The notes beneath the pieces were generated by a model, which worked only from the letters and a program-made list of their open reading frames with translations, did not search any database and was not told the origin of the DNA. A stretch of DNA of 53,537 nucleotides from a virus (taxonomy: Duplodnaviria; Caudoviricetes), in IMG/VR virus record IMGVR_UViG_3300032050_000181, positions 1-53,537 of that record; one strand, written 5' to 3'. Positions 1 through 53,537 of the stretch are shown here, in pieces. The position numbers and the translations under genes were made by a program. Within the stretch, counting starts at the first letter, position 1. Every line of letters begins with the position of its first letter.

Positions 1-4
1 ATTC

Positions 5-33
5 ATTATACATTAATTCAACTGTAAAGTCAA
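5..33 (-). promoter_or_regulatory. sigma70-type early promoter firing out of the window's left end
   Basis: Minus strand reads TTGACT-17 nt-TATAAT (-35 at 28-33, -10 at 5-10). Confidence 0.8.
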
Positions 34-52
34 ATCAATCTATAAGTGAATA

Positions 53-241
53 CTATCTGAAGCGATAAGAGTCTGAATCGTAATCATCCTCTTCGAGATC
101 ATCAAGATCATCGTCGCTTACATATTCGTCGTTAGGATTAAACTTCCAACGACTTTCATCTTTCAATCTTCGCTGCTTTAAGCCTTCGCTGTTCCGACTG
201 TAATCTTTTTCACGGAACTCATTCTTCTTTTTACTAGACAT
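53..241 (-). CDS. small hypothetical protein with basic N-terminus and acidic C-terminus
   Basis: 62-aa ORF starting 2 nt after the upstream stop codon. Confidence 0.7.
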   Translation of the reverse strand: MSSKKKNEFREKDYSRNSEGLKQRRLKDESRWKFNPNDEYVSDDDLDDLEEDDYDSDSYRFR

Positions 242-243
242 GA

Positions 244-777
244 TTATTTACTCAAACGCTCCTCTTTAAGTTTATTACAAAAGATCCTATACAGACCCAA
301 CTCTCTACCATAGGCTTCGATTTCCCAAGGGCTTTCGAAATATTTCTCTTCATCCATATAGTGAGAAACATCGAAGAACAATCCCTTGTATCTTACATCG
401 CCACTCTTATAGTCGAACAATTCATTATTAAGATATTGCTTCACATGAGTGAGTTCGTGTCCAAGATCAATTAGAATTTGCTTGAGTCTTGTAATTGGCT
501 TCTTGCCTAGTTTGTTAATTCGTTTGTAATTTAGAACAACAGTAAACTTCTTGTTGCCTTCTTCGTCAAGACCATCATAGGTACACCATGCCTTGTACTT
601 CTTCAAGTCTAACAAGTCAGCAGCATCTTTAATCTCTTGTTCGCCAAGAACCTTGACGTTAATTTTAGATCGCTTCTGAATGCAAGGGCGCACCATCCGA
701 TTCAAGACGAATCGAGAATACTTTCGAATCATCGCCGAATCGGTTTTCGTTAGATAGTTGCTTGTGACTGCAATCAT
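244..777 (-). CDS. putative zincin metallopeptidase-like protein
   Basis: HELTH (HExxH) followed by the YFESPWEIEAY motif. Confidence 0.65.
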   Translation of the reverse strand: MIAVTSNYLTKTDSAMIRKYSRFVLNRMVRPCIQKRSKINVKVLGEQEIKDAADLLDLKKYKAWCTYDGLDEEGNKKFTVVLNYKRINKLGKKPITRLKQILIDLGHELTHVKQYLNNELFDYKSGDVRYKGLFFDVSHYMDEEKYFESPWEIEAYGRELGLYRIFCNKLKEERLSK

Positions 778-1877
778 TATTCTACTCGCAGCAGAATGGT
801 GTCCTTGTTAATACGACCGTTCATTTCACTGGGCTTGGAATTAATCTCGCCCATGACCTTACGCAATACAACTTTACCACCTTCCAAGACTCGGGATAGA
901 ACATCCTTCGGCTTGCGAAGAGTCTTACAGATCGACTCACCATATTTATAGTTCTCGATACTGGAACCTTTAACCGCAAGACCAGCGTTATCCAAGGCTA
1001 CATAAACACCCAGTTTGCGAGTCTTAACGTTATAGACCCATAACTTTTCGGCTCCCATGATCTTGACGGGATCGATCGAAACCAACTTGTTGTCGATATC
1101 GTCTTTCTTGAATTTGAGATTCTTGACCTTCTTCTCGAAAGAAATAGGCTTCTTCTTTCGCGGCTTGCGAGCAGCGTTCTTATTGGAGGCAAGTTTCTCA
1201 GCGTCGGTCATGACTAGTGTAAAGAATTTCGCAGCCTCGATCATCTCTTTACGAGGACGCGGATACGATTCTTTCACATACTCATCTTTAGATTCGATGA
1301 TCGCAATCCAATCTGCTGCGCGCTGACGGAAGTATTCAGCAATCTTCGCAGCATGCATGGGCTTTACTTCGTTCTCGACCATCCAGGTGTATGGTACGAA
1401 TTCTTCTCCGCTTTGCTCATGCCAAATGTCGTCGAACTTGCCTTCAAGTTCCATGATGAAATAGTCGACTTTGGATTGGACTCGGTCTTGAATTGAGATG
1501 ACGTTGCTTGTGTCAACGACTGTTGTTGCAAGATTCTTTTCTGTGACGATTTTGTCCAAGCGATCTCGGAAGACATTCATGCGCTCCTGAAAATTATTAT
1601 AGACGCCATCAGGAATCCATGCGCCACGACTGAGGCATCGAGCCAACCAACCGTCAACGATATTCCAAGAGAGATTCAAACTCGATGCTGCTTGCTTTTG
1701 CAATTCTGTAATCTGATTGTTCTTGGTTAGATATTCAACCAGATACTTGCGAGCATCTTTGGAGTCTTTATTGTGATTATACCACTGAAATGCGAACACC
1801 AAATCGAATTGGCTGCAGGGTTCAGTGCGCTTTTCCCAAGTAGGTTCGGGAACAACCTTCGGTATGAACTTTGCCAT
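777..1877 (-). CDS. hypothetical phage protein, 366 aa, basic C-terminal domain
   Basis: Long ORF with its own promoter, translationally coupled to the next gene. Confidence 0.8.
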   Translation of the reverse strand: MAKFIPKVVPEPTWEKRTEPCSQFDLVFAFQWYNHNKDSKDARKYLVEYLTKNNQITELQKQAASSLNLSWNIVDGWLARCLSRGAWIPDGVYNNFQERMNVFRDRLDKIVTEKNLATTVVDTSNVISIQDRVQSKVDYFIMELEGKFDDIWHEQSGEEFVPYTWMVENEVKPMHAAKIAEYFRQRAADWIAIIESKDEYVKESYPRPRKEMIEAAKFFTLVMTDAEKLASNKNAARKPRKKKPISFEKKVKNLKFKKDDIDNKLVSIDPVKIMGAEKLWVYNVKTRKLGVYVALDNAGLAVKGSSIENYKYGESICKTLRKPKDVLSRVLEGGKVVLRKVMGEINSKPSEMNGRINKDTILLRVE

Positions 1878-1883
1878 GAGAAT

Positions 1884-1912
1884 ATCTTACCTTATATAAG
1901 TTGTAAAATCAA
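1884..1912 (-). promoter_or_regulatory. sigma70-type promoter, probably giving a leaderless mRNA
   Basis: TTGATT-17 nt-TAAGAT; only 6 nt separate the -10 from the ATG at 1877; no SD. Confidence 0.65.
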
Positions 1913-1919
1913 TCTTTAT

Positions 1920-2795
1920 TTAACTTGCGCGGAAACAAGTCTGTTTCGCAAGTTTCTGCCAGTTGTTACGATCCATCTTGTAAAGACCAGCGATCTTTAC
2001 AACCATACGAAGCGACAACTCGCGCAGACGCTCAACGTTATTGATAATGAATTCCATAATTACGATCGCGTCAGTATCGCTGAATCCACGCGAACGCAAC
2101 ATGCCACTACGCACAACCTGTTTGATTCGCACAAGATAATCCATCTTGGTCTTCATCGCAAGATCGAGATAGTGCGAACGCGACACAAGTGCTTCAAAAT
2201 GTGGCGCCAACTTATAACCTGAATTGATCAAAGCGTCGAAATCGTAGTTCGTAATGAAAATGACCGAACCTTCGAATTCGAATTTCTCAGGAATGCTCTC
2301 GCCGTCCTCATCTTCCTCGCGCTCGAGTGAACGCGACAACCAATGCAAAACGCGACGATCGGTCGAATCGCACGCACTCTTTAATAAGTTCATGCTGACG
2401 TCGTCGTGAAAAATCGAATCTGAGTCGTCGAACACGAGTACAGAATTGGTGAAACGCGACTCGTACAGCAACTTGTAAAGTGCTAGAGGGCGCACGTATC
2501 CCTTAATGTAGTTGACGTGATGACCCTTGCGCTCAAGTTCAGCCATCTTGGCTTCAACCGTGTATGACTTACCAAGTCCAGCGGGACCTGAAACGATCAA
2601 CGATCGGTTGATTCCGCGCCCAGTGGCTTCAGCCATAATCTCAAGAGCGTCGAAACGATCTTTCAACTTCGCCTCAATTTCGGCGACCGACTCTGTCTTG
2701 GTCGGCTGTATAAACTGCGGTTGGGCGAAGTTTACACCAATCCGCTGTTGCTTTTTAGTGCGTCGAAAACCTGCCTTGGGTACGCCTCGGGGCAT
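1920..2795 (-). CDS. AAA-family P-loop ATPase (early gene)
   Basis: Walker A GPAGLGKS, Walker B VLVFDD, sensor-like FITN. Confidence 0.85.
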   Translation of the reverse strand: MPRGVPKAGFRRTKKQQRIGVNFAQPQFIQPTKTESVAEIEAKLKDRFDALEIMAEATGRGINRSLIVSGPAGLGKSYTVEAKMAELERKGHHVNYIKGYVRPLALYKLLYESRFTNSVLVFDDSDSIFHDDVSMNLLKSACDSTDRRVLHWLSRSLEREEDEDGESIPEKFEFEGSVIFITNYDFDALINSGYKLAPHFEALVSRSHYLDLAMKTKMDYLVRIKQVVRSGMLRSRGFSDTDAIVIMEFIINNVERLRELSLRMVVKIAGLYKMDRNNWQKLAKQTCFRAS

Positions 2796-2829
2796 ATTAT
2801 TTTTTCACCTTATTGATTAACATAAGACT

Positions 2830-2858
2830 ATTATACACGATATTGAGAAAAAACACAA
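2830..2858 (-). promoter_or_regulatory. sigma70-type early promoter
   Basis: TTGTGT-17 nt-TATAAT upstream of the ATPase. Confidence 0.7.
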
Positions 2859-2859
2859 T

Positions 2860-2905
2860 AAGAAAAACCCCTGTGAAATCAATGACTTACACAGGGGTCT
2901 TTTTT
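2860..2905. terminator. intrinsic terminator, probably bidirectional
   Basis: 9-bp stem ACCCCTGTG/CACAGGGGT (2867-2875 / 2890-2898) flanked by an A-tract and a T-tract. Confidence 0.7.
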
Positions 2906-2922
2906 ACTTAAAAATCAACAAC

Positions 2923-3159
2923 TTACACGCCGCCGCCCCAGAATAGCGGAAAAAGGGACTCAAATTCTTCCGTGCCGCCGACGTAGTATCGCTTCACGAT
3001 TTTGCCGTTCCGCTTAACTATGAGGTCGTGACTGTCGTCGCGTATACTTACTTGGTTGCCCTTGTAGTTCGCCTTGATGTAACCGTGGGTGCCTTTTGGG
3101 GTCGAAAATGCCTCCCAATCTGCGTTTCTGAGTATATCTAACGCTGTTTTCGTAGCCAT
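2923..3159 (-). CDS. small early hypothetical protein
   Basis: ORF track starts at 3201, but MATKT at 3159 has a GGAAGG SD and lies downstream of a promoter. Confidence 0.7.
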   Translation of the reverse strand: MATKTALDILRNADWEAFSTPKGTHGYIKANYKGNQVSIRDDSHDLIVKRNGKIVKRYYVGGTEEFESLFPLFWGGGV

Positions 3160-3191
3160 TTTTTTCCTTCCATTTATCAACTCACCCAACA

Positions 3192-3220
3192 AGTATAGCA
3201 TAATCGCCCTGAAAGGTAAA
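3192..3220 (-). promoter_or_regulatory. sigma70-type promoter with extended -10
   Basis: TTTACC-17 nt-TATACT, with TGn immediately before the -10. Confidence 0.6.
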
Positions 3221-3351
3221 ATACAATAAACTGAATAAAATCAATAACTTACGATAGCCCCTAAAACCGCATTAGAGGCTATTAGAGCGGTGTTGAAATG
3301 ACCCTATAGGGTGGGGGTGGGAGGCTGAAAAACGGCTCCTCGGGCTTCTCA

Positions 3352-3714
3352 TTAGGGAGCGTCGAAAAGTCGCTGGAAATTGCGAAATTCCTTTTTACCC
3401 AGAATCTTGGAAAATATTTTTTGGGATCGCTTACACTTTTTCATCAACATGCCTTGTTGATTGCAATCTATCATATTTTTCAAATATGATCTTGGGTCGC
3501 CAAGAACGGCTTCGAAGATTTCAACTTTATCACTTTCATCATGAAGCATGATCTGATATTTAATTCCAATTTCATGCTCTTCAAATTTTCGATCTTGCTT
3601 TCGCTCAAGATTCAGGAATGTCAAAGACCAACCTTCAGTACCATTTTCATTAGACTTGCAGAAATAGACGCCATCAAAGTCTTTTCCATCAGCGACAAGT
3701 TCATTGATTGTCAT
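3352..3714 (-). CDS. hypothetical protein
   Basis: 120-aa ORF with ATGA overlap to the upstream gene. Confidence 0.7.
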   Translation of the reverse strand: MTINELVADGKDFDGVYFCKSNENGTEGWSLTFLNLERKQDRKFEEHEIGIKYQIMLHDESDKVEIFEAVLGDPRSYLKNMIDCNQQGMLMKKCKRSQKIFSKILGKKEFRNFQRLFDAP

Positions 3715-4157
3715 TTCGGTTTCCCCTCTTTTTGATTGCGGTAAAAATATCTGTTTGCTATATTTTCGTTATAGTAAACTCTTTCGTTGTTCTCGTCTAA
3801 AGTTTCGAGCACTTCCAACTTGAACTGAGTCTTTACTTCGTTATAGTTTACCTCACCTTTGGTTTTATGCAAAGAAATAATTTCGCGCTTGAATCGTTCC
3901 TTACCGTATTGTTCTACGATACTCTGAACGTTCTTAGAGGATCCATAATATTCTTTCCAATCACTTTCACTGCGATTCTTTTTACGACGACCTTTTACTT
4001 TCTTGACTGTACGAACAGACCAGAAGTATTTGCGTCCAATATATTTTTTATTGTTGAAAGTGTCAGTTAGGCAATAGACAAAGCCATAGTAGTCTTGAAT
4101 ATCTTCTGACGTGAATGGCTTTCCATCGTATAGCCATGGGTTTTCATAATCCAGCAT
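3711..4157 (-). CDS. GIY-YIG family endonuclease (Seg/EndoII-like)
   Basis: GFVY...KYIGRK, YYGSS, FKREII and YYNENI motifs. Confidence 0.85.
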   Translation of the reverse strand: MLDYENPWLYDGKPFTSEDIQDYYGFVYCLTDTFNNKKYIGRKYFWSVRTVKKVKGRRKKNRSESDWKEYYGSSKNVQSIVEQYGKERFKREIISLHKTKGEVNYNEVKTQFKLEVLETLDENNERVYYNENIANRYFYRNQKEGKPK

Positions 4158-4187
4158 AAAATACTCATCAGTAAAATCACTGACAAG

Positions 4188-4194
4188 TATTTAG
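4188..4194 (-). promoter_or_regulatory. T4-type late promoter variant (CTAAATA)
   Basis: Intergenic match 30 nt upstream of the GIY-YIG gene. Confidence 0.5.
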
Positions 4195-4198
4195 GATA

Positions 4199-4393
4199 TC
4201 AGTTGTAGTCTCTGTCGTCTGCGTCTTCTTCGTAATCGTCCTCTTCTTCATCTTCTTCATAATCTTCTTCTATTTCTTCGCCGCAGAAAGGACAGTATTG
4301 TGGTTCATTTGTGACTTTTTCGAGATAATACTTCAAGAAATACTCCGATTCGCAATTTGTACAATTGACCTTTTTATATTCGTCTGAAATCAT
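4199..4393 (-). CDS. zinc-ribbon protein with acidic tail
   Basis: CTNC...CPFC plus a D/E-rich C-terminus; start at 4393 preceded by GGAG. Confidence 0.75.
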   Translation of the reverse strand: MISDEYKKVNCTNCESEYFLKYYLEKVTNEPQYCPFCGEEIEEDYEEDEEEDDYEEDADDRDYN

Positions 4394-4403
4394 TTTTGCT
4401 CCG

Positions 4404-4979
4404 TTACCAAACCCAAGATACAAAACTGTATCTAGTTCCTTTTGTTACTTCTATTACTTTATGTGGATACATAAAGTTGCTTGGAAAAATCATAATCTGA
4501 CCCGCTTTGAGTTGAATTTCTTCTTGTTCCCAGAACACCAACTCACCGCCTTCATAATCATCGTTTAACGAACCAAGAATAGAAAGAGTTGGGACACCTT
4601 TTCTATCGCCATCAAACATGCTATGAATATGATCGCAATGCAATTTCATTTGCGTATCAGTGTTATAACGATTATATCTTAATTGTGTATAGCCATTCCA
4701 ACTACTATACCAATTTTTCATATGAGCATGATCTTTAATAATATATTGCTCAATTGCTGACCAAATTTTCTTTTGAATTTCTACTGTTTCTGGAATTTCT
4801 AATCCATAAGAAATAGAAAGCTCTTTATCATAACTGACATATTCACCTGTACTTGCTTGATAGAATGTATGTAGTTGCCAGTCAGTTTTCTTTAGTTGTT
4901 TTACGACTGCTTTACATGTTTTTTTATCAAGAAAATTATCATAAACTTTCAGATAATCTTTCACACTCAATGACATCAT
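4404..4979 (-). CDS. 2OG-Fe(II) oxygenase (prolyl-4-hydroxylase-like)
   Basis: HCD...LNDDYEGGEL...FPSNFMYPHKV...GTRYS. Confidence 0.88.
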   Translation of the reverse strand: MMSLSVKDYLKVYDNFLDKKTCKAVVKQLKKTDWQLHTFYQASTGEYVSYDKELSISYGLEIPETVEIQKKIWSAIEQYIIKDHAHMKNWYSSWNGYTQLRYNRYNTDTQMKLHCDHIHSMFDGDRKGVPTLSILGSLNDDYEGGELVFWEQEEIQLKAGQIMIFPSNFMYPHKVIEVTKGTRYSFVSWVW

Positions 4980-5620
4980 TTTTGCTTTACTTCGTAGTCA
5001 TAACGATCATCGTCAGATAAAACCCATTTTGACGTATTTTCTACAGACCACATACTTGTACCTAACTTGCGTTCAATAACGTTTTGTCCAGGCTTGGTCA
5101 CAAAAGATGGCTCAAATGCACGAATTCTATTGTTAGGTTGAATAGCAAAGTTACCATTATCTAGTTTGATAACATGACCACACTTATGTTGTCCAGGGAC
5201 TTCGCTAAACCCAACATCAGCAATGTTACGATCTTCCTGTGACCAATCAAGTGTAAACAAATATGTCCCTTCGTTCCATTTTTTATTTCTATCAATATAC
5301 TTCATTCTCTTGTTACAGAGAAAATCATATTGTGTCACACCGATATATGAACTGAAAGAGTCCCACAAAACTAAATTGTATAATTCTTCTTGCGGCGCAG
5401 GAACCTTATGGCAGAAAGCGTGGATCGGCATGCGAAACCAAAGCCCTTCATCTTCCATGATGAAATGAAAAAGCGGGGCACGATGCGGTATCGACGCCAC
5501 GCCGAATATAAGGACGGGAAGATATGTGTCCTTCGCTTCATCGAACTCTGTTCTGTTCTGAAGAAAATTAGACCGCACATAACATTCTATGGGCGGGATG
5601 TTAGCGTTTAAATATGCCAT
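4976..5620 (-). CDS. hypothetical protein of a family I associate with T4-like phages
   Basis: MAYLNANIPP start; HKCGH and GNFAIQPNNR motifs. Confidence 0.75.
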   Translation of the reverse strand: MAYLNANIPPIECYVRSNFLQNRTEFDEAKDTYLPVLIFGVASIPHRAPLFHFIMEDEGLWFRMPIHAFCHKVPAPQEELYNLVLWDSFSSYIGVTQYDFLCNKRMKYIDRNKKWNEGTYLFTLDWSQEDRNIADVGFSEVPGQHKCGHVIKLDNGNFAIQPNNRIRAFEPSFVTKPGQNVIERKLGTSMWSVENTSKWVLSDDDRYDYEVKQK

Positions 5621-5635
5621 GTGAGTATATATCTT

Positions 5636-8600
5636 TTAATCAAAGAAGAAAAGGTGGAACAAACGCGAATCTTGCAAATTTGTTCCAAAATATTTGTTGG
5701 CAGCATGGAAACTTCTTGCGTCCCAAATCACTAAACGATTGAACACATTGCCAATGGTATCCACAAGTTCAAATTGAGTAGAATCATAAAACCCACCAGC
5801 AAAGCATTGATCTGCTCCTGGTTCATCCATGTGACGAATGCGAGTTTTCTTATGAGCAAACAATGAAGTACCTGTGTCAAATGGTGCATCTGGTGTTAAG
5901 TAAATTGCACCTGCCCAAGTTTGTGAATCGTAATGGTATACGAGCAAGTCTTCTGGCGTGCAGTATTGCAAACTTCCGTTCATACCATGATCCCATTTCT
6001 GAATCTTAATACCCATGAGTTCTTCAAATGACTTTTTCATTTCAGAAGTTAAGAATTTAGTTTTAGTTCGCTTACCCTTATACCAGTCAATATCGCCTTC
6101 GAAGTTTTGTTTCAAAGCGTAATTACGAACTGCGTACGGATCAGCATAAAAATTGTCAACAACGAAAATTCTCTTTTTCTGGGCAGATTTTGCATTCAAT
6201 TTCCAAACTGGTTTTTCTTTGTTTAAATTTTCAGTTGCAATATTATGCAGGTACTTTGGATATTCTCCCGTATCATAATACATGTTTGTATTGATCAAGA
6301 AATGATATGATGGAAATGGGTTTGTTCTCTCTGGTCTCATCATAAACGATGTATGTTTATGCATCTTATCCCACTCTTGCAGTTCCCAGTAAATTTCTGC
6401 GAGATGAATGTGGTGATCGTTTCGAACCTCAGCAAACTGCTCTGACTTTTCGTAGTGCCAAATTGCTTTATCATACTCTTTTAAGAAACGATAGGCATTA
6501 CCAATAGCGCAGATTGCATAGTATGCCATCTCATCAATATGTGCCGCTTTTTGTGTTTCATTAAAGTTGTGAGTATGATTCACAACACTATTGAAATAAA
6601 ATATGCAGCGGCGAGCATATTCTTCCTGATGAACTTCTTTGAGAGGGAAGAAATTTCCGCGATAACAATCTTCATAAGACTTACCGATATACCAAAAATG
6701 ATATAGGTCGGTCAGCATTGTACCTTCGCGAATTAACTTCTCTTCAAGTTTAAGTGCATCAGTCACATATTTGGTTGGAACTGAATAACTTTCGCCATGT
6801 GAAACTCCACCAATCATCCTAAAGGATTTCGGTAGACTTGTTCTTACGAAATTTTCTCCAATTCCATCCATTTCTAAGGTAATTGTTTCGTGCGCAGGAT
6901 CATGATTAAACTTCCAAGGTAATTTGGCATTCCAAATCCATGCTCTATAGTAAATCAATCCTGGTGCAATTGAAGTGACATGGAAACTTTGTGGGCGGGT
7001 ATCTTCAAAAATAGACCAATCAAAGTCGGCGCCAACTTCCAAAGTTTCATCACAATCCATCTTCATAATCCAATCACAACCGTGATCGCGCTTTAAAGCA
7101 GTTTGTAAAAGATGATCGCGATTCCAACCGAAATTTACCCAACCCTCTTCAACCTTGTAAAAATATCCTGGGATATTTGTCTCTGCTGCCCATTGCTTTA
7201 CAATATCAACTGTGCCGTCTGTTGATCCGTTATCTTGCAAGACCCAATACTTAATATATGGAGCGACAGAGTCAAGCATCTTACGAATATTATTCGCTTC
7301 ATTTTTAAACATCGAGATCATACAGATCTTTGCACCCTTTGGACTCTCTGCCTCTACAATTTCTGAGAATTTGGCAGAGATTAGTTCCAATAGTTTAGTA
7401 TTTTTAGTTGCAATGCCAAGCCCATAACCACTCTTGAGATTCAGCTTTGGCCAATTCAATTCTTTAAAGAATTTATTTACCCCAAATGTTTCCTGTACAA
7501 CTTTTGTGTTATGAAATAACACAACACCGTTCTCTGTTAAAAATTTAGACCAGTTCTCAAAGTTTTCTTTTACAGATTCATATGCATGATATCCATCAAT
7601 ATGAAGAATATCAATTGGCTTTTCCCAAATCTGGGCAACCTCAGAAAAATTACCTTCTACAATTTCAACATTTTTTAAATCTAGTTGCTTTAGTGCAGCG
7701 AACAATTTTTCTTTCTGATCAGGATGCGAACCTGTATGAGGATCAGGTTTGAAATTGTCGATGCCATAAACTGTACCAACTTCAGGTAATGCGAAAGTGA
7801 ACGTCGAATACCCATAATCGACACCCAAGTCAACAATGGTGTTTGCTTTTAGTTCATTAACTAACCAGTGAGCAATAATACTTTGTGGTTTCCAAGAACT
7901 TAAAATACCATCGATAACCTTTTCTCTATTTGCTCTGTTCATAACATTTACCTGTTTGCGTATGGGTAGGTTTTCATATTCGCTCGCCTCTACAGGCTTC
8001 AAATACTTGTTCTTACCACTGGTGTAATAATTGAAATAGTGTGGATTTCGAGTTCCAATCCAAAACTCTGGCTGGTGACGTTTCCAAGGATTGTTCTCAT
8101 ACAAGAACCCTGGATCAAGTTGCGAAATATATTCTGAATTTGCCCACCAAAAATTACCAGAATAGTGGGGAATGGTAATCGCGTGATTACCAAGATTCGC
8201 TTCTTTTTCCCATTCAGTACCTACGCAGTCATATTCGTTAAGTAAAGAAACACAATCTTTCCAACGATTAATGTTAAAGTAACCGAGATAATTTGCCCAG
8301 TGATTCACATTAACGTGTAAAATATCTTTAATTACTTCATAGTGCGTATCTTTCTTTATCTTTTCTACACTCCAACCTGCTCCTTTGGTGTGCATGTAGA
8401 GAATTTTATAGTTTGGATTTTGTAATGCAAACTTATATAAATCTAAAAGAGTGTCGGCTTCAGTATCTGTTTTGATATTCCTTTTGATCGACTTAACTTT
8501 TATGAGATCAAAAGGTAATGGTTTATCTCCATTAATGCCGAAATGAATATGATTGGCTGCATCATATAAACCAGACTGTTGTAAGGCAATAATCTGCCTT

Positions 8601-8665
8601 TCAAATAATTCAGCCCAATGATTTTCCTGATATATGTGATAGAATATTGCAATTTTATCAGCCAT
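5636..8665 (-). CDS. multidomain fusion: GT-like, SAM methyltransferase, GT2, TPR-like and 2OG-Fe(II) oxygenase-like domains
   Basis: LYMHTKG/HYSGNFWWA; VDLGVDYG and IDILHIDGYH; DNGSTDGT and MDCDE; helical repeats; C-terminal HYD...FHAA...RLF. Confidence 0.75.
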   Translation of the reverse strand: MADKIAIFYHIYQENHWAELFERQIIALQQSGLYDAANHIHFGINGDKPLPFDLIKVKSIKRNIKTDTEADTLLDLYKFALQNPNYKILYMHTKGAGWSVEKIKKDTHYEVIKDILHVNVNHWANYLGYFNINRWKDCVSLLNEYDCVGTEWEKEANLGNHAITIPHYSGNFWWANSEYISQLDPGFLYENNPWKRHQPEFWIGTRNPHYFNYYTSGKNKYLKPVEASEYENLPIRKQVNVMNRANREKVIDGILSSWKPQSIIAHWLVNELKANTIVDLGVDYGYSTFTFALPEVGTVYGIDNFKPDPHTGSHPDQKEKLFAALKQLDLKNVEIVEGNFSEVAQIWEKPIDILHIDGYHAYESVKENFENWSKFLTENGVVLFHNTKVVQETFGVNKFFKELNWPKLNLKSGYGLGIATKNTKLLELISAKFSEIVEAESPKGAKICMISMFKNEANNIRKMLDSVAPYIKYWVLQDNGSTDGTVDIVKQWAAETNIPGYFYKVEEGWVNFGWNRDHLLQTALKRDHGCDWIMKMDCDETLEVGADFDWSIFEDTRPQSFHVTSIAPGLIYYRAWIWNAKLPWKFNHDPAHETITLEMDGIGENFVRTSLPKSFRMIGGVSHGESYSVPTKYVTDALKLEEKLIREGTMLTDLYHFWYIGKSYEDCYRGNFFPLKEVHQEEYARRCIFYFNSVVNHTHNFNETQKAAHIDEMAYYAICAIGNAYRFLKEYDKAIWHYEKSEQFAEVRNDHHIHLAEIYWELQEWDKMHKHTSFMMRPERTNPFPSYHFLINTNMYYDTGEYPKYLHNIATENLNKEKPVWKLNAKSAQKKRIFVVDNFYADPYAVRNYALKQNFEGDIDWYKGKRTKTKFLTSEMKKSFEELMGIKIQKWDHGMNGSLQYCTPEDLLVYHYDSQTWAGAIYLTPDAPFDTGTSLFAHKKTRIRHMDEPGADQCFAGGFYDSTQFELVDTIGNVFNRLVIWDARSFHAANKYFGTNLQDSRLFHLFFFD

Positions 8666-8680
8666 GATATATTAACTCTA

Positions 8681-9916
8681 TTAGATCTTTACAGGATGCG
8701 GTCTTCTCTTATTTTCTTTTACGGCAACAAGCCAAGCATTCGTAACTGCAATCTTATCTTCCCACCAAATTGTATCTAGGCGGAAATCTTGGAATCTAAT
8801 TGTGTCGTTGCGAATGAAGCGCGCTTTATCTTTTCTTGTGTAATACCAGAAAGAGTTTTCATTCCAGTAACTAACGTGAGTTGGATCTTGGAAAGCGCCA
8901 CGTCCATCTGTACTTGGTACTTCAATGAATGCCCAACCACCGTCAGCAAGCACACGATAAATTTCAGACATAATCTTATGTTTATCGTTCAAATGTTCAA
9001 CTAGATGCGATGCATTCAACACACCAACGCTATTGTCTGGAAGCGGAATGCCTTCGTTTAGATCACAGATAATGTCGCCGCCTTCAAGGTCAAGCGTTGT
9101 GCAGCCTGGCTTTGGATTGATACCGCCACCAAGATCAACAACCATCAGATTACGATCTCTCGCATCTTTAACAGCAAGATCCCAGGCATGCTTATGGAAC
9201 AATTCAACAGTGCGCTCTTGAATGGCTTTATTGCGTTCAAGCCATGTATTGTTACCAGTGATACGATAAACATAAAGAGGTTTGCTAATATGATGCATCT
9301 TGGTTGCAAGATATGTGCGGATCATCAATTCGTGATCGTCGCAGATATCAAGTTTAGGATCATGCCCACCAATCTTACGATAAAGGTCTGTGCGCCATGC
9401 ACGAACATGGTCTGGTGCGTACCAAATAAATGCAACGCTGTGACTTGATGGTGCGAAAGAAATCATTGAGTAATATTCTTTTTCGCGCCATTTAAATGTT
9501 TCGTGTTCCCATCCGTAATATGGATTGTATGGGGTGAACTCATCTTTCATATGCCAGTTAATATCGTTACTGTAAACGAAACCGACATCTGAATTATTTT
9601 CAAAGGCTTGTTTGAGTTCTTCTAAGCAATTTGGAAGGAGAAGGTCGTCGTGATCGACTTCAACAAGAATGTCCCCTTCGCCTTTCATAAATGCATTATG
9701 TTTATTGAATCCAACGCAGGTATTATTTTCGTTGCATTCATAAATTTTAACACGTGGATCATTTACGATCGCTGAATCAACGAGGGTGCGAGATGCACCC
9801 CCGTTGAGCCATAATACCCATTCCCAATCTGTATAGGTTTGTTCTGTTAAACTCTGATACAGTTCATATAAAAACGCATTTTTTAAATGTGTCGCGGTGA
9901 TAATACTAAATTTCAC
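8681..9916 (-). CDS. GT2 glycosyltransferase fused to a C-terminal SAM methyltransferase
   Basis: MKFSIITAT, VDHDD, CDDHEL; then VVDLGGG, SHLVEH, EIYRVL, DPTH. Confidence 0.85.
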   Translation of the reverse strand: MKFSIITATHLKNAFLYELYQSLTEQTYTDWEWVLWLNGGASRTLVDSAIVNDPRVKIYECNENNTCVGFNKHNAFMKGEGDILVEVDHDDLLLPNCLEELKQAFENNSDVGFVYSNDINWHMKDEFTPYNPYYGWEHETFKWREKEYYSMISFAPSSHSVAFIWYAPDHVRAWRTDLYRKIGGHDPKLDICDDHELMIRTYLATKMHHISKPLYVYRITGNNTWLERNKAIQERTVELFHKHAWDLAVKDARDRNLMVVDLGGGINPKPGCTTLDLEGGDIICDLNEGIPLPDNSVGVLNASHLVEHLNDKHKIMSEIYRVLADGGWAFIEVPSTDGRGAFQDPTHVSYWNENSFWYYTRKDKARFIRNDTIRFQDFRLDTIWWEDKIAVTNAWLVAVKENKRRPHPVKI

Positions 9917-9964
9917 AAGTCACCTCATTATTTCCCAAAACAAACTAACAGATTAATGGATTAT

Positions 9965-10168
9965 TTATTGTGCGGCTGGTGCCTCAACAACAGCAACATC
10001 AGCAGCAGGAGCGGCTTCAACAGCAGCATCTGCGGCAGGTGTTTCAGCAGGAGCGGCTTCAGCGGCTGGCGCTTCGGCAGTTACTGCATCAGTTGGTTGA
10101 TCTTCGACCTTTTCTGCGCAAGCAGTAAGACCAAGTGCAACGATACCGACTAGAATTGACTTCTTCAT
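9965..10168 (-). CDS. Ala/Pro/Glu-rich lipoprotein
   Basis: MKKSILVGIVALGLTAC lipobox with AGGAG SD; start revised from 10237. Confidence 0.8.
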   Translation of the reverse strand: MKKSILVGIVALGLTACAEKVEDQPTDAVTAEAPAAEAAPAETPAADAAVEAAPAADVAVVEAPAAQ

Positions 10169-10202
10169 ATTTTTCTCCTTTTTTACAACAGACTCAACAA
10201 CA

Positions 10203-10520
10203 TTATGGACGCGAAGGATAAACACCCTGTGTAGCAATTAAACACTTTGCTTCATCAGGACGCCAGTCACGCTTGCCCTTCACAACAGCAATGACTTTTT
10301 CATTTCCATCCTTATCCTTTGTGATTTGATATTCAATCACATCTGGACGAAGGTCTGGTAATTTAAAATTGGTACGACCATCACCACCATAATAGTTACC
10401 AACTAAACTATAAAGAGCCTCATTGCGTTGAATTGGCAATGTTGCTCCATTACAGTAAAGATAACCCTCTGGTGCAAAGTTACCAGCAAACCAAATAATA
10501 GTTGCAATTAGTGGATCCAT
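10203..10520 (-). CDS. stand-alone phage tail-collar domain protein (MdpB-like)
   Basis: FAGNFAPEGYLYCNG...LYSLVGNYYGGDGRTNFKLPDLR...IATQGVYPSR. Confidence 0.85.
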   Translation of the reverse strand: MDPLIATIIWFAGNFAPEGYLYCNGATLPIQRNEALYSLVGNYYGGDGRTNFKLPDLRPDVIEYQITKDKDGNEKVIAVVKGKRDWRPDEAKCLIATQGVYPSRP

Positions 10521-10532
10521 ATCATTCTCCTA

Positions 10533-12425
10533 TTAAATTTCACAACCACCTGCGGCAGTGCACGCAAGTTCCTTTGCTGAAGTCGTAGTATCTGTTTCTT
10601 CCATAAACTCCACCCAGTTGATGTCAACGTTTTGGAGAGCAAGAAGTTCATTATACTTAACCTCATCAATTTCTTCATAAGGCGCTTGGCGATAAGAACC
10701 ATTGTCTCGTGGCAAGAATGAAACGCCAGAGAGAATAGAAATATTCTTATAGACCCATGCGCCAACTTCCATCCACTCATCATCACCAACGTATACGGTG
10801 ATTGATGGCTTATGTTCACACCAGTGATCCTGATAGATCTTCCAAAGTTCTAATTGTTCAATCGCAGTCATATCATGACGTGTGACAGAGTTCTTTGGAG
10901 CCTTCATTGGGAAACTGAACACCCAGTTTGACTTGCTGTAGAAATCTTCTTCAGCCTTATATCCCTTGCCAATCATAAATGTGGCTAGAGGATCTTTCAT
11001 ATCTGCTCTTACGCGACGGACATAAAACTGAGAATAACGTGGGTGAATGCCTGATGCGGAATCCACCAATTGAGAAACAGTGCCTGAAGGTTTAACGCAA
11101 GTGATTGCAGCCGACTGTGGAACACCAAGAGCAAAGGCGAGTTCCTTATTGACTTCAACACAGTGTAAACGAATTTCATCCAATGCATCCGCCAGTTTCT
11201 GAGACGGCTTATTTAGAAGTTTGCTGTCACAAATACCTGTCAACGATACACCCAACAAACGCTCTTCATCGCAGTTGTTCTTCCAACGCTTGTTTATATA
11301 ACGGAAGTCTGTCAACGTTGATTGAAGTGTACCAATGATCGTAGCCAAACGAGCCTTGCGCTTCAATGAGTCAACATCATCATTTGCGCGAACAACAATC
11401 TCAGAAAGATTGCAGAATTCAAATGGACGCAAAATAATTTCAGAACATGGATTTGTACCAAACTCATGCTTTGGATCGCGACGACCATTCTTCGCAGCAA
11501 CAGCCTGTGATGCAGCACGTGAGAAAATACCACGCTCACCAGACTTTGACATATACAGAGCATGCCATTCATTCATGAATGTGTCCATGTCTACTTGTTT
11601 GTCATACACCGCTGAAATGTTTGCCAGTGCACGTTGTCCATTGTGTGTCCACCAGTCACCCGACTTTGCATGACGCAATTGGTCATCGTTGAGGTCGGTA
11701 AGAGAAATGAGAGCACTACGGCGAACACCACCGCAAACAACAATATCAGCAATCTTGCAAACAATGTCATGACACTCCAACGTTGATAGTTTCCTACCAC
11801 GTGCCTTCATAAAGATATTGAGAGTGAATTTAATTAAATCAACCAATGGTTCTGGTCCACTCGCACGACCACCAAAAGTCTTTAAACGCTCACCCGCTGG
11901 ACGTACTTTTGACACATCCCATTTTGGAACTTTTCCAGAATACAAAAGAGAAATGATCTCACGATATGCTGAAGCCCAACCAATCTTGCTATCAGCAATG
12001 ACAACAGTTGTGTCTGTTTCATGAAGTTCTTCTGGAACTTCTGGAAGTTTATTTGTGTACTTTGATTCAACAGAGAATCCGACGCCAGTTCCGCACATGA
12101 GAATGTACATGATCTCATCGAATGCTTTTGGTGTATCAATGGCGACATAGGAGCAATTATATCCAGCCACTTGATCTTTTTCCAAAGCAGGACCAGCAGT
12201 CATCAAGCAACGCATTGACGGCATTACTTCGAGATTTAAAATTGCTGTACGCAATTCTTCCCATGGAACTGTTTTGTTGTCGTTTGTTTTTTCTTTAAAG
12301 AAACTAATATAACGATCTACAGTCTCATCCCATGTCTCGCGACGACCTAGTTCGTCATTAAAACGAGCATAGCGCGAAATGTGAATGAAATCCTGATAGA
12401 TCGATGGAAGACGTGTTGCCATCAT
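10533..12425 (-). CDS. nrdJ: class II (adenosylcobalamin-dependent) ribonucleotide reductase
   Basis: YNC, GTGVGFS, GGVRRSA, TNPCSEI, FCNLSE, VKPSGTVSQL; C-terminal CxxxxxC; no nrdB nearby. Confidence 0.92.
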   Translation of the reverse strand: MMATRLPSIYQDFIHISRYARFNDELGRRETWDETVDRYISFFKEKTNDNKTVPWEELRTAILNLEVMPSMRCLMTAGPALEKDQVAGYNCSYVAIDTPKAFDEIMYILMCGTGVGFSVESKYTNKLPEVPEELHETDTTVVIADSKIGWASAYREIISLLYSGKVPKWDVSKVRPAGERLKTFGGRASGPEPLVDLIKFTLNIFMKARGRKLSTLECHDIVCKIADIVVCGGVRRSALISLTDLNDDQLRHAKSGDWWTHNGQRALANISAVYDKQVDMDTFMNEWHALYMSKSGERGIFSRAASQAVAAKNGRRDPKHEFGTNPCSEIILRPFEFCNLSEIVVRANDDVDSLKRKARLATIIGTLQSTLTDFRYINKRWKNNCDEERLLGVSLTGICDSKLLNKPSQKLADALDEIRLHCVEVNKELAFALGVPQSAAITCVKPSGTVSQLVDSASGIHPRYSQFYVRRVRADMKDPLATFMIGKGYKAEEDFYSKSNWVFSFPMKAPKNSVTRHDMTAIEQLELWKIYQDHWCEHKPSITVYVGDDEWMEVGAWVYKNISILSGVSFLPRDNGSYRQAPYEEIDEVKYNELLALQNVDINWVEFMEETDTTTSAKELACTAAGGCEI

Positions 12426-12432
12426 TTGCTCC

Positions 12433-13095
12433 TTATTCTGTTGCTATGAATTGTGTTGAAAGAGGGAATACCTCAGCGATAACCTTTGCGCACTCTTTCG
12501 CTATTTCCATATGCTCTTTCTGAGTGCCATTACCGCTGCGGAGTTGTATATAGTGAATCCATGATCTTAATGTTCCGCTCATATACATGCGAGACATAAT
12601 TAATCCTTCAGGAAGCAATGCGCGCGCCTGTTCTTTTGCGATACCGTTCGCAATTGCCCAGTTATAATGGATCTTAACTTGTTCAATCAAGTCTTGTTGA
12701 CGCTTATCCCATTCATATTGAAGCATTACGTCAACACCTTCAGAGATAGAATTCTGACGATTCTTCGGATCCTGAAGACGAGCCTCACGTGTTACAAATT
12801 CTAGATCCTTGGTGGGATCAGCGTAGCGCTGTGAGAATTCTTGAAACGAAAAACTGCGATGACGTAAAATTTGACGCGCAATGTCACGCGTCGTTTCAAT
12901 TTCTAGGCACATTGTTGCCATCTCAAGCGGCGACCAATGTTGATGCTTAACCAAATATTTGATTAATTTTTCTGAAGTCTCACTATTCATTTGATTGGAG
13001 GGATTGGACACTCTTGCGCAGAAAGCCACAAGATCCGTTGGCGTATCCAATCCCTCCAAAACTGGTTTGGAATATGAAACAAGAGATACCTTCAT
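12433..13095 (-). CDS. thyX: flavin-dependent thymidylate synthase
   Basis: RHRSFSFQEFSQRY signature, HWSPLE, TQKEH; start revised from 13152 to MKVSLV. Confidence 0.95.
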   Translation of the reverse strand: MKVSLVSYSKPVLEGLDTPTDLVAFCARVSNPSNQMNSETSEKLIKYLVKHQHWSPLEMATMCLEIETTRDIARQILRHRSFSFQEFSQRYADPTKDLEFVTREARLQDPKNRQNSISEGVDVMLQYEWDKRQQDLIEQVKIHYNWAIANGIAKEQARALLPEGLIMSRMYMSGTLRSWIHYIQLRSGNGTQKEHMEIAKECAKVIAEVFPLSTQFIATE

Positions 13096-13096
13096 A

Positions 13097-13372
13097 TTAA
13101 AAATCCTTAACGTCGAATTCGATCGTCTTATGTTTAACTTCTTGCGTTGCACCTTCAGACGCTAACATCTGCGCGCGAACATATGCATCTTTATATTCTG
13201 AATAAAGAGAATCATCAAACCACCACCAACGATCAAAAAAATATTTTGGTGCGCGGCGATATTCCACATACCATTTTCCAGCATGATACTGCAATCGTAC
13301 TTTTGTGATTGGGTGTTTAACAATCTCTAAACCAAGATCGTCTAGTGTAATCATACTCAACACCTTTTCCAA
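13097..13372 (-). CDS. hypothetical protein
   Basis: 91-aa ORF filling the gap between primase and thyX. Confidence 0.65.
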   Translation of the reverse strand: MEKVLSMITLDDLGLEIVKHPITKVRLQYHAGKWYVEYRRAPKYFFDRWWWFDDSLYSEYKDAYVRAQMLASEGATQEVKHKTIEFDVKDF

Positions 13373-14439
13373 TTTGTAAACTTCAGTTTGGCTTCTAAAC
13401 CACTGAAAGTGTTGGTATCAATGATACTCTTAATTTGTTCAGAAGTCAATCCGTTCAATATCATTTCATTGATATCCTTACCGTTTACATTTTCAGGGAA
13501 CAAACAAACCTTATAACCTTTACCAATAGACTTTTCAATCTGCTTTACAATATCTTTATTGCGAGGCTCGTTATCATAAACGAGCACAACATCTAGGTTC
13601 GAAAGAACTGCTGCCACGCCGCCCAAATTACTATCGCCAGAGGCAACGCAATTCGGGAGAAAATAAGAATCAAACTGTCCTTCAAGGACGTAGATTCGAG
13701 TTTCTTTCCGTAAACGGTGCAATCCAAACACTTTCTTCTCATCTGAGACCTTTACAGTGACGTATCGTATTTTCGACTTCGACGACAAAGCCCTCCCCGC
13801 GACGTTTGTTACCTCACCCTTTTCGTTAGTGTAAAAGAGTACGATACGCTCGTCGTTAGGGACCTCGTCTTTACCGTGTTGGGGGAATTCTTTATCTAGA
13901 AAATCCTTGAAGTGTTCTGTATAGAATATCTCTTTCCAGAACTGCTTGGGGATTTGTCTCTTTTGTATATAGTCACGCGCAGCGTGATCTGCACATAAAT
14001 TCTCTATACTATAATGTGCAAACGCTCTTGTTGTTCTCTCCAGGCTTTCAACTGTCTCTCCACTTCCTGCGGACTTGTTGAGAGTAGACTGGAGTCTGGC
14101 GTAGGCGTTCCCCTTGAGTTGTTGGAAATCAGGCTTCTTGATGTTAGAGCCGTATCCTGTTTGACCAACTGCATATCGCTCGAGGGCGTATTGTTTATAG
14201 GCTCCACTATCAACTTCCTGTAAAAACTTCGCAAACGTCGTAGACTTGTTGCAGTTGTGACAGATGTAGTAGTAGTCGTTGGACTTGCGATAAACATAGC
14301 CGCGAGCCTTTAGTTTGTTCTTCTTCGAATCACCACAATACAAACAGCGAAAATTGAAAAGATCTTCTTTTTTTTGCTTAAATTGTTGTAAACGAGATGA
14401 AATTAATAACAGATATTTTCGATCAATATAAACACTCAT
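13357..14439 (-). CDS. 61: T4-like DNA primase gp61
   Basis: Zn finger CLYCGDS...CHNC, GRAL, TOPRIM EGQFDS, YDNEPRN, KDINEM. Confidence 0.95.
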   Translation of the reverse strand: MSVYIDRKYLLLISSRLQQFKQKKEDLFNFRCLYCGDSKKNKLKARGYVYRKSNDYYYICHNCNKSTTFAKFLQEVDSGAYKQYALERYAVGQTGYGSNIKKPDFQQLKGNAYARLQSTLNKSAGSGETVESLERTTRAFAHYSIENLCADHAARDYIQKRQIPKQFWKEIFYTEHFKDFLDKEFPQHGKDEVPNDERIVLFYTNEKGEVTNVAGRALSSKSKIRYVTVKVSDEKKVFGLHRLRKETRIYVLEGQFDSYFLPNCVASGDSNLGGVAAVLSNLDVVLVYDNEPRNKDIVKQIEKSIGKGYKVCLFPENVNGKDINEMILNGLTSEQIKSIIDTNTFSGLEAKLKFTNWKRC

Positions 14440-14470
14440 AAAACATCACAAAAACGCCAACGGAATTAAT

Positions 14471-14499
14471 AGTATATATCACTTAATGTCAAAAGGCAA
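14471..14499 (-). promoter_or_regulatory. sigma70-type promoter for primase-thyX-nrdJ
   Basis: TTGCCT-17 nt-TATACT. Confidence 0.6.
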
Positions 14500-14823
14500 A
14501 CCTAATTTCGAAATGAGCCAACCAACAACAACGGCGCCACCCATCACAAGCCAGCGCCATTTATTTAAATCTTCTATTTTTTGTTTTTCTATTGCGTGTT
14601 GCGCAGCCATTTCTTCGCGCAATGACTTCATCTCTTGTACTAGATCTACTCTTAACTCATCCATCATTTGCTGGAGTTCTTTTCGATCTTCGATTTGACG
14701 TTCGTCTAGTTTGTCTAGTGTTCTATCAAACTTCTCGTAGATGACTGAGAAGAAGGAGACCTTCTCTCGTATTGCAGCGACCTCAGTCTCTATTTTACTT
14801 AATCTGCTTTCGAAGTCAATCAT
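14479..14823 (-). CDS. coiled-coil protein with C-terminal transmembrane anchor
   Basis: Heptad-rich body ending KWRWLVMGGAVVVGWLI. Confidence 0.8.
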   Translation of the reverse strand: MIDFESRLSKIETEVAAIREKVSFFSVIYEKFDRTLDKLDERQIEDRKELQQMMDELRVDLVQEMKSLREEMAAQHAIEKQKIEDLNKWRWLVMGGAVVVGWLISKLGLPFDIK

Positions 14824-14824
14824 T

Positions 14825-14983
14825 CTACTTTACTGCCTTGCTAGTTGTTTTTATACCTGCTTGACGCAATTTTCTTGCACGGCAGTGGGCTTTTTGTGAA
14901 AATCCTTTAGGGCTGGAACAATCAATACTTTTCTTGTATTTGCTGCTCCATCCTTCAGAGATGAATTGTTTAAATGCAAGCAT
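14825..14983 (-). CDS. 52-aa basic protein with capsid-targeting-like N-terminus (not in ORF track)
   Basis: MLAFKQFISEGWSSKYKKSIDCSSPKGFSQKAHCRARKLRQAGIKTTSKAVK; ATG overlaps the upstream TAA and the ORF fills the gap exactly. Confidence 0.8.
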   Translation of the reverse strand: MLAFKQFISEGWSSKYKKSIDCSSPKGFSQKAHCRARKLRQAGIKTTSKAVK

Positions 14984-15276
14984 TATTTATTTTTATTCTT
15001 TTCCTGTAAGATCGCTAACTCGCGATCTGACATTCTATCCCAAATGCTTGGCGTTTCTTGATGTTTCTTTTCAACAATACCGTACATATGTTTTAACATA
15101 TGTGCACGAGTTGCATCGTCTTCTAATCTTTCTTTACAGAGTTCATCACTTGCTTTAGTTTTCCAAATTTCTGGAAACACACCATGTACTAATAAAATGA
15201 ATGCGATTTTCCATGCGCGAAACAAATGTTGAAAGTAACCATAACCGACTTCATTTAGGTGGGACATTTTTAACAC
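14983..15276 (-). CDS. hypothetical protein (DUF6356-like by motif)
   Basis: HLNEVGYGYFQHL...LVHGVFP...AS motif. Confidence 0.6.
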   Translation of the reverse strand: MLKMSHLNEVGYGYFQHLFRAWKIAFILLVHGVFPEIWKTKASDELCKERLEDDATRAHMLKHMYGIVEKKHQETPSIWDRMSDRELAILQEKNKNK

Positions 15277-15427
15277 TTTCCGCTTGAGGTGTAATTGTTT
15301 TTAATTGTTTTGGTGGAGCCATCAATTCTTTTGGTGGTTCAGGCATTTCAATCTTCGGCACCAAACGAGTTAATGGATTTGCGCAACCAGCAAGAACCAA
15401 AAAAGAAAGAGCGATTATGTATCTCAT
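15251..15427 (-). CDS. outer-membrane spanin (Rz1-like lipoprotein)
   Basis: MRYIIALSFLVLAGC lipobox, Pro-rich, overlaps the i-spanin stop codon. Confidence 0.75.
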   Translation of the reverse strand: MRYIIALSFLVLAGCANPLTRLVPKIEMPEPPKELMAPPKQLKTITPQAESVKNVPPK

Positions 15428-15975
15428 TTCGCTTCTCCTTTCTTCCAAGGCATTTCAGGAAGTTTAATGTCTAAACCACGATCAGCGTTTTGTTTATCAA
15501 CAGATGCTTTAGTCTCAAGAATCCATGATTGCAAACTAACTAGTTGCTGCGCATTTTGCAAACAAATAGAATAATTAGCAAGAACAGTTCCGAGAGCCTG
15601 ATTGTCTTTTACAACTGAATCAGTATCATCTGAAGCCATCTCAGGATTTAGTTCTTCACCTTTTACACTAGTATCGTGCAAGTAAACCCAACCATTTGTA
15701 AGATTAAACTTACCAGGAACTTGTTGTTCAGCAGCGTCGCGATAAATTGTTTCCTTTTGAGTCACAACTTTAATCTTATCAACATACTCAGTAACAACTC
15801 GTTCTTTGATGTTGGCTTGTTCTTTCTCAAGTTCAATTTTTAACTGCTCTGCTTCGTTCGCAGCTTTTTGAACCATAACTTCGCCAGCGTCAGATCCTTT
15901 TTTATAGCCTGCAGCAAATGCGCCGCCAACTAAAAGAACCACTGCAAGGATCTTATATGGTAATGGTATAAGCAT
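15424..15975 (-). CDS. inner-membrane spanin (Rz-like)
   Basis: N-terminal TM helix, coiled coil, NYSIC...LQSWI C-terminus, adjacent to a lipoprotein. Confidence 0.75.
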   Translation of the reverse strand: MLIPLPYKILAVVLLVGGAFAAGYKKGSDAGEVMVQKAANEAEQLKIELEKEQANIKERVVTEYVDKIKVVTQKETIYRDAAEQQVPGKFNLTNGWVYLHDTSVKGEELNPEMASDDTDSVVKDNQALGTVLANYSICLQNAQQLVSLQSWILETKASVDKQNADRGLDIKLPEMPWKKGEAK

Positions 15976-15978
15976 AAT

Positions 15979-16146
15979 TTAATCTCTTGGCCAAATGTTA
16001 CTTTCAACTGCATCATTCAACCACATGCTTGCTCCCAATAATTTTGAGTAAAGCCAATATGTGCCATTTGATAAAAACAAAAATAGAGAAGCAAGCCATT
16101 TAAACAAATAAATGAATGGTATAGCGAATGGTTCTAAAATAAACAT
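15979..16146 (-). CDS. 55-aa hydrophobic membrane protein (not in ORF track)
   Basis: MFILEPFAIPFIYLFKWLASLFLFLSNG...IWPRD; TGATG overlap with the nuclease gene. Confidence 0.65.
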   Translation of the reverse strand: MFILEPFAIPFIYLFKWLASLFLFLSNGTYWLYSKLLGASMWLNDAVESNIWPRD

Positions 16147-16568
16147 CAGTTACACCAACTTGCTTTCTTTTCACCAAAGTATTGGCGAGCGTGACCGTTT
16201 TGAATTAATAGTGCAGAGAGTCTCTGCCCATCAACAATTAGATCACCAAGGACGCGACCACCAAACTTATCGTGCTCTTTTAATTCAACTTTGATTGACT
16301 TTGCATTTGCGACAAGATTTTTGGTAAACGCACTGGCTGCTTCAGCGGCTTTTGCTTCCTCTGGACAACCAGCACGCGCACCCTTTTCTGGAGTGTCAAC
16401 ACCAAGAACGCGCAAACTTAATTGCGGTTTCAAAGGTGCTGGCATAAATGGTGCTTCGAACACCACTGTATCTCCATCACTAACTTTCAATACTTTGAAG
16501 TCGTAAGGATTTGCAAGAGCAGCAGATGAGAAACTTAATGCGATAAGTGCAATAAACTTCTTCATCAT
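16146..16568 (-). CDS. secreted thermonuclease (SNase family)
   Basis: Sec signal ending in ALA; DGDT, LRVLGVDTPE, DKFGGRVL. Confidence 0.88.
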   Translation of the reverse strand: MMKKFIALIALSFSSAALANPYDFKVLKVSDGDTVVFEAPFMPAPLKPQLSLRVLGVDTPEKGARAGCPEEAKAAEAASAFTKNLVANAKSIKVELKEHDKFGGRVLGDLIVDGQRLSALLIQNGHARQYFGEKKASWCN

Positions 16569-16822
16569 ACTGCCTTCTTCTTGCGACCTTTCTTAACTTT
16601 CGCAGCCACTTCTTTTACGTCTGCAAGATCAACTTTTCCGTCTTTGTTGACGTCAAGAGCATTTGCAGCATGAGCCTTAGCATCAGCAGCAACTTCTTTA
16701 GCGGCAACAAGAACATCTTTGTGATCTACAGCACCGTCATTGTTAGCGTCTGGCTTTTTCCATAATTTCCAAACAATCCAACCCGCAACAACAACTAATA
16801 GTAACACAACTAATGTACTCAT
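16565..16822 (-). CDS. membrane-anchored protein with two EF-hand/dockerin-like Ca-binding loops
   Basis: N-terminal TM; DANNDGAVDHKD and DVNKDGKVDLAD. Confidence 0.75.
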   Translation of the reverse strand: MSTLVVLLLVVVAGWIVWKLWKKPDANNDGAVDHKDVLVAAKEVAADAKAHAANALDVNKDGKVDLADVKEVAAKVKKGRKKKAV

Positions 16823-16839
16823 TATCTTCTCCTGTTATA

Positions 16840-17079
16840 TTAGGCAACAGGTGGTTTTTTTGGTGCAAACTTTTCTGCAACCGTTGTACCAAGACCACCC
16901 AACACGATCATCATCATTGAGTCGTACATAAACTTCTCAACAACGAATCCCCAAAACAAATTCAATACGAATGCAAGTGACACCAAGAATGCCGCTAAAA
17001 ACGTAATGACTCGCTTTGATGAAACCGAACCGTTTTCACCGTCCGATAGCATTGATTTTAAATTTGCTAATAGATTCAT
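16840..17079 (-). CDS. two-TM membrane protein, holin candidate
   Basis: SSKR followed by two hydrophobic segments and a basic C-terminus. Confidence 0.6.
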   Translation of the reverse strand: MNLLANLKSMLSDGENGSVSSKRVITFLAAFLVSLAFVLNLFWGFVVEKFMYDSMMMIVLGGLGTTVAEKFAPKKPPVA

Positions 17080-17230
17080 TTTTGTCTCCTAATACATTTT
17101 TTGCAAAGTTTACAAAATTCATATACTTGATCGCGACGTTATAGTCGTGGGTCAGTATAAGAACCCGATTGCGAAAACTCACAATATATCGCTTAGATGC
17201 ATTGCGGAGGCATAATGTTTCCATTATCAT
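17036..17230 (-). CDS. hypothetical protein
   Basis: 64-aa ORF filling the gap on the coding strand. Confidence 0.5.
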   Translation of the reverse strand: MIMETLCLRNASKRYIVSFRNRVLILTHDYNVAIKYMNFVNFAKNVLGDKNESISKFKINAIGR

Positions 17231-17233
17231 TTC

Positions 17234-17773
17234 TTATTTAGCCAAAGGATTTTCCCAAGCCTTTTGAATCTTTTCATCAACTTTCTTCTCTAGTTCTTTC
17301 AATTTAGCGTCTGTTTCGCGTTCGATCGCTCTCAATCGGGCTGACATTTCGCGGTCTGTGACGCCGACAAATCCGCGGACTTCCTTATCGAGTTCGCGAT
17401 TACGTCTTTCGGCTGCATCTACATCGGCTTGAAGGCTATCAATATCGCCTTTTAGATCTGAACGAACGTCGCGGAGAATATCGCCGCTTTCGTCGACCAT
17501 GACGACTGCATTATCGACGCGCTCTTCCATCTTGGTGATGCGTTCGTTGATGGCTGATAAATCTGGAGCAACGTACTCTTGAATCTGTTGCTTCATATCC
17601 ATATAATCTTTATAGAACTCGAAGGCTCCATAAAGACCACCAAGAACCGTGGACACAATACCGCCAGCGATCATAAGTTTTGCTGGTGTGAAACTGTAAC
17701 CGCCAATGCTGATTACTGTATTTGGGTCAACCGCTGCTTCTAACTTGTCGACCTTCTCGTCTAAATCGCTCAT
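17234..17773 (-). CDS. single-TM protein with long coiled coil
   Basis: LMIAGGIVSTVLGGLYGAF then a heptad-rich region; AGGAG SD. Confidence 0.8.
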   Translation of the reverse strand: MSDLDEKVDKLEAAVDPNTVISIGGYSFTPAKLMIAGGIVSTVLGGLYGAFEFYKDYMDMKQQIQEYVAPDLSAINERITKMEERVDNAVVMVDESGDILRDVRSDLKGDIDSLQADVDAAERRNRELDKEVRGFVGVTDREMSARLRAIERETDAKLKELEKKVDEKIQKAWENPLAK

Positions 17774-17797
17774 CTATTTGCTCCTTGTTTTTATACT

Positions 17798-18241
17798 TTA
17801 TCTCGTTATAATATAAACAAATCCAAATATTCCAATTGCAAACATAACAAATAAAATCCCGATGCAGATCATCAGTGTAATTTCTTCTTGCCTTTGCGCG
17901 GCTTCAATTTCAGCGCGTCGTCTTGCTTGCGCTGCTGCTAATTCCATCTGCGCATGCATTTTCTGAAACTTCACCCAATCATCCCATAATCCAGGGCGCC
18001 CAGCAATCAGCATATAGTCTTTGAGTTCTCTTTCCTTTCTTCGTACTTCTTCTAATGCGAAAAATTCTTCTAGTCGGCTACGCTCATTTGCAGGTGTTTC
18101 AATAACTTTCTTTTCTAACTTTCGTTTACCTTCAAAGAAACTTCCTAATTGACCTGCACACTCACCTAATTCTCTGCCGTTAGAGACAACCTCCTTGATA
18201 ACAGCATATGCAGCATTGATTGCTGCGAGTTCTGCTAACAT
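17798..18241 (-). CDS. helical protein with C-terminal TM anchor
   Basis: Coupled to the upstream gene by TAATG overlap; hydrophobic C-terminus. Confidence 0.8.
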   Translation of the reverse strand: MLAELAAINAAYAVIKEVVSNGRELGECAGQLGSFFEGKRKLEKKVIETPANERSRLEEFFALEEVRRKERELKDYMLIAGRPGLWDDWVKFQKMHAQMELAAAQARRRAEIEAAQRQEEITLMICIGILFVMFAIGIFGFVYIITR

Positions 18242-20814
18242 TACTTATACTGTTCTTCGATCATTTTTTTATAAGTGTCTGTGTTTCCTTTTTCAAGGAA
18301 GTAAGAGCCACGAACATTGTCCTTAATAATAACACCTTTGTAAATATCTTCTGGTTTATACCATACATTATTATCACGAATCATTGCAGTTCTGTAGGCG
18401 CTCACATCAGTATCTGCGCCCATAGCAGCAACAATACCAGATTGATCTGCGTCCATGTAGTTTTTATTAATTTCTTCCTGCTCTTTTGCATTTGCAGCAA
18501 CGACTTCATCTGCTCGCTTCTCGGCGTCAGACTTTTCTTCTTGCTTGTTATTTAATACACCAGCAACTTCAAGGTTTGTGACATTAGGTGCTAGATTAAA
18601 TGCATTTGCAAGAGCAGGGTCATTGGCAATCGTAATCTTTTCTTCTTCAGAGAAACCAGAGTTATTAATTTCTTCTTGTTTCTGATCGTTTGATGCGGCA
18701 ACGACTTGCTGGACAAACTCAAAGTCACCATCAGCTTTTTCTTCAATCACAGGCTTGATATCCATTTGCATAAGTTCAGCAAAGGTATCTGTTTGCTCGT
18801 TTGTTTGAGTTTCAGTAGCAGCAACCATTTCAATCTTCTCTTCCTGTGCTTGCTCAACTCCAGTATCAATGATTGTTGTTCCGCTTTCTATCTCATTTGC
18901 TGTTTCTGTTTGTGCAACAACCTGTTGCTCAGTTTCTGTTGTCATAGATCCAGTAGAAGAATCTTCAAATACAACCTGTTGAACTTCTCTTCTGCTGCCA
19001 TCATCAACTTCTTCTGTTTTATTGGCTGCAGCCATAGCAACATCTTCAACCATGGTTGTTTGACTACTATCTGCAGAAGCAACAACTGTTGTTTGTGTTT
19101 CACTAAAACTCATAGCAATTGATTCTGCTTGACTGACAGACTCAGCGGCTGACTGCTCTGTCTGACTCATTGTTGACGCAAGGGCTTCTCTACCCATCTG
19201 TCGTCCTGTTTCTAAAGTCTCAGAGGCAGAATCAGATGATTCCATCATTTCAGTTTTTTGTTCTTCTTCTTTGGATTCAATGCTTGTTGTTTCTTGGACA
19301 ACAAAAGATGAGGAAGATGATTGAGTTGTTGAAGTTCTTGTCGAACTTTCTGTTTGTGTTGTAGTTGCAGCAGAAGCGGATGCAGAAGAACCAGAGGCTG
19401 CAGCAGTTGCATCTGATGCAATGGCGAGAGCACCTTCTAGTGTATTCTTAGAGATTGCATCAGCAAGGATTGCTGCCTTTTCGTCATCTGACAATTCACG
19501 ATATGCCGCTACAACTGCAGGAAGGGATGGTTCAGAAGGATCTTCGGCAGTTTCTTCAGCAACTAACACTTCTTCCTCTTCTGATGCTTCTTCTTCAGAA
19601 CTATCAGCAAGCATTTCTTCTAAATTCTCATCAGCAGCATCGCCTGATTCTTCATCAGCAACTAATACTTCTTCCTCATCTTCAATCACTTCAGTACCAT
19701 CAGATGAGCCATCGTCTGAACCATCGTCAGAACCTGTCTCTTCAGATATGCCAGGGTCTGTTTCTTCAATAGATGCTAACACTTGCTCTGGATCAGAATA
19801 GTCAATAGTGCCATCATCAATACCAAGTGTGTCAATAATGCAACTTGGATCAAATGGATCTAATACACAATCCACAGTTGGTGGTTGTTCTTGAAAACTG
19901 TAATATGTTCCAGAGGTTGGAGTGCCTTCTGTATAAAGGAATAGATAATCTGAATCTGGTCTTTGTATAGAGGTAATCTTTAATGCTTCACCACCAGAAC
20001 TAACTGCAGTCCAACCAACTAGATCTTCACCCTTTGTGGCAAGCTGGCTAAACAATATAGGGTCGTTACCCTTAAAAATAAAAATGTAATCACTGCCAGG
20101 AGCACTGACATTCATACCAGCAAGACCGCCAGAAGTTGGCAATGGAGGTGGCATGTAATTAATCTGAAGCATTGCATTGTCAACGCTAGGACCGTATAAT
20201 CCACCCCAGAAGCCAGCATCGTTACCAGTAAATTCTAATCTTGCGCTCGTAAATAAAAAATCAGATTGCACATGGCTATACCAACCAAAATTTTGCCAAG
20301 CACTTTGCGCTTCTTGTCCAAGTAGACATAAACCAAGGATTTCAATACCACCGATGCAACCAATATTTGCTGTAGATGGTGTACCGCTTAATAATGTAAA
20401 AGAATTGTTTAATCCATTTGTATCATAGAACTTTAAAGTGACAGAAAATGGATCAATAGGACCATCAATGCTAGAGCAGGATCCACCAATAAAATTACGA
20501 CAAGAATTATTCAAATCAAATGAAAATATAAAATTAAATAGGTTTGTTTCGTATTGAGAAAGATCAATATCTTGATACAATGTCCCTTGAACATAACTAA
20601 ATGTGTATAGTTTTCCATCACCTGCTGGGACCCAATCACCAAGAGGAAACCCTGCTTCCTTCCATGCACCGCATGTTGGTGCACCAGACACACAGTTGTC
20701 CATTGTTGGATTTACAACAATATTTGGAACATTGACTGCATTGGTCCAATCTAGCTGCTGCGCATTAAGCGCAGCACTAGAGAGTAGCAATAATAGAGCG
20801 AGTAATCGCTTCAT
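18241..20814 (-). CDS. large secreted protein: Cys-containing lectin-like N-domain plus long acidic/Ser/Thr stalk
   Basis: Sec signal MKRLLALLLLLSSAALNA; FSY...YQDIDL...GNDAGFWGGLYGP resembles the FBA sugar-binding fold; very D/E-rich remainder. Confidence 0.75.
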   Translation of the reverse strand: MKRLLALLLLLSSAALNAQQLDWTNAVNVPNIVVNPTMDNCVSGAPTCGAWKEAGFPLGDWVPAGDGKLYTFSYVQGTLYQDIDLSQYETNLFNFIFSFDLNNSCRNFIGGSCSSIDGPIDPFSVTLKFYDTNGLNNSFTLLSGTPSTANIGCIGGIEILGLCLLGQEAQSAWQNFGWYSHVQSDFLFTSARLEFTGNDAGFWGGLYGPSVDNAMLQINYMPPPLPTSGGLAGMNVSAPGSDYIFIFKGNDPILFSQLATKGEDLVGWTAVSSGGEALKITSIQRPDSDYLFLYTEGTPTSGTYYSFQEQPPTVDCVLDPFDPSCIIDTLGIDDGTIDYSDPEQVLASIEETDPGISEETGSDDGSDDGSSDGTEVIEDEEEVLVADEESGDAADENLEEMLADSSEEEASEEEEVLVAEETAEDPSEPSLPAVVAAYRELSDDEKAAILADAISKNTLEGALAIASDATAAASGSSASASAATTTQTESSTRTSTTQSSSSSFVVQETTSIESKEEEQKTEMMESSDSASETLETGRQMGREALASTMSQTEQSAAESVSQAESIAMSFSETQTTVVASADSSQTTMVEDVAMAAANKTEEVDDGSRREVQQVVFEDSSTGSMTTETEQQVVAQTETANEIESGTTIIDTGVEQAQEEKIEMVAATETQTNEQTDTFAELMQMDIKPVIEEKADGDFEFVQQVVAASNDQKQEEINNSGFSEEEKITIANDPALANAFNLAPNVTNLEVAGVLNNKQEEKSDAEKRADEVVAANAKEQEEINKNYMDADQSGIVAAMGADTDVSAYRTAMIRDNNVWYKPEDIYKGVIIKDNVRGSYFLEKGNTDTYKKMIEEQYK

Positions 20815-22382
20815 TATTCACCAGCTGGTTTTGCTACTGGAAGATCTTCAGTTGTATCTTTTTTCCAAACTTCCCACCATCTCTTACGGAAGTCTGGTCT
20901 TTCTTCTTTGTTAGCAGCCCACTGTTCGTTGGCTTCTTTACCAATCTTACCCATATACGGGCAAGGTGTGCCAGCCATTTCCATAGCCTTAAACACGCGC
21001 TCGTCTTGGCACATCATTGATACAGCAGCAACTTTCATACCCATGTCATATAGAGTCTTGGAAAGTTTTAATCTTTCGCAATTCATATCGCGAACTGCCT
21101 TACCAGCAGATAGACCAATGACCTGTGTTTGAACGGCACCTGAGACGCCACTGACGCAGACATCCTGGCTATATGTTGAGATCATAGGCGCGATAGCACT
21201 AGCAGGTGGTGCCTTAATCTCTTGTTCTACCTTTGTAATGTTTTCGTTACGATTGATGTTCGTATTTGTATTCTCAGTCTTTACATTGCTTTGGCTTGTG
21301 CTTTCAGACTTATTGACATTTTCGTTCTTATTTACAGCCGTTGAAGTGCTTACATTGACATTGTTATTATTGTTTGTATTTACGCTAGTGCTATCGTTTT
21401 TATTAACATTAGTATTTGTGGAAACACTGTTGTTATTGTTATTATTTGTGTTTACACTTGTTGAGTTATTGTTGTTTGTGTTAACATTGTTTGAGTTAAT
21501 CGTTGTATCGTTCTTATTGTTATTATTATAAGTGACTTCACCAGACATGTTGTTATTATTGTTATTCGTGTTGGTAGAAGTGCTCACATTATTATTAAAG
21601 TTTGTGTTTGTAGACACAGAGTTATTGTTATTATTATTCGTGTTCACGCTCGTAGATGTGTTCACATTGTTATTATTATTCGTGTTCACGCTGGTTGAAG
21701 TATTCACATTGTTGTTGTTATTTGTGTTTACGCTCGTTGTCGTATTCACATTATTATTGTTATTCGTCGAAGTCGTATTATTCGTATTCTGATTGATATT
21801 TGTCAAAGTACCAGACTGAATGTTGTTATTTGTATTCACATTCGTATTGGTATTTGTATTCGTAGAGGTGCTGGTGCTAACATTATTGTTGTTGTTATTA
21901 TTCGTTAAAGTACCAGACTGAATGTTGTTATTTGTATTCACATTCGTATTGGTATTTGTACTATTAACGGTAGAGGTGTTAATGTTAGTGTTGGTATTAT
22001 CACTAGTTGTAGTGTTATTGTTATTATAGTTTACCGTACCACTGTTAATATTATTATTCGTATTTACATTGGTATTGGTATTTGTAGAGGTCGAAGTCGA
22101 AGTGTTTGTGTTCACATTCGTATTCGTATTATCAGAAGTCGAAGTAGAGGTCGAAGTGTTCGTATTCTGATTAATATTCGTTGCAGTACCAGATTGAATG
22201 TTATTATTCGTATTTACATTCGTGTTGGTATTGTCCGAAGTCGATGTGGAGGTCGAAGTCGAAGTTGAAGTAGATGTTGTATTAACATCTGAGGTCGTAT
22301 TGACCGTAGAAACTGTAGTTGTCTGGGCGAATGCCTGTGCTGCGCCGACTGCGAATAGTAGCGCAAAAAGTAACTTTCTCAT
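20814..22382 (-). CDS. secreted Asn/Thr-rich repeat protein with 4-Cys C-terminal domain
   Basis: Sec signal ending AQAFA; about 370 aa dominated by N/T/S/V; C-terminal SAIAP...C...CERLK...CQD...TPCP. Confidence 0.85.
   Translation of the reverse strand: MRKLLFALLFAVGAAQAFAQTTTVSTVNTTSDVNTTSTSTSTSTSTSTSDNTNTNVNTNNNIQSGTATNINQNTNTSTSTSTSDNTNTNVNTNTSTSTSTNTNTNVNTNNNINSGTVNYNNNNTTTSDNTNTNINTSTVNSTNTNTNVNTNNNIQSGTLTNNNNNNNVSTSTSTNTNTNTNVNTNNNIQSGTLTNINQNTNNTTSTNNNNNVNTTTSVNTNNNNNVNTSTSVNTNNNNNVNTSTSVNTNNNNNNSVSTNTNFNNNVSTSTNTNNNNNNMSGEVTYNNNNKNDTTINSNNVNTNNNNSTSVNTNNNNNNSVSTNTNVNKNDSTSVNTNNNNNVNVSTSTAVNKNENVNKSESTSQSNVKTENTNTNINRNENITKVEQEIKAPPASAIAPMISTYSQDVCVSGVSGAVQTQVIGLSAGKAVRDMNCERLKLSKTLYDMGMKVAAVSMMCQDERVFKAMEMAGTPCPYMGKIGKEANEQWAANKEERPDFRKRWWEVWKKDTTEDLPVAKPAGE
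21250..22320 (-). repeat. low-complexity coding repeats (NTNTNVNTNNNI[Q/N]SG x4; TSVNTNNNNN units)
   Basis: Includes an exact 54-bp direct repeat at 21805-21858 and 21907-21960. Confidence 0.9.
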
Positions 22383-22390
22383 TTTCTCTC

Positions 22391-22462
22391 CTGACTTTTA
22401 TGTCTTTTAGTATAACAAAAACATAAATTATAGTTTCTGCACTCGGAAACTATGTAAATCAG
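22391..22462 (-). promoter_or_regulatory. candidate structured 5' leader (three-way junction) abutting the SD
   Basis: CUGAUUU/AAGUCAG closing stem enclosing AUAGUUUC/GAAACUAU and UUUAUGUUUUU/AAAGACAUAAA hairpins. Confidence 0.45.
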
Positions 22463-22497
22463 CAGTTAAATGACAAACGTCAATTCTTTAGTAATTA

Positions 22498-22564
22498 TAC
22501 CTATTTATAATGCCAACGGTTTTCCGTCGCTTTATTTTAAGATGCAAAAAACGTACCTATTTAT
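22498..22564 (-). promoter_or_regulatory. tandem T4-type late promoters
   Basis: TATAAATA at 22502-22509 and GATAAATA near 22558-22565; ATAAATAGGTA repeated exactly at 22498-22508 and 22554-22564. Confidence 0.7.
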
Positions 22565-25500
22565 CCTTAAACTTCGCAGTTGGTGCAGTGAAGTTGGCTG
22601 TGTAACGAGCATAACCTTTGGTGATGCGAAGATCGTCGATGTAACCACTAAAATCGTTTGTAAGAGTTGACAACTGCTCACCGATACATAAACGGTTAGT
22701 ATTAGTGAGATTAGTTGAATCAGTTGCAGAAGCGACTTGTGTGCCATCAATAAACAATCTATTCGTTGATCCAGAGCGAGTGACAGCGATATGATACCAA
22801 GTATTTGTTGTGATTCTAGAAGTAGAAGGGTCTTGCAATAATATAGTGCTAGCGCCAACTAAGAATGTTATTGATGTTCCTATTGATCTCCAATATAGCT
22901 GCCAACTATTTGCATTTCCAGATACCCATTTATCTAACAGTACTCTATTTGTACTTAACGCTGAGAAATTAATCCACAATTCTATAGTAAAATCGCCAGT
23001 ACCAAAATCTAAATTAGGAGATGATGGGATTGTAATATTGTCACCAGTTCCATCAAAGGCAATCGAACCACTACCATACTTGTACTGTGCAGTGCTGACT
23101 TTTGCATCACCAACTGTTTCAAAAACATTCTTCGCTGTTTGATCAAAGATTCCAGCGTTGGTGAAGTTACACAACAAGGATGTGTTAGCGATGTTCGTAA
23201 ATGGTGCTGATGGTGGAATGAATGGATTGGTGTAGAGAGCAGTACCTTTCACTATACGAAGTCCAGATAGATATCCATTTAAATAATATCCTCCTGTGCG
23301 GTGAGAACCAATTGTCAATGCATGAGTACTGTTCATCAATGCCGCAGAAAGTGTTGACGTTCCTGTCAACGCACCATTATTAAAATATCTAATTGTGCTG
23401 CCACTTCGCGTGACAGCAAAATGATACCACCTACCAACAGTGATATTTGGTATTACAGACGCATTAAGCACACCCCAAGATGATCCATCAGCGGAAGCCG
23501 TAAATACTAAACCGCCGCTGCTAGTATATAGAATATAAGGTGAAAATGTTGATGCCGCATCCCATCCTTTGGATACAATTACTTGGCTATCAGCAGCAGA
23601 ATTAAAATAGACCCAACCTTCAATTGTAAAATCAGTAAATGCATCTAAAGCAACATCATCAGCGATACTCAAATAATCTCCAGTGCCATCAAAATATGCA
23701 CTACCACCAACATTCGCTGTTGAATATGCAATGTTTGCATTAAAAGTTTGCCCAAACGGATTAAACGTTCTTGGTATTGCATCACCATTGCGCGTGATCG
23801 TGAATGCGTTGGTACTGTTGTCAATCAATGTTGCAGATTGACATGTAAGTAATGCCGTATTGGCATCTGAAGTAAATTGTGTTGTTGATGGCGTAAAATT
23901 GGCTGTATATCTTGCACTATTTGAAACTCTTAAATTAGAAATATATCCTGGCCAATTTTCATTACCTGAACTCCAAGAACCAATATATCCCGTTGATCCA
24001 CTAAATGCTGTACTAGTAGTTGTATCTAAAACCTTTGTTCCACCAATAAAACCAAACACATTAGAAGATTGTTGAACAACTGCAACATGAACCCATGTAT
24101 TTTGAACCAAATTTGTTGCAGCCGTTGTTGCAGAAAAACCATAAAAACGAAGTTTCCCTGCATCTAATAACATTCCCATACCAGTATTGGTTATAAAAAT
24201 ATCATGAAAGCCAGAGTGATTTCCTGTATAATATACCCATGCTTCAATTGTTAATGGTCCAGTTCCTATAGAAGATAATGTTGATCCAGCATTGTAAGTT
24301 AGATAGTCTCCAGTTCCATCAAAAAACACGCTATGACTGTTTGAACTTAAGAGACCAGATGAGAATGGCGAGAACGATTGAACAGACACATCACCAGCGC
24401 GTGTAATTGTAAAACTATTTGGTCCTTCGTCAACAAAACGATTTGATTGTAATACAAGTAATTGTGTATTTGCAATAGGAGTTAGTGGTGCAGTTGGAGG
24501 AGTAAACGCTGCAGTATAGACGGCAGTTCCTTTCACAATACGAACATTTGACATGTAACCAGTTATTACACCTGCTCCTGGGCTAGTTGCACTCGAACTT
24601 ATATGAAGCGCAGCAGTGCTTCCCGCTATATTAGTGCTATCCGTTACTGTGGTTTCTAATACACCATTAATAAACAATCTTAAATTAGTTCCACTTCTTG
24701 ACACTGCAAGGTGATTCCATTTATTTGCAGAAACAGTATTTGCTGAATATGCTTTAAACGAACCTTCAGACCAAAATGCAACTCTATTATTTGCTAAAAC
24801 TTCAAACGAACTACCGTCGCTAGCATTATATTGTCCTACCAAAATTACGTTAGTGCCGATTGATGTTTGATATGTCCAGCATTCTATTGTAAAATCGCCA
24901 GTTCCGTAATCCCATGCAGCGTTATCTGGTACAGTTATATAATCACCAGTTCCATCAAAATATCCTGACCACCCAGTTTGACTAAATGGCGAATAACTTC
25001 CTTGAGTTGCATTACCATTTCTTGTAATCGTAAAGTTATTATTGCTTGAATCTAAGAACGTATGATTGTTTTGATTATTCGCACCATCAGCATGAATCAA
25101 CAGAACATTATTGGCAAACAATACACCCTCGCCCGTCGTAGCAGTAAGGCTAAATGCTCTTGAGGAACTTTGATTTTGAGCATCTATTGCATTCACAGTA
25201 AAGTTATAAGTCGTATCAGTTTCTGGTGGTGTTGTGATCGTGCCACTGATAACGCCATTTGACGCAAGTGTGATGCCGCCTGGCAATGAACTACCAGCAG
25301 CCAATGCATAAGTCAATGGTGCATCACCAGTTGCGGATAAAGAAATATTAAATGTGCCAGTTGCATCTTGTTCAGCTAAAGTCGCACCAGTTACCCATGT
25401 TGGTTCGCCAGATACCTGCAATCCAGGAATTAATATTGCAGTCGCACCATCTTCTGGATTAATCACATAAACAGGATATGTTGCAGAAGAAAGAGCAGGA

Positions 25501-25772
25501 CCAGTAAATGATAAATTGCTTGCGCTGATATAAGAAACGGAAGGAACGTTATTGCCGTTAATAAAAACAGTTGAGTTTGATTTAAAACCCGAGCCTGTGA
25601 TATAGAGAGTTTGACCGCCATTCGTATTTGCAGCAGTATCATCATCAGGATAAATGATCGTTGAGATTTTAGGACCACCACCAGCCGAAATAGTCGTATT
25701 TAACGCAGAGGAAATTTGCGTTGTGCTAATTGTTCCTGACTGAATTGCACCACCTGATAGTTTACCTGCCAT
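22557..25772 (-). CDS. virion fibre/adhesin: IPT/TIG and Ig-like domains plus four LamG/concanavalin-like repeats
   Basis: Four FDGTGD...(F/L)TIE.W...W.H.AV...GY.S/D.LR units; SLPGGITL Ig motif. Confidence 0.85.
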   Translation of the reverse strand: MAGKLSGGAIQSGTISTTQISSALNTTISAGGGPKISTIIYPDDDTAANTNGGQTLYITGSGFKSNSTVFINGNNVPSVSYISASNLSFTGPALSSATYPVYVINPEDGATAILIPGLQVSGEPTWVTGATLAEQDATGTFNISLSATGDAPLTYALAAGSSLPGGITLASNGVISGTITTPPETDTTYNFTVNAIDAQNQSSSRAFSLTATTGEGVLFANNVLLIHADGANNQNNHTFLDSSNNNFTITRNGNATQGSYSPFSQTGWSGYFDGTGDYITVPDNAAWDYGTGDFTIECWTYQTSIGTNVILVGQYNASDGSSFEVLANNRVAFWSEGSFKAYSANTVSANKWNHLAVSRSGTNLRLFINGVLETTVTDSTNIAGSTAALHISSSATSPGAGVITGYMSNVRIVKGTAVYTAAFTPPTAPLTPIANTQLLVLQSNRFVDEGPNSFTITRAGDVSVQSFSPFSSGLLSSNSHSVFFDGTGDYLTYNAGSTLSSIGTGPLTIEAWVYYTGNHSGFHDIFITNTGMGMLLDAGKLRFYGFSATTAATNLVQNTWVHVAVVQQSSNVFGFIGGTKVLDTTTSTAFSGSTGYIGSWSSGNENWPGYISNLRVSNSARYTANFTPSTTQFTSDANTALLTCQSATLIDNSTNAFTITRNGDAIPRTFNPFGQTFNANIAYSTANVGGSAYFDGTGDYLSIADDVALDAFTDFTIEGWVYFNSAADSQVIVSKGWDAASTFSPYILYTSSGGLVFTASADGSSWGVLNASVIPNITVGRWYHFAVTRSGSTIRYFNNGALTGTSTLSAALMNSTHALTIGSHRTGGYYLNGYLSGLRIVKGTALYTNPFIPPSAPFTNIANTSLLCNFTNAGIFDQTAKNVFETVGDAKVSTAQYKYGSGSIAFDGTGDNITIPSSPNLDFGTGDFTIELWINFSALSTNRVLLDKWVSGNANSWQLYWRSIGTSITFLVGASTILLQDPSTSRITTNTWYHIAVTRSGSTNRLFIDGTQVASATDSTNLTNTNRLCIGEQLSTLTNDFSGYIDDLRITKGYARYTANFTAPTAKFKDK

Positions 25773-25780
25773 TTGAGCCT

Positions 25781-26152
25781 CTAATAATTTGTAACTGATA
25801 AGCCTGGAGCGCGAACTCCAAATGCACCAGTTTCTGGATTAATTACATATACCAAGTACGTTCCAACAGAAAGCGCAGGAGTCGTAAATTGCACATTGCT
25901 TGAACTTATATAAGTGACCGAAGGTGCTACTGTTGTGTTTATATAAACAGATGCGTTTGATGCAAAGTTTGAACCCAAGAGCGTAATCGTTTGACCGCCT
26001 GATGCTCTTGCTGAACTATTTGCCCCAAAATAAATTAAATTGCTCACTTTAGGACCACCAGAAGAAGTTATCTGCGTGTTGAGACTGGAGTCAAGCTTGC
26101 TTAACTCGATCGTTCCTGCTTCAATTGCACCACCAGATAACTTGCCTGCCAT
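25781..26152 (-). CDS. IPT/TIG-domain protein, paralog of the LamG protein N-terminus
   Basis: Shares MAGKLSGGAI, GGPK, GGQT, PSV.YIS.SN and VYVINPE. Confidence 0.8.
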   Translation of the reverse strand: MAGKLSGGAIEAGTIELSKLDSSLNTQITSSGGPKVSNLIYFGANSSARASGGQTITLLGSNFASNASVYINTTVAPSVTYISSSNVQFTTPALSVGTYLVYVINPETGAFGVRAPGLSVTNY

Positions 26153-26174
26153 TTAATCTTCCTTTGTTTTTTGA

Positions 26175-26181
26175 TATTTAT
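26175..26181 (-). promoter_or_regulatory. T4-type late promoter (ATAAATA)
   Basis: Intergenic match upstream of an AAGGAAG SD and the IPT gene. Confidence 0.5.
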
Positions 26182-26185
26182 TTTA

Positions 26186-27616
26186 CTAATAAATCTCGCG
26201 CCACTGCAAGGCTGCACCGACTGATGCAATCTGATTTCCTGCTGTGGTAATTGTTCTAACCACGATTACATAAACTTCTGAATCTGTTGAGTCGAAGTTC
26301 TGCACAATGATATTTTTCTTTGCTGCAGTCAATGCGCCTGATGCAACTGGAGAAAGGGAGTTCTGAGATGCGCCAGCAGGTACGAATCCTGTAGCAAATG
26401 ACTCACCATTAGTAATGGTATCTGCATTGATACAATATTCCACACCGCTTGATGGTGAAGCAGAAGTCCAAACAAGAGCACCAGTATTATTAGCCAAATA
26501 TGATGAATTTGCAAGTTTACGAATTTCGTAGACGATACTATTTGTTTCAGTATGCAGAGCAATTTGATTTAAACGAACGCTGATTCGATTTGGAAATCCT
26601 TGGAAAGTATTTTTAAGTCGAATTGCAATTAATGGAAGTTCAGTTGCCGAAGGTGTTGCGGTTGATCGATTATTTGCAGTGATTGCAAAATCAATACCTG
26701 ATTCAATATAACCGCCTTCGCTGGCAACGGTAGAACAAATCTGTTCCATTACTCCACCAGTTCCTGGTCCTGTGTTTCTAATCTCACAGCGAACTGGAAG
26801 GTTTGGATTTGCGATATAAACTTCGTCTAGAACATTTGAGTGGAGATATTCGTGAGCAATAATCACTTTACCATCATGAACAAATCCGCAACGAACACGA
26901 CCAACACCCAGCCATTGAAAGTCTGTATAGGTTAATTGAGTTTTGGTGATGTCTAGATTAAATCCACTCAATCCTGTTCCATCGCATTTATCTACATTCC
27001 AATCTGATTGTGGAACACGACGCTGGTAAGTATAAGGCACACCATTAATTGTTGTAACTACATTGGATTCATTTGCTGTATTGCCAGTATATGAGCGAAT
27101 AACCCAGTTGAGCGTCTGTGTTGTATTTGCGACTAAATTTCCATTTGCCGTATCACTACCCACTTGTTCGAAGTAGATACCATCGCGATCATCGAAATAT
27201 CCAGTTCTTTTCGTTACATTTCGATCTGGTGCACCAAAATTGAAAGAAGAAAAGATTAATTGACTCTTTCCTGGTTGATAGTGGTGATAAAATTTAGTCT
27301 GGTGAATTGCATAAGCAGAAGAATTACTATTTGTAGAGAGTGTTGCTTGTGCTTTATTCATCTCAAATGTAACTGAGCCATTTGAAGTGACATCCAAAAA
27401 GTTTGGATCGATTGCAAAGAGATGCTTATAATCGCCGAGTGTGAACAATTCAGAAACACGAGTACGACCAAACGCATCTGGTGAAATGCCATTAATTGTG
27501 AGTGGCGTTTCTGAAGAATTAACAGTCACATTACCAGTAACAGGTAATGGATTACTTGTAGAAACCACAATACTATTATTTTGTGGGTTTACATTTTTAT
27601 TAAACAAATATGTCAT
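26186..27616 (-). CDS. putative virion structural protein (beta-rich)
   Basis: DAFGRTRVS, YQPGKS and FQWLGVGRVR motifs; lies within the fibre cluster. Confidence 0.65.
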   Translation of the reverse strand: MTYLFNKNVNPQNNSIVVSTSNPLPVTGNVTVNSSETPLTINGISPDAFGRTRVSELFTLGDYKHLFAIDPNFLDVTSNGSVTFEMNKAQATLSTNSNSSAYAIHQTKFYHHYQPGKSQLIFSSFNFGAPDRNVTKRTGYFDDRDGIYFEQVGSDTANGNLVANTTQTLNWVIRSYTGNTANESNVVTTINGVPYTYQRRVPQSDWNVDKCDGTGLSGFNLDITKTQLTYTDFQWLGVGRVRCGFVHDGKVIIAHEYLHSNVLDEVYIANPNLPVRCEIRNTGPGTGGVMEQICSTVASEGGYIESGIDFAITANNRSTATPSATELPLIAIRLKNTFQGFPNRISVRLNQIALHTETNSIVYEIRKLANSSYLANNTGALVWTSASPSSGVEYCINADTITNGESFATGFVPAGASQNSLSPVASGALTAAKKNIIVQNFDSTDSEVYVIVVRTITTAGNQIASVGAALQWREIY

Positions 27617-28710
27617 TAGATGATTCTCCAGCCAGAACGATAAAGCATTTGCACTGCTCCGTTATCTATTTGCAAACTAAATCCATTTGCATCGTTATCT
27701 ATAGTACCGACGGCTAATATTGGATTATTTGAACAATTTCCCGATTCATCTTTAATTACAATCATTCTGCCATTGGTTGAAGCAGGAACTGTGATTGATA
27801 CGTTTCCTGCATAATTGACACCAATGTAATAATCGTTTGCATCAACGGTGTATGTTGAAGCGGTTACGAGAGTCGTATTAACTGTTGCAAAACCAGCCGC
27901 GCCTTGTACACCTTGATATCCTTGTTCACCCTGTGTTCCTTGATATCCCTGTTCGCCTTGTGGACCTTGAATCCCCTGTTCACCTTGGAAGCCTTGTTCA
28001 CCTTGATGACCTTGGAAACCTTGATAACCCTGTGCACCTTGAATACCTTGTGCGCCTTGCGTTCCTACTGCTCCCTGAACACCTTGTGCACCTTGAACGC
28101 CTTGACGCCCCTGCGCACCTTGTGCTCCACCGCCACCACCACCTGCGGCAAAAGTAAATTGTTTTCTTGCTTCGTTATATTGTACGAATAGACCATCAGC
28201 AGCATTTGCGCGATCTAAATCGTCGGCATCCCAAATCTTAACAATACCAGTACCACCACCACCCCAAGTGAGTGTGCCGATCTTTTGCATCATCTCAGAG
28301 AGAGTGCGTTTGATACCTTCAATTTCTTTTCGTTCAAGAGTTGAAATAATTTTTGGCGCTGCTGTGTTCAACGCCTTCATTGTTTGTTTAACTAATTCAC
28401 CTTGCGTTGGTTTAGTTATGTAATCAACTGTTGGAGGAACAACTTCTTTTGGAGGGACGGGAGGTGAAACACCACCACGATCAATATCAACTTCCGTAAT
28501 AATAACAGGTTGCTCAACAACCTTTTCAATTACAGGTTCTGGTTCAGGAATTGATTCTGTTATTGGCTCAGGTGGTGGTGCTTCTTCTTTAAAAAGAAGT
28601 TTAGCAAGTTTTTCTTCTTTTTCGATTGATTCGACAAGTGCTTGATCAACTGGTTGACCAAACATTCTCGCCATCTTGACGAGTAATTTTTTCTCTTCAA
28701 GTGTTTTCAT
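27616..28710 (-). CDS. collagen-like fibre protein
   Basis: 26 consecutive G-X-Y triplets, mostly G-X-Q; C-terminal YTV...DYYIGV...IKDESG fibre domain. Confidence 0.85.
   Translation of the reverse strand: MKTLEEKKLLVKMARMFGQPVDQALVESIEKEEKLAKLLFKEEAPPPEPITESIPEPEPVIEKVVEQPVIITEVDIDRGGVSPPVPPKEVVPPTVDYITKPTQGELVKQTMKALNTAAPKIISTLERKEIEGIKRTLSEMMQKIGTLTWGGGGTGIVKIWDADDLDRANAADGLFVQYNEARKQFTFAAGGGGGGAQGAQGRQGVQGAQGVQGAVGTQGAQGIQGAQGYQGFQGHQGEQGFQGEQGIQGPQGEQGYQGTQGEQGYQGVQGAAGFATVNTTLVTASTYTVDANDYYIGVNYAGNVSITVPASTNGRMIVIKDESGNCSNNPILAVGTIDNDANGFSLQIDNGAVQMLYRSGWRII
27895..28128 (-). repeat. collagen (G-X-Q)n coding repeat
   Basis: 9-bp periodic ccttg units on the + strand. Confidence 0.9.
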
Positions 28711-28725
28711 AATCTTTAACTTCTA

Positions 28726-29757
28726 TTAAAATGTGATGCTGCCAGAGGCATTAAAGACATAAACTCTAAAGCCGCCAGAAACCGTAACTGTTGGACTACC
28801 AGTAGTTGTTGCTGCAGGGTAACTATCAGCATATTTAATAATCACGACACCTGAACCGCCTGTACCACCTGGCTGAACTGAAACGCCAGGGCTAGTTACT
28901 GCGTTTGGTGTACCGAAGGCTCCACCACCGCCACCACCGCCACCAGTATTTACTGTTCCTGCTGTGCCTGCTGCTGTTGCTGGAGTTGAACCACCACCCG
29001 CACCACCACCGCCAGTACCACCAGGTCTCTGAGTAACAATTTGATTGTGTGGTGGATTTCTGCCGCCGCTACTACCGCCACCACCACCACCACGTGTTAC
29101 TGATGATCCAGAAATTGATGAGGCTACGCCATTACCACCTCTTCCTGCTGTACCACCACCATTGCCGCCAACAGTATTTTTTGATGCAGCTTCTCCGACT
29201 TCACTAGCACCACCACCGCCCCCAGAAAGACCACGAACTCCTGTCAAAGAACTGTATGGTCCAGGAGTATATGTGAATGTTGCTCCACCATTATTTCCTT
29301 GACTTGGCGAAGTTGATGGTGTGTTTCCTGCGCCACCTGTGCCCGCTACTGTTGTGGTTCCATAACCGCCACCACCACCAGATCCACCAGATCCACCCGC
29401 TGCACCAAGAGAGGCAACTGTTGCACCGTTACCGCCACCAGCAGAAGTGATTGTGTGAAATACTGAACCTGAACCACTTGTTCCTGCGGCAAAACCTGAG
29501 CCACCGCCACCGCCCCCACCAATCGTGATTGTGTATGTTGTGCCAGAACTTACTTCGAAGTTTGCACCTTCTCTATAACCACCAGCACCACCACCGCCAC
29601 CTGGACCAGCACCACCACCGCCGCCACCAATCACAAGATAATCAATGAAAACTGGACCAGCAGCAGCGCCACCTGCAATTTTTTTTCTAACAATGCGAAC
29701 GCTGGCGCCACCAGTAACTGAAATAGATCCGCTTGCAATTGTGGACAGTAAAGGCAT
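28726..29757 (-). CDS. glycine-rich virion/fibre-associated protein
   Basis: YLVIGGGGGG, NTGGGGGG, GGSGVVIIKY, VYVFNASGSITF. Confidence 0.8.
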   Translation of the reverse strand: MPLLSTIASGSISVTGGASVRIVRKKIAGGAAAGPVFIDYLVIGGGGGGAGPGGGGGAGGYREGANFEVSSGTTYTITIGGGGGGGSGFAAGTSGSGSVFHTITSAGGGNGATVASLGAAGGSGGSGGGGGYGTTTVAGTGGAGNTPSTSPSQGNNGGATFTYTPGPYSSLTGVRGLSGGGGGASEVGEAASKNTVGGNGGGTAGRGGNGVASSISGSSVTRGGGGGGSSGGRNPPHNQIVTQRPGGTGGGGAGGGSTPATAAGTAGTVNTGGGGGGGGAFGTPNAVTSPGVSVQPGGTGGSGVVIIKYADSYPAATTTGSPTVTVSGGFRVYVFNASGSITF

Positions 29758-29768
29758 TTTAATCTACC

Positions 29769-30323
29769 TTATACAAATTCAGTTTTTGAGCCAAGTACGG
29801 TATATGTGTTTGTTGCAGTTTTAATGATTGTAAATCCGTAAGCATCAAGAGCATTAGTGTTTGCTGTTGGTGTAGTATTTCCTGACCATTTTGGTGTGAT
29901 GCCTGTGCCATCAATTTGAACGTTTGCAATTACATATCCTGTTGCACCATTTTTAACGATTACAAGACTTGTGATTGATTGATTTGTTGAAACCAAAGAA
30001 TCAAGTGTAGTTGTACTATTACCTCTAAAATTTACTGTAGAGTTTGCCGTTGCATCGTTTGTTAGATAAGTCACAGCGCCATCTAATAAGTTAACAGTCA
30101 AATTTGCACTTAACGCTGTAGCGCTCACATTCACACGTTCTTTTGTTTGCTGCAATGTTGTTGTGGTTTCCATATTCAAACCACCTGCAGAAATGGTAAG
30201 TTGTCCAGTCATTGTATCGCCAGACTTAAGAACTCTATCAGTAGGCAATATGTTTGATGCTAACTGAGTATTTGTTATCGTATTTGCAACGATTGTTTTA
30301 CTTGCGTTTAATTTATCTGGCAT
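29769..30323 (-). CDS. putative fibre/structural protein
   Basis: VLKSGDTMTGQL fibre motif; Thr/Asn-rich beta domain with PKW and DAYGFTIIK. Confidence 0.7.
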   Translation of the reverse strand: MPDKLNASKTIVANTITNTQLASNILPTDRVLKSGDTMTGQLTISAGGLNMETTTTLQQTKERVNVSATALSANLTVNLLDGAVTYLTNDATANSTVNFRGNSTTTLDSLVSTNQSITSLVIVKNGATGYVIANVQIDGTGITPKWSGNTTPTANTNALDAYGFTIIKTATNTYTVLGSKTEFV

Positions 30324-30332
30324 TTTTCTCTC

Positions 30333-31505
30333 TTATGATATGAAACCTGGTTTATACACAGTTTTACCTTTTTCTGTTAACGCAGTAAGTTTTTGTTTTC
30401 TGTTTTGATTTTTTGATGAAACAGATGCGTGAACCCAACCAGAGTTTGGTCCTTCTTTCGGATCATAGAACTCAAGAATGATCTGATCGAATTCACAATT
30501 TTCAGCAACCCATTTCGCTAGGTCTGGGTTTGGGAGTCCGTCGATTTCGAAGTCGACCGCTTCTCCATTGCAATGCTGACTTTTGCTGCTACCACCAACA
30601 GCGGCATTAAGAGCAGCGCCCCGATACCCGCTATTAATACGAACAGGTTTACCGAAATGTTTACGAACTGGTTCAAGAATCTTTTCGCATACCATTTTAA
30701 GGTTGTTAGCGTGTTCTGCATTTGGTGTGTTATCAATCCTTTTTCGAATTGCAGTTTCACTTTTAGTAAACTCTTTCAAATTAAAATGTTCAGATAATTG
30801 CATTTCAGGATTTACTTTACCTGAGGATGCTACTGCAGATTTTGCAGCCGCTGGTGCTGCGGCAACTTTAGGTGCAGCAATTGCACCAGGTGCGCTCAAT
30901 TGCGCGAAGTACGTTTTCGTCTTATTCTTGCGATCTTCCAAGCCGTGTGTACCACCATTAACTTTCTTACTAATGGATAAAATCGTAGCATCAGTCACTC
31001 CTTGATCGCAAATTGTCCAAAGTTTATTTCTTTCAAAAAAGAACATCGCAGATTCAAATGCCAATTCCGTGGCAACGAGATCTGGATTTGTCATTACGTC
31101 TGGACGATTACAATACTTTGAGAAAGCCAGATAATTATCTTTACCTGTCAATTGTAATGCACCACGTCCACGATATTTCCAACCGTCACCTGACGCTTCT
31201 GGACCATTGCCCATACGACTCGCATAAACACGATTTGCAATTCTTTCTGGTTTGCGTTCGTATTGTAATGCAAGAGCATCGGTTGGGAAATATTTACCAA
31301 AAATCCCACGGAGACCTTTTGCTCCATAGTTTAAGTTTTCAGAGAATGCTTTGAATCCGCCAGTCTCATGAGCAGTTTGCCCAAAGAAGTGCGCTGCTCT
31401 TGCTGGAGATAATTTATAATAGGCAGCAGCAGCACGTAGAGTACCAGGACCCCACGCACCGTCTGCTGTTACGCCTATTTTTTGTTGAAGTGCTTTTAAA
31501 CTCAT
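30333..31505 (-). CDS. endolysin: PG-binding segment, GH19 glycosidase and M15A peptidase
   Basis: ADGAWGPGT; HETGGF, YRGRGALQLTGKDNY, VNGG; then SGYR, SQH..GEAVD, WVH. Confidence 0.9.
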   Translation of the reverse strand: MSLKALQQKIGVTADGAWGPGTLRAAAAYYKLSPARAAHFFGQTAHETGGFKAFSENLNYGAKGLRGIFGKYFPTDALALQYERKPERIANRVYASRMGNGPEASGDGWKYRGRGALQLTGKDNYLAFSKYCNRPDVMTNPDLVATELAFESAMFFFERNKLWTICDQGVTDATILSISKKVNGGTHGLEDRKNKTKTYFAQLSAPGAIAAPKVAAAPAAAKSAVASSGKVNPEMQLSEHFNLKEFTKSETAIRKRIDNTPNAEHANNLKMVCEKILEPVRKHFGKPVRINSGYRGAALNAAVGGSSKSQHCNGEAVDFEIDGLPNPDLAKWVAENCEFDQIILEFYDPKEGPNSGWVHASVSSKNQNRKQKLTALTEKGKTVYKPGFIS

Positions 31506-31513
31506 AAGTCACC

Positions 31514-31927
31514 TCAAGCGATTTCGTCTTCGTCTTCTTTTGCTGCATCTGCAACAACAGCACCAGCAGCAACACCGACAGCGCCTGCAACAACAAGTGG
31601 TGCAACTTCAGCAACTGGTTCTGGGATTAAATCATCTGGTGTTGGATCACCAAGAGTTGGCTCTGGTGGCTTTGGTGCTTCTGGTTTCTTGTCATCTTTA
31701 CCAAGCATAATACCTGATAGGATACCAGTCAAGAAAGTAGCAATTGGCGTAATCAACTCAAAGAACTTGGCGTCATTTGGCGATTGCTGCATTGGTTGAG
31801 TTACGAAGATAAGTGAGTAGAGAACTACAAACACAATTCCCGTAAGTGTAAAAGCAAGAGAAAGACCGACTGTAAATTTGAGTCGTGCCATCAATTCACT
31901 TTCTGTATAACGTGGTCCTTTAAACAT
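31514..31927 (-). CDS. two-TM membrane protein, holin candidate
   Basis: Two hydrophobic helices, directly upstream of the endolysin. Confidence 0.6.
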   Translation of the reverse strand: MFKGPRYTESELMARLKFTVGLSLAFTLTGIVFVVLYSLIFVTQPMQQSPNDAKFFELITPIATFLTGILSGIMLGKDDKKPEAPKPPEPTLGDPTPDDLIPEPVAEVAPLVVAGAVGVAAGAVVADAAKEDEDEIA

Positions 31928-31929
31928 AA

Positions 31930-32196
31930 TTATTCTCCTGTAGATTCATCTATATTAGTTTCTTCTGCAGTTTGTTCTACAACTGGTTCTGCAGGTACTT
32001 CTTCAACCTTCAATTCAATTACTTGTTTTGGCGGTAAACCGTTCAATGTGTCGTAGCAGAATCCATCTGCTTCACACGCTGGGCGATTGCATTCAGGATT
32101 ATCCTTATTTGCAGGATCCTGACAAGGATATCTATATGTATCTTCACACCCAACAAGGGTAAATGACAAAGCAAAAAGTATAAGAGTATTTCTCAT
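31930..32196 (-). CDS. Cys-rich lipoprotein
   Basis: MRNTLILFALSFTLVGC lipobox, YRYPCQDP...C...C...C; GAGG SD; start revised from 32313. Confidence 0.8.
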   Translation of the reverse strand: MRNTLILFALSFTLVGCEDTYRYPCQDPANKDNPECNRPACEADGFCYDTLNGLPPKQVIELKVEEVPAEPVVEQTAEETNIDESTGE

Positions 32197-32203
32197 TTTT
32201 GCC

Positions 32204-32359
32204 TCATAACTTTGGTGGTTTTCTGCGTAAAATCTTTTTACCGATTCTCTTTTTAAGTTGTAACGCATAAACGTCAGATGGGTTCGTAAGAGACGGAACG
32301 CCACCTGCTGCAATTGATACTGCTGGTGCCTCTTCTTTTACTTTAATTCTCTTAGACAT
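32204..32359 (-). CDS. 51-aa basic protein (not in ORF track)
   Basis: MSKRIKVKEEAPAVSIAAGGVPSLTNPSDVYALQLKKRIGKKILRRKPPKL; fills the gap. Confidence 0.7.
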   Translation of the reverse strand: MSKRIKVKEEAPAVSIAAGGVPSLTNPSDVYALQLKKRIGKKILRRKPPKL

Positions 32360-32739
32360 TTTACCGCTTCCTGATCCAGACCAACATTACTTGATCGTAT
32401 ATGTTTACCGCGAATACCATAAATCGTTTCTGGCATAAAATTTAAAAACACCAAAAACGGTTTGATAATTTCGTAGTCTTTTTCATCCAACTTATAAAAT
32501 AAAATTCTTGTAGCACCTTCCACGCCGAACACATTATAAATCACAGTAATATGATTTAATATGAGACGACCTTTAAACTCACCCGAATCACGGTACTTTG
32601 TGATTAATCTTTTGATATACTGTATTCTGTTTAAGTCTTCTTCAAACTCACTAATTATAGCATTTGGTTTGCTATAACATTTCATAGCATATAATAAAAA
32701 ATTATCGTCATTCAAATTTTCAAACATACGACTTACCAA
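32338..32739 (-). CDS. hypothetical protein of a family I associate with T4-like phages
   Basis: MFENLNDDNFLLYAMKCY...EFEEDL...RLILNH...NVFG; probable start at 32727. Confidence 0.8.
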   Translation of the reverse strand: MVSRMFENLNDDNFLLYAMKCYSKPNAIISEFEEDLNRIQYIKRLITKYRDSGEFKGRLILNHITVIYNVFGVEGATRILFYKLDEKDYEIIKPFLVFLNFMPETIYGIRGKHIRSSNVGLDQEAVKCLRELK

Positions 32740-33128
32740 CTTGTGTCGTCTGTTCTTCTCGTGCGCAATAAGAATGGAGAAATACCATAGTCAGTTGGAT
32801 TTTCATCTTCAGACTCAACTTCTTCAAGTTCATCATCATCTACGCCGAGTGCATCTAATTCGTCTTCATCGACGACGTTTGCATACACATCGTAACCTTG
32901 TGGGGTTAAGTCGTATGTGATATACAAGTAATGCCCAGTATAATCATTAGCACCATCTTTAAGTTCAAACAAGAACTCATCATCCCCCTTTAAATTTAAA
33001 GCAGGAAGGATGATTCCATGTTGACCTAAAGTCATTGCAATTGTATTGTGTGCAGTTGGTAGATCTAAAAATGGTTTTGCCAAAAATAGATCTAGATCTG
33101 CATTTAATTTATCAATCTCGTTTGTCAT
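32733..33128 (-). CDS. acidic hypothetical protein
   Basis: 131-aa ORF within the operon. Confidence 0.7.
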   Translation of the reverse strand: MTNEIDKLNADLDLFLAKPFLDLPTAHNTIAMTLGQHGIILPALNLKGDDEFLFELKDGANDYTGHYLYITYDLTPQGYDVYANVVDEDELDALGVDDDELEEVESEDENPTDYGISPFLLRTRRTDDTSW

Positions 33129-33134
33129 TTACAA

Positions 33135-34463
33135 TTACTTCTTTTTCTTACCAAGTGGGTGAAACACTACTGGATCAGCTGGTTTCTTTGTCATTGTCTT
33201 GCCAGGTGCGCCGAGTTTCTCACGAACCTTTTCGCGCAACTCTGCTTCGCCAAGTTTGACACCACGAGCATGTAATACATCTTTACGAGTAATCAAATGC
33301 TTTGGGTGAGCCTTTGCAGCCAATTGTTTTTCTTTTGGCGTTTTTGGTACTGTGCCAGCCTTCGCTTCGCTCATTTCGGCAAACTTCTTATCAACGTCGC
33401 TATACTGATCTTTTGCAACAACAGAAACTTCATGGGCTTCTTTGTCTGTGAGCGTTGGAACGCGATCCTTTACGAACTCTGGGCTGAGCATTTTTGGCTC
33501 GCCTGGTGGAATGAACTTCCATGGCTTACCGCTGACTGTTGTTCCAGAGAAGTAGCGAACTTCTTCGTCAACTTTAGTTGAACCTTTTTTACTTACTGCA
33601 GCAGTCACTTTCGGAGTCATATCAACTTTTGGTTGTAACCCAGAATGATCTAAACGGCGAACTTTACCTCTAATAGAAGAAAGATCTTTGTTTAAATTTT
33701 TTGTCGAAACTGCACCGAATGCTTTCTTCCAATCTTTTGCACCTTCTTCGACTTCTTCAACTTCTTCCTTCATGTCTTTCTTTTTCATTCTCATAAGATT
33801 ATCATGAAATGCTGAAGCCTTAACTGGATCAGTTTTTGCAAGTTTGTCAAAGATCTTTTTGTTGTTCTTGTCAACATCAGTCTCTGTACCCAAACGCCAC
33901 TCTGCTCGCCAGTGATATGGCTTGAGTTTCTTTTGGGTTTCATCGAGTTCGAGTTCTTCTTTCTTTATTGCTCGAACATAACTAGTGTCCATGTGTTTGG
34001 TTGGAGAAAAACCAATATCTTTATTGAATCCCTTGACGCCTGGTGCACCTGTGATTTTGCGACGCTCTTTTGCTGCTACAGCAAGACGATCTCTAAAATC
34101 TGATGCCGAGAACGACCCTGGTCGGACTCTGACATTTGATTTCCTAGGCAAACCCCTTTCAACATCAACAATACGAACTGCTTCGTCTGTTTGTTCGACT
34201 TCTTCGTCTAGATCTTCTTCGCCTTCCATATAGTTGGCGGCAGTAAGAACATAGTCTTCAGCAAGAGTAATCTTGCTCTGAACCCACTCAGGTAAGTTGG
34301 TGTCATCTTCTAGCATGTCATGCAATCTCTGAGCATTTGTAATAATGCTCTTCAATTGTGACTTTGCCATGTCACCTTCGTAGTCGTACTCGCGTTCGTC
34401 TTTTTCTTCAACGAAATGTGTTTTGACGAGTAGATTTAAAAATGTATCTTTATATGAACTCAT
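33135..34463 (-). CDS. putative capsid-internal polyprotein
   Basis: EYDYEGDMAKSQL module; linkers LDEEVEQTDE, KEELELDE, MKEEVEEVEE, VDEE between basic segments. Confidence 0.7.
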   Translation of the reverse strand: MSSYKDTFLNLLVKTHFVEEKDEREYDYEGDMAKSQLKSIITNAQRLHDMLEDDTNLPEWVQSKITLAEDYVLTAANYMEGEEDLDEEVEQTDEAVRIVDVERGLPRKSNVRVRPGSFSASDFRDRLAVAAKERRKITGAPGVKGFNKDIGFSPTKHMDTSYVRAIKKEELELDETQKKLKPYHWRAEWRLGTETDVDKNNKKIFDKLAKTDPVKASAFHDNLMRMKKKDMKEEVEEVEEGAKDWKKAFGAVSTKNLNKDLSSIRGKVRRLDHSGLQPKVDMTPKVTAAVSKKGSTKVDEEVRYFSGTTVSGKPWKFIPPGEPKMLSPEFVKDRVPTLTDKEAHEVSVVAKDQYSDVDKKFAEMSEAKAGTVPKTPKEKQLAAKAHPKHLITRKDVLHARGVKLGEAELREKVREKLGAPGKTMTKKPADPVVFHPLGKKKK

Positions 34464-34464
34464 T

Positions 34465-35400
34465 TTACTTACCTTTTCTTTTTACTAGTAGGTTTTTGAG
34501 AGCAGCACGAGCGAGGCTGCGTGCACGACGTTGTCCTGCTGGGCGCTTTCCTGCAGGTAATGTTGACTTTGCAACAACTGGACCACCAAGAACTTCTTGT
34601 GCTTTGAGGCGACTTGTTTCTTCGCGATCAGTAGCAATGTCTTTCATTCTACCTTCTTTGAGTTTTGCTTTTTTTGCCGCTGCAAGATAAAGACCATAAG
34701 AAGTGCCAGCTTGTCGCTTTTTTGCTCTGTCTTCTAGTTCTTGCGCTCTTCTTTCGGCATCAAACTTTTGCTGCGCTCTTTTGACATATGGCTTCATTGG
34801 TTCGTGCGATTCAGCAAATTGCTTTGAGTATTTTGATTGAAGATCTCTCTTTAGATCTGCAGCATGTCCTGCAGCCTGACTGCGGCTGTGTGCTGATGGC
34901 ATGCTTGCGTAAGCAGTTGCCGTTTCTCGGCTCTTTCCTTTACTTGCAACACCCTTGATCAATTGTCTCTTTAAATTTGCAATTCTCTTTTCTTTTGCAT
35001 CCATCTCTTCACCCAAACGATAACCCTTAATTGGCATACCTGCGCGTGCCATTGAAATTGGATTGTCGTGCTCGGCGCCAAGTGGTTCACCACCGAATGC
35101 TCTGCGAAGTTTAAATTCTTTATTGCGAGCATTACGCTTTTCTACGGCTCTCCTAATCAATTCAATGCGATCAACTTTCTTTGGCTCAGCAGCCTTTGCT
35201 TTTGCTTTGTTGATTACAGCGACATCTTTCTTGGCTTGAGCGGCGCTCTTTTGTTCGCCTTCATAACCACCGCTCTTTAAGAAAGCCTGAAACTTTGGAT
35301 TTTTCGCATGTACTTTCTTTAACTTGCTCTTGAGCGCTTCAGAACCAGAAGTAAAAACTTTGTGCCAAGCAGCATTTTCGTCTAAATTTTCGATTTCCAT
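34465..35400 (-). CDS. very basic putative capsid-internal protein
   Basis: K/R/A-rich segments separated by LDE, LGEE, FAE and LKE. Confidence 0.65.
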   Translation of the reverse strand: MEIENLDENAAWHKVFTSGSEALKSKLKKVHAKNPKFQAFLKSGGYEGEQKSAAQAKKDVAVINKAKAKAAEPKKVDRIELIRRAVEKRNARNKEFKLRRAFGGEPLGAEHDNPISMARAGMPIKGYRLGEEMDAKEKRIANLKRQLIKGVASKGKSRETATAYASMPSAHSRSQAAGHAADLKRDLQSKYSKQFAESHEPMKPYVKRAQQKFDAERRAQELEDRAKKRQAGTSYGLYLAAAKKAKLKEGRMKDIATDREETSRLKAQEVLGGPVVAKSTLPAGKRPAGQRRARSLARAALKNLLVKRKGK

Positions 35401-35421
35401 GCGATTATCCTCAGTAACTAA

Positions 35422-35955
35422 TTAAACGCCTTTGAGCGTTGTAGCAACTTTCCAATTTAACTTGGAAAATGCTTCGATGTTATTTTGCAAAAAATTTGAG
35501 AAACCAATTTCGCCAGCGGCTTCTGCTGCAGCGTATACGGTTTTCAATTCACGAACTAGTTTTGATAGTTCGTCGTTTAGATTTGCAAGCATCTGACGTG
35601 GCTCGAGCATTGCTGAAGTGTCTTCAACAACTGAAGATTTACGAGCAAGAGTTGCTGGTGAGAGCATTACATATCCGCCGAGAATACGAATGTGCTCAGC
35701 ATGATTATCTACTGTGCCGTAAAGACCTTCGTAAACTTCACCAAATAGTGCGTGGTATTGTGGGAAGTTTGCGCCGTCGATGTTTAGGTGATAGGTATGT
35801 GCCTTCAAATAAACGCCGAAAATGTCAACAAGAGCCTTGTCAGCCATGCTTACAAGACCTGCTTTTTGAACTTCAACGTCTTCTTTTAGTTTCGTAGCCA
35901 TAACAGCCTTCGCTGCGCCAGCCACTGAAAGTAATGATTTATCCTTAATGAACAT
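35422..35955 (-). CDS. dps: Dps/ferritin-like protein
   Basis: HTYHLNIDGANFPQYHALFGEVY...DNHAEHIRILG...W matches the Dps ferroxidase pattern. Confidence 0.85.
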   Translation of the reverse strand: MFIKDKSLLSVAGAAKAVMATKLKEDVEVQKAGLVSMADKALVDIFGVYLKAHTYHLNIDGANFPQYHALFGEVYEGLYGTVDNHAEHIRILGGYVMLSPATLARKSSVVEDTSAMLEPRQMLANLNDELSKLVRELKTVYAAAEAAGEIGFSNFLQNNIEAFSKLNWKVATTLKGV

Positions 35956-35983
35956 TATAGTTTACTCCTGGTTAGGTACGTTA

Positions 35984-35990
35984 TATTTAT
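35984..35990 (-). promoter_or_regulatory. T4-type late promoter (ATAAATA)
   Basis: Overlaps the upstream stop codon; precedes the AGGAG SD of dps. Confidence 0.5.
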
Positions 35991-38449
35991 TTGTCGCCAA
36001 ATTCACGCTCAAATGCCTCGTTGACATCTACTGACTCACGACGCAAATCCTTATCGGCTGTGTGGTAGGTTTTGCCCTTTGTAATATAGGAATTTACACG
36101 AGCATGACCCCACTGCTGTGGCGTGGTTCCTGGACGATGTCCAGAATTCCAAGCCGCAACGCCACGATTATAAACCTTTCTTAAAGTGCCAAGCGAAATG
36201 CCCGACTTTCTCGCTTTATCGGCAAGTGACTTACCTGCTGATTCTTCCATCGTGCCCATTGCGGCTTGATGAATATGGCGATTTTGATGATGAATTACAC
36301 GAGTATCGCGAATGCGCCGCTCACGTTCTGTCTTTTTAGTAATTGCAGCATTATCAGTCATTTGCTCAGCAACGCGTGGCAATTCACGATAGGCTTTTGC
36401 TAATCCCTTTGAAGGAAGTTTCTTTGCAGCCTCACGACCCATTTGTAGTGCAGATCCACCAAATCGAACTTTACCGCTGATTGCTGCATTCACGCCAGCC
36501 TGACGCAATACCTTTTTCTTGGCTTCTGCGTTTGCTTTATTGCGTTCATCAATTTGTTCTACGCTTTCATATGCAGCAACTGTATGACGGTGAATGACTG
36601 GTCCTGTTTGTTGAGGTTTCGCGACTCGCGTTTGTCTTTCAATAGTTGAGAATACAGCGCGCATATGTTTGTGGCTAACTGCTGGTTTCTTTTTTGCAAC
36701 AGGTTTCTTTCGTAGAAAGGATAAGAAACCTTCAAATTGTTCGACTTCTTCGTTTGTCTTAGCGACTTGTTTTTTATCATATTCTTTGCGAGCCTGAGTC
36801 AGCATTTCCTCGCCACGCTTACGGCTGGCATCGCTTGCAGTTTTTTCTCTGTCAAATGCGCGTTGTAATTTGACGGCTGCACTCATGCGCTTTGAGCCTT
36901 CATCCACTTGCTCGGCTTCTTCTTTCATTTGATTAATGTATGATTTGAATTTGTCAGCAACAGTATCCCCTTTATGTCTGCTTATGTTGACAGACTTACC
37001 ATGCAAACTACCACGGACTGTGTCATCGTCCTTGTCATGTTCTAGCCAGCCAACTTCTTTATTTCCAACAGAGACACTAAAGTGCCGCATCATTGGGTTT
37101 GCTCTTGAGCCTTTGAATACAGGAGACTCTTTAGGCTCAATTTTATATCCACGAGCCTCATCCACTTGCTCGACTTCTTCAAAATGAGCCTTCATGTGTG
37201 CTTCGGTGTCTTTCTTGGTTTGATTTGGACCAAGACCACCAAGTTTTGTCATGCGGCGAATATATTTTTTAGAAGCGGCAGCTGCACGAGCATTCTTATC
37301 TCGATTCAAGAAGTTCTTGACATCAGATGATTTTGGGCGAGCGGCTGCTTCATAATCGAAGCGCATGTTGGCTTCATCAACCTGCTCGACTTCTTCTTTT
37401 ACTTTTTTATATTGTTTTTGCAATATTTTCAATGCACCTGATTTAACTTCATCGCGTTTAACTGGATTCGCTTTTTTTCCTAATGCTAATCCTTCAGCAC
37501 CACGACTTGAAGATGGTTGAGATTTATCCATTTCATCGAGTGCAACTTCATGTAAGCGAACGTTGCTTACATGTGTTTTAAATATTGGGTAATAGTCATC
37601 ACCACGACCTAGTGTACTGCGCTTATAATCGCTGCGGAAATAAACATGACCACCTTCAACCTTTTCAACTTTACCAGTATTTTGACCACCTTTAATAGTT
37701 GAAATGTGATCGCCGACCTTTGGTTTATAATCTGCCATCTTTTCTTCACCCATATGTTTGAAGTATTGAACTTGTCTTTCGCGCTTCATTGCGCCAGCCT
37801 TTGTGTCATAAGTTCCAAGATTGCGTCCAGTCTTTTTAGAAACAAGACGAAACTTACCATCAACCTTTACGATTGTTTCATCTAACTCTACGGACTCGTC
37901 CATTTTTGGACTGATTCCTTTATATTCTCTTTTAACACCTTCGCCGTCCCAATAAGCGCAGCACATTCTTTCTGTCACAAAGTCATGAATGTCCTCGTGA
38001 TTGCAATATGCTTTTATCTTAACAACTGCCTTTCCTGGCAATGTAACAAGATCAGCATGTTTAGACATTTCAACGTATGCTTCGTTTGGCGCTTTCAATC
38101 CACCATATTCGTTCAATTCGCTCTTGTCGACTGGCTTCTCTGATTCCTTTACCCAGTGAATACAGTTAGCGCAATTTGTTCCTTCAATCTTTTCTGGTGC
38201 ACCTTCAACAACAATACCAATTTGTTCACCGAACATTTTATGAAAACGTTTTGTGTATTTGCTTGGTTTTGTTTTTGCTGTTGCATCACCAGGTGCAGGT
38301 TTGTATGCGCGTGGATCGCTGTCGGAAAGTTTTGCTGCCTTTTTCCAATGCGCAGCACGAGCCTTTGCAGTAGATTTACTTAAACCTGCCACATACTTCT
38401 TTGGCAATCCTGATTCTTTATCTTTTGCAACAGGAGGAAACTTTTTCAT
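35987..38449 (-). CDS. modular putative capsid-internal polyprotein (DUF5824-like C-terminal module)
   Basis: About 10 basic modules separated by E-[E/S]-V-E-Q-[V/I]-D-E-like linkers; C-terminal VYNRGVAAW...QQWGHARVNS. Confidence 0.7.
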   Translation of the reverse strand: MKKFPPVAKDKESGLPKKYVAGLSKSTAKARAAHWKKAAKLSDSDPRAYKPAPGDATAKTKPSKYTKRFHKMFGEQIGIVVEGAPEKIEGTNCANCIHWVKESEKPVDKSELNEYGGLKAPNEAYVEMSKHADLVTLPGKAVVKIKAYCNHEDIHDFVTERMCCAYWDGEGVKREYKGISPKMDESVELDETIVKVDGKFRLVSKKTGRNLGTYDTKAGAMKRERQVQYFKHMGEEKMADYKPKVGDHISTIKGGQNTGKVEKVEGGHVYFRSDYKRSTLGRGDDYYPIFKTHVSNVRLHEVALDEMDKSQPSSSRGAEGLALGKKANPVKRDEVKSGALKILQKQYKKVKEEVEQVDEANMRFDYEAAARPKSSDVKNFLNRDKNARAAAASKKYIRRMTKLGGLGPNQTKKDTEAHMKAHFEEVEQVDEARGYKIEPKESPVFKGSRANPMMRHFSVSVGNKEVGWLEHDKDDDTVRGSLHGKSVNISRHKGDTVADKFKSYINQMKEEAEQVDEGSKRMSAAVKLQRAFDREKTASDASRKRGEEMLTQARKEYDKKQVAKTNEEVEQFEGFLSFLRKKPVAKKKPAVSHKHMRAVFSTIERQTRVAKPQQTGPVIHRHTVAAYESVEQIDERNKANAEAKKKVLRQAGVNAAISGKVRFGGSALQMGREAAKKLPSKGLAKAYRELPRVAEQMTDNAAITKKTERERRIRDTRVIHHQNRHIHQAAMGTMEESAGKSLADKARKSGISLGTLRKVYNRGVAAWNSGHRPGTTPQQWGHARVNSYITKGKTYHTADKDLRRESVDVNEAFEREFGDK

Positions 38450-39921
38450 TTGCTTTCTTCTTGTATTGCTGTTGTCGTTAAACCAATTCCACCTGATGGT
38501 ACTGCGCCCATGCGACCATCAAAGTAACTGCTCATTCCCATTCTTGCGACAGAAAGAGGAGAGATATCTTTCAATTTCTTTTTCTTAGACTTCTTATTTT
38601 CTTCTTCGCCAATGGTTGGCTCAGCAGACCTGGCAACGGCAATGCCGCCCCCTCTTGCATCTCCCTGACTACTTTCAAGGGGATTCTGTTCCTTTCGACG
38701 AATATTTTTCTTTTTATCTTCGTCAGCACTTGTTTCAGCTTCCGCATAACTCTTGACATCATTTGTGACCTGTCCTGGTGTTAAGTGCTTCATAAAATTT
38801 GAAGCATCGTTTGTCCCTGCTTCCAAAACTCTTTCATCTAAAAATCTTTCAACACCTTCTGACAATTCACGAAGCCATCCGCCAATTTCTGCTTTGCGGC
38901 TTTCTTCTGCAATAATAATATTTTCTGAATTGTCATAGATGAAGAATGTTTTAAATTCTTCAAAAAATGCATTCATGTTCTTTAGTGATTCATCGTAACG
39001 ATTCTTACGAACTTCTTCATTAAATGTTTTCGAACCTTTCATCAAACGGAAGTTATTACGATTGCGCGAAACTTCATCTGATGTATAAACGAAAACCATG
39101 GCAGTATCATAACCCATGGCTTCTAAAATTGTTTTTGCAATTTCAATCTTTCCTTTATTTTCGGCAGTACCGTTAATAATTACAGAAGGATAATCTTCTA
39201 GTTCAAGAAGATTCTTTTGTTCTAAAATTGCTTTATGCAGTTTATCTAAACTTAATTCAATTAAATTATGTTCATTGAATACAGAATGAATCAAGAAATC
39301 TTTACCGCTTCCTGGTCCACCAACAAGAAATACTGCTTTATAACTTTCTTTGAGTTTAGTCATTCCTGCTTTTACCTTATCGTGTAGTTCAGCGCCTAAT
39401 TTTTTATCTTTATAATGAGATATGAAATCATTACGTTTGCCTGACGAAACCAAACCGCGAAGTTTTGAGGCTGACATACCCTCCGCACCTTCTGAGTCTG
39501 GATCACGATGTCCTGCAGAAACAACTTCAACTTTCTTAATTTTTGGGAATTCTTTTGCGCGATATTTGTTTAGTAATTCGTGATATTCTGGAACGCGATC
39601 TGAGCCTGCAATTAGGGTAACGTGAGTATGCCCCTTACTTTCCAAATGCTGCATTGCATGAATAAGAGTACGAACCTTTGAATTTGAAACGACGTTTGCT
39701 TTTGGAAACAAACGACGCATCGCTGAAACTTTATCGTCGTGGGATAGCGGATTGCTACGACTATCTTGAGTGTGTGTAGGGAAAATGTAGTGAGCGCCGC
39801 CTGTTTTTTCGGCGTGCTCCATTGCGGAGTTTACTACTTTACCGTGACCTTCTTCTGTTGGAGGGTTAAAACGACCCCACACTAGTGTTGCTTTACTCAT
39901 AGTTTTACCATCTGTTGGCAA
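38446..39921 (-). CDS. HxGH-family nucleotidyltransferase (cytidyltransferase-like) fused to a P-loop kinase
   Basis: GRFNPPTEEGH, NPL, AGSDRV, MSASKLR; then LVGGPGSGKD, GYDTAMVFV, RNRNNFR lid. Confidence 0.8.
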   Translation of the reverse strand: MPTDGKTMSKATLVWGRFNPPTEEGHGKVVNSAMEHAEKTGGAHYIFPTHTQDSRSNPLSHDDKVSAMRRLFPKANVVSNSKVRTLIHAMQHLESKGHTHVTLIAGSDRVPEYHELLNKYRAKEFPKIKKVEVVSAGHRDPDSEGAEGMSASKLRGLVSSGKRNDFISHYKDKKLGAELHDKVKAGMTKLKESYKAVFLVGGPGSGKDFLIHSVFNEHNLIELSLDKLHKAILEQKNLLELEDYPSVIINGTAENKGKIEIAKTILEAMGYDTAMVFVYTSDEVSRNRNNFRLMKGSKTFNEEVRKNRYDESLKNMNAFFEEFKTFFIYDNSENIIIAEESRKAEIGGWLRELSEGVERFLDERVLEAGTNDASNFMKHLTPGQVTNDVKSYAEAETSADEDKKKNIRRKEQNPLESSQGDARGGGIAVARSAEPTIGEEENKKSKKKKLKDISPLSVARMGMSSYFDGRMGAVPSGGIGLTTTAIQEESK

Positions 39922-39927
39922 TAAGAT

Positions 39928-39934
39928 TATTTAT
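39928..39934 (-). promoter_or_regulatory. T4-type late promoter (ATAAATA)
   Basis: Overlaps the upstream stop codon. Confidence 0.4.
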
Positions 39935-41097
39935 TTTTTTCTTCCTTTTAGCAAATTAGAACGAGCAAATTCTGCACGATTTACTAATTTTGTTGGATGT
40001 CCATTATGTACCATAACAAACCCTTCTGGCTCGGTTTTTTTACCGTCTATATGGTGTTCAAATTCAGTCGAGGAAGATAGAGTTTGCACTAGTGCATTTT
40101 TCGCTTTTTGAATAGCATGATGAATCTTAAACGCTTGGGCTAAATGTTTACCATTTCTGTCGACTTCGTTGTGAAATGCATTTAAAAGTTCGTGTTGTTT
40201 GAGTTTACCTTTTGGCGTTTTCTTCTTTTCGATCTCGCCTTCGTAACGATTGGAGACGAAAGAACGATAACCCTCAACCGTTGGAGTCGTATTTTCACGA
40301 ACGGTGTGATTAATATAAAGGTCTAAATGATCTTTATGGGCTCGAGCCACGTGATACATCTCTGGATGAGAGGCTTGGTGGTGGCGAATTGCTGAATTTA
40401 GGTAGGTGCGAAACTCTTTTTGATTCTTTTCAGAGTGTTCGACTGGCTTTACGCCTGGATGAATAAGGTGAACGCTTGGGTGAGACCCAAATTTATCGTG
40501 ATCTACGTCAAACCCTGCAGTCATATTTGCAAGATCAGGACCGTGATACTTTGTGTGAACAACTAATCCGACGTGGGCTTTTGCGATCTTTTGACCGTGT
40601 TCTGAGTCTACAGGGGTAGAATAGGTGATTGTATTTGGAGTAAAATGATATTTACCGCCTTTTTTAGCCACATCACCCTTTGTATACATTAGGTCGCCTT
40701 GATAAACGCCATGTTTTGGGGCGACTTTAGGTAAATGTCGAAGCGCAGTTTTAAGTTTTTCGACTAATCCAGGTGCGTGACCGTGATTGCGATCGATGTC
40801 GGCTTCACTATAATTGATTTTTGGATTAACGTTGAAAGCCGACTTACTGGCAACAAAGAACTTGCCCGTTTGTGGATGACGACCAAACACGATAGAAGGG
40901 GATCCATCGTACTTGGTCGTCACTTTTGTAGTATTGAACGCACCGTTAAGTTTGTCGTTTACTGCTGAGAGAGCATCTACCGTATGGTGAAAACCTGTTT
41001 CACCGCTATGTAGAAAGTTATCTTCTGCGTGTGTTAAGTGCTTTAAATGCTTAACTGGTTCTATTTCTTCTTGTAAATAGGTGCTAAACGATAACAT
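39931..41097 (-). CDS. DUF6267-like protein with ligase/covalent nucleotidyltransferase motifs
   Basis: TTKYDGS, YQGDLMY, PEGFVM, KLV; N-terminus MLSFSTYLQE. Confidence 0.7.
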   Translation of the reverse strand: MLSFSTYLQEEIEPVKHLKHLTHAEDNFLHSGETGFHHTVDALSAVNDKLNGAFNTTKVTTKYDGSPSIVFGRHPQTGKFFVASKSAFNVNPKINYSEADIDRNHGHAPGLVEKLKTALRHLPKVAPKHGVYQGDLMYTKGDVAKKGGKYHFTPNTITYSTPVDSEHGQKIAKAHVGLVVHTKYHGPDLANMTAGFDVDHDKFGSHPSVHLIHPGVKPVEHSEKNQKEFRTYLNSAIRHHQASHPEMYHVARAHKDHLDLYINHTVRENTTPTVEGYRSFVSNRYEGEIEKKKTPKGKLKQHELLNAFHNEVDRNGKHLAQAFKIHHAIQKAKNALVQTLSSSTEFEHHIDGKKTEPEGFVMVHNGHPTKLVNRAEFARSNLLKGRKK

Positions 41098-41133
41098 TTA
41101 AAAACATACTCTCCGCTCTGTGGGATATGAGTA

Positions 41134-41140
41134 TATTTAG
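41134..41140 (-). promoter_or_regulatory. T4-type late promoter variant (CTAAATA)
   Basis: Intergenic match at the head of the internal-protein cluster. Confidence 0.55.
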
Positions 41141-41147
41141 TTTCTTT

Positions 41148-41933
41148 TTAATTACTCTTCATTTTTGCAAGAGCAGCAGTCAACGCCTCACGAACTGGAC
41201 GCATAGCAGGATGCGCTGGGATCGTGCAGGTAGAACGAGAAGCCAAAGTGGCTTCTTTGAATTCTTCTGGCGTAAACCATTGAACGTTATCAATACCCAT
41301 TAACTCCACGAGTTCGTGCATATTGACCGAACCTTCGTTTACAAGATTCACAGGACCTGATTCGCCGTCTTCAATAAGATCGCATGCAACACGAACGGCT
41401 TCGTCAAGGTCAGTAAGAGAGTTTTGACCTGCGTCGATAAGTTTAGCGTTCTTGGCGTAATTCATCACCTTGGTTAGGTAATTCTTTTTCTCATTAAGAC
41501 CAGTAAATGGCATGCGAATACGGAAAACAAGAGCACGATCCTTCAAATAAAGATCCGAAACGCCCTTGGTTACTGAATAGATGCTACCGAAGTAATTTGG
41601 ATCATCATTTACATGAGAGATCTCACCTTGGTAAATGCAGCCGCTCGAGAAGTGAGCCAAACGTGGCTTGTGCCAATTTTCTTCGCAGGATTTGTAAAGT
41701 AATGCTGGAAAAATGGCATTAGCGTAGGTGGTTCCTTCGCGATCTAATTCACAAGCATCGACATTTGGCGATCCTGTCATACCTGCACAGTTCACAACCC
41801 AATCATAAACGCCATCTGCTGCTTCTGCCAACGCATTCTTATGATCGGAAATCGTCACAACATGATTGCGATTCATAAGTTCCGTTAAAACTTTTTTACC
41901 TGTCCATCCACGCCCAACAACTAAAATTTTCAT
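41148..41933 (-). CDS. NDP-4-keto-6-deoxyglucose 3,5-epimerase/4-reductase (NRS/ER-like, RmlD superfamily)
   Basis: GRGWTG, NCAGMTGSPNVDACE, SSGCIY, YSVTK, RIRMP, NSLT; GAGG SD before MKILVV. Confidence 0.8.
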   Translation of the reverse strand: MKILVVGRGWTGKKVLTELMNRNHVVTISDHKNALAEAADGVYDWVVNCAGMTGSPNVDACELDREGTTYANAIFPALLYKSCEENWHKPRLAHFSSGCIYQGEISHVNDDPNYFGSIYSVTKGVSDLYLKDRALVFRIRMPFTGLNEKKNYLTKVMNYAKNAKLIDAGQNSLTDLDEAVRVACDLIEDGESGPVNLVNEGSVNMHELVELMGIDNVQWFTPEEFKEATLASRSTCTIPAHPAMRPVREALTAALAKMKSN

Positions 41934-41941
41934 AGCACACC

Positions 41942-42820
41942 TCAATTATGTTTTCCCAGTTTAATGATCTTCTGCAAATATTTACCATAGTCCGACTTAA
42001 TATACTTGTTTGCCGCTTCTTGAAGTTGGTATTCTGTAATCCAAGCATTACGATATGCAACCTCTTCAGGGCAAGCAATCATTGTTCCAGTTCGTCTTTG
42101 AATTGAACCAACAAAGGTTGATGCCTCTGCAAGTGATTCAAACGTACCAGTATCAATCCAAGCAATACCACGATTCAAATATTCAACTTTACAATCGTGA
42201 TCTTTCATATAAAGATTATTAATGTCTGTGATTTCAAGTTCACCGCGAGCAGACGGTTTGATTTGCCACGCATAATCTACGACTTTATTGTCATAGAAAT
42301 ATAGACCAGTTACAGCATAGTTTGTTGGCGCAACGGCTGGTTTCTCGAGAATTGCTTTTGGATCACCATGCTCATCAAGTTCAAGAACGCCGAAACGTTC
42401 TGGGTCTTGTACATGATATGCGAACAAAGTGCAACCTGTATTGTTCTTTGCGTAATTGAAACGGTTGATCAAATCATTACCGTAAAAAATATTGTCACCA
42501 AGAACAAGAGCAACATCATTCTTACCAATCCAATCTTGAGCGAGACGGAAGCACTCGGCAATTCCGTTTGGCTTTTCTTGAATCATGTAATCAATTTTCA
42601 AACCCCACTGCGAACCATCTTTCAACAAACGTTTGAATTGTTCGCTATCATTTGGTGAGTTGATGATTAAAATATCGCGAATTCCCGCTAACATCAAAGT
42701 CACAAGAGGATAATAAACCAATGGCTTATCATAAACTGGTAGCAATTGTTTCGATGTCACTTCAGTACATGGATACAAACGAGTACCCATACCACCTGAT
42801 AGAATAATCCCTTTACGCAT
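41942..42820 (-). CDS. rmlA: glucose-1-phosphate thymidylyltransferase
   Basis: GIILSGGMGTRLYP, SKQLLPVYDKP, LGDNIF, EKP, RGELEITD, WIDTGT. Confidence 0.96.
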   Translation of the reverse strand: MRKGIILSGGMGTRLYPCTEVTSKQLLPVYDKPLVYYPLVTLMLAGIRDILIINSPNDSEQFKRLLKDGSQWGLKIDYMIQEKPNGIAECFRLAQDWIGKNDVALVLGDNIFYGNDLINRFNYAKNNTGCTLFAYHVQDPERFGVLELDEHGDPKAILEKPAVAPTNYAVTGLYFYDNKVVDYAWQIKPSARGELEITDINNLYMKDHDCKVEYLNRGIAWIDTGTFESLAEASTFVGSIQRRTGTMIACPEEVAYRNAWITEYQLQEAANKYIKSDYGKYLQKIIKLGKHN

Positions 42821-43763
42821 TATAATACTCCAAAGTTTTAATTAAGCCATCATTAATATTCGTTTTTGCTTGCCAACCCAAGTCATGAGCAATTTTACTC
42901 GCATCCATTGAGTATCTAAAATCATGACCTTTACGATCAGGAACAAAATTAATCCAGTTTTGATACATGTGAACTGGCTTACCCATCAGATCAAGGATGA
43001 GTGTAATCATATCAAGATTACTCATCTCAACGCCACCACCGATGTTATAACGCTCACCTGACTTAAAGTTTTGACCAATAGTCAGCAATGCATCGCAGTG
43101 ATCTTCAACAAACAACCAGTCGCGAACATTTTGACCTGTGCCATAAACTGGAATTGGTGTATTGTTCTTAATGTGACGAATCACAGTTGGAATGAATTTT
43201 TCTGAGTGTTGTCGCGGACCGTAGTTATTTGAGCAATTTGTCACAACTGCTTCAATGTTATGCGTGTTTACATAAGCGCGAACTAAATGATCGCTGGCTG
43301 CTTTGGTTGCAGAATACGGATTGCGTGGATTGTATGGTGTATTTTCTGTGAACGCTGGATCATCATGACCCAAACTACCATATACTTCATCAGTAGAAAC
43401 GTGAACTAATTTCCCTCCGTACTTTTTGATACACTTGAGGATATTGTGAGTTCCGTTAATATTTGTATCCAAGAAAACGTCGTCGCCGCGAATGGAATTA
43501 TCCACATGAGATTCAGCAGCAAAATGGAAAGTAATATGCGGTTCGTAATCATGATACAAACTCTCCAAATGTCCGAAGTTGCGAATGTCGCAACGTTTGA
43601 GTTTGAGTCGCCAATCGTTCCAATAACCGTCTAAATTGCTTTCGTTTGCCGCATATGAACAATTGTCAATAACGATGATCTCATCTTCAGGATACTTTTT
43701 CAGATGAGAGATTACGAAATTAGAACCAATAAAACCCAAACCGCCAGTCACAAATGTAGTCAT
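42813..43763 (-). CDS. rmlB: dTDP-glucose 4,6-dehydratase
   Basis: VTGGLGFIGS, FAAESHVD, STDEVYG, YSATK, NNYGP, GHDFRY. Confidence 0.96.
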   Translation of the reverse strand: MTTFVTGGLGFIGSNFVISHLKKYPEDEIIVIDNCSYAANESNLDGYWNDWRLKLKRCDIRNFGHLESLYHDYEPHITFHFAAESHVDNSIRGDDVFLDTNINGTHNILKCIKKYGGKLVHVSTDEVYGSLGHDDPAFTENTPYNPRNPYSATKAASDHLVRAYVNTHNIEAVVTNCSNNYGPRQHSEKFIPTVIRHIKNNTPIPVYGTGQNVRDWLFVEDHCDALLTIGQNFKSGERYNIGGGVEMSNLDMITLILDLMGKPVHMYQNWINFVPDRKGHDFRYSMDASKIAHDLGWQAKTNINDGLIKTLEYYNA

Positions 43764-43786
43764 AATTCACCCAAGTTATAATTAAA

Positions 43787-45049
43787 TCATGCTGATGTAG
43801 CAATCAACGAAGTTAGGAGTTTTCCTTTTTCTATATAGTTTCTAATATAGGTAGACCCATCAGGTTTACCTTCTGCTTTCACACGCACTTCCAAAAATGA
43901 TTCTTCATCTTTGTCTTCAATAATCATTCTTGGTTTACCGCTGGAGTCAATAATCTTTACTTTCAAATCCAAATTTTGAATTGCGCCCATCACTTTACCG
44001 AAATCATAAACTTTAGCAGCACCACCAGCAAGTTGAACCAAAGTTACATTTTCTTCACCGCTTGTTGCAAACTTTTGTATACCACTACCCAAATTGTTTA
44101 ACAAAGTCGTTTTAGTTCTTTTGTTTTTTAGCATAGTGTTCATTTTGTTTGACACATAATCATATACTAGATACACAGCCTTTTCAACTTTTTTCTTCTT
44201 TAAAAGGTTAGTGTAATCGTCTTCCAATTCTGAAACATCAATACCTGCAAGTTTATTCCAAAGTGTAATTTGTTTTTCAAACTCAGAACCGCCAACCTGA
44301 CCGAACTGTTTAACATCATCTGCTTTTAGAGAGATATTAACGTTTGTTGCTTTACCATCGACCTTAACTTTCACGTCAACCTTTGTGCCTTTCTGGTCAC
44401 CGACGCCATCACTGATTACATCAATTACATTTTCTTGATTGTTTTCGTAAAGTAGTTTAGACCATTTCGTTATGGTTTGACCGTTTGCGTATTTTGCTGC
44501 CGCATCAAAAAGATCACTGTACGAGTCCCATGAACTTTGATCTAAAAAGAATTTCATATTGGATTCAGCAAGCGACAAATAGAATTGAACTGTATCTTTG
44601 ATTTTGGGATTCTTATTTGGTGATGGGAATGATTTTTCTACAACCTTACCATTTTTAGTTGAAAGGGAGGAAATGATTTCCTTTACTTTACTTGAGTCAA
44701 TCGGTTGATTCTTATTTACAAATCGAGCAGCAATTGCTGCGGCAAGAATACCTTCAGCAATGTCGCCTTTGTTACCCTTGTCTTTAGGTTTATCAATAGC
44801 ACCAATAGCAACCAAACCGCTAGTTGTTTCTAGGATCAAATCTAAGGCTGCTCTTTCTGTACTGGATGATGATGCAAGTTGCGAGTACTTTTTCAATACT
44901 TGCTTGTTTTTATCGTTATTTTTTATAATGACAGTTTTGATGCCCGCTTTTATGCCAGTTCTACTATTCATAGAAGAACCAACAACACTTAAAAGACCAG
45001 CAGTGTATTTGGCTAACTGTCCTTTACTTGTAGTTCTTAATTGCGCCAT
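43787..45049 (-). CDS. hypothetical protein, possible PD-(D/E)xK nuclease fold
   Basis: NKGDIAEG...KVDV...NISLK spacing; Lys-rich. Confidence 0.5.
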   Translation of the reverse strand: MAQLRTTSKGQLAKYTAGLLSVVGSSMNSRTGIKAGIKTVIIKNNDKNKQVLKKYSQLASSSSTERAALDLILETTSGLVAIGAIDKPKDKGNKGDIAEGILAAAIAARFVNKNQPIDSSKVKEIISSLSTKNGKVVEKSFPSPNKNPKIKDTVQFYLSLAESNMKFFLDQSSWDSYSDLFDAAAKYANGQTITKWSKLLYENNQENVIDVISDGVGDQKGTKVDVKVKVDGKATNVNISLKADDVKQFGQVGGSEFEKQITLWNKLAGIDVSELEDDYTNLLKKKKVEKAVYLVYDYVSNKMNTMLKNKRTKTTLLNNLGSGIQKFATSGEENVTLVQLAGGAAKVYDFGKVMGAIQNLDLKVKIIDSSGKPRMIIEDKDEESFLEVRVKAEGKPDGSTYIRNYIEKGKLLTSLIATSA

Positions 45050-45432
45050 TACTCATAAATTTTAGGATTTTGCTTCCCATAATTCCTCATTATAACACCA
45101 GCAACGCTATTTGCTTCATTCTCAAAGTCACTGCCAGTTTCGCCAGCATTTCGGGTTAAAATTCCCTTCAAGTTTTGCTGATGATGAACCATTTCGTGAG
45201 CCAAAGTGCGAAGCACGTCAGCTAGGTGACGACCACCTGTATTTAAATAGATTTTCTTTTCGCTTGGACTATACCCACCGAAACTTTTGTTTTCAATTGC
45301 AACGTTTTTGTCTGGGATCAACTCAAGTGCAGGCATTTCTTCAAGTTGCAGGAAGTCGCGAACATAGTTCATAAAGTCATCTATGTGCTCGGTCTTTTCT
45401 TCTTCCTTCAGGTACTGTTTGAACTTCAACAT
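45049..45432 (-). CDS. zincin metallopeptidase-like protein with capsid-targeting-like N-terminus
   Basis: RTLAHEMVHHQQ...ENEAN; starts MLKFKQYLKE. Confidence 0.75.
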   Translation of the reverse strand: MLKFKQYLKEEEKTEHIDDFMNYVRDFLQLEEMPALELIPDKNVAIENKSFGGYSPSEKKIYLNTGGRHLADVLRTLAHEMVHHQQNLKGILTRNAGETGSDFENEANSVAGVIMRNYGKQNPKIYE

Positions 45433-46039
45433 TGAGTTTATAAACCTTTTTTAAGAATTTTTTCCAAACTTTAGGATCGGCAGTACGAAAGTGCATACGA
45501 TACATAAAGATCGCTTCGCTTTCTCGCCAACCTATTTTATGGGCTGCTCTTAATTTATTTATATTCAATCTTTCGGCTTGAGTTTCGTATGCATGAGCGT
45601 CCAATTCGTCTGGATTCCCATAATACATCGCCTTCAATTTATGCTGTTTTGGTTTAGGTTTATACTCTTTCTGTATGAGCCAATGACGCCCTCTTTGCTG
45701 ATGTTTATGGCGATACTCATGATGAATAGCCCGAACAATCTTTATCGCCAGGTTTTTAGCACCCTTTTGAGTTATGATCGCCTTTTTAACTTCTTTTGGA
45801 AAGTTTAATTGAATGTATATGTGTTCGGGGATAATATCCCGTATTCGATAACAATAATGACCGTTTACAATTACATTATGATCTGGATAGTATTCTTCGT
45901 CAAATCGACCTGAAGAAAAACAAACAATGTACTTCTTAAAGGCAGCATTTAACTCGCGGATCATAGAGGGAATATGCTTTTCGCCGACCCAATTTTCGGC
46001 AAGAGCAAAAACCTTCTTTTCGATCCGCTCTAACTTCAT
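45377..46039 (-). CDS. zincin metallopeptidase-like protein
   Basis: HEYRH.HQ...YYGNPDELDAHA. Confidence 0.7.
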   Translation of the reverse strand: MKLERIEKKVFALAENWVGEKHIPSMIRELNAAFKKYIVCFSSGRFDEEYYPDHNVIVNGHYCYRIRDIIPEHIYIQLNFPKEVKKAIITQKGAKNLAIKIVRAIHHEYRHKHQQRGRHWLIQKEYKPKPKQHKLKAMYYGNPDELDAHAYETQAERLNINKLRAAHKIGWRESEAIFMYRMHFRTADPKVWKKFLKKVYKLNVEVQTVPEGRRKDRAHR

Positions 46040-47421
46040 ACCTTGATGCCGCTAAACTTGTTCTTTGGTTTCTCGTATGACCCGCCGCGATCTAACTCTT
46101 GCCCAGAGTCAGCCAAGGTAGTTTGAGCAGCAGCCTCTACGTCGTATAGTTTCATCTTGGAACGATCAACTCCCACAACGAACCTTTTATTTAGGGTCGG
46201 GTCGTTATAACGATTCTTCAACTGCTTCACCATAATGTGATTCAGTTTTTCTAATTCCTCAGAAGTGATAAGCGCAAACATAAAGTCAGCCGTCGCAGGG
46301 AGACCGAACGACTCTGAAGTATCTTCCAAGCCAGGATCGGTATTGGTATAACCTGAACGAGTCGTTTGAGTAGCCGAAACGATCGGAACCTTAAACTCAA
46401 CTGCCAAGCCGCGAAGTTCCTCGGCGATGGCTTTAATGTAAGAATACGAGTTTACGTTAGCGCCATGTTTCAGACGAGCAGAGGCGCAAATATTCAAATA
46501 GTCGATGAATACGATATCTGGCTTGAAGTTCTTTTTGATTGCCAATTCATTCAACAGAGTACGGAAGTGAATAGAACCTGCCGATGCCGTCGGGTATTCT
46601 TTAATGATCAACTTACCCTTGATGTTCTCTTTAATACGAGAGATCTTTCTTTCGTAAGTATCTTTCGGAAGATTGGCAAGGTCATCAAGTTTGACGTTAA
46701 GAAGATTCGCGTCAATGCGCTCGGCGATTTTTTCTTCAGCCATTTCAAGGGTAATGTATAGAACGTTATAGTTCTGACTCAACGCACCTGCTGCCACATG
46801 GCACATGAACAAAGACTTACCGACACCTGTACCAGCAAGTGCAATATTCAAAGTCTTGGTTGGCAATCCACCCTTTGTAATGCGATTGAAGAAGTCAAGA
46901 TCAAACGGAATGCGCTTTTCAACTTGATGATAAAAGTCAAATCGCTTTGATGCATCTTCAATATAGTCGTGACCGATATTAGGATCGAAGGATACTGAAA
47001 GCGCATCTGAAAGAATTTTAGGAATTGCGCCTTTAGTCTTGTCGCTCTTTTCATCAAGAATATGAATAGACTCAAGAATAGCATTATGAAGTGCTTTCTC
47101 TTGACAAAACTTTTCGGTCAGTTCAATAAGCCATTCAAGTTTACTTGAGTCATCACTCGCTTGAAGATTATCAATCAATTCATTTGATTGACGGAAATCT
47201 TCTTCGAATAAATTATCTCTCTGCGTAAGAGAGATATTGATGGCTTCAAACGAAGGAAGATTATTATACTTTAGAACATAACTCTGAACTTCTTCAAAAA
47301 CGATCTTTTCAATTCTTTCTTGAAAGTACTCGCTTTTTAGAAACGGAAGAGTTTTTCTTACGAACTGCTCGTTTTTGAACAGGTTCTTCAATATAATCTG
47401 TTCGATCTTCGTCAAATTCAT
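46036..47421 (-). CDS. 41: T4-like replicative helicase gp41 (DnaB family)
   Basis: AGTGVGKS, YITLEM, IIKEYPT, IDYLNI, TSESFGLP, KNRY. Confidence 0.96.
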   Translation of the reverse strand: MNLTKIEQIILKNLFKNEQFVRKTLPFLKSEYFQERIEKIVFEEVQSYVLKYNNLPSFEAINISLTQRDNLFEEDFRQSNELIDNLQASDDSSKLEWLIELTEKFCQEKALHNAILESIHILDEKSDKTKGAIPKILSDALSVSFDPNIGHDYIEDASKRFDFYHQVEKRIPFDLDFFNRITKGGLPTKTLNIALAGTGVGKSLFMCHVAAGALSQNYNVLYITLEMAEEKIAERIDANLLNVKLDDLANLPKDTYERKISRIKENIKGKLIIKEYPTASAGSIHFRTLLNELAIKKNFKPDIVFIDYLNICASARLKHGANVNSYSYIKAIAEELRGLAVEFKVPIVSATQTTRSGYTNTDPGLEDTSESFGLPATADFMFALITSEELEKLNHIMVKQLKNRYNDPTLNKRFVVGVDRSKMKLYDVEAAAQTTLADSGQELDRGGSYEKPKNKFSGIKV

Positions 47422-47830
47422 TATCTACTCCCCTCAACTCTTGTTCTAAAGATTTCATTCTGTCGTCGGCTGCCTTAATTGCATCTTCAAGAACAACCAA
47501 TAAAATGTCACCAGTTATTTTATTAAATCCTTCATCAAGAGTCAAGTCGCGTTTAAATTTACTGGGCTGTTGAATAACATCAACATCAAAAGTGGCTTTC
47601 GCTGAACCGTCTGGTAAAGTCTCACCAACTTTAATTGCGCCAATAGAGAATACAACATCTTTGTACTTACCTTTAAGAATTTTAAAGGCAGCGACATGAT
47701 TTTCATTTTGATATAGTTTATCGTCAGAGTAGATTTCATAAAATCTTCCTCTACGATATTTGTAATCGCGATACCACGTATTGAATTTGTCACGAAGATT
47801 ATTCAGCATCTTCCTGTTCCTTAACAACAT
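47309..47830 (-). CDS. gp40-like head vertex assembly chaperone
   Basis: Sits between uvsX and 41 as in T4; FKILKGKYKDVVF...GDIL motif. Confidence 0.6.
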   Translation of the reverse strand: MLLRNRKMLNNLRDKFNTWYRDYKYRRGRFYEIYSDDKLYQNENHVAAFKILKGKYKDVVFSIGAIKVGETLPDGSAKATFDVDVIQQPSKFKRDLTLDEGFNKITGDILLVVLEDAIKAADDRMKSLEQELRGVDNEFDEDRTDYIEEPVQKRAVRKKNSSVSKKRVLSRKN

Positions 47831-48857
47831 CTAGGTTGCCAGCAACTGCTGAACTGAATTGATAGTTTTTACGAATCCATTCCTTAAAGGCATCATCAGC
47901 AAGAATGCTATCCCAGAATTCAGGACATTCGGTGTCAGCCAAACGCCACTTCTTCGCATCAACTTCACCAGTGCCAGTATTGACCTTTGCGTACCAACCG
48001 ACATTTGGCTTGGTGACGTGACCAGATTCTAGAGCCATTTCAAGAAGACCGCTATACTTGCTAATGCCACCGTCAAAACGAACAGTAACAGGAATCTTTG
48101 CCTTCTCTCTAACATATCGAGACTTTTCAACATTAATAATAAAATTGTACCCAATGAGATCTTGTCCATCTTTTTCCTGCTGGCGTCCGAGAATATAAAT
48201 GTTATCAGCCGAGTAATAGGAACCTGTTCCGCCACCGACGATGTCTTTTGGATACAAACCGATTTCCTTATAGGTGTGGTTGACTACAACCATCGGAATG
48301 TCCTTCAAGGTGAGGTGTGGGGTCACCATACGGAACAGGGATTTTATTTGCTTTGCGCGACTCATATCAGCAACTGACTTCTGATCTAGCGCGTCCTCAA
48401 CTTCTTTCTTAGAAGCAAGGTTGCCGATAGAATCGATGACGATCATAACACGTTCGCCGCGCTCGATCTGAGTCAACTGCTGCATAATATCAAACTTCAA
48501 TTGTTCAACATCCGTAATCGGAGTGTGAACAACGCGATCAGTGTCGATACCAAACGAAGTGAAATAGTTTTGCGGAGTACCGAACTCTGAATCATAGAAA
48601 AGAACAACTGAATCGGGATACTTATCTTGGTATGCCTTTACCATCAAAAGACTGAATGCAGTTTTGAAGTGCTTTGAAGGACCAGCCCACATGGTGAGAC
48701 CAGGAGTGAAACCACCATCAAGGTCGCCAGAGAACGCAACGTTCACGACTGGAATCTTTGTTTGAATCATGTCCTTTGCAGCAAAGAACTTGGAACGAGC
48801 AAGAATTGCAGAATCCTTAATCGTCGAATTTTTCTTAATCTTATCAAGTAAACTCAT
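47799..48857 (-). CDS. uvsX: RecA-like recombinase UvsX
   Basis: AGPSKHFKT, YDSEFG, DSIGNLASKKE, VVNHTY, VGGGTG. Confidence 0.96.
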   Translation of the reverse strand: MSLLDKIKKNSTIKDSAILARSKFFAAKDMIQTKIPVVNVAFSGDLDGGFTPGLTMWAGPSKHFKTAFSLLMVKAYQDKYPDSVVLFYDSEFGTPQNYFTSFGIDTDRVVHTPITDVEQLKFDIMQQLTQIERGERVMIVIDSIGNLASKKEVEDALDQKSVADMSRAKQIKSLFRMVTPHLTLKDIPMVVVNHTYKEIGLYPKDIVGGGTGSYYSADNIYILGRQQEKDGQDLIGYNFIINVEKSRYVREKAKIPVTVRFDGGISKYSGLLEMALESGHVTKPNVGWYAKVNTGTGEVDAKKWRLADTECPEFWDSILADDAFKEWIRKNYQFSSAVAGNLDVVKEQEDAE

Positions 48858-48869
48858 TTGTATCTCTCC

Positions 48870-51422
48870 TTATGAGAAGAAGTCATCTAGGGAATTTGTT
48901 TTCTCGCTTTTCCAATTAATACTATTCAACACAATAGTCAATGGGTCAAGAAATGATTTCTGGAATTGAGTATCATAATCTAGATACGGTCCCAAGTCAA
49001 ATTCTTTTGGGATAGTTGTTAGGAACGAGATCACACTACACTGTAATGGATTTGGTTCTTTTACATAAAGGAATTTGATCTTTTCGCCTTCTTTGATTTC
49101 TTGATACTTCTTTTCAAGACCCTTTGAACGGATCGCATTATTAAAAATAAGCGCACCCTTAACATGAATTGGTGTACCTTTCGCATAAACACTATTTTTG
49201 TCAGCATATTCTTTTACACCATTCACTGATCGTGGAAACGCAATATCTTCAACAGGCAACGATTTAAAATGTCGACGGAAATCTGCAATGAACTGAATCA
49301 AAGCGTCTTGATCTTTTGTAAGAATAACTTCAAACGCTTCTTTAATCTTTTCACGACAAGCGTTCGGCGTTGATGACTTAACTGCTTCAAGACCCATGAT
49401 CTTCAATTTAGGCTTCTTGTATTCAACGCCTTCGTTATTATACACGTTGATCAAATATCTTTTCTTCGCAGTCCAGATTGCTTTATCCGCAAGAGCCTCG
49501 CGCTTCATCTTCATCTTCTGCGCATAAGCATTTACATATTCAGACAACTGTTGATACGAAGAATCAATATATGGCTGAAGTTTCTGTTCACAAAACTGAT
49601 CCATCGCACGAATGATCTTAAGACGATCAACCTTATCAATATTTGGAATAGACTTTTTAATCATCGGACCAAGATTCAAGTAGATTGAATCGGTATCAGA
49701 AGCAATTACATAATCAGCATTTCGCGTTTTAAGAATCTTATTGATGTAATCGTTAAGTTGATTTTCAATCCAACGAATTGATAACTGACCGCTCAAAGTA
49801 ATCGCTTCAGCAATACGAATATCAAAGAAACGGAAGTACTGATTACCGATAGCACCGTAAGCAGAATTCAGCGTAACCTTTTTAGCCAACTGAATGTTAT
49901 TGAACTTTGCTATTTGCTTTTCAAGTTCGCGTTTCTCAGATTCAGAGACAGACTTCTCAAGCAACTTCTTTGCTTCCGTAGCCTTGTTCTTATACATGGC
50001 GCGATCTTCATACATGCGCTCCATGATTTCAGACAAGAATCCTTGCTTACTGATATCAAACAACTGACCGTTTGGAGTCAGAGTTACTTTCAGTTTTTTC
50101 AAATCGGCTGTTGGAATATTACCAGCGAGTAATGAATCAACATTGATCTTACTACCATACGCTGCCATATAATTGCGCATGTCTGGCGTATAGTCTTTCG
50201 GTTCAATGAGCATCTCTGGCGAAAGATTATATTGCATGATCAAGTGAGGATACAGACTGTTCAAGTCAAACGATGCAACCCATTCATGCATACCAAGGAT
50301 CGGATCCTTAACGAACGCACCAGCATATTGACTATCCTTCGCTGAGTTTTTGCGAGGAGGAATAACCATATGCTTGGCTTTAAGGGTATTGTATGTGATC
50401 GTATCCCACATTCTTACCTGCGAGAATACGTCATCATAGTTTACCTTGGCGTCATATGCCAGAGTCATCGCCAGTTCAATCAATCGAATTTTATCTTCAA
50501 GTTTCTGAACAAGTTCTACGTCGCGAATATTATACTCGATGAACTTCTGATAATCCAAACGATACAATTGATGCAGATTTTCGTATTCAGAATAATCGAG
50601 TTTACGTTCACCTAATTCAACGCTGCAGATATGATCGAGTTTGTATGACTCTTGGTTTGGATTTGACGAATACTTACGATACAATTCGTAATAGTCAAGA
50701 ATGGCAATACCCATCAAGTCATAACAAACTTGAACCTTACCTCTGAAGTTTACTTCGCTTGAAGAAACTTTACCCCATGGAGAAAGTTTCAACGCCTTAT
50801 CCTCGCCAAAAAGGCGAGTGATGCGCTTTACGAGATAAGGGAAGTCGAAGAAGCGAACGTTCCAGCCACTCACAATATCAGGATAATATAAAGTCCACTT
50901 GTCGATGAACTTTTCAATCAGTTCAAATTCATCCTGACATTTGATATACTCTGTATTCTCAAATGTATTATTGAACTCACCACAACCAAAGACATAGTTG
51001 CGACCATTCATTCCAAGAGTGATTGCTGTAACTTCTTCGTTTGCTTTACTTGGTTCAGGGAAGCCATTCTCAGAACCCACCTCAATGTCGATATATGCAA
51101 CGCAGATATGAGTCAAGTCCCAATCAATTTCCTCTGGGAAGATATCTGAGATAAAAGCATATTCAAAACGGTTTGATCCATAAATTTCAAAGTTGTTTAC
51201 ATCTTTGAATTCTTCTATAAACGATCTGGCTTCGCGAATAGATTTGAATGTCTTTTCTTCAACATACTCTTTGTTTAGAGTTTGCCATTTGGTCGGTGTT
51301 TGAGACTTCACATACAACTTTGGATTGTAGTGAACTTTTTTGCGGAATCGTTTACCGTCTTTAATTCCGCGAAACAACACATTGTCGCCTATAAGGGCGA
51401 CATTAGTGTAGAATGCACTCAT
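48870..51422 (-). CDS. 43: family B DNA polymerase gp43
   Basis: DIEV exonuclease motif, SFDLNSLYP, KVTLNSAYG, SDTDS, KKRY; C-terminal clamp peptide SLDDFF. Confidence 0.97.
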   Translation of the reverse strand: MSAFYTNVALIGDNVLFRGIKDGKRFRKKVHYNPKLYVKSQTPTKWQTLNKEYVEEKTFKSIREARSFIEEFKDVNNFEIYGSNRFEYAFISDIFPEEIDWDLTHICVAYIDIEVGSENGFPEPSKANEEVTAITLGMNGRNYVFGCGEFNNTFENTEYIKCQDEFELIEKFIDKWTLYYPDIVSGWNVRFFDFPYLVKRITRLFGEDKALKLSPWGKVSSSEVNFRGKVQVCYDLMGIAILDYYELYRKYSSNPNQESYKLDHICSVELGERKLDYSEYENLHQLYRLDYQKFIEYNIRDVELVQKLEDKIRLIELAMTLAYDAKVNYDDVFSQVRMWDTITYNTLKAKHMVIPPRKNSAKDSQYAGAFVKDPILGMHEWVASFDLNSLYPHLIMQYNLSPEMLIEPKDYTPDMRNYMAAYGSKINVDSLLAGNIPTADLKKLKVTLTPNGQLFDISKQGFLSEIMERMYEDRAMYKNKATEAKKLLEKSVSESEKRELEKQIAKFNNIQLAKKVTLNSAYGAIGNQYFRFFDIRIAEAITLSGQLSIRWIENQLNDYINKILKTRNADYVIASDTDSIYLNLGPMIKKSIPNIDKVDRLKIIRAMDQFCEQKLQPYIDSSYQQLSEYVNAYAQKMKMKREALADKAIWTAKKRYLINVYNNEGVEYKKPKLKIMGLEAVKSSTPNACREKIKEAFEVILTKDQDALIQFIADFRRHFKSLPVEDIAFPRSVNGVKEYADKNSVYAKGTPIHVKGALIFNNAIRSKGLEKKYQEIKEGEKIKFLYVKEPNPLQCSVISFLTTIPKEFDLGPYLDYDTQFQKSFLDPLTIVLNSINWKSEKTNSLDDFFS

Positions 51423-51718
51423 ACGATCAATTGTTTAGGAGGGGTGACGATTCCACCGAACATTGAGCTGTAAGTGTTTTTAACTTCGTCCGTTGGGTTA
51501 CCCATTGTGACTACGTTACTCAGTCCTATTGAAACGAGCCTCTCGCCCTCTATCAGACTACACCAAGGCATGAAGCCAAACGTGAAACCGTCTTGTGATG
51601 GGCGAATAACAATTGCTAGCGGATTCTTTAATGTGATGAGCGTTTCATCTTCAAGAGTTACCTCACCAATAATCTCTTCACCTGTAATTAATTTAAGAAT
51701 TTTAATATTCATTTTCAT
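51419..51718 (-). CDS. Sm-like domain phage protein
   Basis: KLITGEEIIGEV...LKNP...PW...GIVTP, immediately before gp43. Confidence 0.7.
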   Translation of the reverse strand: MKMNIKILKLITGEEIIGEVTLEDETLITLKNPLAIVIRPSQDGFTFGFMPWCSLIEGERLVSIGLSNVVTMGNPTDEVKNTYSSMFGGIVTPPKQLIV

Positions 51719-51983
51719 TTCCTGTTTTTCTTTGTTTGGACATTGCCTTCCATCTCCTTACAGTAGGAGTGGTTTCAACTTCCTCTGGCGTCTCTATTAT
51801 AACTCTTTCGTAACCGTCAAGCAAGGTTTTTTCCTTTATACTTCTCGGTAAATTGTTACAATAAAACACATCGTTGTGCATTGTCCAGGTATCTTTTCCA
51901 ACTTTAAGATACCAACCCTGAAACTCTTTGATTTTTATTTCGTTGCGAGCGAAGTAATCACGCAACTCAGAAAGAGAGTGCAT
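51702..51983 (-). CDS. hypothetical protein
   Basis: 93-aa ORF coupled to its neighbours. Confidence 0.65.
   Translation of the reverse strand: MHSLSELRDYFARNEIKIKEFQGWYLKVGKDTWTMHNDVFYCNNLPRSIKEKTLLDGYERVIIETPEEVETTPTVRRWKAMSKQRKTGNENEY
51796..51824 (-). promoter_or_regulatory. intragenic sigma70-type promoter for the Sm-like/gp43 operon
   Basis: TTGCTT-17 nt-TATAAT. Confidence 0.55.
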
Positions 51984-52189
51984 TATTCACCATCAGATGC
52001 GTCGCGATTCTCTGACGATTGTCGCTTCATCTTGAATCCAACATGATTAGCATGAGCAGCCATCATTGCTCGACGAAGATCACCACGTGCATGTTGATCA
52101 CCAGTCCAGCCATAAACTTGACCCATTGTAAGCATACGCTTGATGCTGCGTGGGAGTTTAGCGTTAAAAAAATCACTACGATTAGCCAT
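51983..52189 (-). CDS. small hypothetical protein
   Basis: 68-aa ORF with AGGTG SD, overlapping both neighbours. Confidence 0.7.
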   Translation of the reverse strand: MANRSDFFNAKLPRSIKRMLTMGQVYGWTGDQHARGDLRRAMMAAHANHVGFKMKRQSSENRDASDGE

Positions 52190-52778
52190 TTAATTCACCT
52201 TTATCAATTATCATTAAAATACTGTCGCTCTTTTCGTCAATTTGACGAAGGTCGAACACTTTAATACATTTTTGCAATTCACTTGGTACTGCATCTGATA
52301 GTTGACGCAACCAACTGTACTCAACAATGTCCTCAATACACATTATACCATTATCTGACAATTTACTCAAATAATTTTTTACACAAAACAACATTGTATC
52401 TAAAGTATGGGGACCATCATCGATGATGATATCAAAGTAGTCGTCTTTAAAAAGGTTTAATGTTTCATTTTTGTAAGCATCACCAACAATTTCAATTATT
52501 CTTGACTGATGATCCAATTTGTCACAGTGTTTGATATCAATTCCAACAACTGTTGCTTCAGGAAAGTAATCTCTCCACAACAGATGTGAACCGCCAGTAT
52601 ACACTCCTATCTCAAGAATGTTTTTTGTTAGTCGGAATCGTTTGAACAATTCACCATATGCACTTTCAACATATGAGTGTTTTTTATCCACCCAAGTGCA
52701 TATCGTGTTGTCTGTAGAAAATTTATCTGTGTCGTATTTGTTTGTGCGACACAATTCAAGTAGTTCAGTACTATTCAT
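52182..52778 (-). CDS. class I SAM methyltransferase (sugar O-methyltransferase-like)
   Basis: ILEIGVYTGGS, VGIDI, FDIIIDDGPH, IEDI. Confidence 0.82.
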   Translation of the reverse strand: MNSTELLELCRTNKYDTDKFSTDNTICTWVDKKHSYVESAYGELFKRFRLTKNILEIGVYTGGSHLLWRDYFPEATVVGIDIKHCDKLDHQSRIIEIVGDAYKNETLNLFKDDYFDIIIDDGPHTLDTMLFCVKNYLSKLSDNGIMCIEDIVEYSWLRQLSDAVPSELQKCIKVFDLRQIDEKSDSILMIIDKGELNG

Positions 52779-53490
52779 TTAGTGCCTTCTCGCAACGAGC
52801 CCAAAACATTTCTTGATTACCTGGATGAGCAATTTGGAAATTATGATAATAAAGGGGACCATGTTCTTCTGTCCCGAATGTTGTGCCAATACCATAAACT
52901 GGCATACCATCTTTCAACGCCCAATGTGGGTTTTGATCTTTTTCCCATCCATATTTGTGAGGCGCTTTATCGTAAGAAAGTGGCATAACAAGTTCAACAG
53001 GCATATTCGCAGCCTCTGCAAGCCAAGTATATTCTTCGGCAACATCAGATCGCATAGTTTCCTGAGCAGATGGTTTCCCAATTTTCAAAAAAGTTTCTCG
53101 AGAAAGAGCGATGGCAGAAGGGGCAGCAAATAGATGTTGATCGTTCTCAATATGATTTGAACGTTGAACATTTCCAATAATTTTTCCTGCTGCAGCCTGT
53201 TCAAGATAGTAATCAATCGAATGTTCGCTTAATGGAATACAATCAATATCAAGAATTAAAATTACGTCATGATCCAACTCTTGTTTAATTTGAGCTGAGG
53301 ACATATAATCTGGCGCAGCGCCATTAACAGTCCAAAAATAATCAATAAACTGACCATGAGTTGGTTGACCTTTTACTTGATATAGAGGCACTTTAGATTT
53401 GTTGAATTTTTCAACAACTGCTCTTTGCAGTTCTGGTGTTTTATCCAGAATGTTGCCCATAAAGTAAGTTACGATACATGGATTTTTCAT
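52771..53490 (-). CDS. putative GT-A fold nucleotide-diphospho-sugar transferase
   Basis: ILILDIDCIP (DxD after a beta strand), SDVAE, YYHNFQ; adjacent to a methyltransferase. Confidence 0.55.
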   Translation of the reverse strand: MKNPCIVTYFMGNILDKTPELQRAVVEKFNKSKVPLYQVKGQPTHGQFIDYFWTVNGAAPDYMSSAQIKQELDHDVILILDIDCIPLSEHSIDYYLEQAAAGKIIGNVQRSNHIENDQHLFAAPSAIALSRETFLKIGKPSAQETMRSDVAEEYTWLAEAANMPVELVMPLSYDKAPHKYGWEKDQNPHWALKDGMPVYGIGTTFGTEEHGPLYYHNFQIAHPGNQEMFWARCEKALNE

Positions 53491-53537
53491 TTTGTACTCT
53501 CTAGTTTGTCTATTTCAGAAGAAAGATCAATCGTTAA
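53487..53537 (-). CDS. 3' end of an upstream gene cut by the window edge
   Basis: Open frame LTIDLSSEIDKLESTK ending in an ATGA overlap. Confidence 0.4.
   Translation of the reverse strand, partial: LTIDLSSEIDKLESTK

Follow-up and report, generated by a model that had tools for sequence, protein, structure and literature searches.

A Conserved Trio of Predicted Exported and Membrane-Anchored Proteins at the Head of a Phage Lysis and Envelope Gene Cluster

RESULTS

A four-gene cassette precedes lysis and envelope genes

The DNA analysed here (the window) is a 53,537-nt stretch from a freshwater, T4-like phage. Directly behind a gene for a 1071-aa LamG-repeat tail-fibre-like protein lie a leader and four co-oriented ORFs, g1 to g4, followed by further genes on the same strand. 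TAATG is the sequence at both the g1/g2 and the g2/g3 junction. The features are as follows.

22383-22560, minus strand: leader between the LamG tail-fibre-like gene and g1
20814-22382, minus strand: g1, 522 aa
18241-20814, minus strand: g2, 857 aa
17798-18241, minus strand: g3, 147 aa
17234-17773, minus strand: g4, 179 aa
16840-17079, minus strand: 79-aa protein, clear hydrophobic helix at aa 24-43 and a second, judged by eye, at about aa 56-70
16565-16822, minus strand: 85-aa protein, N-terminal membrane helix and two EF-hand/dockerin-type calcium loops
16146-16568, minus strand: staphylococcal-nuclease homologue, 140 aa, N-terminal signal peptide (SNase, E 3.1e-10)
15424-15975, minus strand: Rz-like i-spanin, 183 aa, N-terminal membrane helix and periplasmic coiled coil
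15251-15427, minus strand: o-spanin candidate, small proline-rich lipoprotein, lipobox LVLAGC
14983-15276, minus strand: small membrane protein of Pfam family DUF6356
14479-14823, minus strand: DUF7201 coiled-coil protein, C-terminal membrane helix

The 79-aa protein has no Pfam match; its size, topology and position alone make it a holin candidate. The 85-aa protein matches Pfam families Dockerin_1 (E 2.8e-7) and EF-hand_7 (E 4.1e-7). The i-spanin matches phrog_4952 (E 1.7e-26) and phrog_8821, "Rz-like spanin" (E 1.4e-9); the start of the o-spanin candidate overlaps the end of the i-spanin gene, and its LysC/Rz1-like match (E 0.0075) falls below the cut-off. The DUF6356 and DUF7201 families also flank relatives of g1, g2 and g4 in IMG/VR locus L019 and in phage Mosig (Mosig_00199). 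We conclude that the cassette heads an extended lysis and envelope gene cluster.

A first-pass annotation of this DNA had placed tandem late promoters and a structured leader before g1. The leader contains one exact T4-type late-promoter motif, TATAAATA (22502-22509, minus strand), together with two hairpins and a GGAG ribosome site. Since this is the single copy upstream of g1, and the exact motif occurs 3 times in the whole window against 2.7 expected by chance, tandem promoters are unsupported here. Across relatives, the motif is enriched: 10 of 71 carry it within -250 to +90 of the called g1 start, where about 1.7 would be expected. The structured leader survived in part. It folds better than its shuffles (z -2.9; 1 of 200 equally good), but the two nearest relatives, L005 and L091, do not share its sequence. 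Exact pieces of g1, g2 or g4 are found in RNA-library contigs from three runs, each of a separate study (X15, X16 and X18); such contigs may contain DNA and are silent on timing, strand and transcript ends.

Cassette products carry export signals or membrane helices

The g1 protein consists of a signal peptide (aa 1-21, nt 22320-22382), an Asn/Thr/Ser-rich repeat stalk (aa 22-399) and a conserved C-terminal domain with four Cys (aa 400-522, nt 20817-21185). Asn accounts for 38%, Thr for 24% and Ser for 13% of residues 22-400, and the coding DNA shows diverged repeats of 42 nt and 102 nt. The stalk is about 380 aa long in the window, as against roughly 55-85 aa before the C-domain in cultured phages (counted from translations). 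An alignment of 76 C-domains has 37 invariant columns, including all four Cys, a pattern that would fit an oxidising compartment. This domain matches PHROG 20531 (E 2.1e-15, 58 bits, profile positions 203-286 of 314). Its predicted fold has a helical core (pLDDT 73-86; mean for the domain, 66), and a search with that fold for similar structures gave no informative match.

The g2 protein has a signal peptide, a head made of subdomains A (aa 21-227) and B (aa 231-315, nt 19870-20124), an acidic and Ser/Thr-rich stalk (aa 321-760) and a conserved C-domain (aa 761-857, nt 18244-18534). Three successive segments of its middle have net charges of -48, -18 and -24. At the N-terminus of both g1 and g2, a basic n-region precedes a hydrophobic core that runs into an Ala-rich end, and N-terminal hydrophobic segments recur among g1 relatives. 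Judged from sequence, then, g1 and g2 carry Sec-type export signals, and the description of the first as a secreted Asn/Thr repeat protein and of the second as a secreted 857-aa acidic-stalk protein agrees with their predicted features. The signals are type-I-like, with no Cys near the cleavage site, so neither protein has the lipobox of an o-spanin.

The last two genes had been called membrane anchored, which we confirmed. g3 has a helical N-terminal part and a C-terminal membrane helix (aa 123-142), and matches PHROG 32327 (E 5.6e-10). In g4, a short cytoplasmic N-terminus leads into a membrane helix rich in Gly, Ala, Ser and Thr (aa 33-52, nt 17618-17677); a periplasmic coiled coil follows, and the protein ends in Asn-Pro-Leu (NPL; nt 17243-17251), invariant in 46 of 46 relatives. 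Across these 46, Gly, Ala, Ser and Thr make up a median fraction of 0.5 of the helix (range, 0.3-0.6; mean Kyte-Doolittle hydropathy, about 1.56); for five other membrane helices in the window the fraction is 0.20-0.25.

Pfam, NCBIfam, PADLOC and the PDB gave no fitting family for g1, g2 or g3; Pfam gave 0 families at E <= 0.01 for g1 and g2, and no cassette protein matched a structural PHROG. The products thus appear to be exported or membrane proteins lacking a recognisable virion identity, as first proposed, and our search of the literature and of these four databases likewise found no characterised equivalent.

g1, g2 and g4 are inherited together

We observed that g2 follows g1 at every one of the 55 IMG/VR loci whose downstream sequence reaches 2.5 kb or more; a g2 profile search caught 51 of them, and the remaining 4 were missed only because of ORF-start offsets. 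Likewise, g4 follows g2 at all 47 loci with enough sequence, and at 45 of 46 loci the gene after g2 joins g4 in one BLAST cluster. The 80 IMG/VR loci that we used scored best among about 600 matched stretches, and these counts therefore reflect nearer relatives; the cassette is estimated to occur in 3000 IMG/VR stretches. HMM searches found g3 relatives at only 3 of 118 loci. One g3 relative, CRP-361 gp43, adjoins a GTA_holin_3TM gene. We conclude that the evolutionary unit is the trio g1, g2 and g4 and that g3 is an occasional extra gene outside it. Hence, the four-gene module that had been proposed, with co-occurrence of all four genes in other genomes as its test, holds for three of them.

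Component lengths also vary together. The length of the g1 stalk correlates with that of g2 (Spearman 0.81) and of g4 (Spearman 0.53; n=41 for both, kinship ignored).

Very many aquatic phages, both podoviruses and myoviruses, carry the trio, and it occurs in cultured phages of SAR11 and Roseobacter. HTVC033P (gp46-gp44), Mosig (Mosig_00202-00200), HTVC115P (gp54, gp53 and gp49) and CRP-207 (gp75) have direct sequence relatives in matching order, listed as "hypothetical proteins". Relatives of g1 fall into at least 1420 protein clusters at 90% identity, every one of them unnamed.

In contrast to the conserved C-terminal anchor of g2, its heads are of at least two unrelated types: 47 of 49 loci share one, while the window and L005 have the other. 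The window's type is rare, with 36 relatives among 1.84 billion cluster representatives. When six heads of the major type were compared with NIDO (PF06119), that of L019 reached E 1.7e-4 and 22.1 bits (cut-off, 25) and that of L008 E 0.028; the window head did not match this profile. Subdomain B is 44% identical (E 2e-16) to the N-terminus of a phage curlin-repeat protein and is shared with the second curlin gene of locus L085. Relatives of this subdomain bear Curlin_rpt; the window genes do not.

Lysis genes lie close to the trio at many loci

A holin, endolysin or spanin gene lies within 3 kb of the trio at 44 of 79 loci and at 15 of the 27 with full flanks; the other 12 of these 27 have no recognised lysis gene within that distance. 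In T4-like loci such as L008, L012 and L033 the trio sits amid regulatory, replication or baseplate genes. In locus L039 the trio is followed by an Rz-like gene, a lipoprotein gene and a lysozyme gene, and in L047 by genes for a 2-TM protein and an M15 peptidase. Mosig has a GTA_holin_3TM gene directly upstream of the trio, HTVC033P an Amidase_2 gene three genes upstream, and CRP-207 a lysozyme gene after it. Small membrane proteins, a secreted nuclease and the spanin pair lie downstream in the window, and an SNase gene is present within 2 kb of the trio at 28 of 79 loci. At 8 loci a small lipoprotein gene follows the g4 relative; in the two of these that we examined (L020 and L040), it is followed by a distinct Rz-like gene and another gene for a lipoprotein.

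Could these nevertheless be ordinary virion or assembly proteins, such as a tail fibre, a fibre chaperone or an internal protein, whose hydrophobic N-termini go unused as signals? Their position after the tail-fibre-like gene and behind a late-promoter motif, and their long, repetitive, fibre-like architecture, are what one would expect. However, signal-peptide-like N-termini are kept across g1 relatives, the invariant Cys pairs fit an oxidising compartment, structural PHROG matches are absent, and podoviruses place the trio in the lysis block, outside the structural block. We regard a virion role as scarcely credible.

Curli genes and the route across the outer membrane

The first-pass annotation had suggested that the cassette builds an appendage on the host surface. 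Such a structure must cross the outer membrane, and the cassette encodes no means of doing so: Pfam searches of g1-g4 found no secretin, usher, CsgG or barrel anchor. Perhaps the phages supply a curli-type (type VIII) pore from elsewhere, and the Asn-rich g1 is cargo or an accessory threaded through a phage CsgG to form surface fibres? Pelagiphages are rich in viral T8SS modules, according to PMC9599517. One lineage does place the trio within such a module (7 of 49 CsgG loci): locus L006 and six related loci have the order CsgF, CsgG, curlin, FecR, curlin, three small genes, g1, g2, g4 and CHASE2 cyclase. The shared subdomain B of the L085 curlin gene points the same way. However, CsgG lies within 7 kb at only 1 of 80 trio loci, and 42 of the 49 CsgG loci have no trio within 10 kb. 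CsgG (PF03783) is absent from four complete trio-bearing genomes, those of the cultured phages HTVC033P, HTVC115P and Mosig and the IMG/VR genome G007; it was not found in the window either, a 53.5-kb fragment of its genome. Neither g1 nor g2 has a Pfam match to Curlin_rpt (PF07012), and a disulfide-bonded C-domain would not be expected to fit through so narrow a pore. We consider a curli-type role very unlikely. The broader surface-appendage claim is unsupported for want of an encoded outer-membrane route, and is weak yet alive because of the one lineage with the trio inside a curli module. Since the cassette sits among host-bursting genes, we favor a role in the envelope and lysis: it is more likely to operate inside the envelope near the time of lysis than to produce an appendage on the surface.

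The trio and the viral T8SS module (CsgF, CsgG, CsgA/B, FecR and adenylate cyclase; PMC9599517, PMC7029224, PMC9004378) are both multigene and envelope directed, and both are shared by podo- and myoviruses whose aquatic hosts do not have them. They differ in that g1 is without curlin repeats, most trio genomes are without CsgG/CsgF, and the trio has an inner-membrane anchor.

A rival that deserves weight comes close to the first-pass idea. Might the trio be an adhesin or agglutinin that accumulates in the periplasm and is freed at lysis, or exported in some hosts? The g2 heads would then bind host glycans, masking receptors on debris, aggregating neighbours ("sibling capture") and hindering competing phages. 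Unrelated heads on a conserved anchor are familiar from binding modules; the weak NIDO match of the major head type (2 of 6 tested, the better one still below the cut-off) and the kinship of subdomain B with phage curlin-repeat fibre proteins agree with this, and a nearby secreted nuclease would suit work in the lysate. Aggregation and superinfection defence are also proposed, in PMC9599517, for the module that encloses the trio in one lineage. Set against these points are the missing outer-membrane export route, the four complete genomes without CsgG and the inner-membrane anchor of g4, which is hard to square with a purely extracellular product. For the putative "lectin-like" character of g2, the only evidence is language-model hits, all below 0.9. 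No clumping was reported for cultures of the curli-bearing phage Melnitz (PMC9004378), a finding that speaks to curli and not to the trio. On balance, we judge the adhesin explanation unlikely.

DISCUSSION

Our preferred, still tentative, reading is that the trio forms a periplasmic assembly acting at or around lysis. The C-terminal domains of g1 and g2 would dock on the g4 tail, giving a long assembly tethered to the inner membrane, whose distal parts, the g1 Asn/Thr stalk and the g2 head on its acidic stalk, could reach the cell wall or the outer membrane. Made late, it would act on the envelope and assist the holin, endolysin and spanin steps, perhaps by loosening the outer layers or by setting the timing. 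The textbook lysis model does not need the trio, since the window and many loci hold their own spanins, endolysin and holin candidates, and no canonical step is missing.

A close parallel is with two-component spanins (lambda Rz/Rz1; T4 PseT.3/PseT.2). Like an i-spanin, g4 has a membrane helix near its N-terminus with a periplasmic coiled coil after it, and its tail may correspond to the C-terminal partner-binding end. The trio likewise lies in lysis blocks, and its component lengths co-vary, as expected of an assembly of matched length. However, it has three components rather than two, its other members are two large Sec-exported proteins instead of a small outer-membrane lipoprotein, and there is no sequence relation. 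Canonical spanin pairs exist beside the trio in the window and in loci L039 and L020.

We also considered g4 as a member of the Rz/Rz1 family and rejected it: its only matches are sub-threshold, generic coiled-coil ones (phrog_34433, E 5e-4; DUF7310, below the cut-off), and the window has a separate Rz-like gene (15424-15975).

Signal-arrest-release (SAR) anchors, as in phage endolysins and pinholins (P1 Lyz and phage 21 S21), are weakly hydrophobic N-terminal helices rich in Gly, Ala, Ser and Thr. The g4 helix is similarly rich in these residues, although it carries a coiled coil ending in NPL rather than an enzyme or a holin. Because of this resemblance, collapse of the membrane potential by the holin may free the assembly from the membrane. 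In its fullest form, the lysis reading would make the trio an additional functional class among the lysis proteins of Gram-negative phages: a three-protein periplasmic machine with a depolarisation-releasable inner-membrane anchor, triggered by the holin, acting on the wall or outer layers unlike spanins, and present in many of the most abundant aquatic phages. We think this stronger version rather doubtful.

Could the trio instead guard the infected cell, as a periplasmic barrier or sensor that stops or reports the entry of DNA from later phages, in the manner of T4 Imm/Sp or of the RI antiholin, which senses superinfection? The periplasmic site adjoining the holin and the pairing with a periplasmic or secreted nuclease suit such a role, and with hosts so abundant superinfection should be common. 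The T4 exclusion genes imm and sp are expressed early, whereas g1 follows a late-promoter motif. The products also far exceed known exclusion proteins in size and bear no similarity to the Imm, Sp, RI or T families; for holin T and antiholin RI, g1-g4 had no match in Pfam, PHROG or NCBIfam. T4 does offer a precedent, in which a secreted antiholin binds to the holin's periplasmic domain (PMC8385771; PMC11413866). We find superinfection exclusion or sensing quite improbable.

Few studies have addressed how the host envelope is opened by phages of SAR11, Roseobacter and their freshwater counterparts, the most numerous bacteria in aquatic habitats. The trio is common, crosses unrelated morphotypes, lies in the lysis block and matches no family so far described. 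Should it contribute to lysis, the three-step holin-endolysin-spanin model would leave something out in these hosts. Should it instead be set free to attach to cells or debris, phages would be producing an extracellular factor with effects on adsorption and aggregation in the plankton. The cultured carriers HTVC033P, Mosig and CRP-207 make either reading testable.

Against the proposed lysis assembly, homologues of g1 also stand alone in cells, where they adjoin thiC in alphaproteobacterial MAGs; hence, the g1 C-domain can function without g2 and g4.

Four adjacent genes of the window

The four open reading frames (ORFs) of the first-pass annotation were present as claimed when ORFs were called, and all long ORFs of the window lie on the same, minus, strand:

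20814-22382 (-), g1, ORF of 522 aa
18241-20814 (-), g2, ORF of 857 aa
17798-18241 (-), g3, ORF of 147 aa
17234-17773 (-), g4, ORF of 179 aa

The proposed TAATG coupling of the first three genes can be read at both the g1/g2 and the g2/g3 junctions. The tandem late promoters proposed for the module fared less well: one exact TATAAATA does lie upstream of g1, but with three copies in the window in all, the motif is no commoner than expected by chance. Of 71 relatives, 10 have TATAAATA between -250 and +90 relative to the called g1 start, versus about 1.7 expected from the motif density in the same loci; in five of the 10 it stands 40-56 nt upstream of that start. The leader folds as a structured one should (z = -2.9), but the two nearest relatives do not preserve its sequence. 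An Rfam scan of the whole window returned no family.

Are these genes transcribed? Contigs from RNA libraries give no strand, ends or timing, may contain DNA, and are uninformative for the parts they leave uncovered. Exact pieces of g1, g2 or g4 occur in those of runs X15, X16 and X18 (freshwater metatranscriptomes, one study each), together with exact pieces of neighbouring genes; pieces from a fourth run, X17, cover the same region with a few mismatches. Very deep contig pieces of 31-32 nt at about 19629-19662, with 3 mismatches, were treated as low-complexity noise.

The DNA polymerase of the window is 51% identical to cyanomyovirus polymerases, and UvsX, a DnaB-like helicase, primase, ribonucleotide reductase and ThyX are encoded as well. 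Fourteen metagenome runs match the window near-identically (at least half of sampled words); their labels read freshwater, lake water or, oddly, 'fungus' metagenome. On the strength of the T4-type replication proteins and the freshwater-labelled runs, we conclude that these 53.5 kb are apparently a fragment of an uncultured T4-like phage of fresh water. Megablast of 11 kb against cultured phages gave no match. Runs near-identical to positions 17000-22700 carry freshwater or lake labels and come from many studies and years; the cultured relatives of the cassette are mostly marine, and it thus spans both habitats.

Three of the four genes are inherited together

The first-pass annotation described a four-gene module. 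A synteny survey upheld it for g1, g2 and g4 (the trio), which are conserved together, but not for g3, found in only 3 of 118 loci. Among the 80 best-matching IMG/VR loci, which are the nearest relatives, a large ORF bearing the conserved g2 C-terminal domain begins where g1 ends, or slightly earlier, in all 55 with at least 2.5 kb downstream (51 by profile search, plus four missed solely through an ORF start called slightly further upstream). A g4 relative comes next in 47 of 47, and BLAST clustering put g4 and the gene downstream of g2 together in 45 of 46 loci. Genome collections supplied another 38 loci, all from metagenome-assembled genomes (MAGs) or single-cell assemblies and mostly on short contigs; 23 have enough downstream sequence, with a g4 relative in 16 and a stand-alone alphaproteobacterial g1-like gene in 5. 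The lengths of the three products also rise together (rho, n = 41: g1 stalk with g2, 0.81; g1 stalk with g4, 0.53; g2 with g4, 0.45), in points that are not independent because related loci share lengths.

For g3, BLAST found no relative in the 80 best IMG/VR loci, and in the nearest relative, L005, an unrelated 64-aa ORF takes its place. The three loci matched by a profile of g3 and its relatives are L102, L103 and L107; in two of them the gene separates g2 from g4, the arrangement seen in the window. A g3 relative adjoins a GTA-type holin in the T7-like Roseobacter phage CRP-361, and those in Mosig (a SAR11 phage) and CRP-212 have an uninformative context. The same profile matches ORFs less than 10 kb from viral CsgG in 7 of 80 CsgG loci (L163, L165, L171, L172, L173, L186 and L209), all without g1. 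Late envelope modules may quite generally be accompanied by g3-like tail-anchored proteins.

Domain plans of the g1, g2 and g4 products

Signal peptides had been proposed for g1 and g2, and both N-termini do read as Sec-type: a pair of basic residues leads into a hydrophobic core that is followed by an Ala-rich end. The Asn/Thr repeat stalk of g1 is borne out: residues 22-400 are 38% Asn, 24% Thr and 13% Ser, encoded in diverged 42-nt and 102-nt units. Signal peptide, stalk and C-terminal domain form the common plan of the family in the 80 best IMG/VR loci, often with a QTGxCTAGxQYCE motif. Family stalks contain 26-44% Asn and 16-34% Thr; L073 is a short outlier with a Ser-rich stalk (Ser 27%, Thr 16%, Asn 14%). 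N-glycosylation of g1 was considered and dropped: its 25 NxS/T sequons are the number expected from composition.

The g1 C-domain (residues 400-522) has 37 invariant columns, four Cys among them. It occurs in the Pelagibacter podoviruses HTVC033P, 202P, 023P, 115P and Baldr, in the Pelagibacter myovirus Mosig, in Roseobacter phages and, weakly, in Ralstonia phage RSP15. Its spread is estimated at 3000 IMG/VR stretches and at least 1420 protein clusters, none with a name or Pfam domain. Scans of g1 and g2 against Pfam, PHROG, NCBIfam and PADLOC found nothing except PHROG 20531, and the ESM Atlas returned only unnamed viral clusters for the g1 domain. An AF2 model (mean pLDDT 66) predicts a small helical unit, with pLDDT 73-86 over fragment residues 41-110, preceded by a Gly-rich segment that is strongly conserved and poorly modelled. 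No structural match was informative: none by Foldseek reached E <= 0.001, and the best VIA Z was 3.4. This result does not point to a new fold.

Stand-alone cellular homologues of g1 occur in high-GC alphaproteobacterial MAGs (L123, 5410-6375; L125, 5398-6378; L122, L124, L126 and L127). Besides the Cys-containing C-domain (33-49% identity), they carry a signal peptide and low-complexity sequence rich in Gly/Asn or Asn/Lys. In the two inspected, L123 and L125, the gene adjoins thiC, without g2 or g4.

The acidic stalk claimed for g2 is there, with net charges of -48, -18 and -24 in three successive middle segments, between a Cys-containing head and the C-terminal domain. Heads are of two types across 49 loci. 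The major type (47 of 49) matches NIDO weakly and below threshold. The window's type, otherwise present only in L005, is rare: 1.84 billion cluster representatives yielded 36 relatives at E <= 0.001. ESM Atlas hits to the g2 head all scored below 0.9 (DUF642, CBM, galactose-binding-like). The second subdomain (residues 231-315) of the window's type shares 44% identity with the N-terminus of a curlin-repeat protein from a phage curli operon; a cluster look-up of its relatives gave no names. A tblastn search with g2 drew no match from cultured phages, and PDB profile searches with the g1 and g2 C-domains and g4 found nothing or generic coiled coils. Two further ideas were set aside: a trimeric autotransporter (searches gave no anchor family, and the C-terminus does not end in an aromatic residue) and sequestration of Ca or Mg by the acidic stalk, which is hardly plausible for natural waters.

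Relatives of g4 are 98-194 aa long, with one N-terminal membrane helix and a coiled coil of variable length; all 46 have Asn-Pro-Leu within the last ten residues. The helix is weakly hydrophobic, and its Gly/Ala/Ser/Thr fraction is high (median 0.5 versus 0.20-0.25 in five other helices of the window). Weakly hydrophobic helices rich in these residues are the signature of signal-arrest-release anchors.

The trio in envelope and lysis company

The genes that follow g4 in the window are, in order:

First, 79-aa holin-sized membrane protein
Second, 85-aa EF-hand membrane protein
Third, secreted nuclease
Fourth, 55-aa membrane protein
Fifth and sixth, 15251-15975 (-), canonical two-component spanin pair: 183-aa Rz-like i-spanin and small proline-rich lipoprotein (lipobox LVLAGC), the lipoprotein gene start overlapping the i-spanin gene stop
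Seventh, DUF6356 protein

Given this chain, the trio region forms the upstream part of an envelope and lysis cluster of about 8 kb. Elsewhere, 44 of 79 loci, or 15 of the 27 with at least 3 kb on both sides, encode an endolysin, Rz-like i-spanin or holin-like lysis protein less than 3 kb from g1-g2, and 28 of 79 have a secreted homologue of staphylococcal nuclease within 2 kb. Seeds for these counts were drawn from Pfam-confirmed neighbours and were few, so the counts are lower bounds; the loci, being nearest relatives, are not a random sample. In L039 the trio precedes Rz-like, lipoprotein and lysozyme genes; in L020, a small lipoprotein, Rz-like, lipoprotein, lysozyme and terminase; in L047, a two-helix protein and an M15 peptidase. 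Cultured phages give similar pictures: Mosig has a GTA_holin_3TM gene directly upstream of g1 and, like the window, a DUF7201 tail-anchored protein and primase after g4; HTVC033P has an Amidase_2 endolysin three genes upstream; Roseobacter phage CRP-207 has a lysozyme gene two genes downstream. Three T4-like loci do not fit a lysis context, the trio lying among RegA, UvsX/gp32 or baseplate genes. The window also has tail-fibre-like genes. That the trio encodes virion parts is scarcely credible to us.

As had been supposed, no characterised equivalent came to light: literature searches turned up no paper on these genes, and the passages concerned in PMC9038755 and PMC6811365 mention lysis genes only in general terms.

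What might the trio do? Its products are exported and anchored, co-inherited and length-matched, and are usually found with lysis genes; canonical spanins, endolysins and holin candidates occur alongside. These features together favour an accessory role in lysis, tentatively and short of an even chance: the trio would form a periplasmic assembly, tethered to the inner membrane, that works on the envelope when the cell lyses or close to that time, adding to the known lysis proteins and not replacing them. Replacement of the spanins was rejected, the window having its own canonical pair. We infer that g1 and g2 would dock on the g4 tail, that g4 may leave the membrane, perhaps once the holin depolarises it, and that the assembly would affect lysis. 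A factor released at lysis to bind cells or debris is the next reading, which we think distinctly less probable.

Directly upstream of the signal-peptide-bearing staphylococcal-nuclease homologue, which weakly resembles calcium-activated nucleases, the window encodes the 85-aa protein (both genes within 16146-16822, minus strand). This protein has two calcium loops of the EF-hand/dockerin type and a membrane helix at its N-terminus, and it may form a calcium-linked pair with the nuclease.

The link to curli is not general

Published work (PMC9599517, PMC9004378; also PMC7029224) describes a viral type VIII secretion module of pelagiphages (CsgF, CsgG, CsgA/B, FecR, a second CsgA/B and adenylate cyclase) and proposes roles in aggregation or superinfection defence; the passages concerned in PMC9599517 and PMC9004378 do not mention the trio within it. 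L006 and six related CsgG loci carry the trio inside this module, after the second curlin-repeat gene and ahead of a CHASE2 adenylate cyclase. Loci with the trio in a curli module are L006 (1-13249), L131-L135, L140, L141 and L155, and by CsgG identity the trio-bearing CsgG loci represent about three lineages. Could the trio be curli cargo? CsgG is within 7 kb in only 1 of 80 trio loci and absent from the complete trio-bearing genomes of HTVC033P, HTVC115P and Mosig and from one complete IMG/VR genome. The trio is absent from 42 of 49 CsgG loci with 9 kb downstream, and the window, a fragment of its genome, has no CsgG or CsgF. We conclude from the rarity of CsgG near the trio and its absence from complete genomes that the link is not general, and we regard a cargo role as very improbable. 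Superinfection exclusion or sensing by the trio is also unlikely; we give it somewhat more weight than cargo and put it well below the accessory lysis role.

Other genes of the window

Among the tail genes, a 390-aa protein (30333-31505, minus strand) with GH19 chitinase/lysozyme-like and M15 peptidase domains is either the endolysin or an enzyme of the tail that degrades the wall. Two stretches, 5636-9916 and 38446-43763 (minus strand), are taken up by large sets of genes for sugar-nucleotide metabolism and modification, whose target may be DNA, the virion or the host surface. They include a 1009-aa methyltransferase/glycosyltransferase/DUF6445 fusion, a glycosyltransferase-methyltransferase, an NTP transferase, dehydratase/epimerases and a cytidylyltransferase-like kinase fusion.
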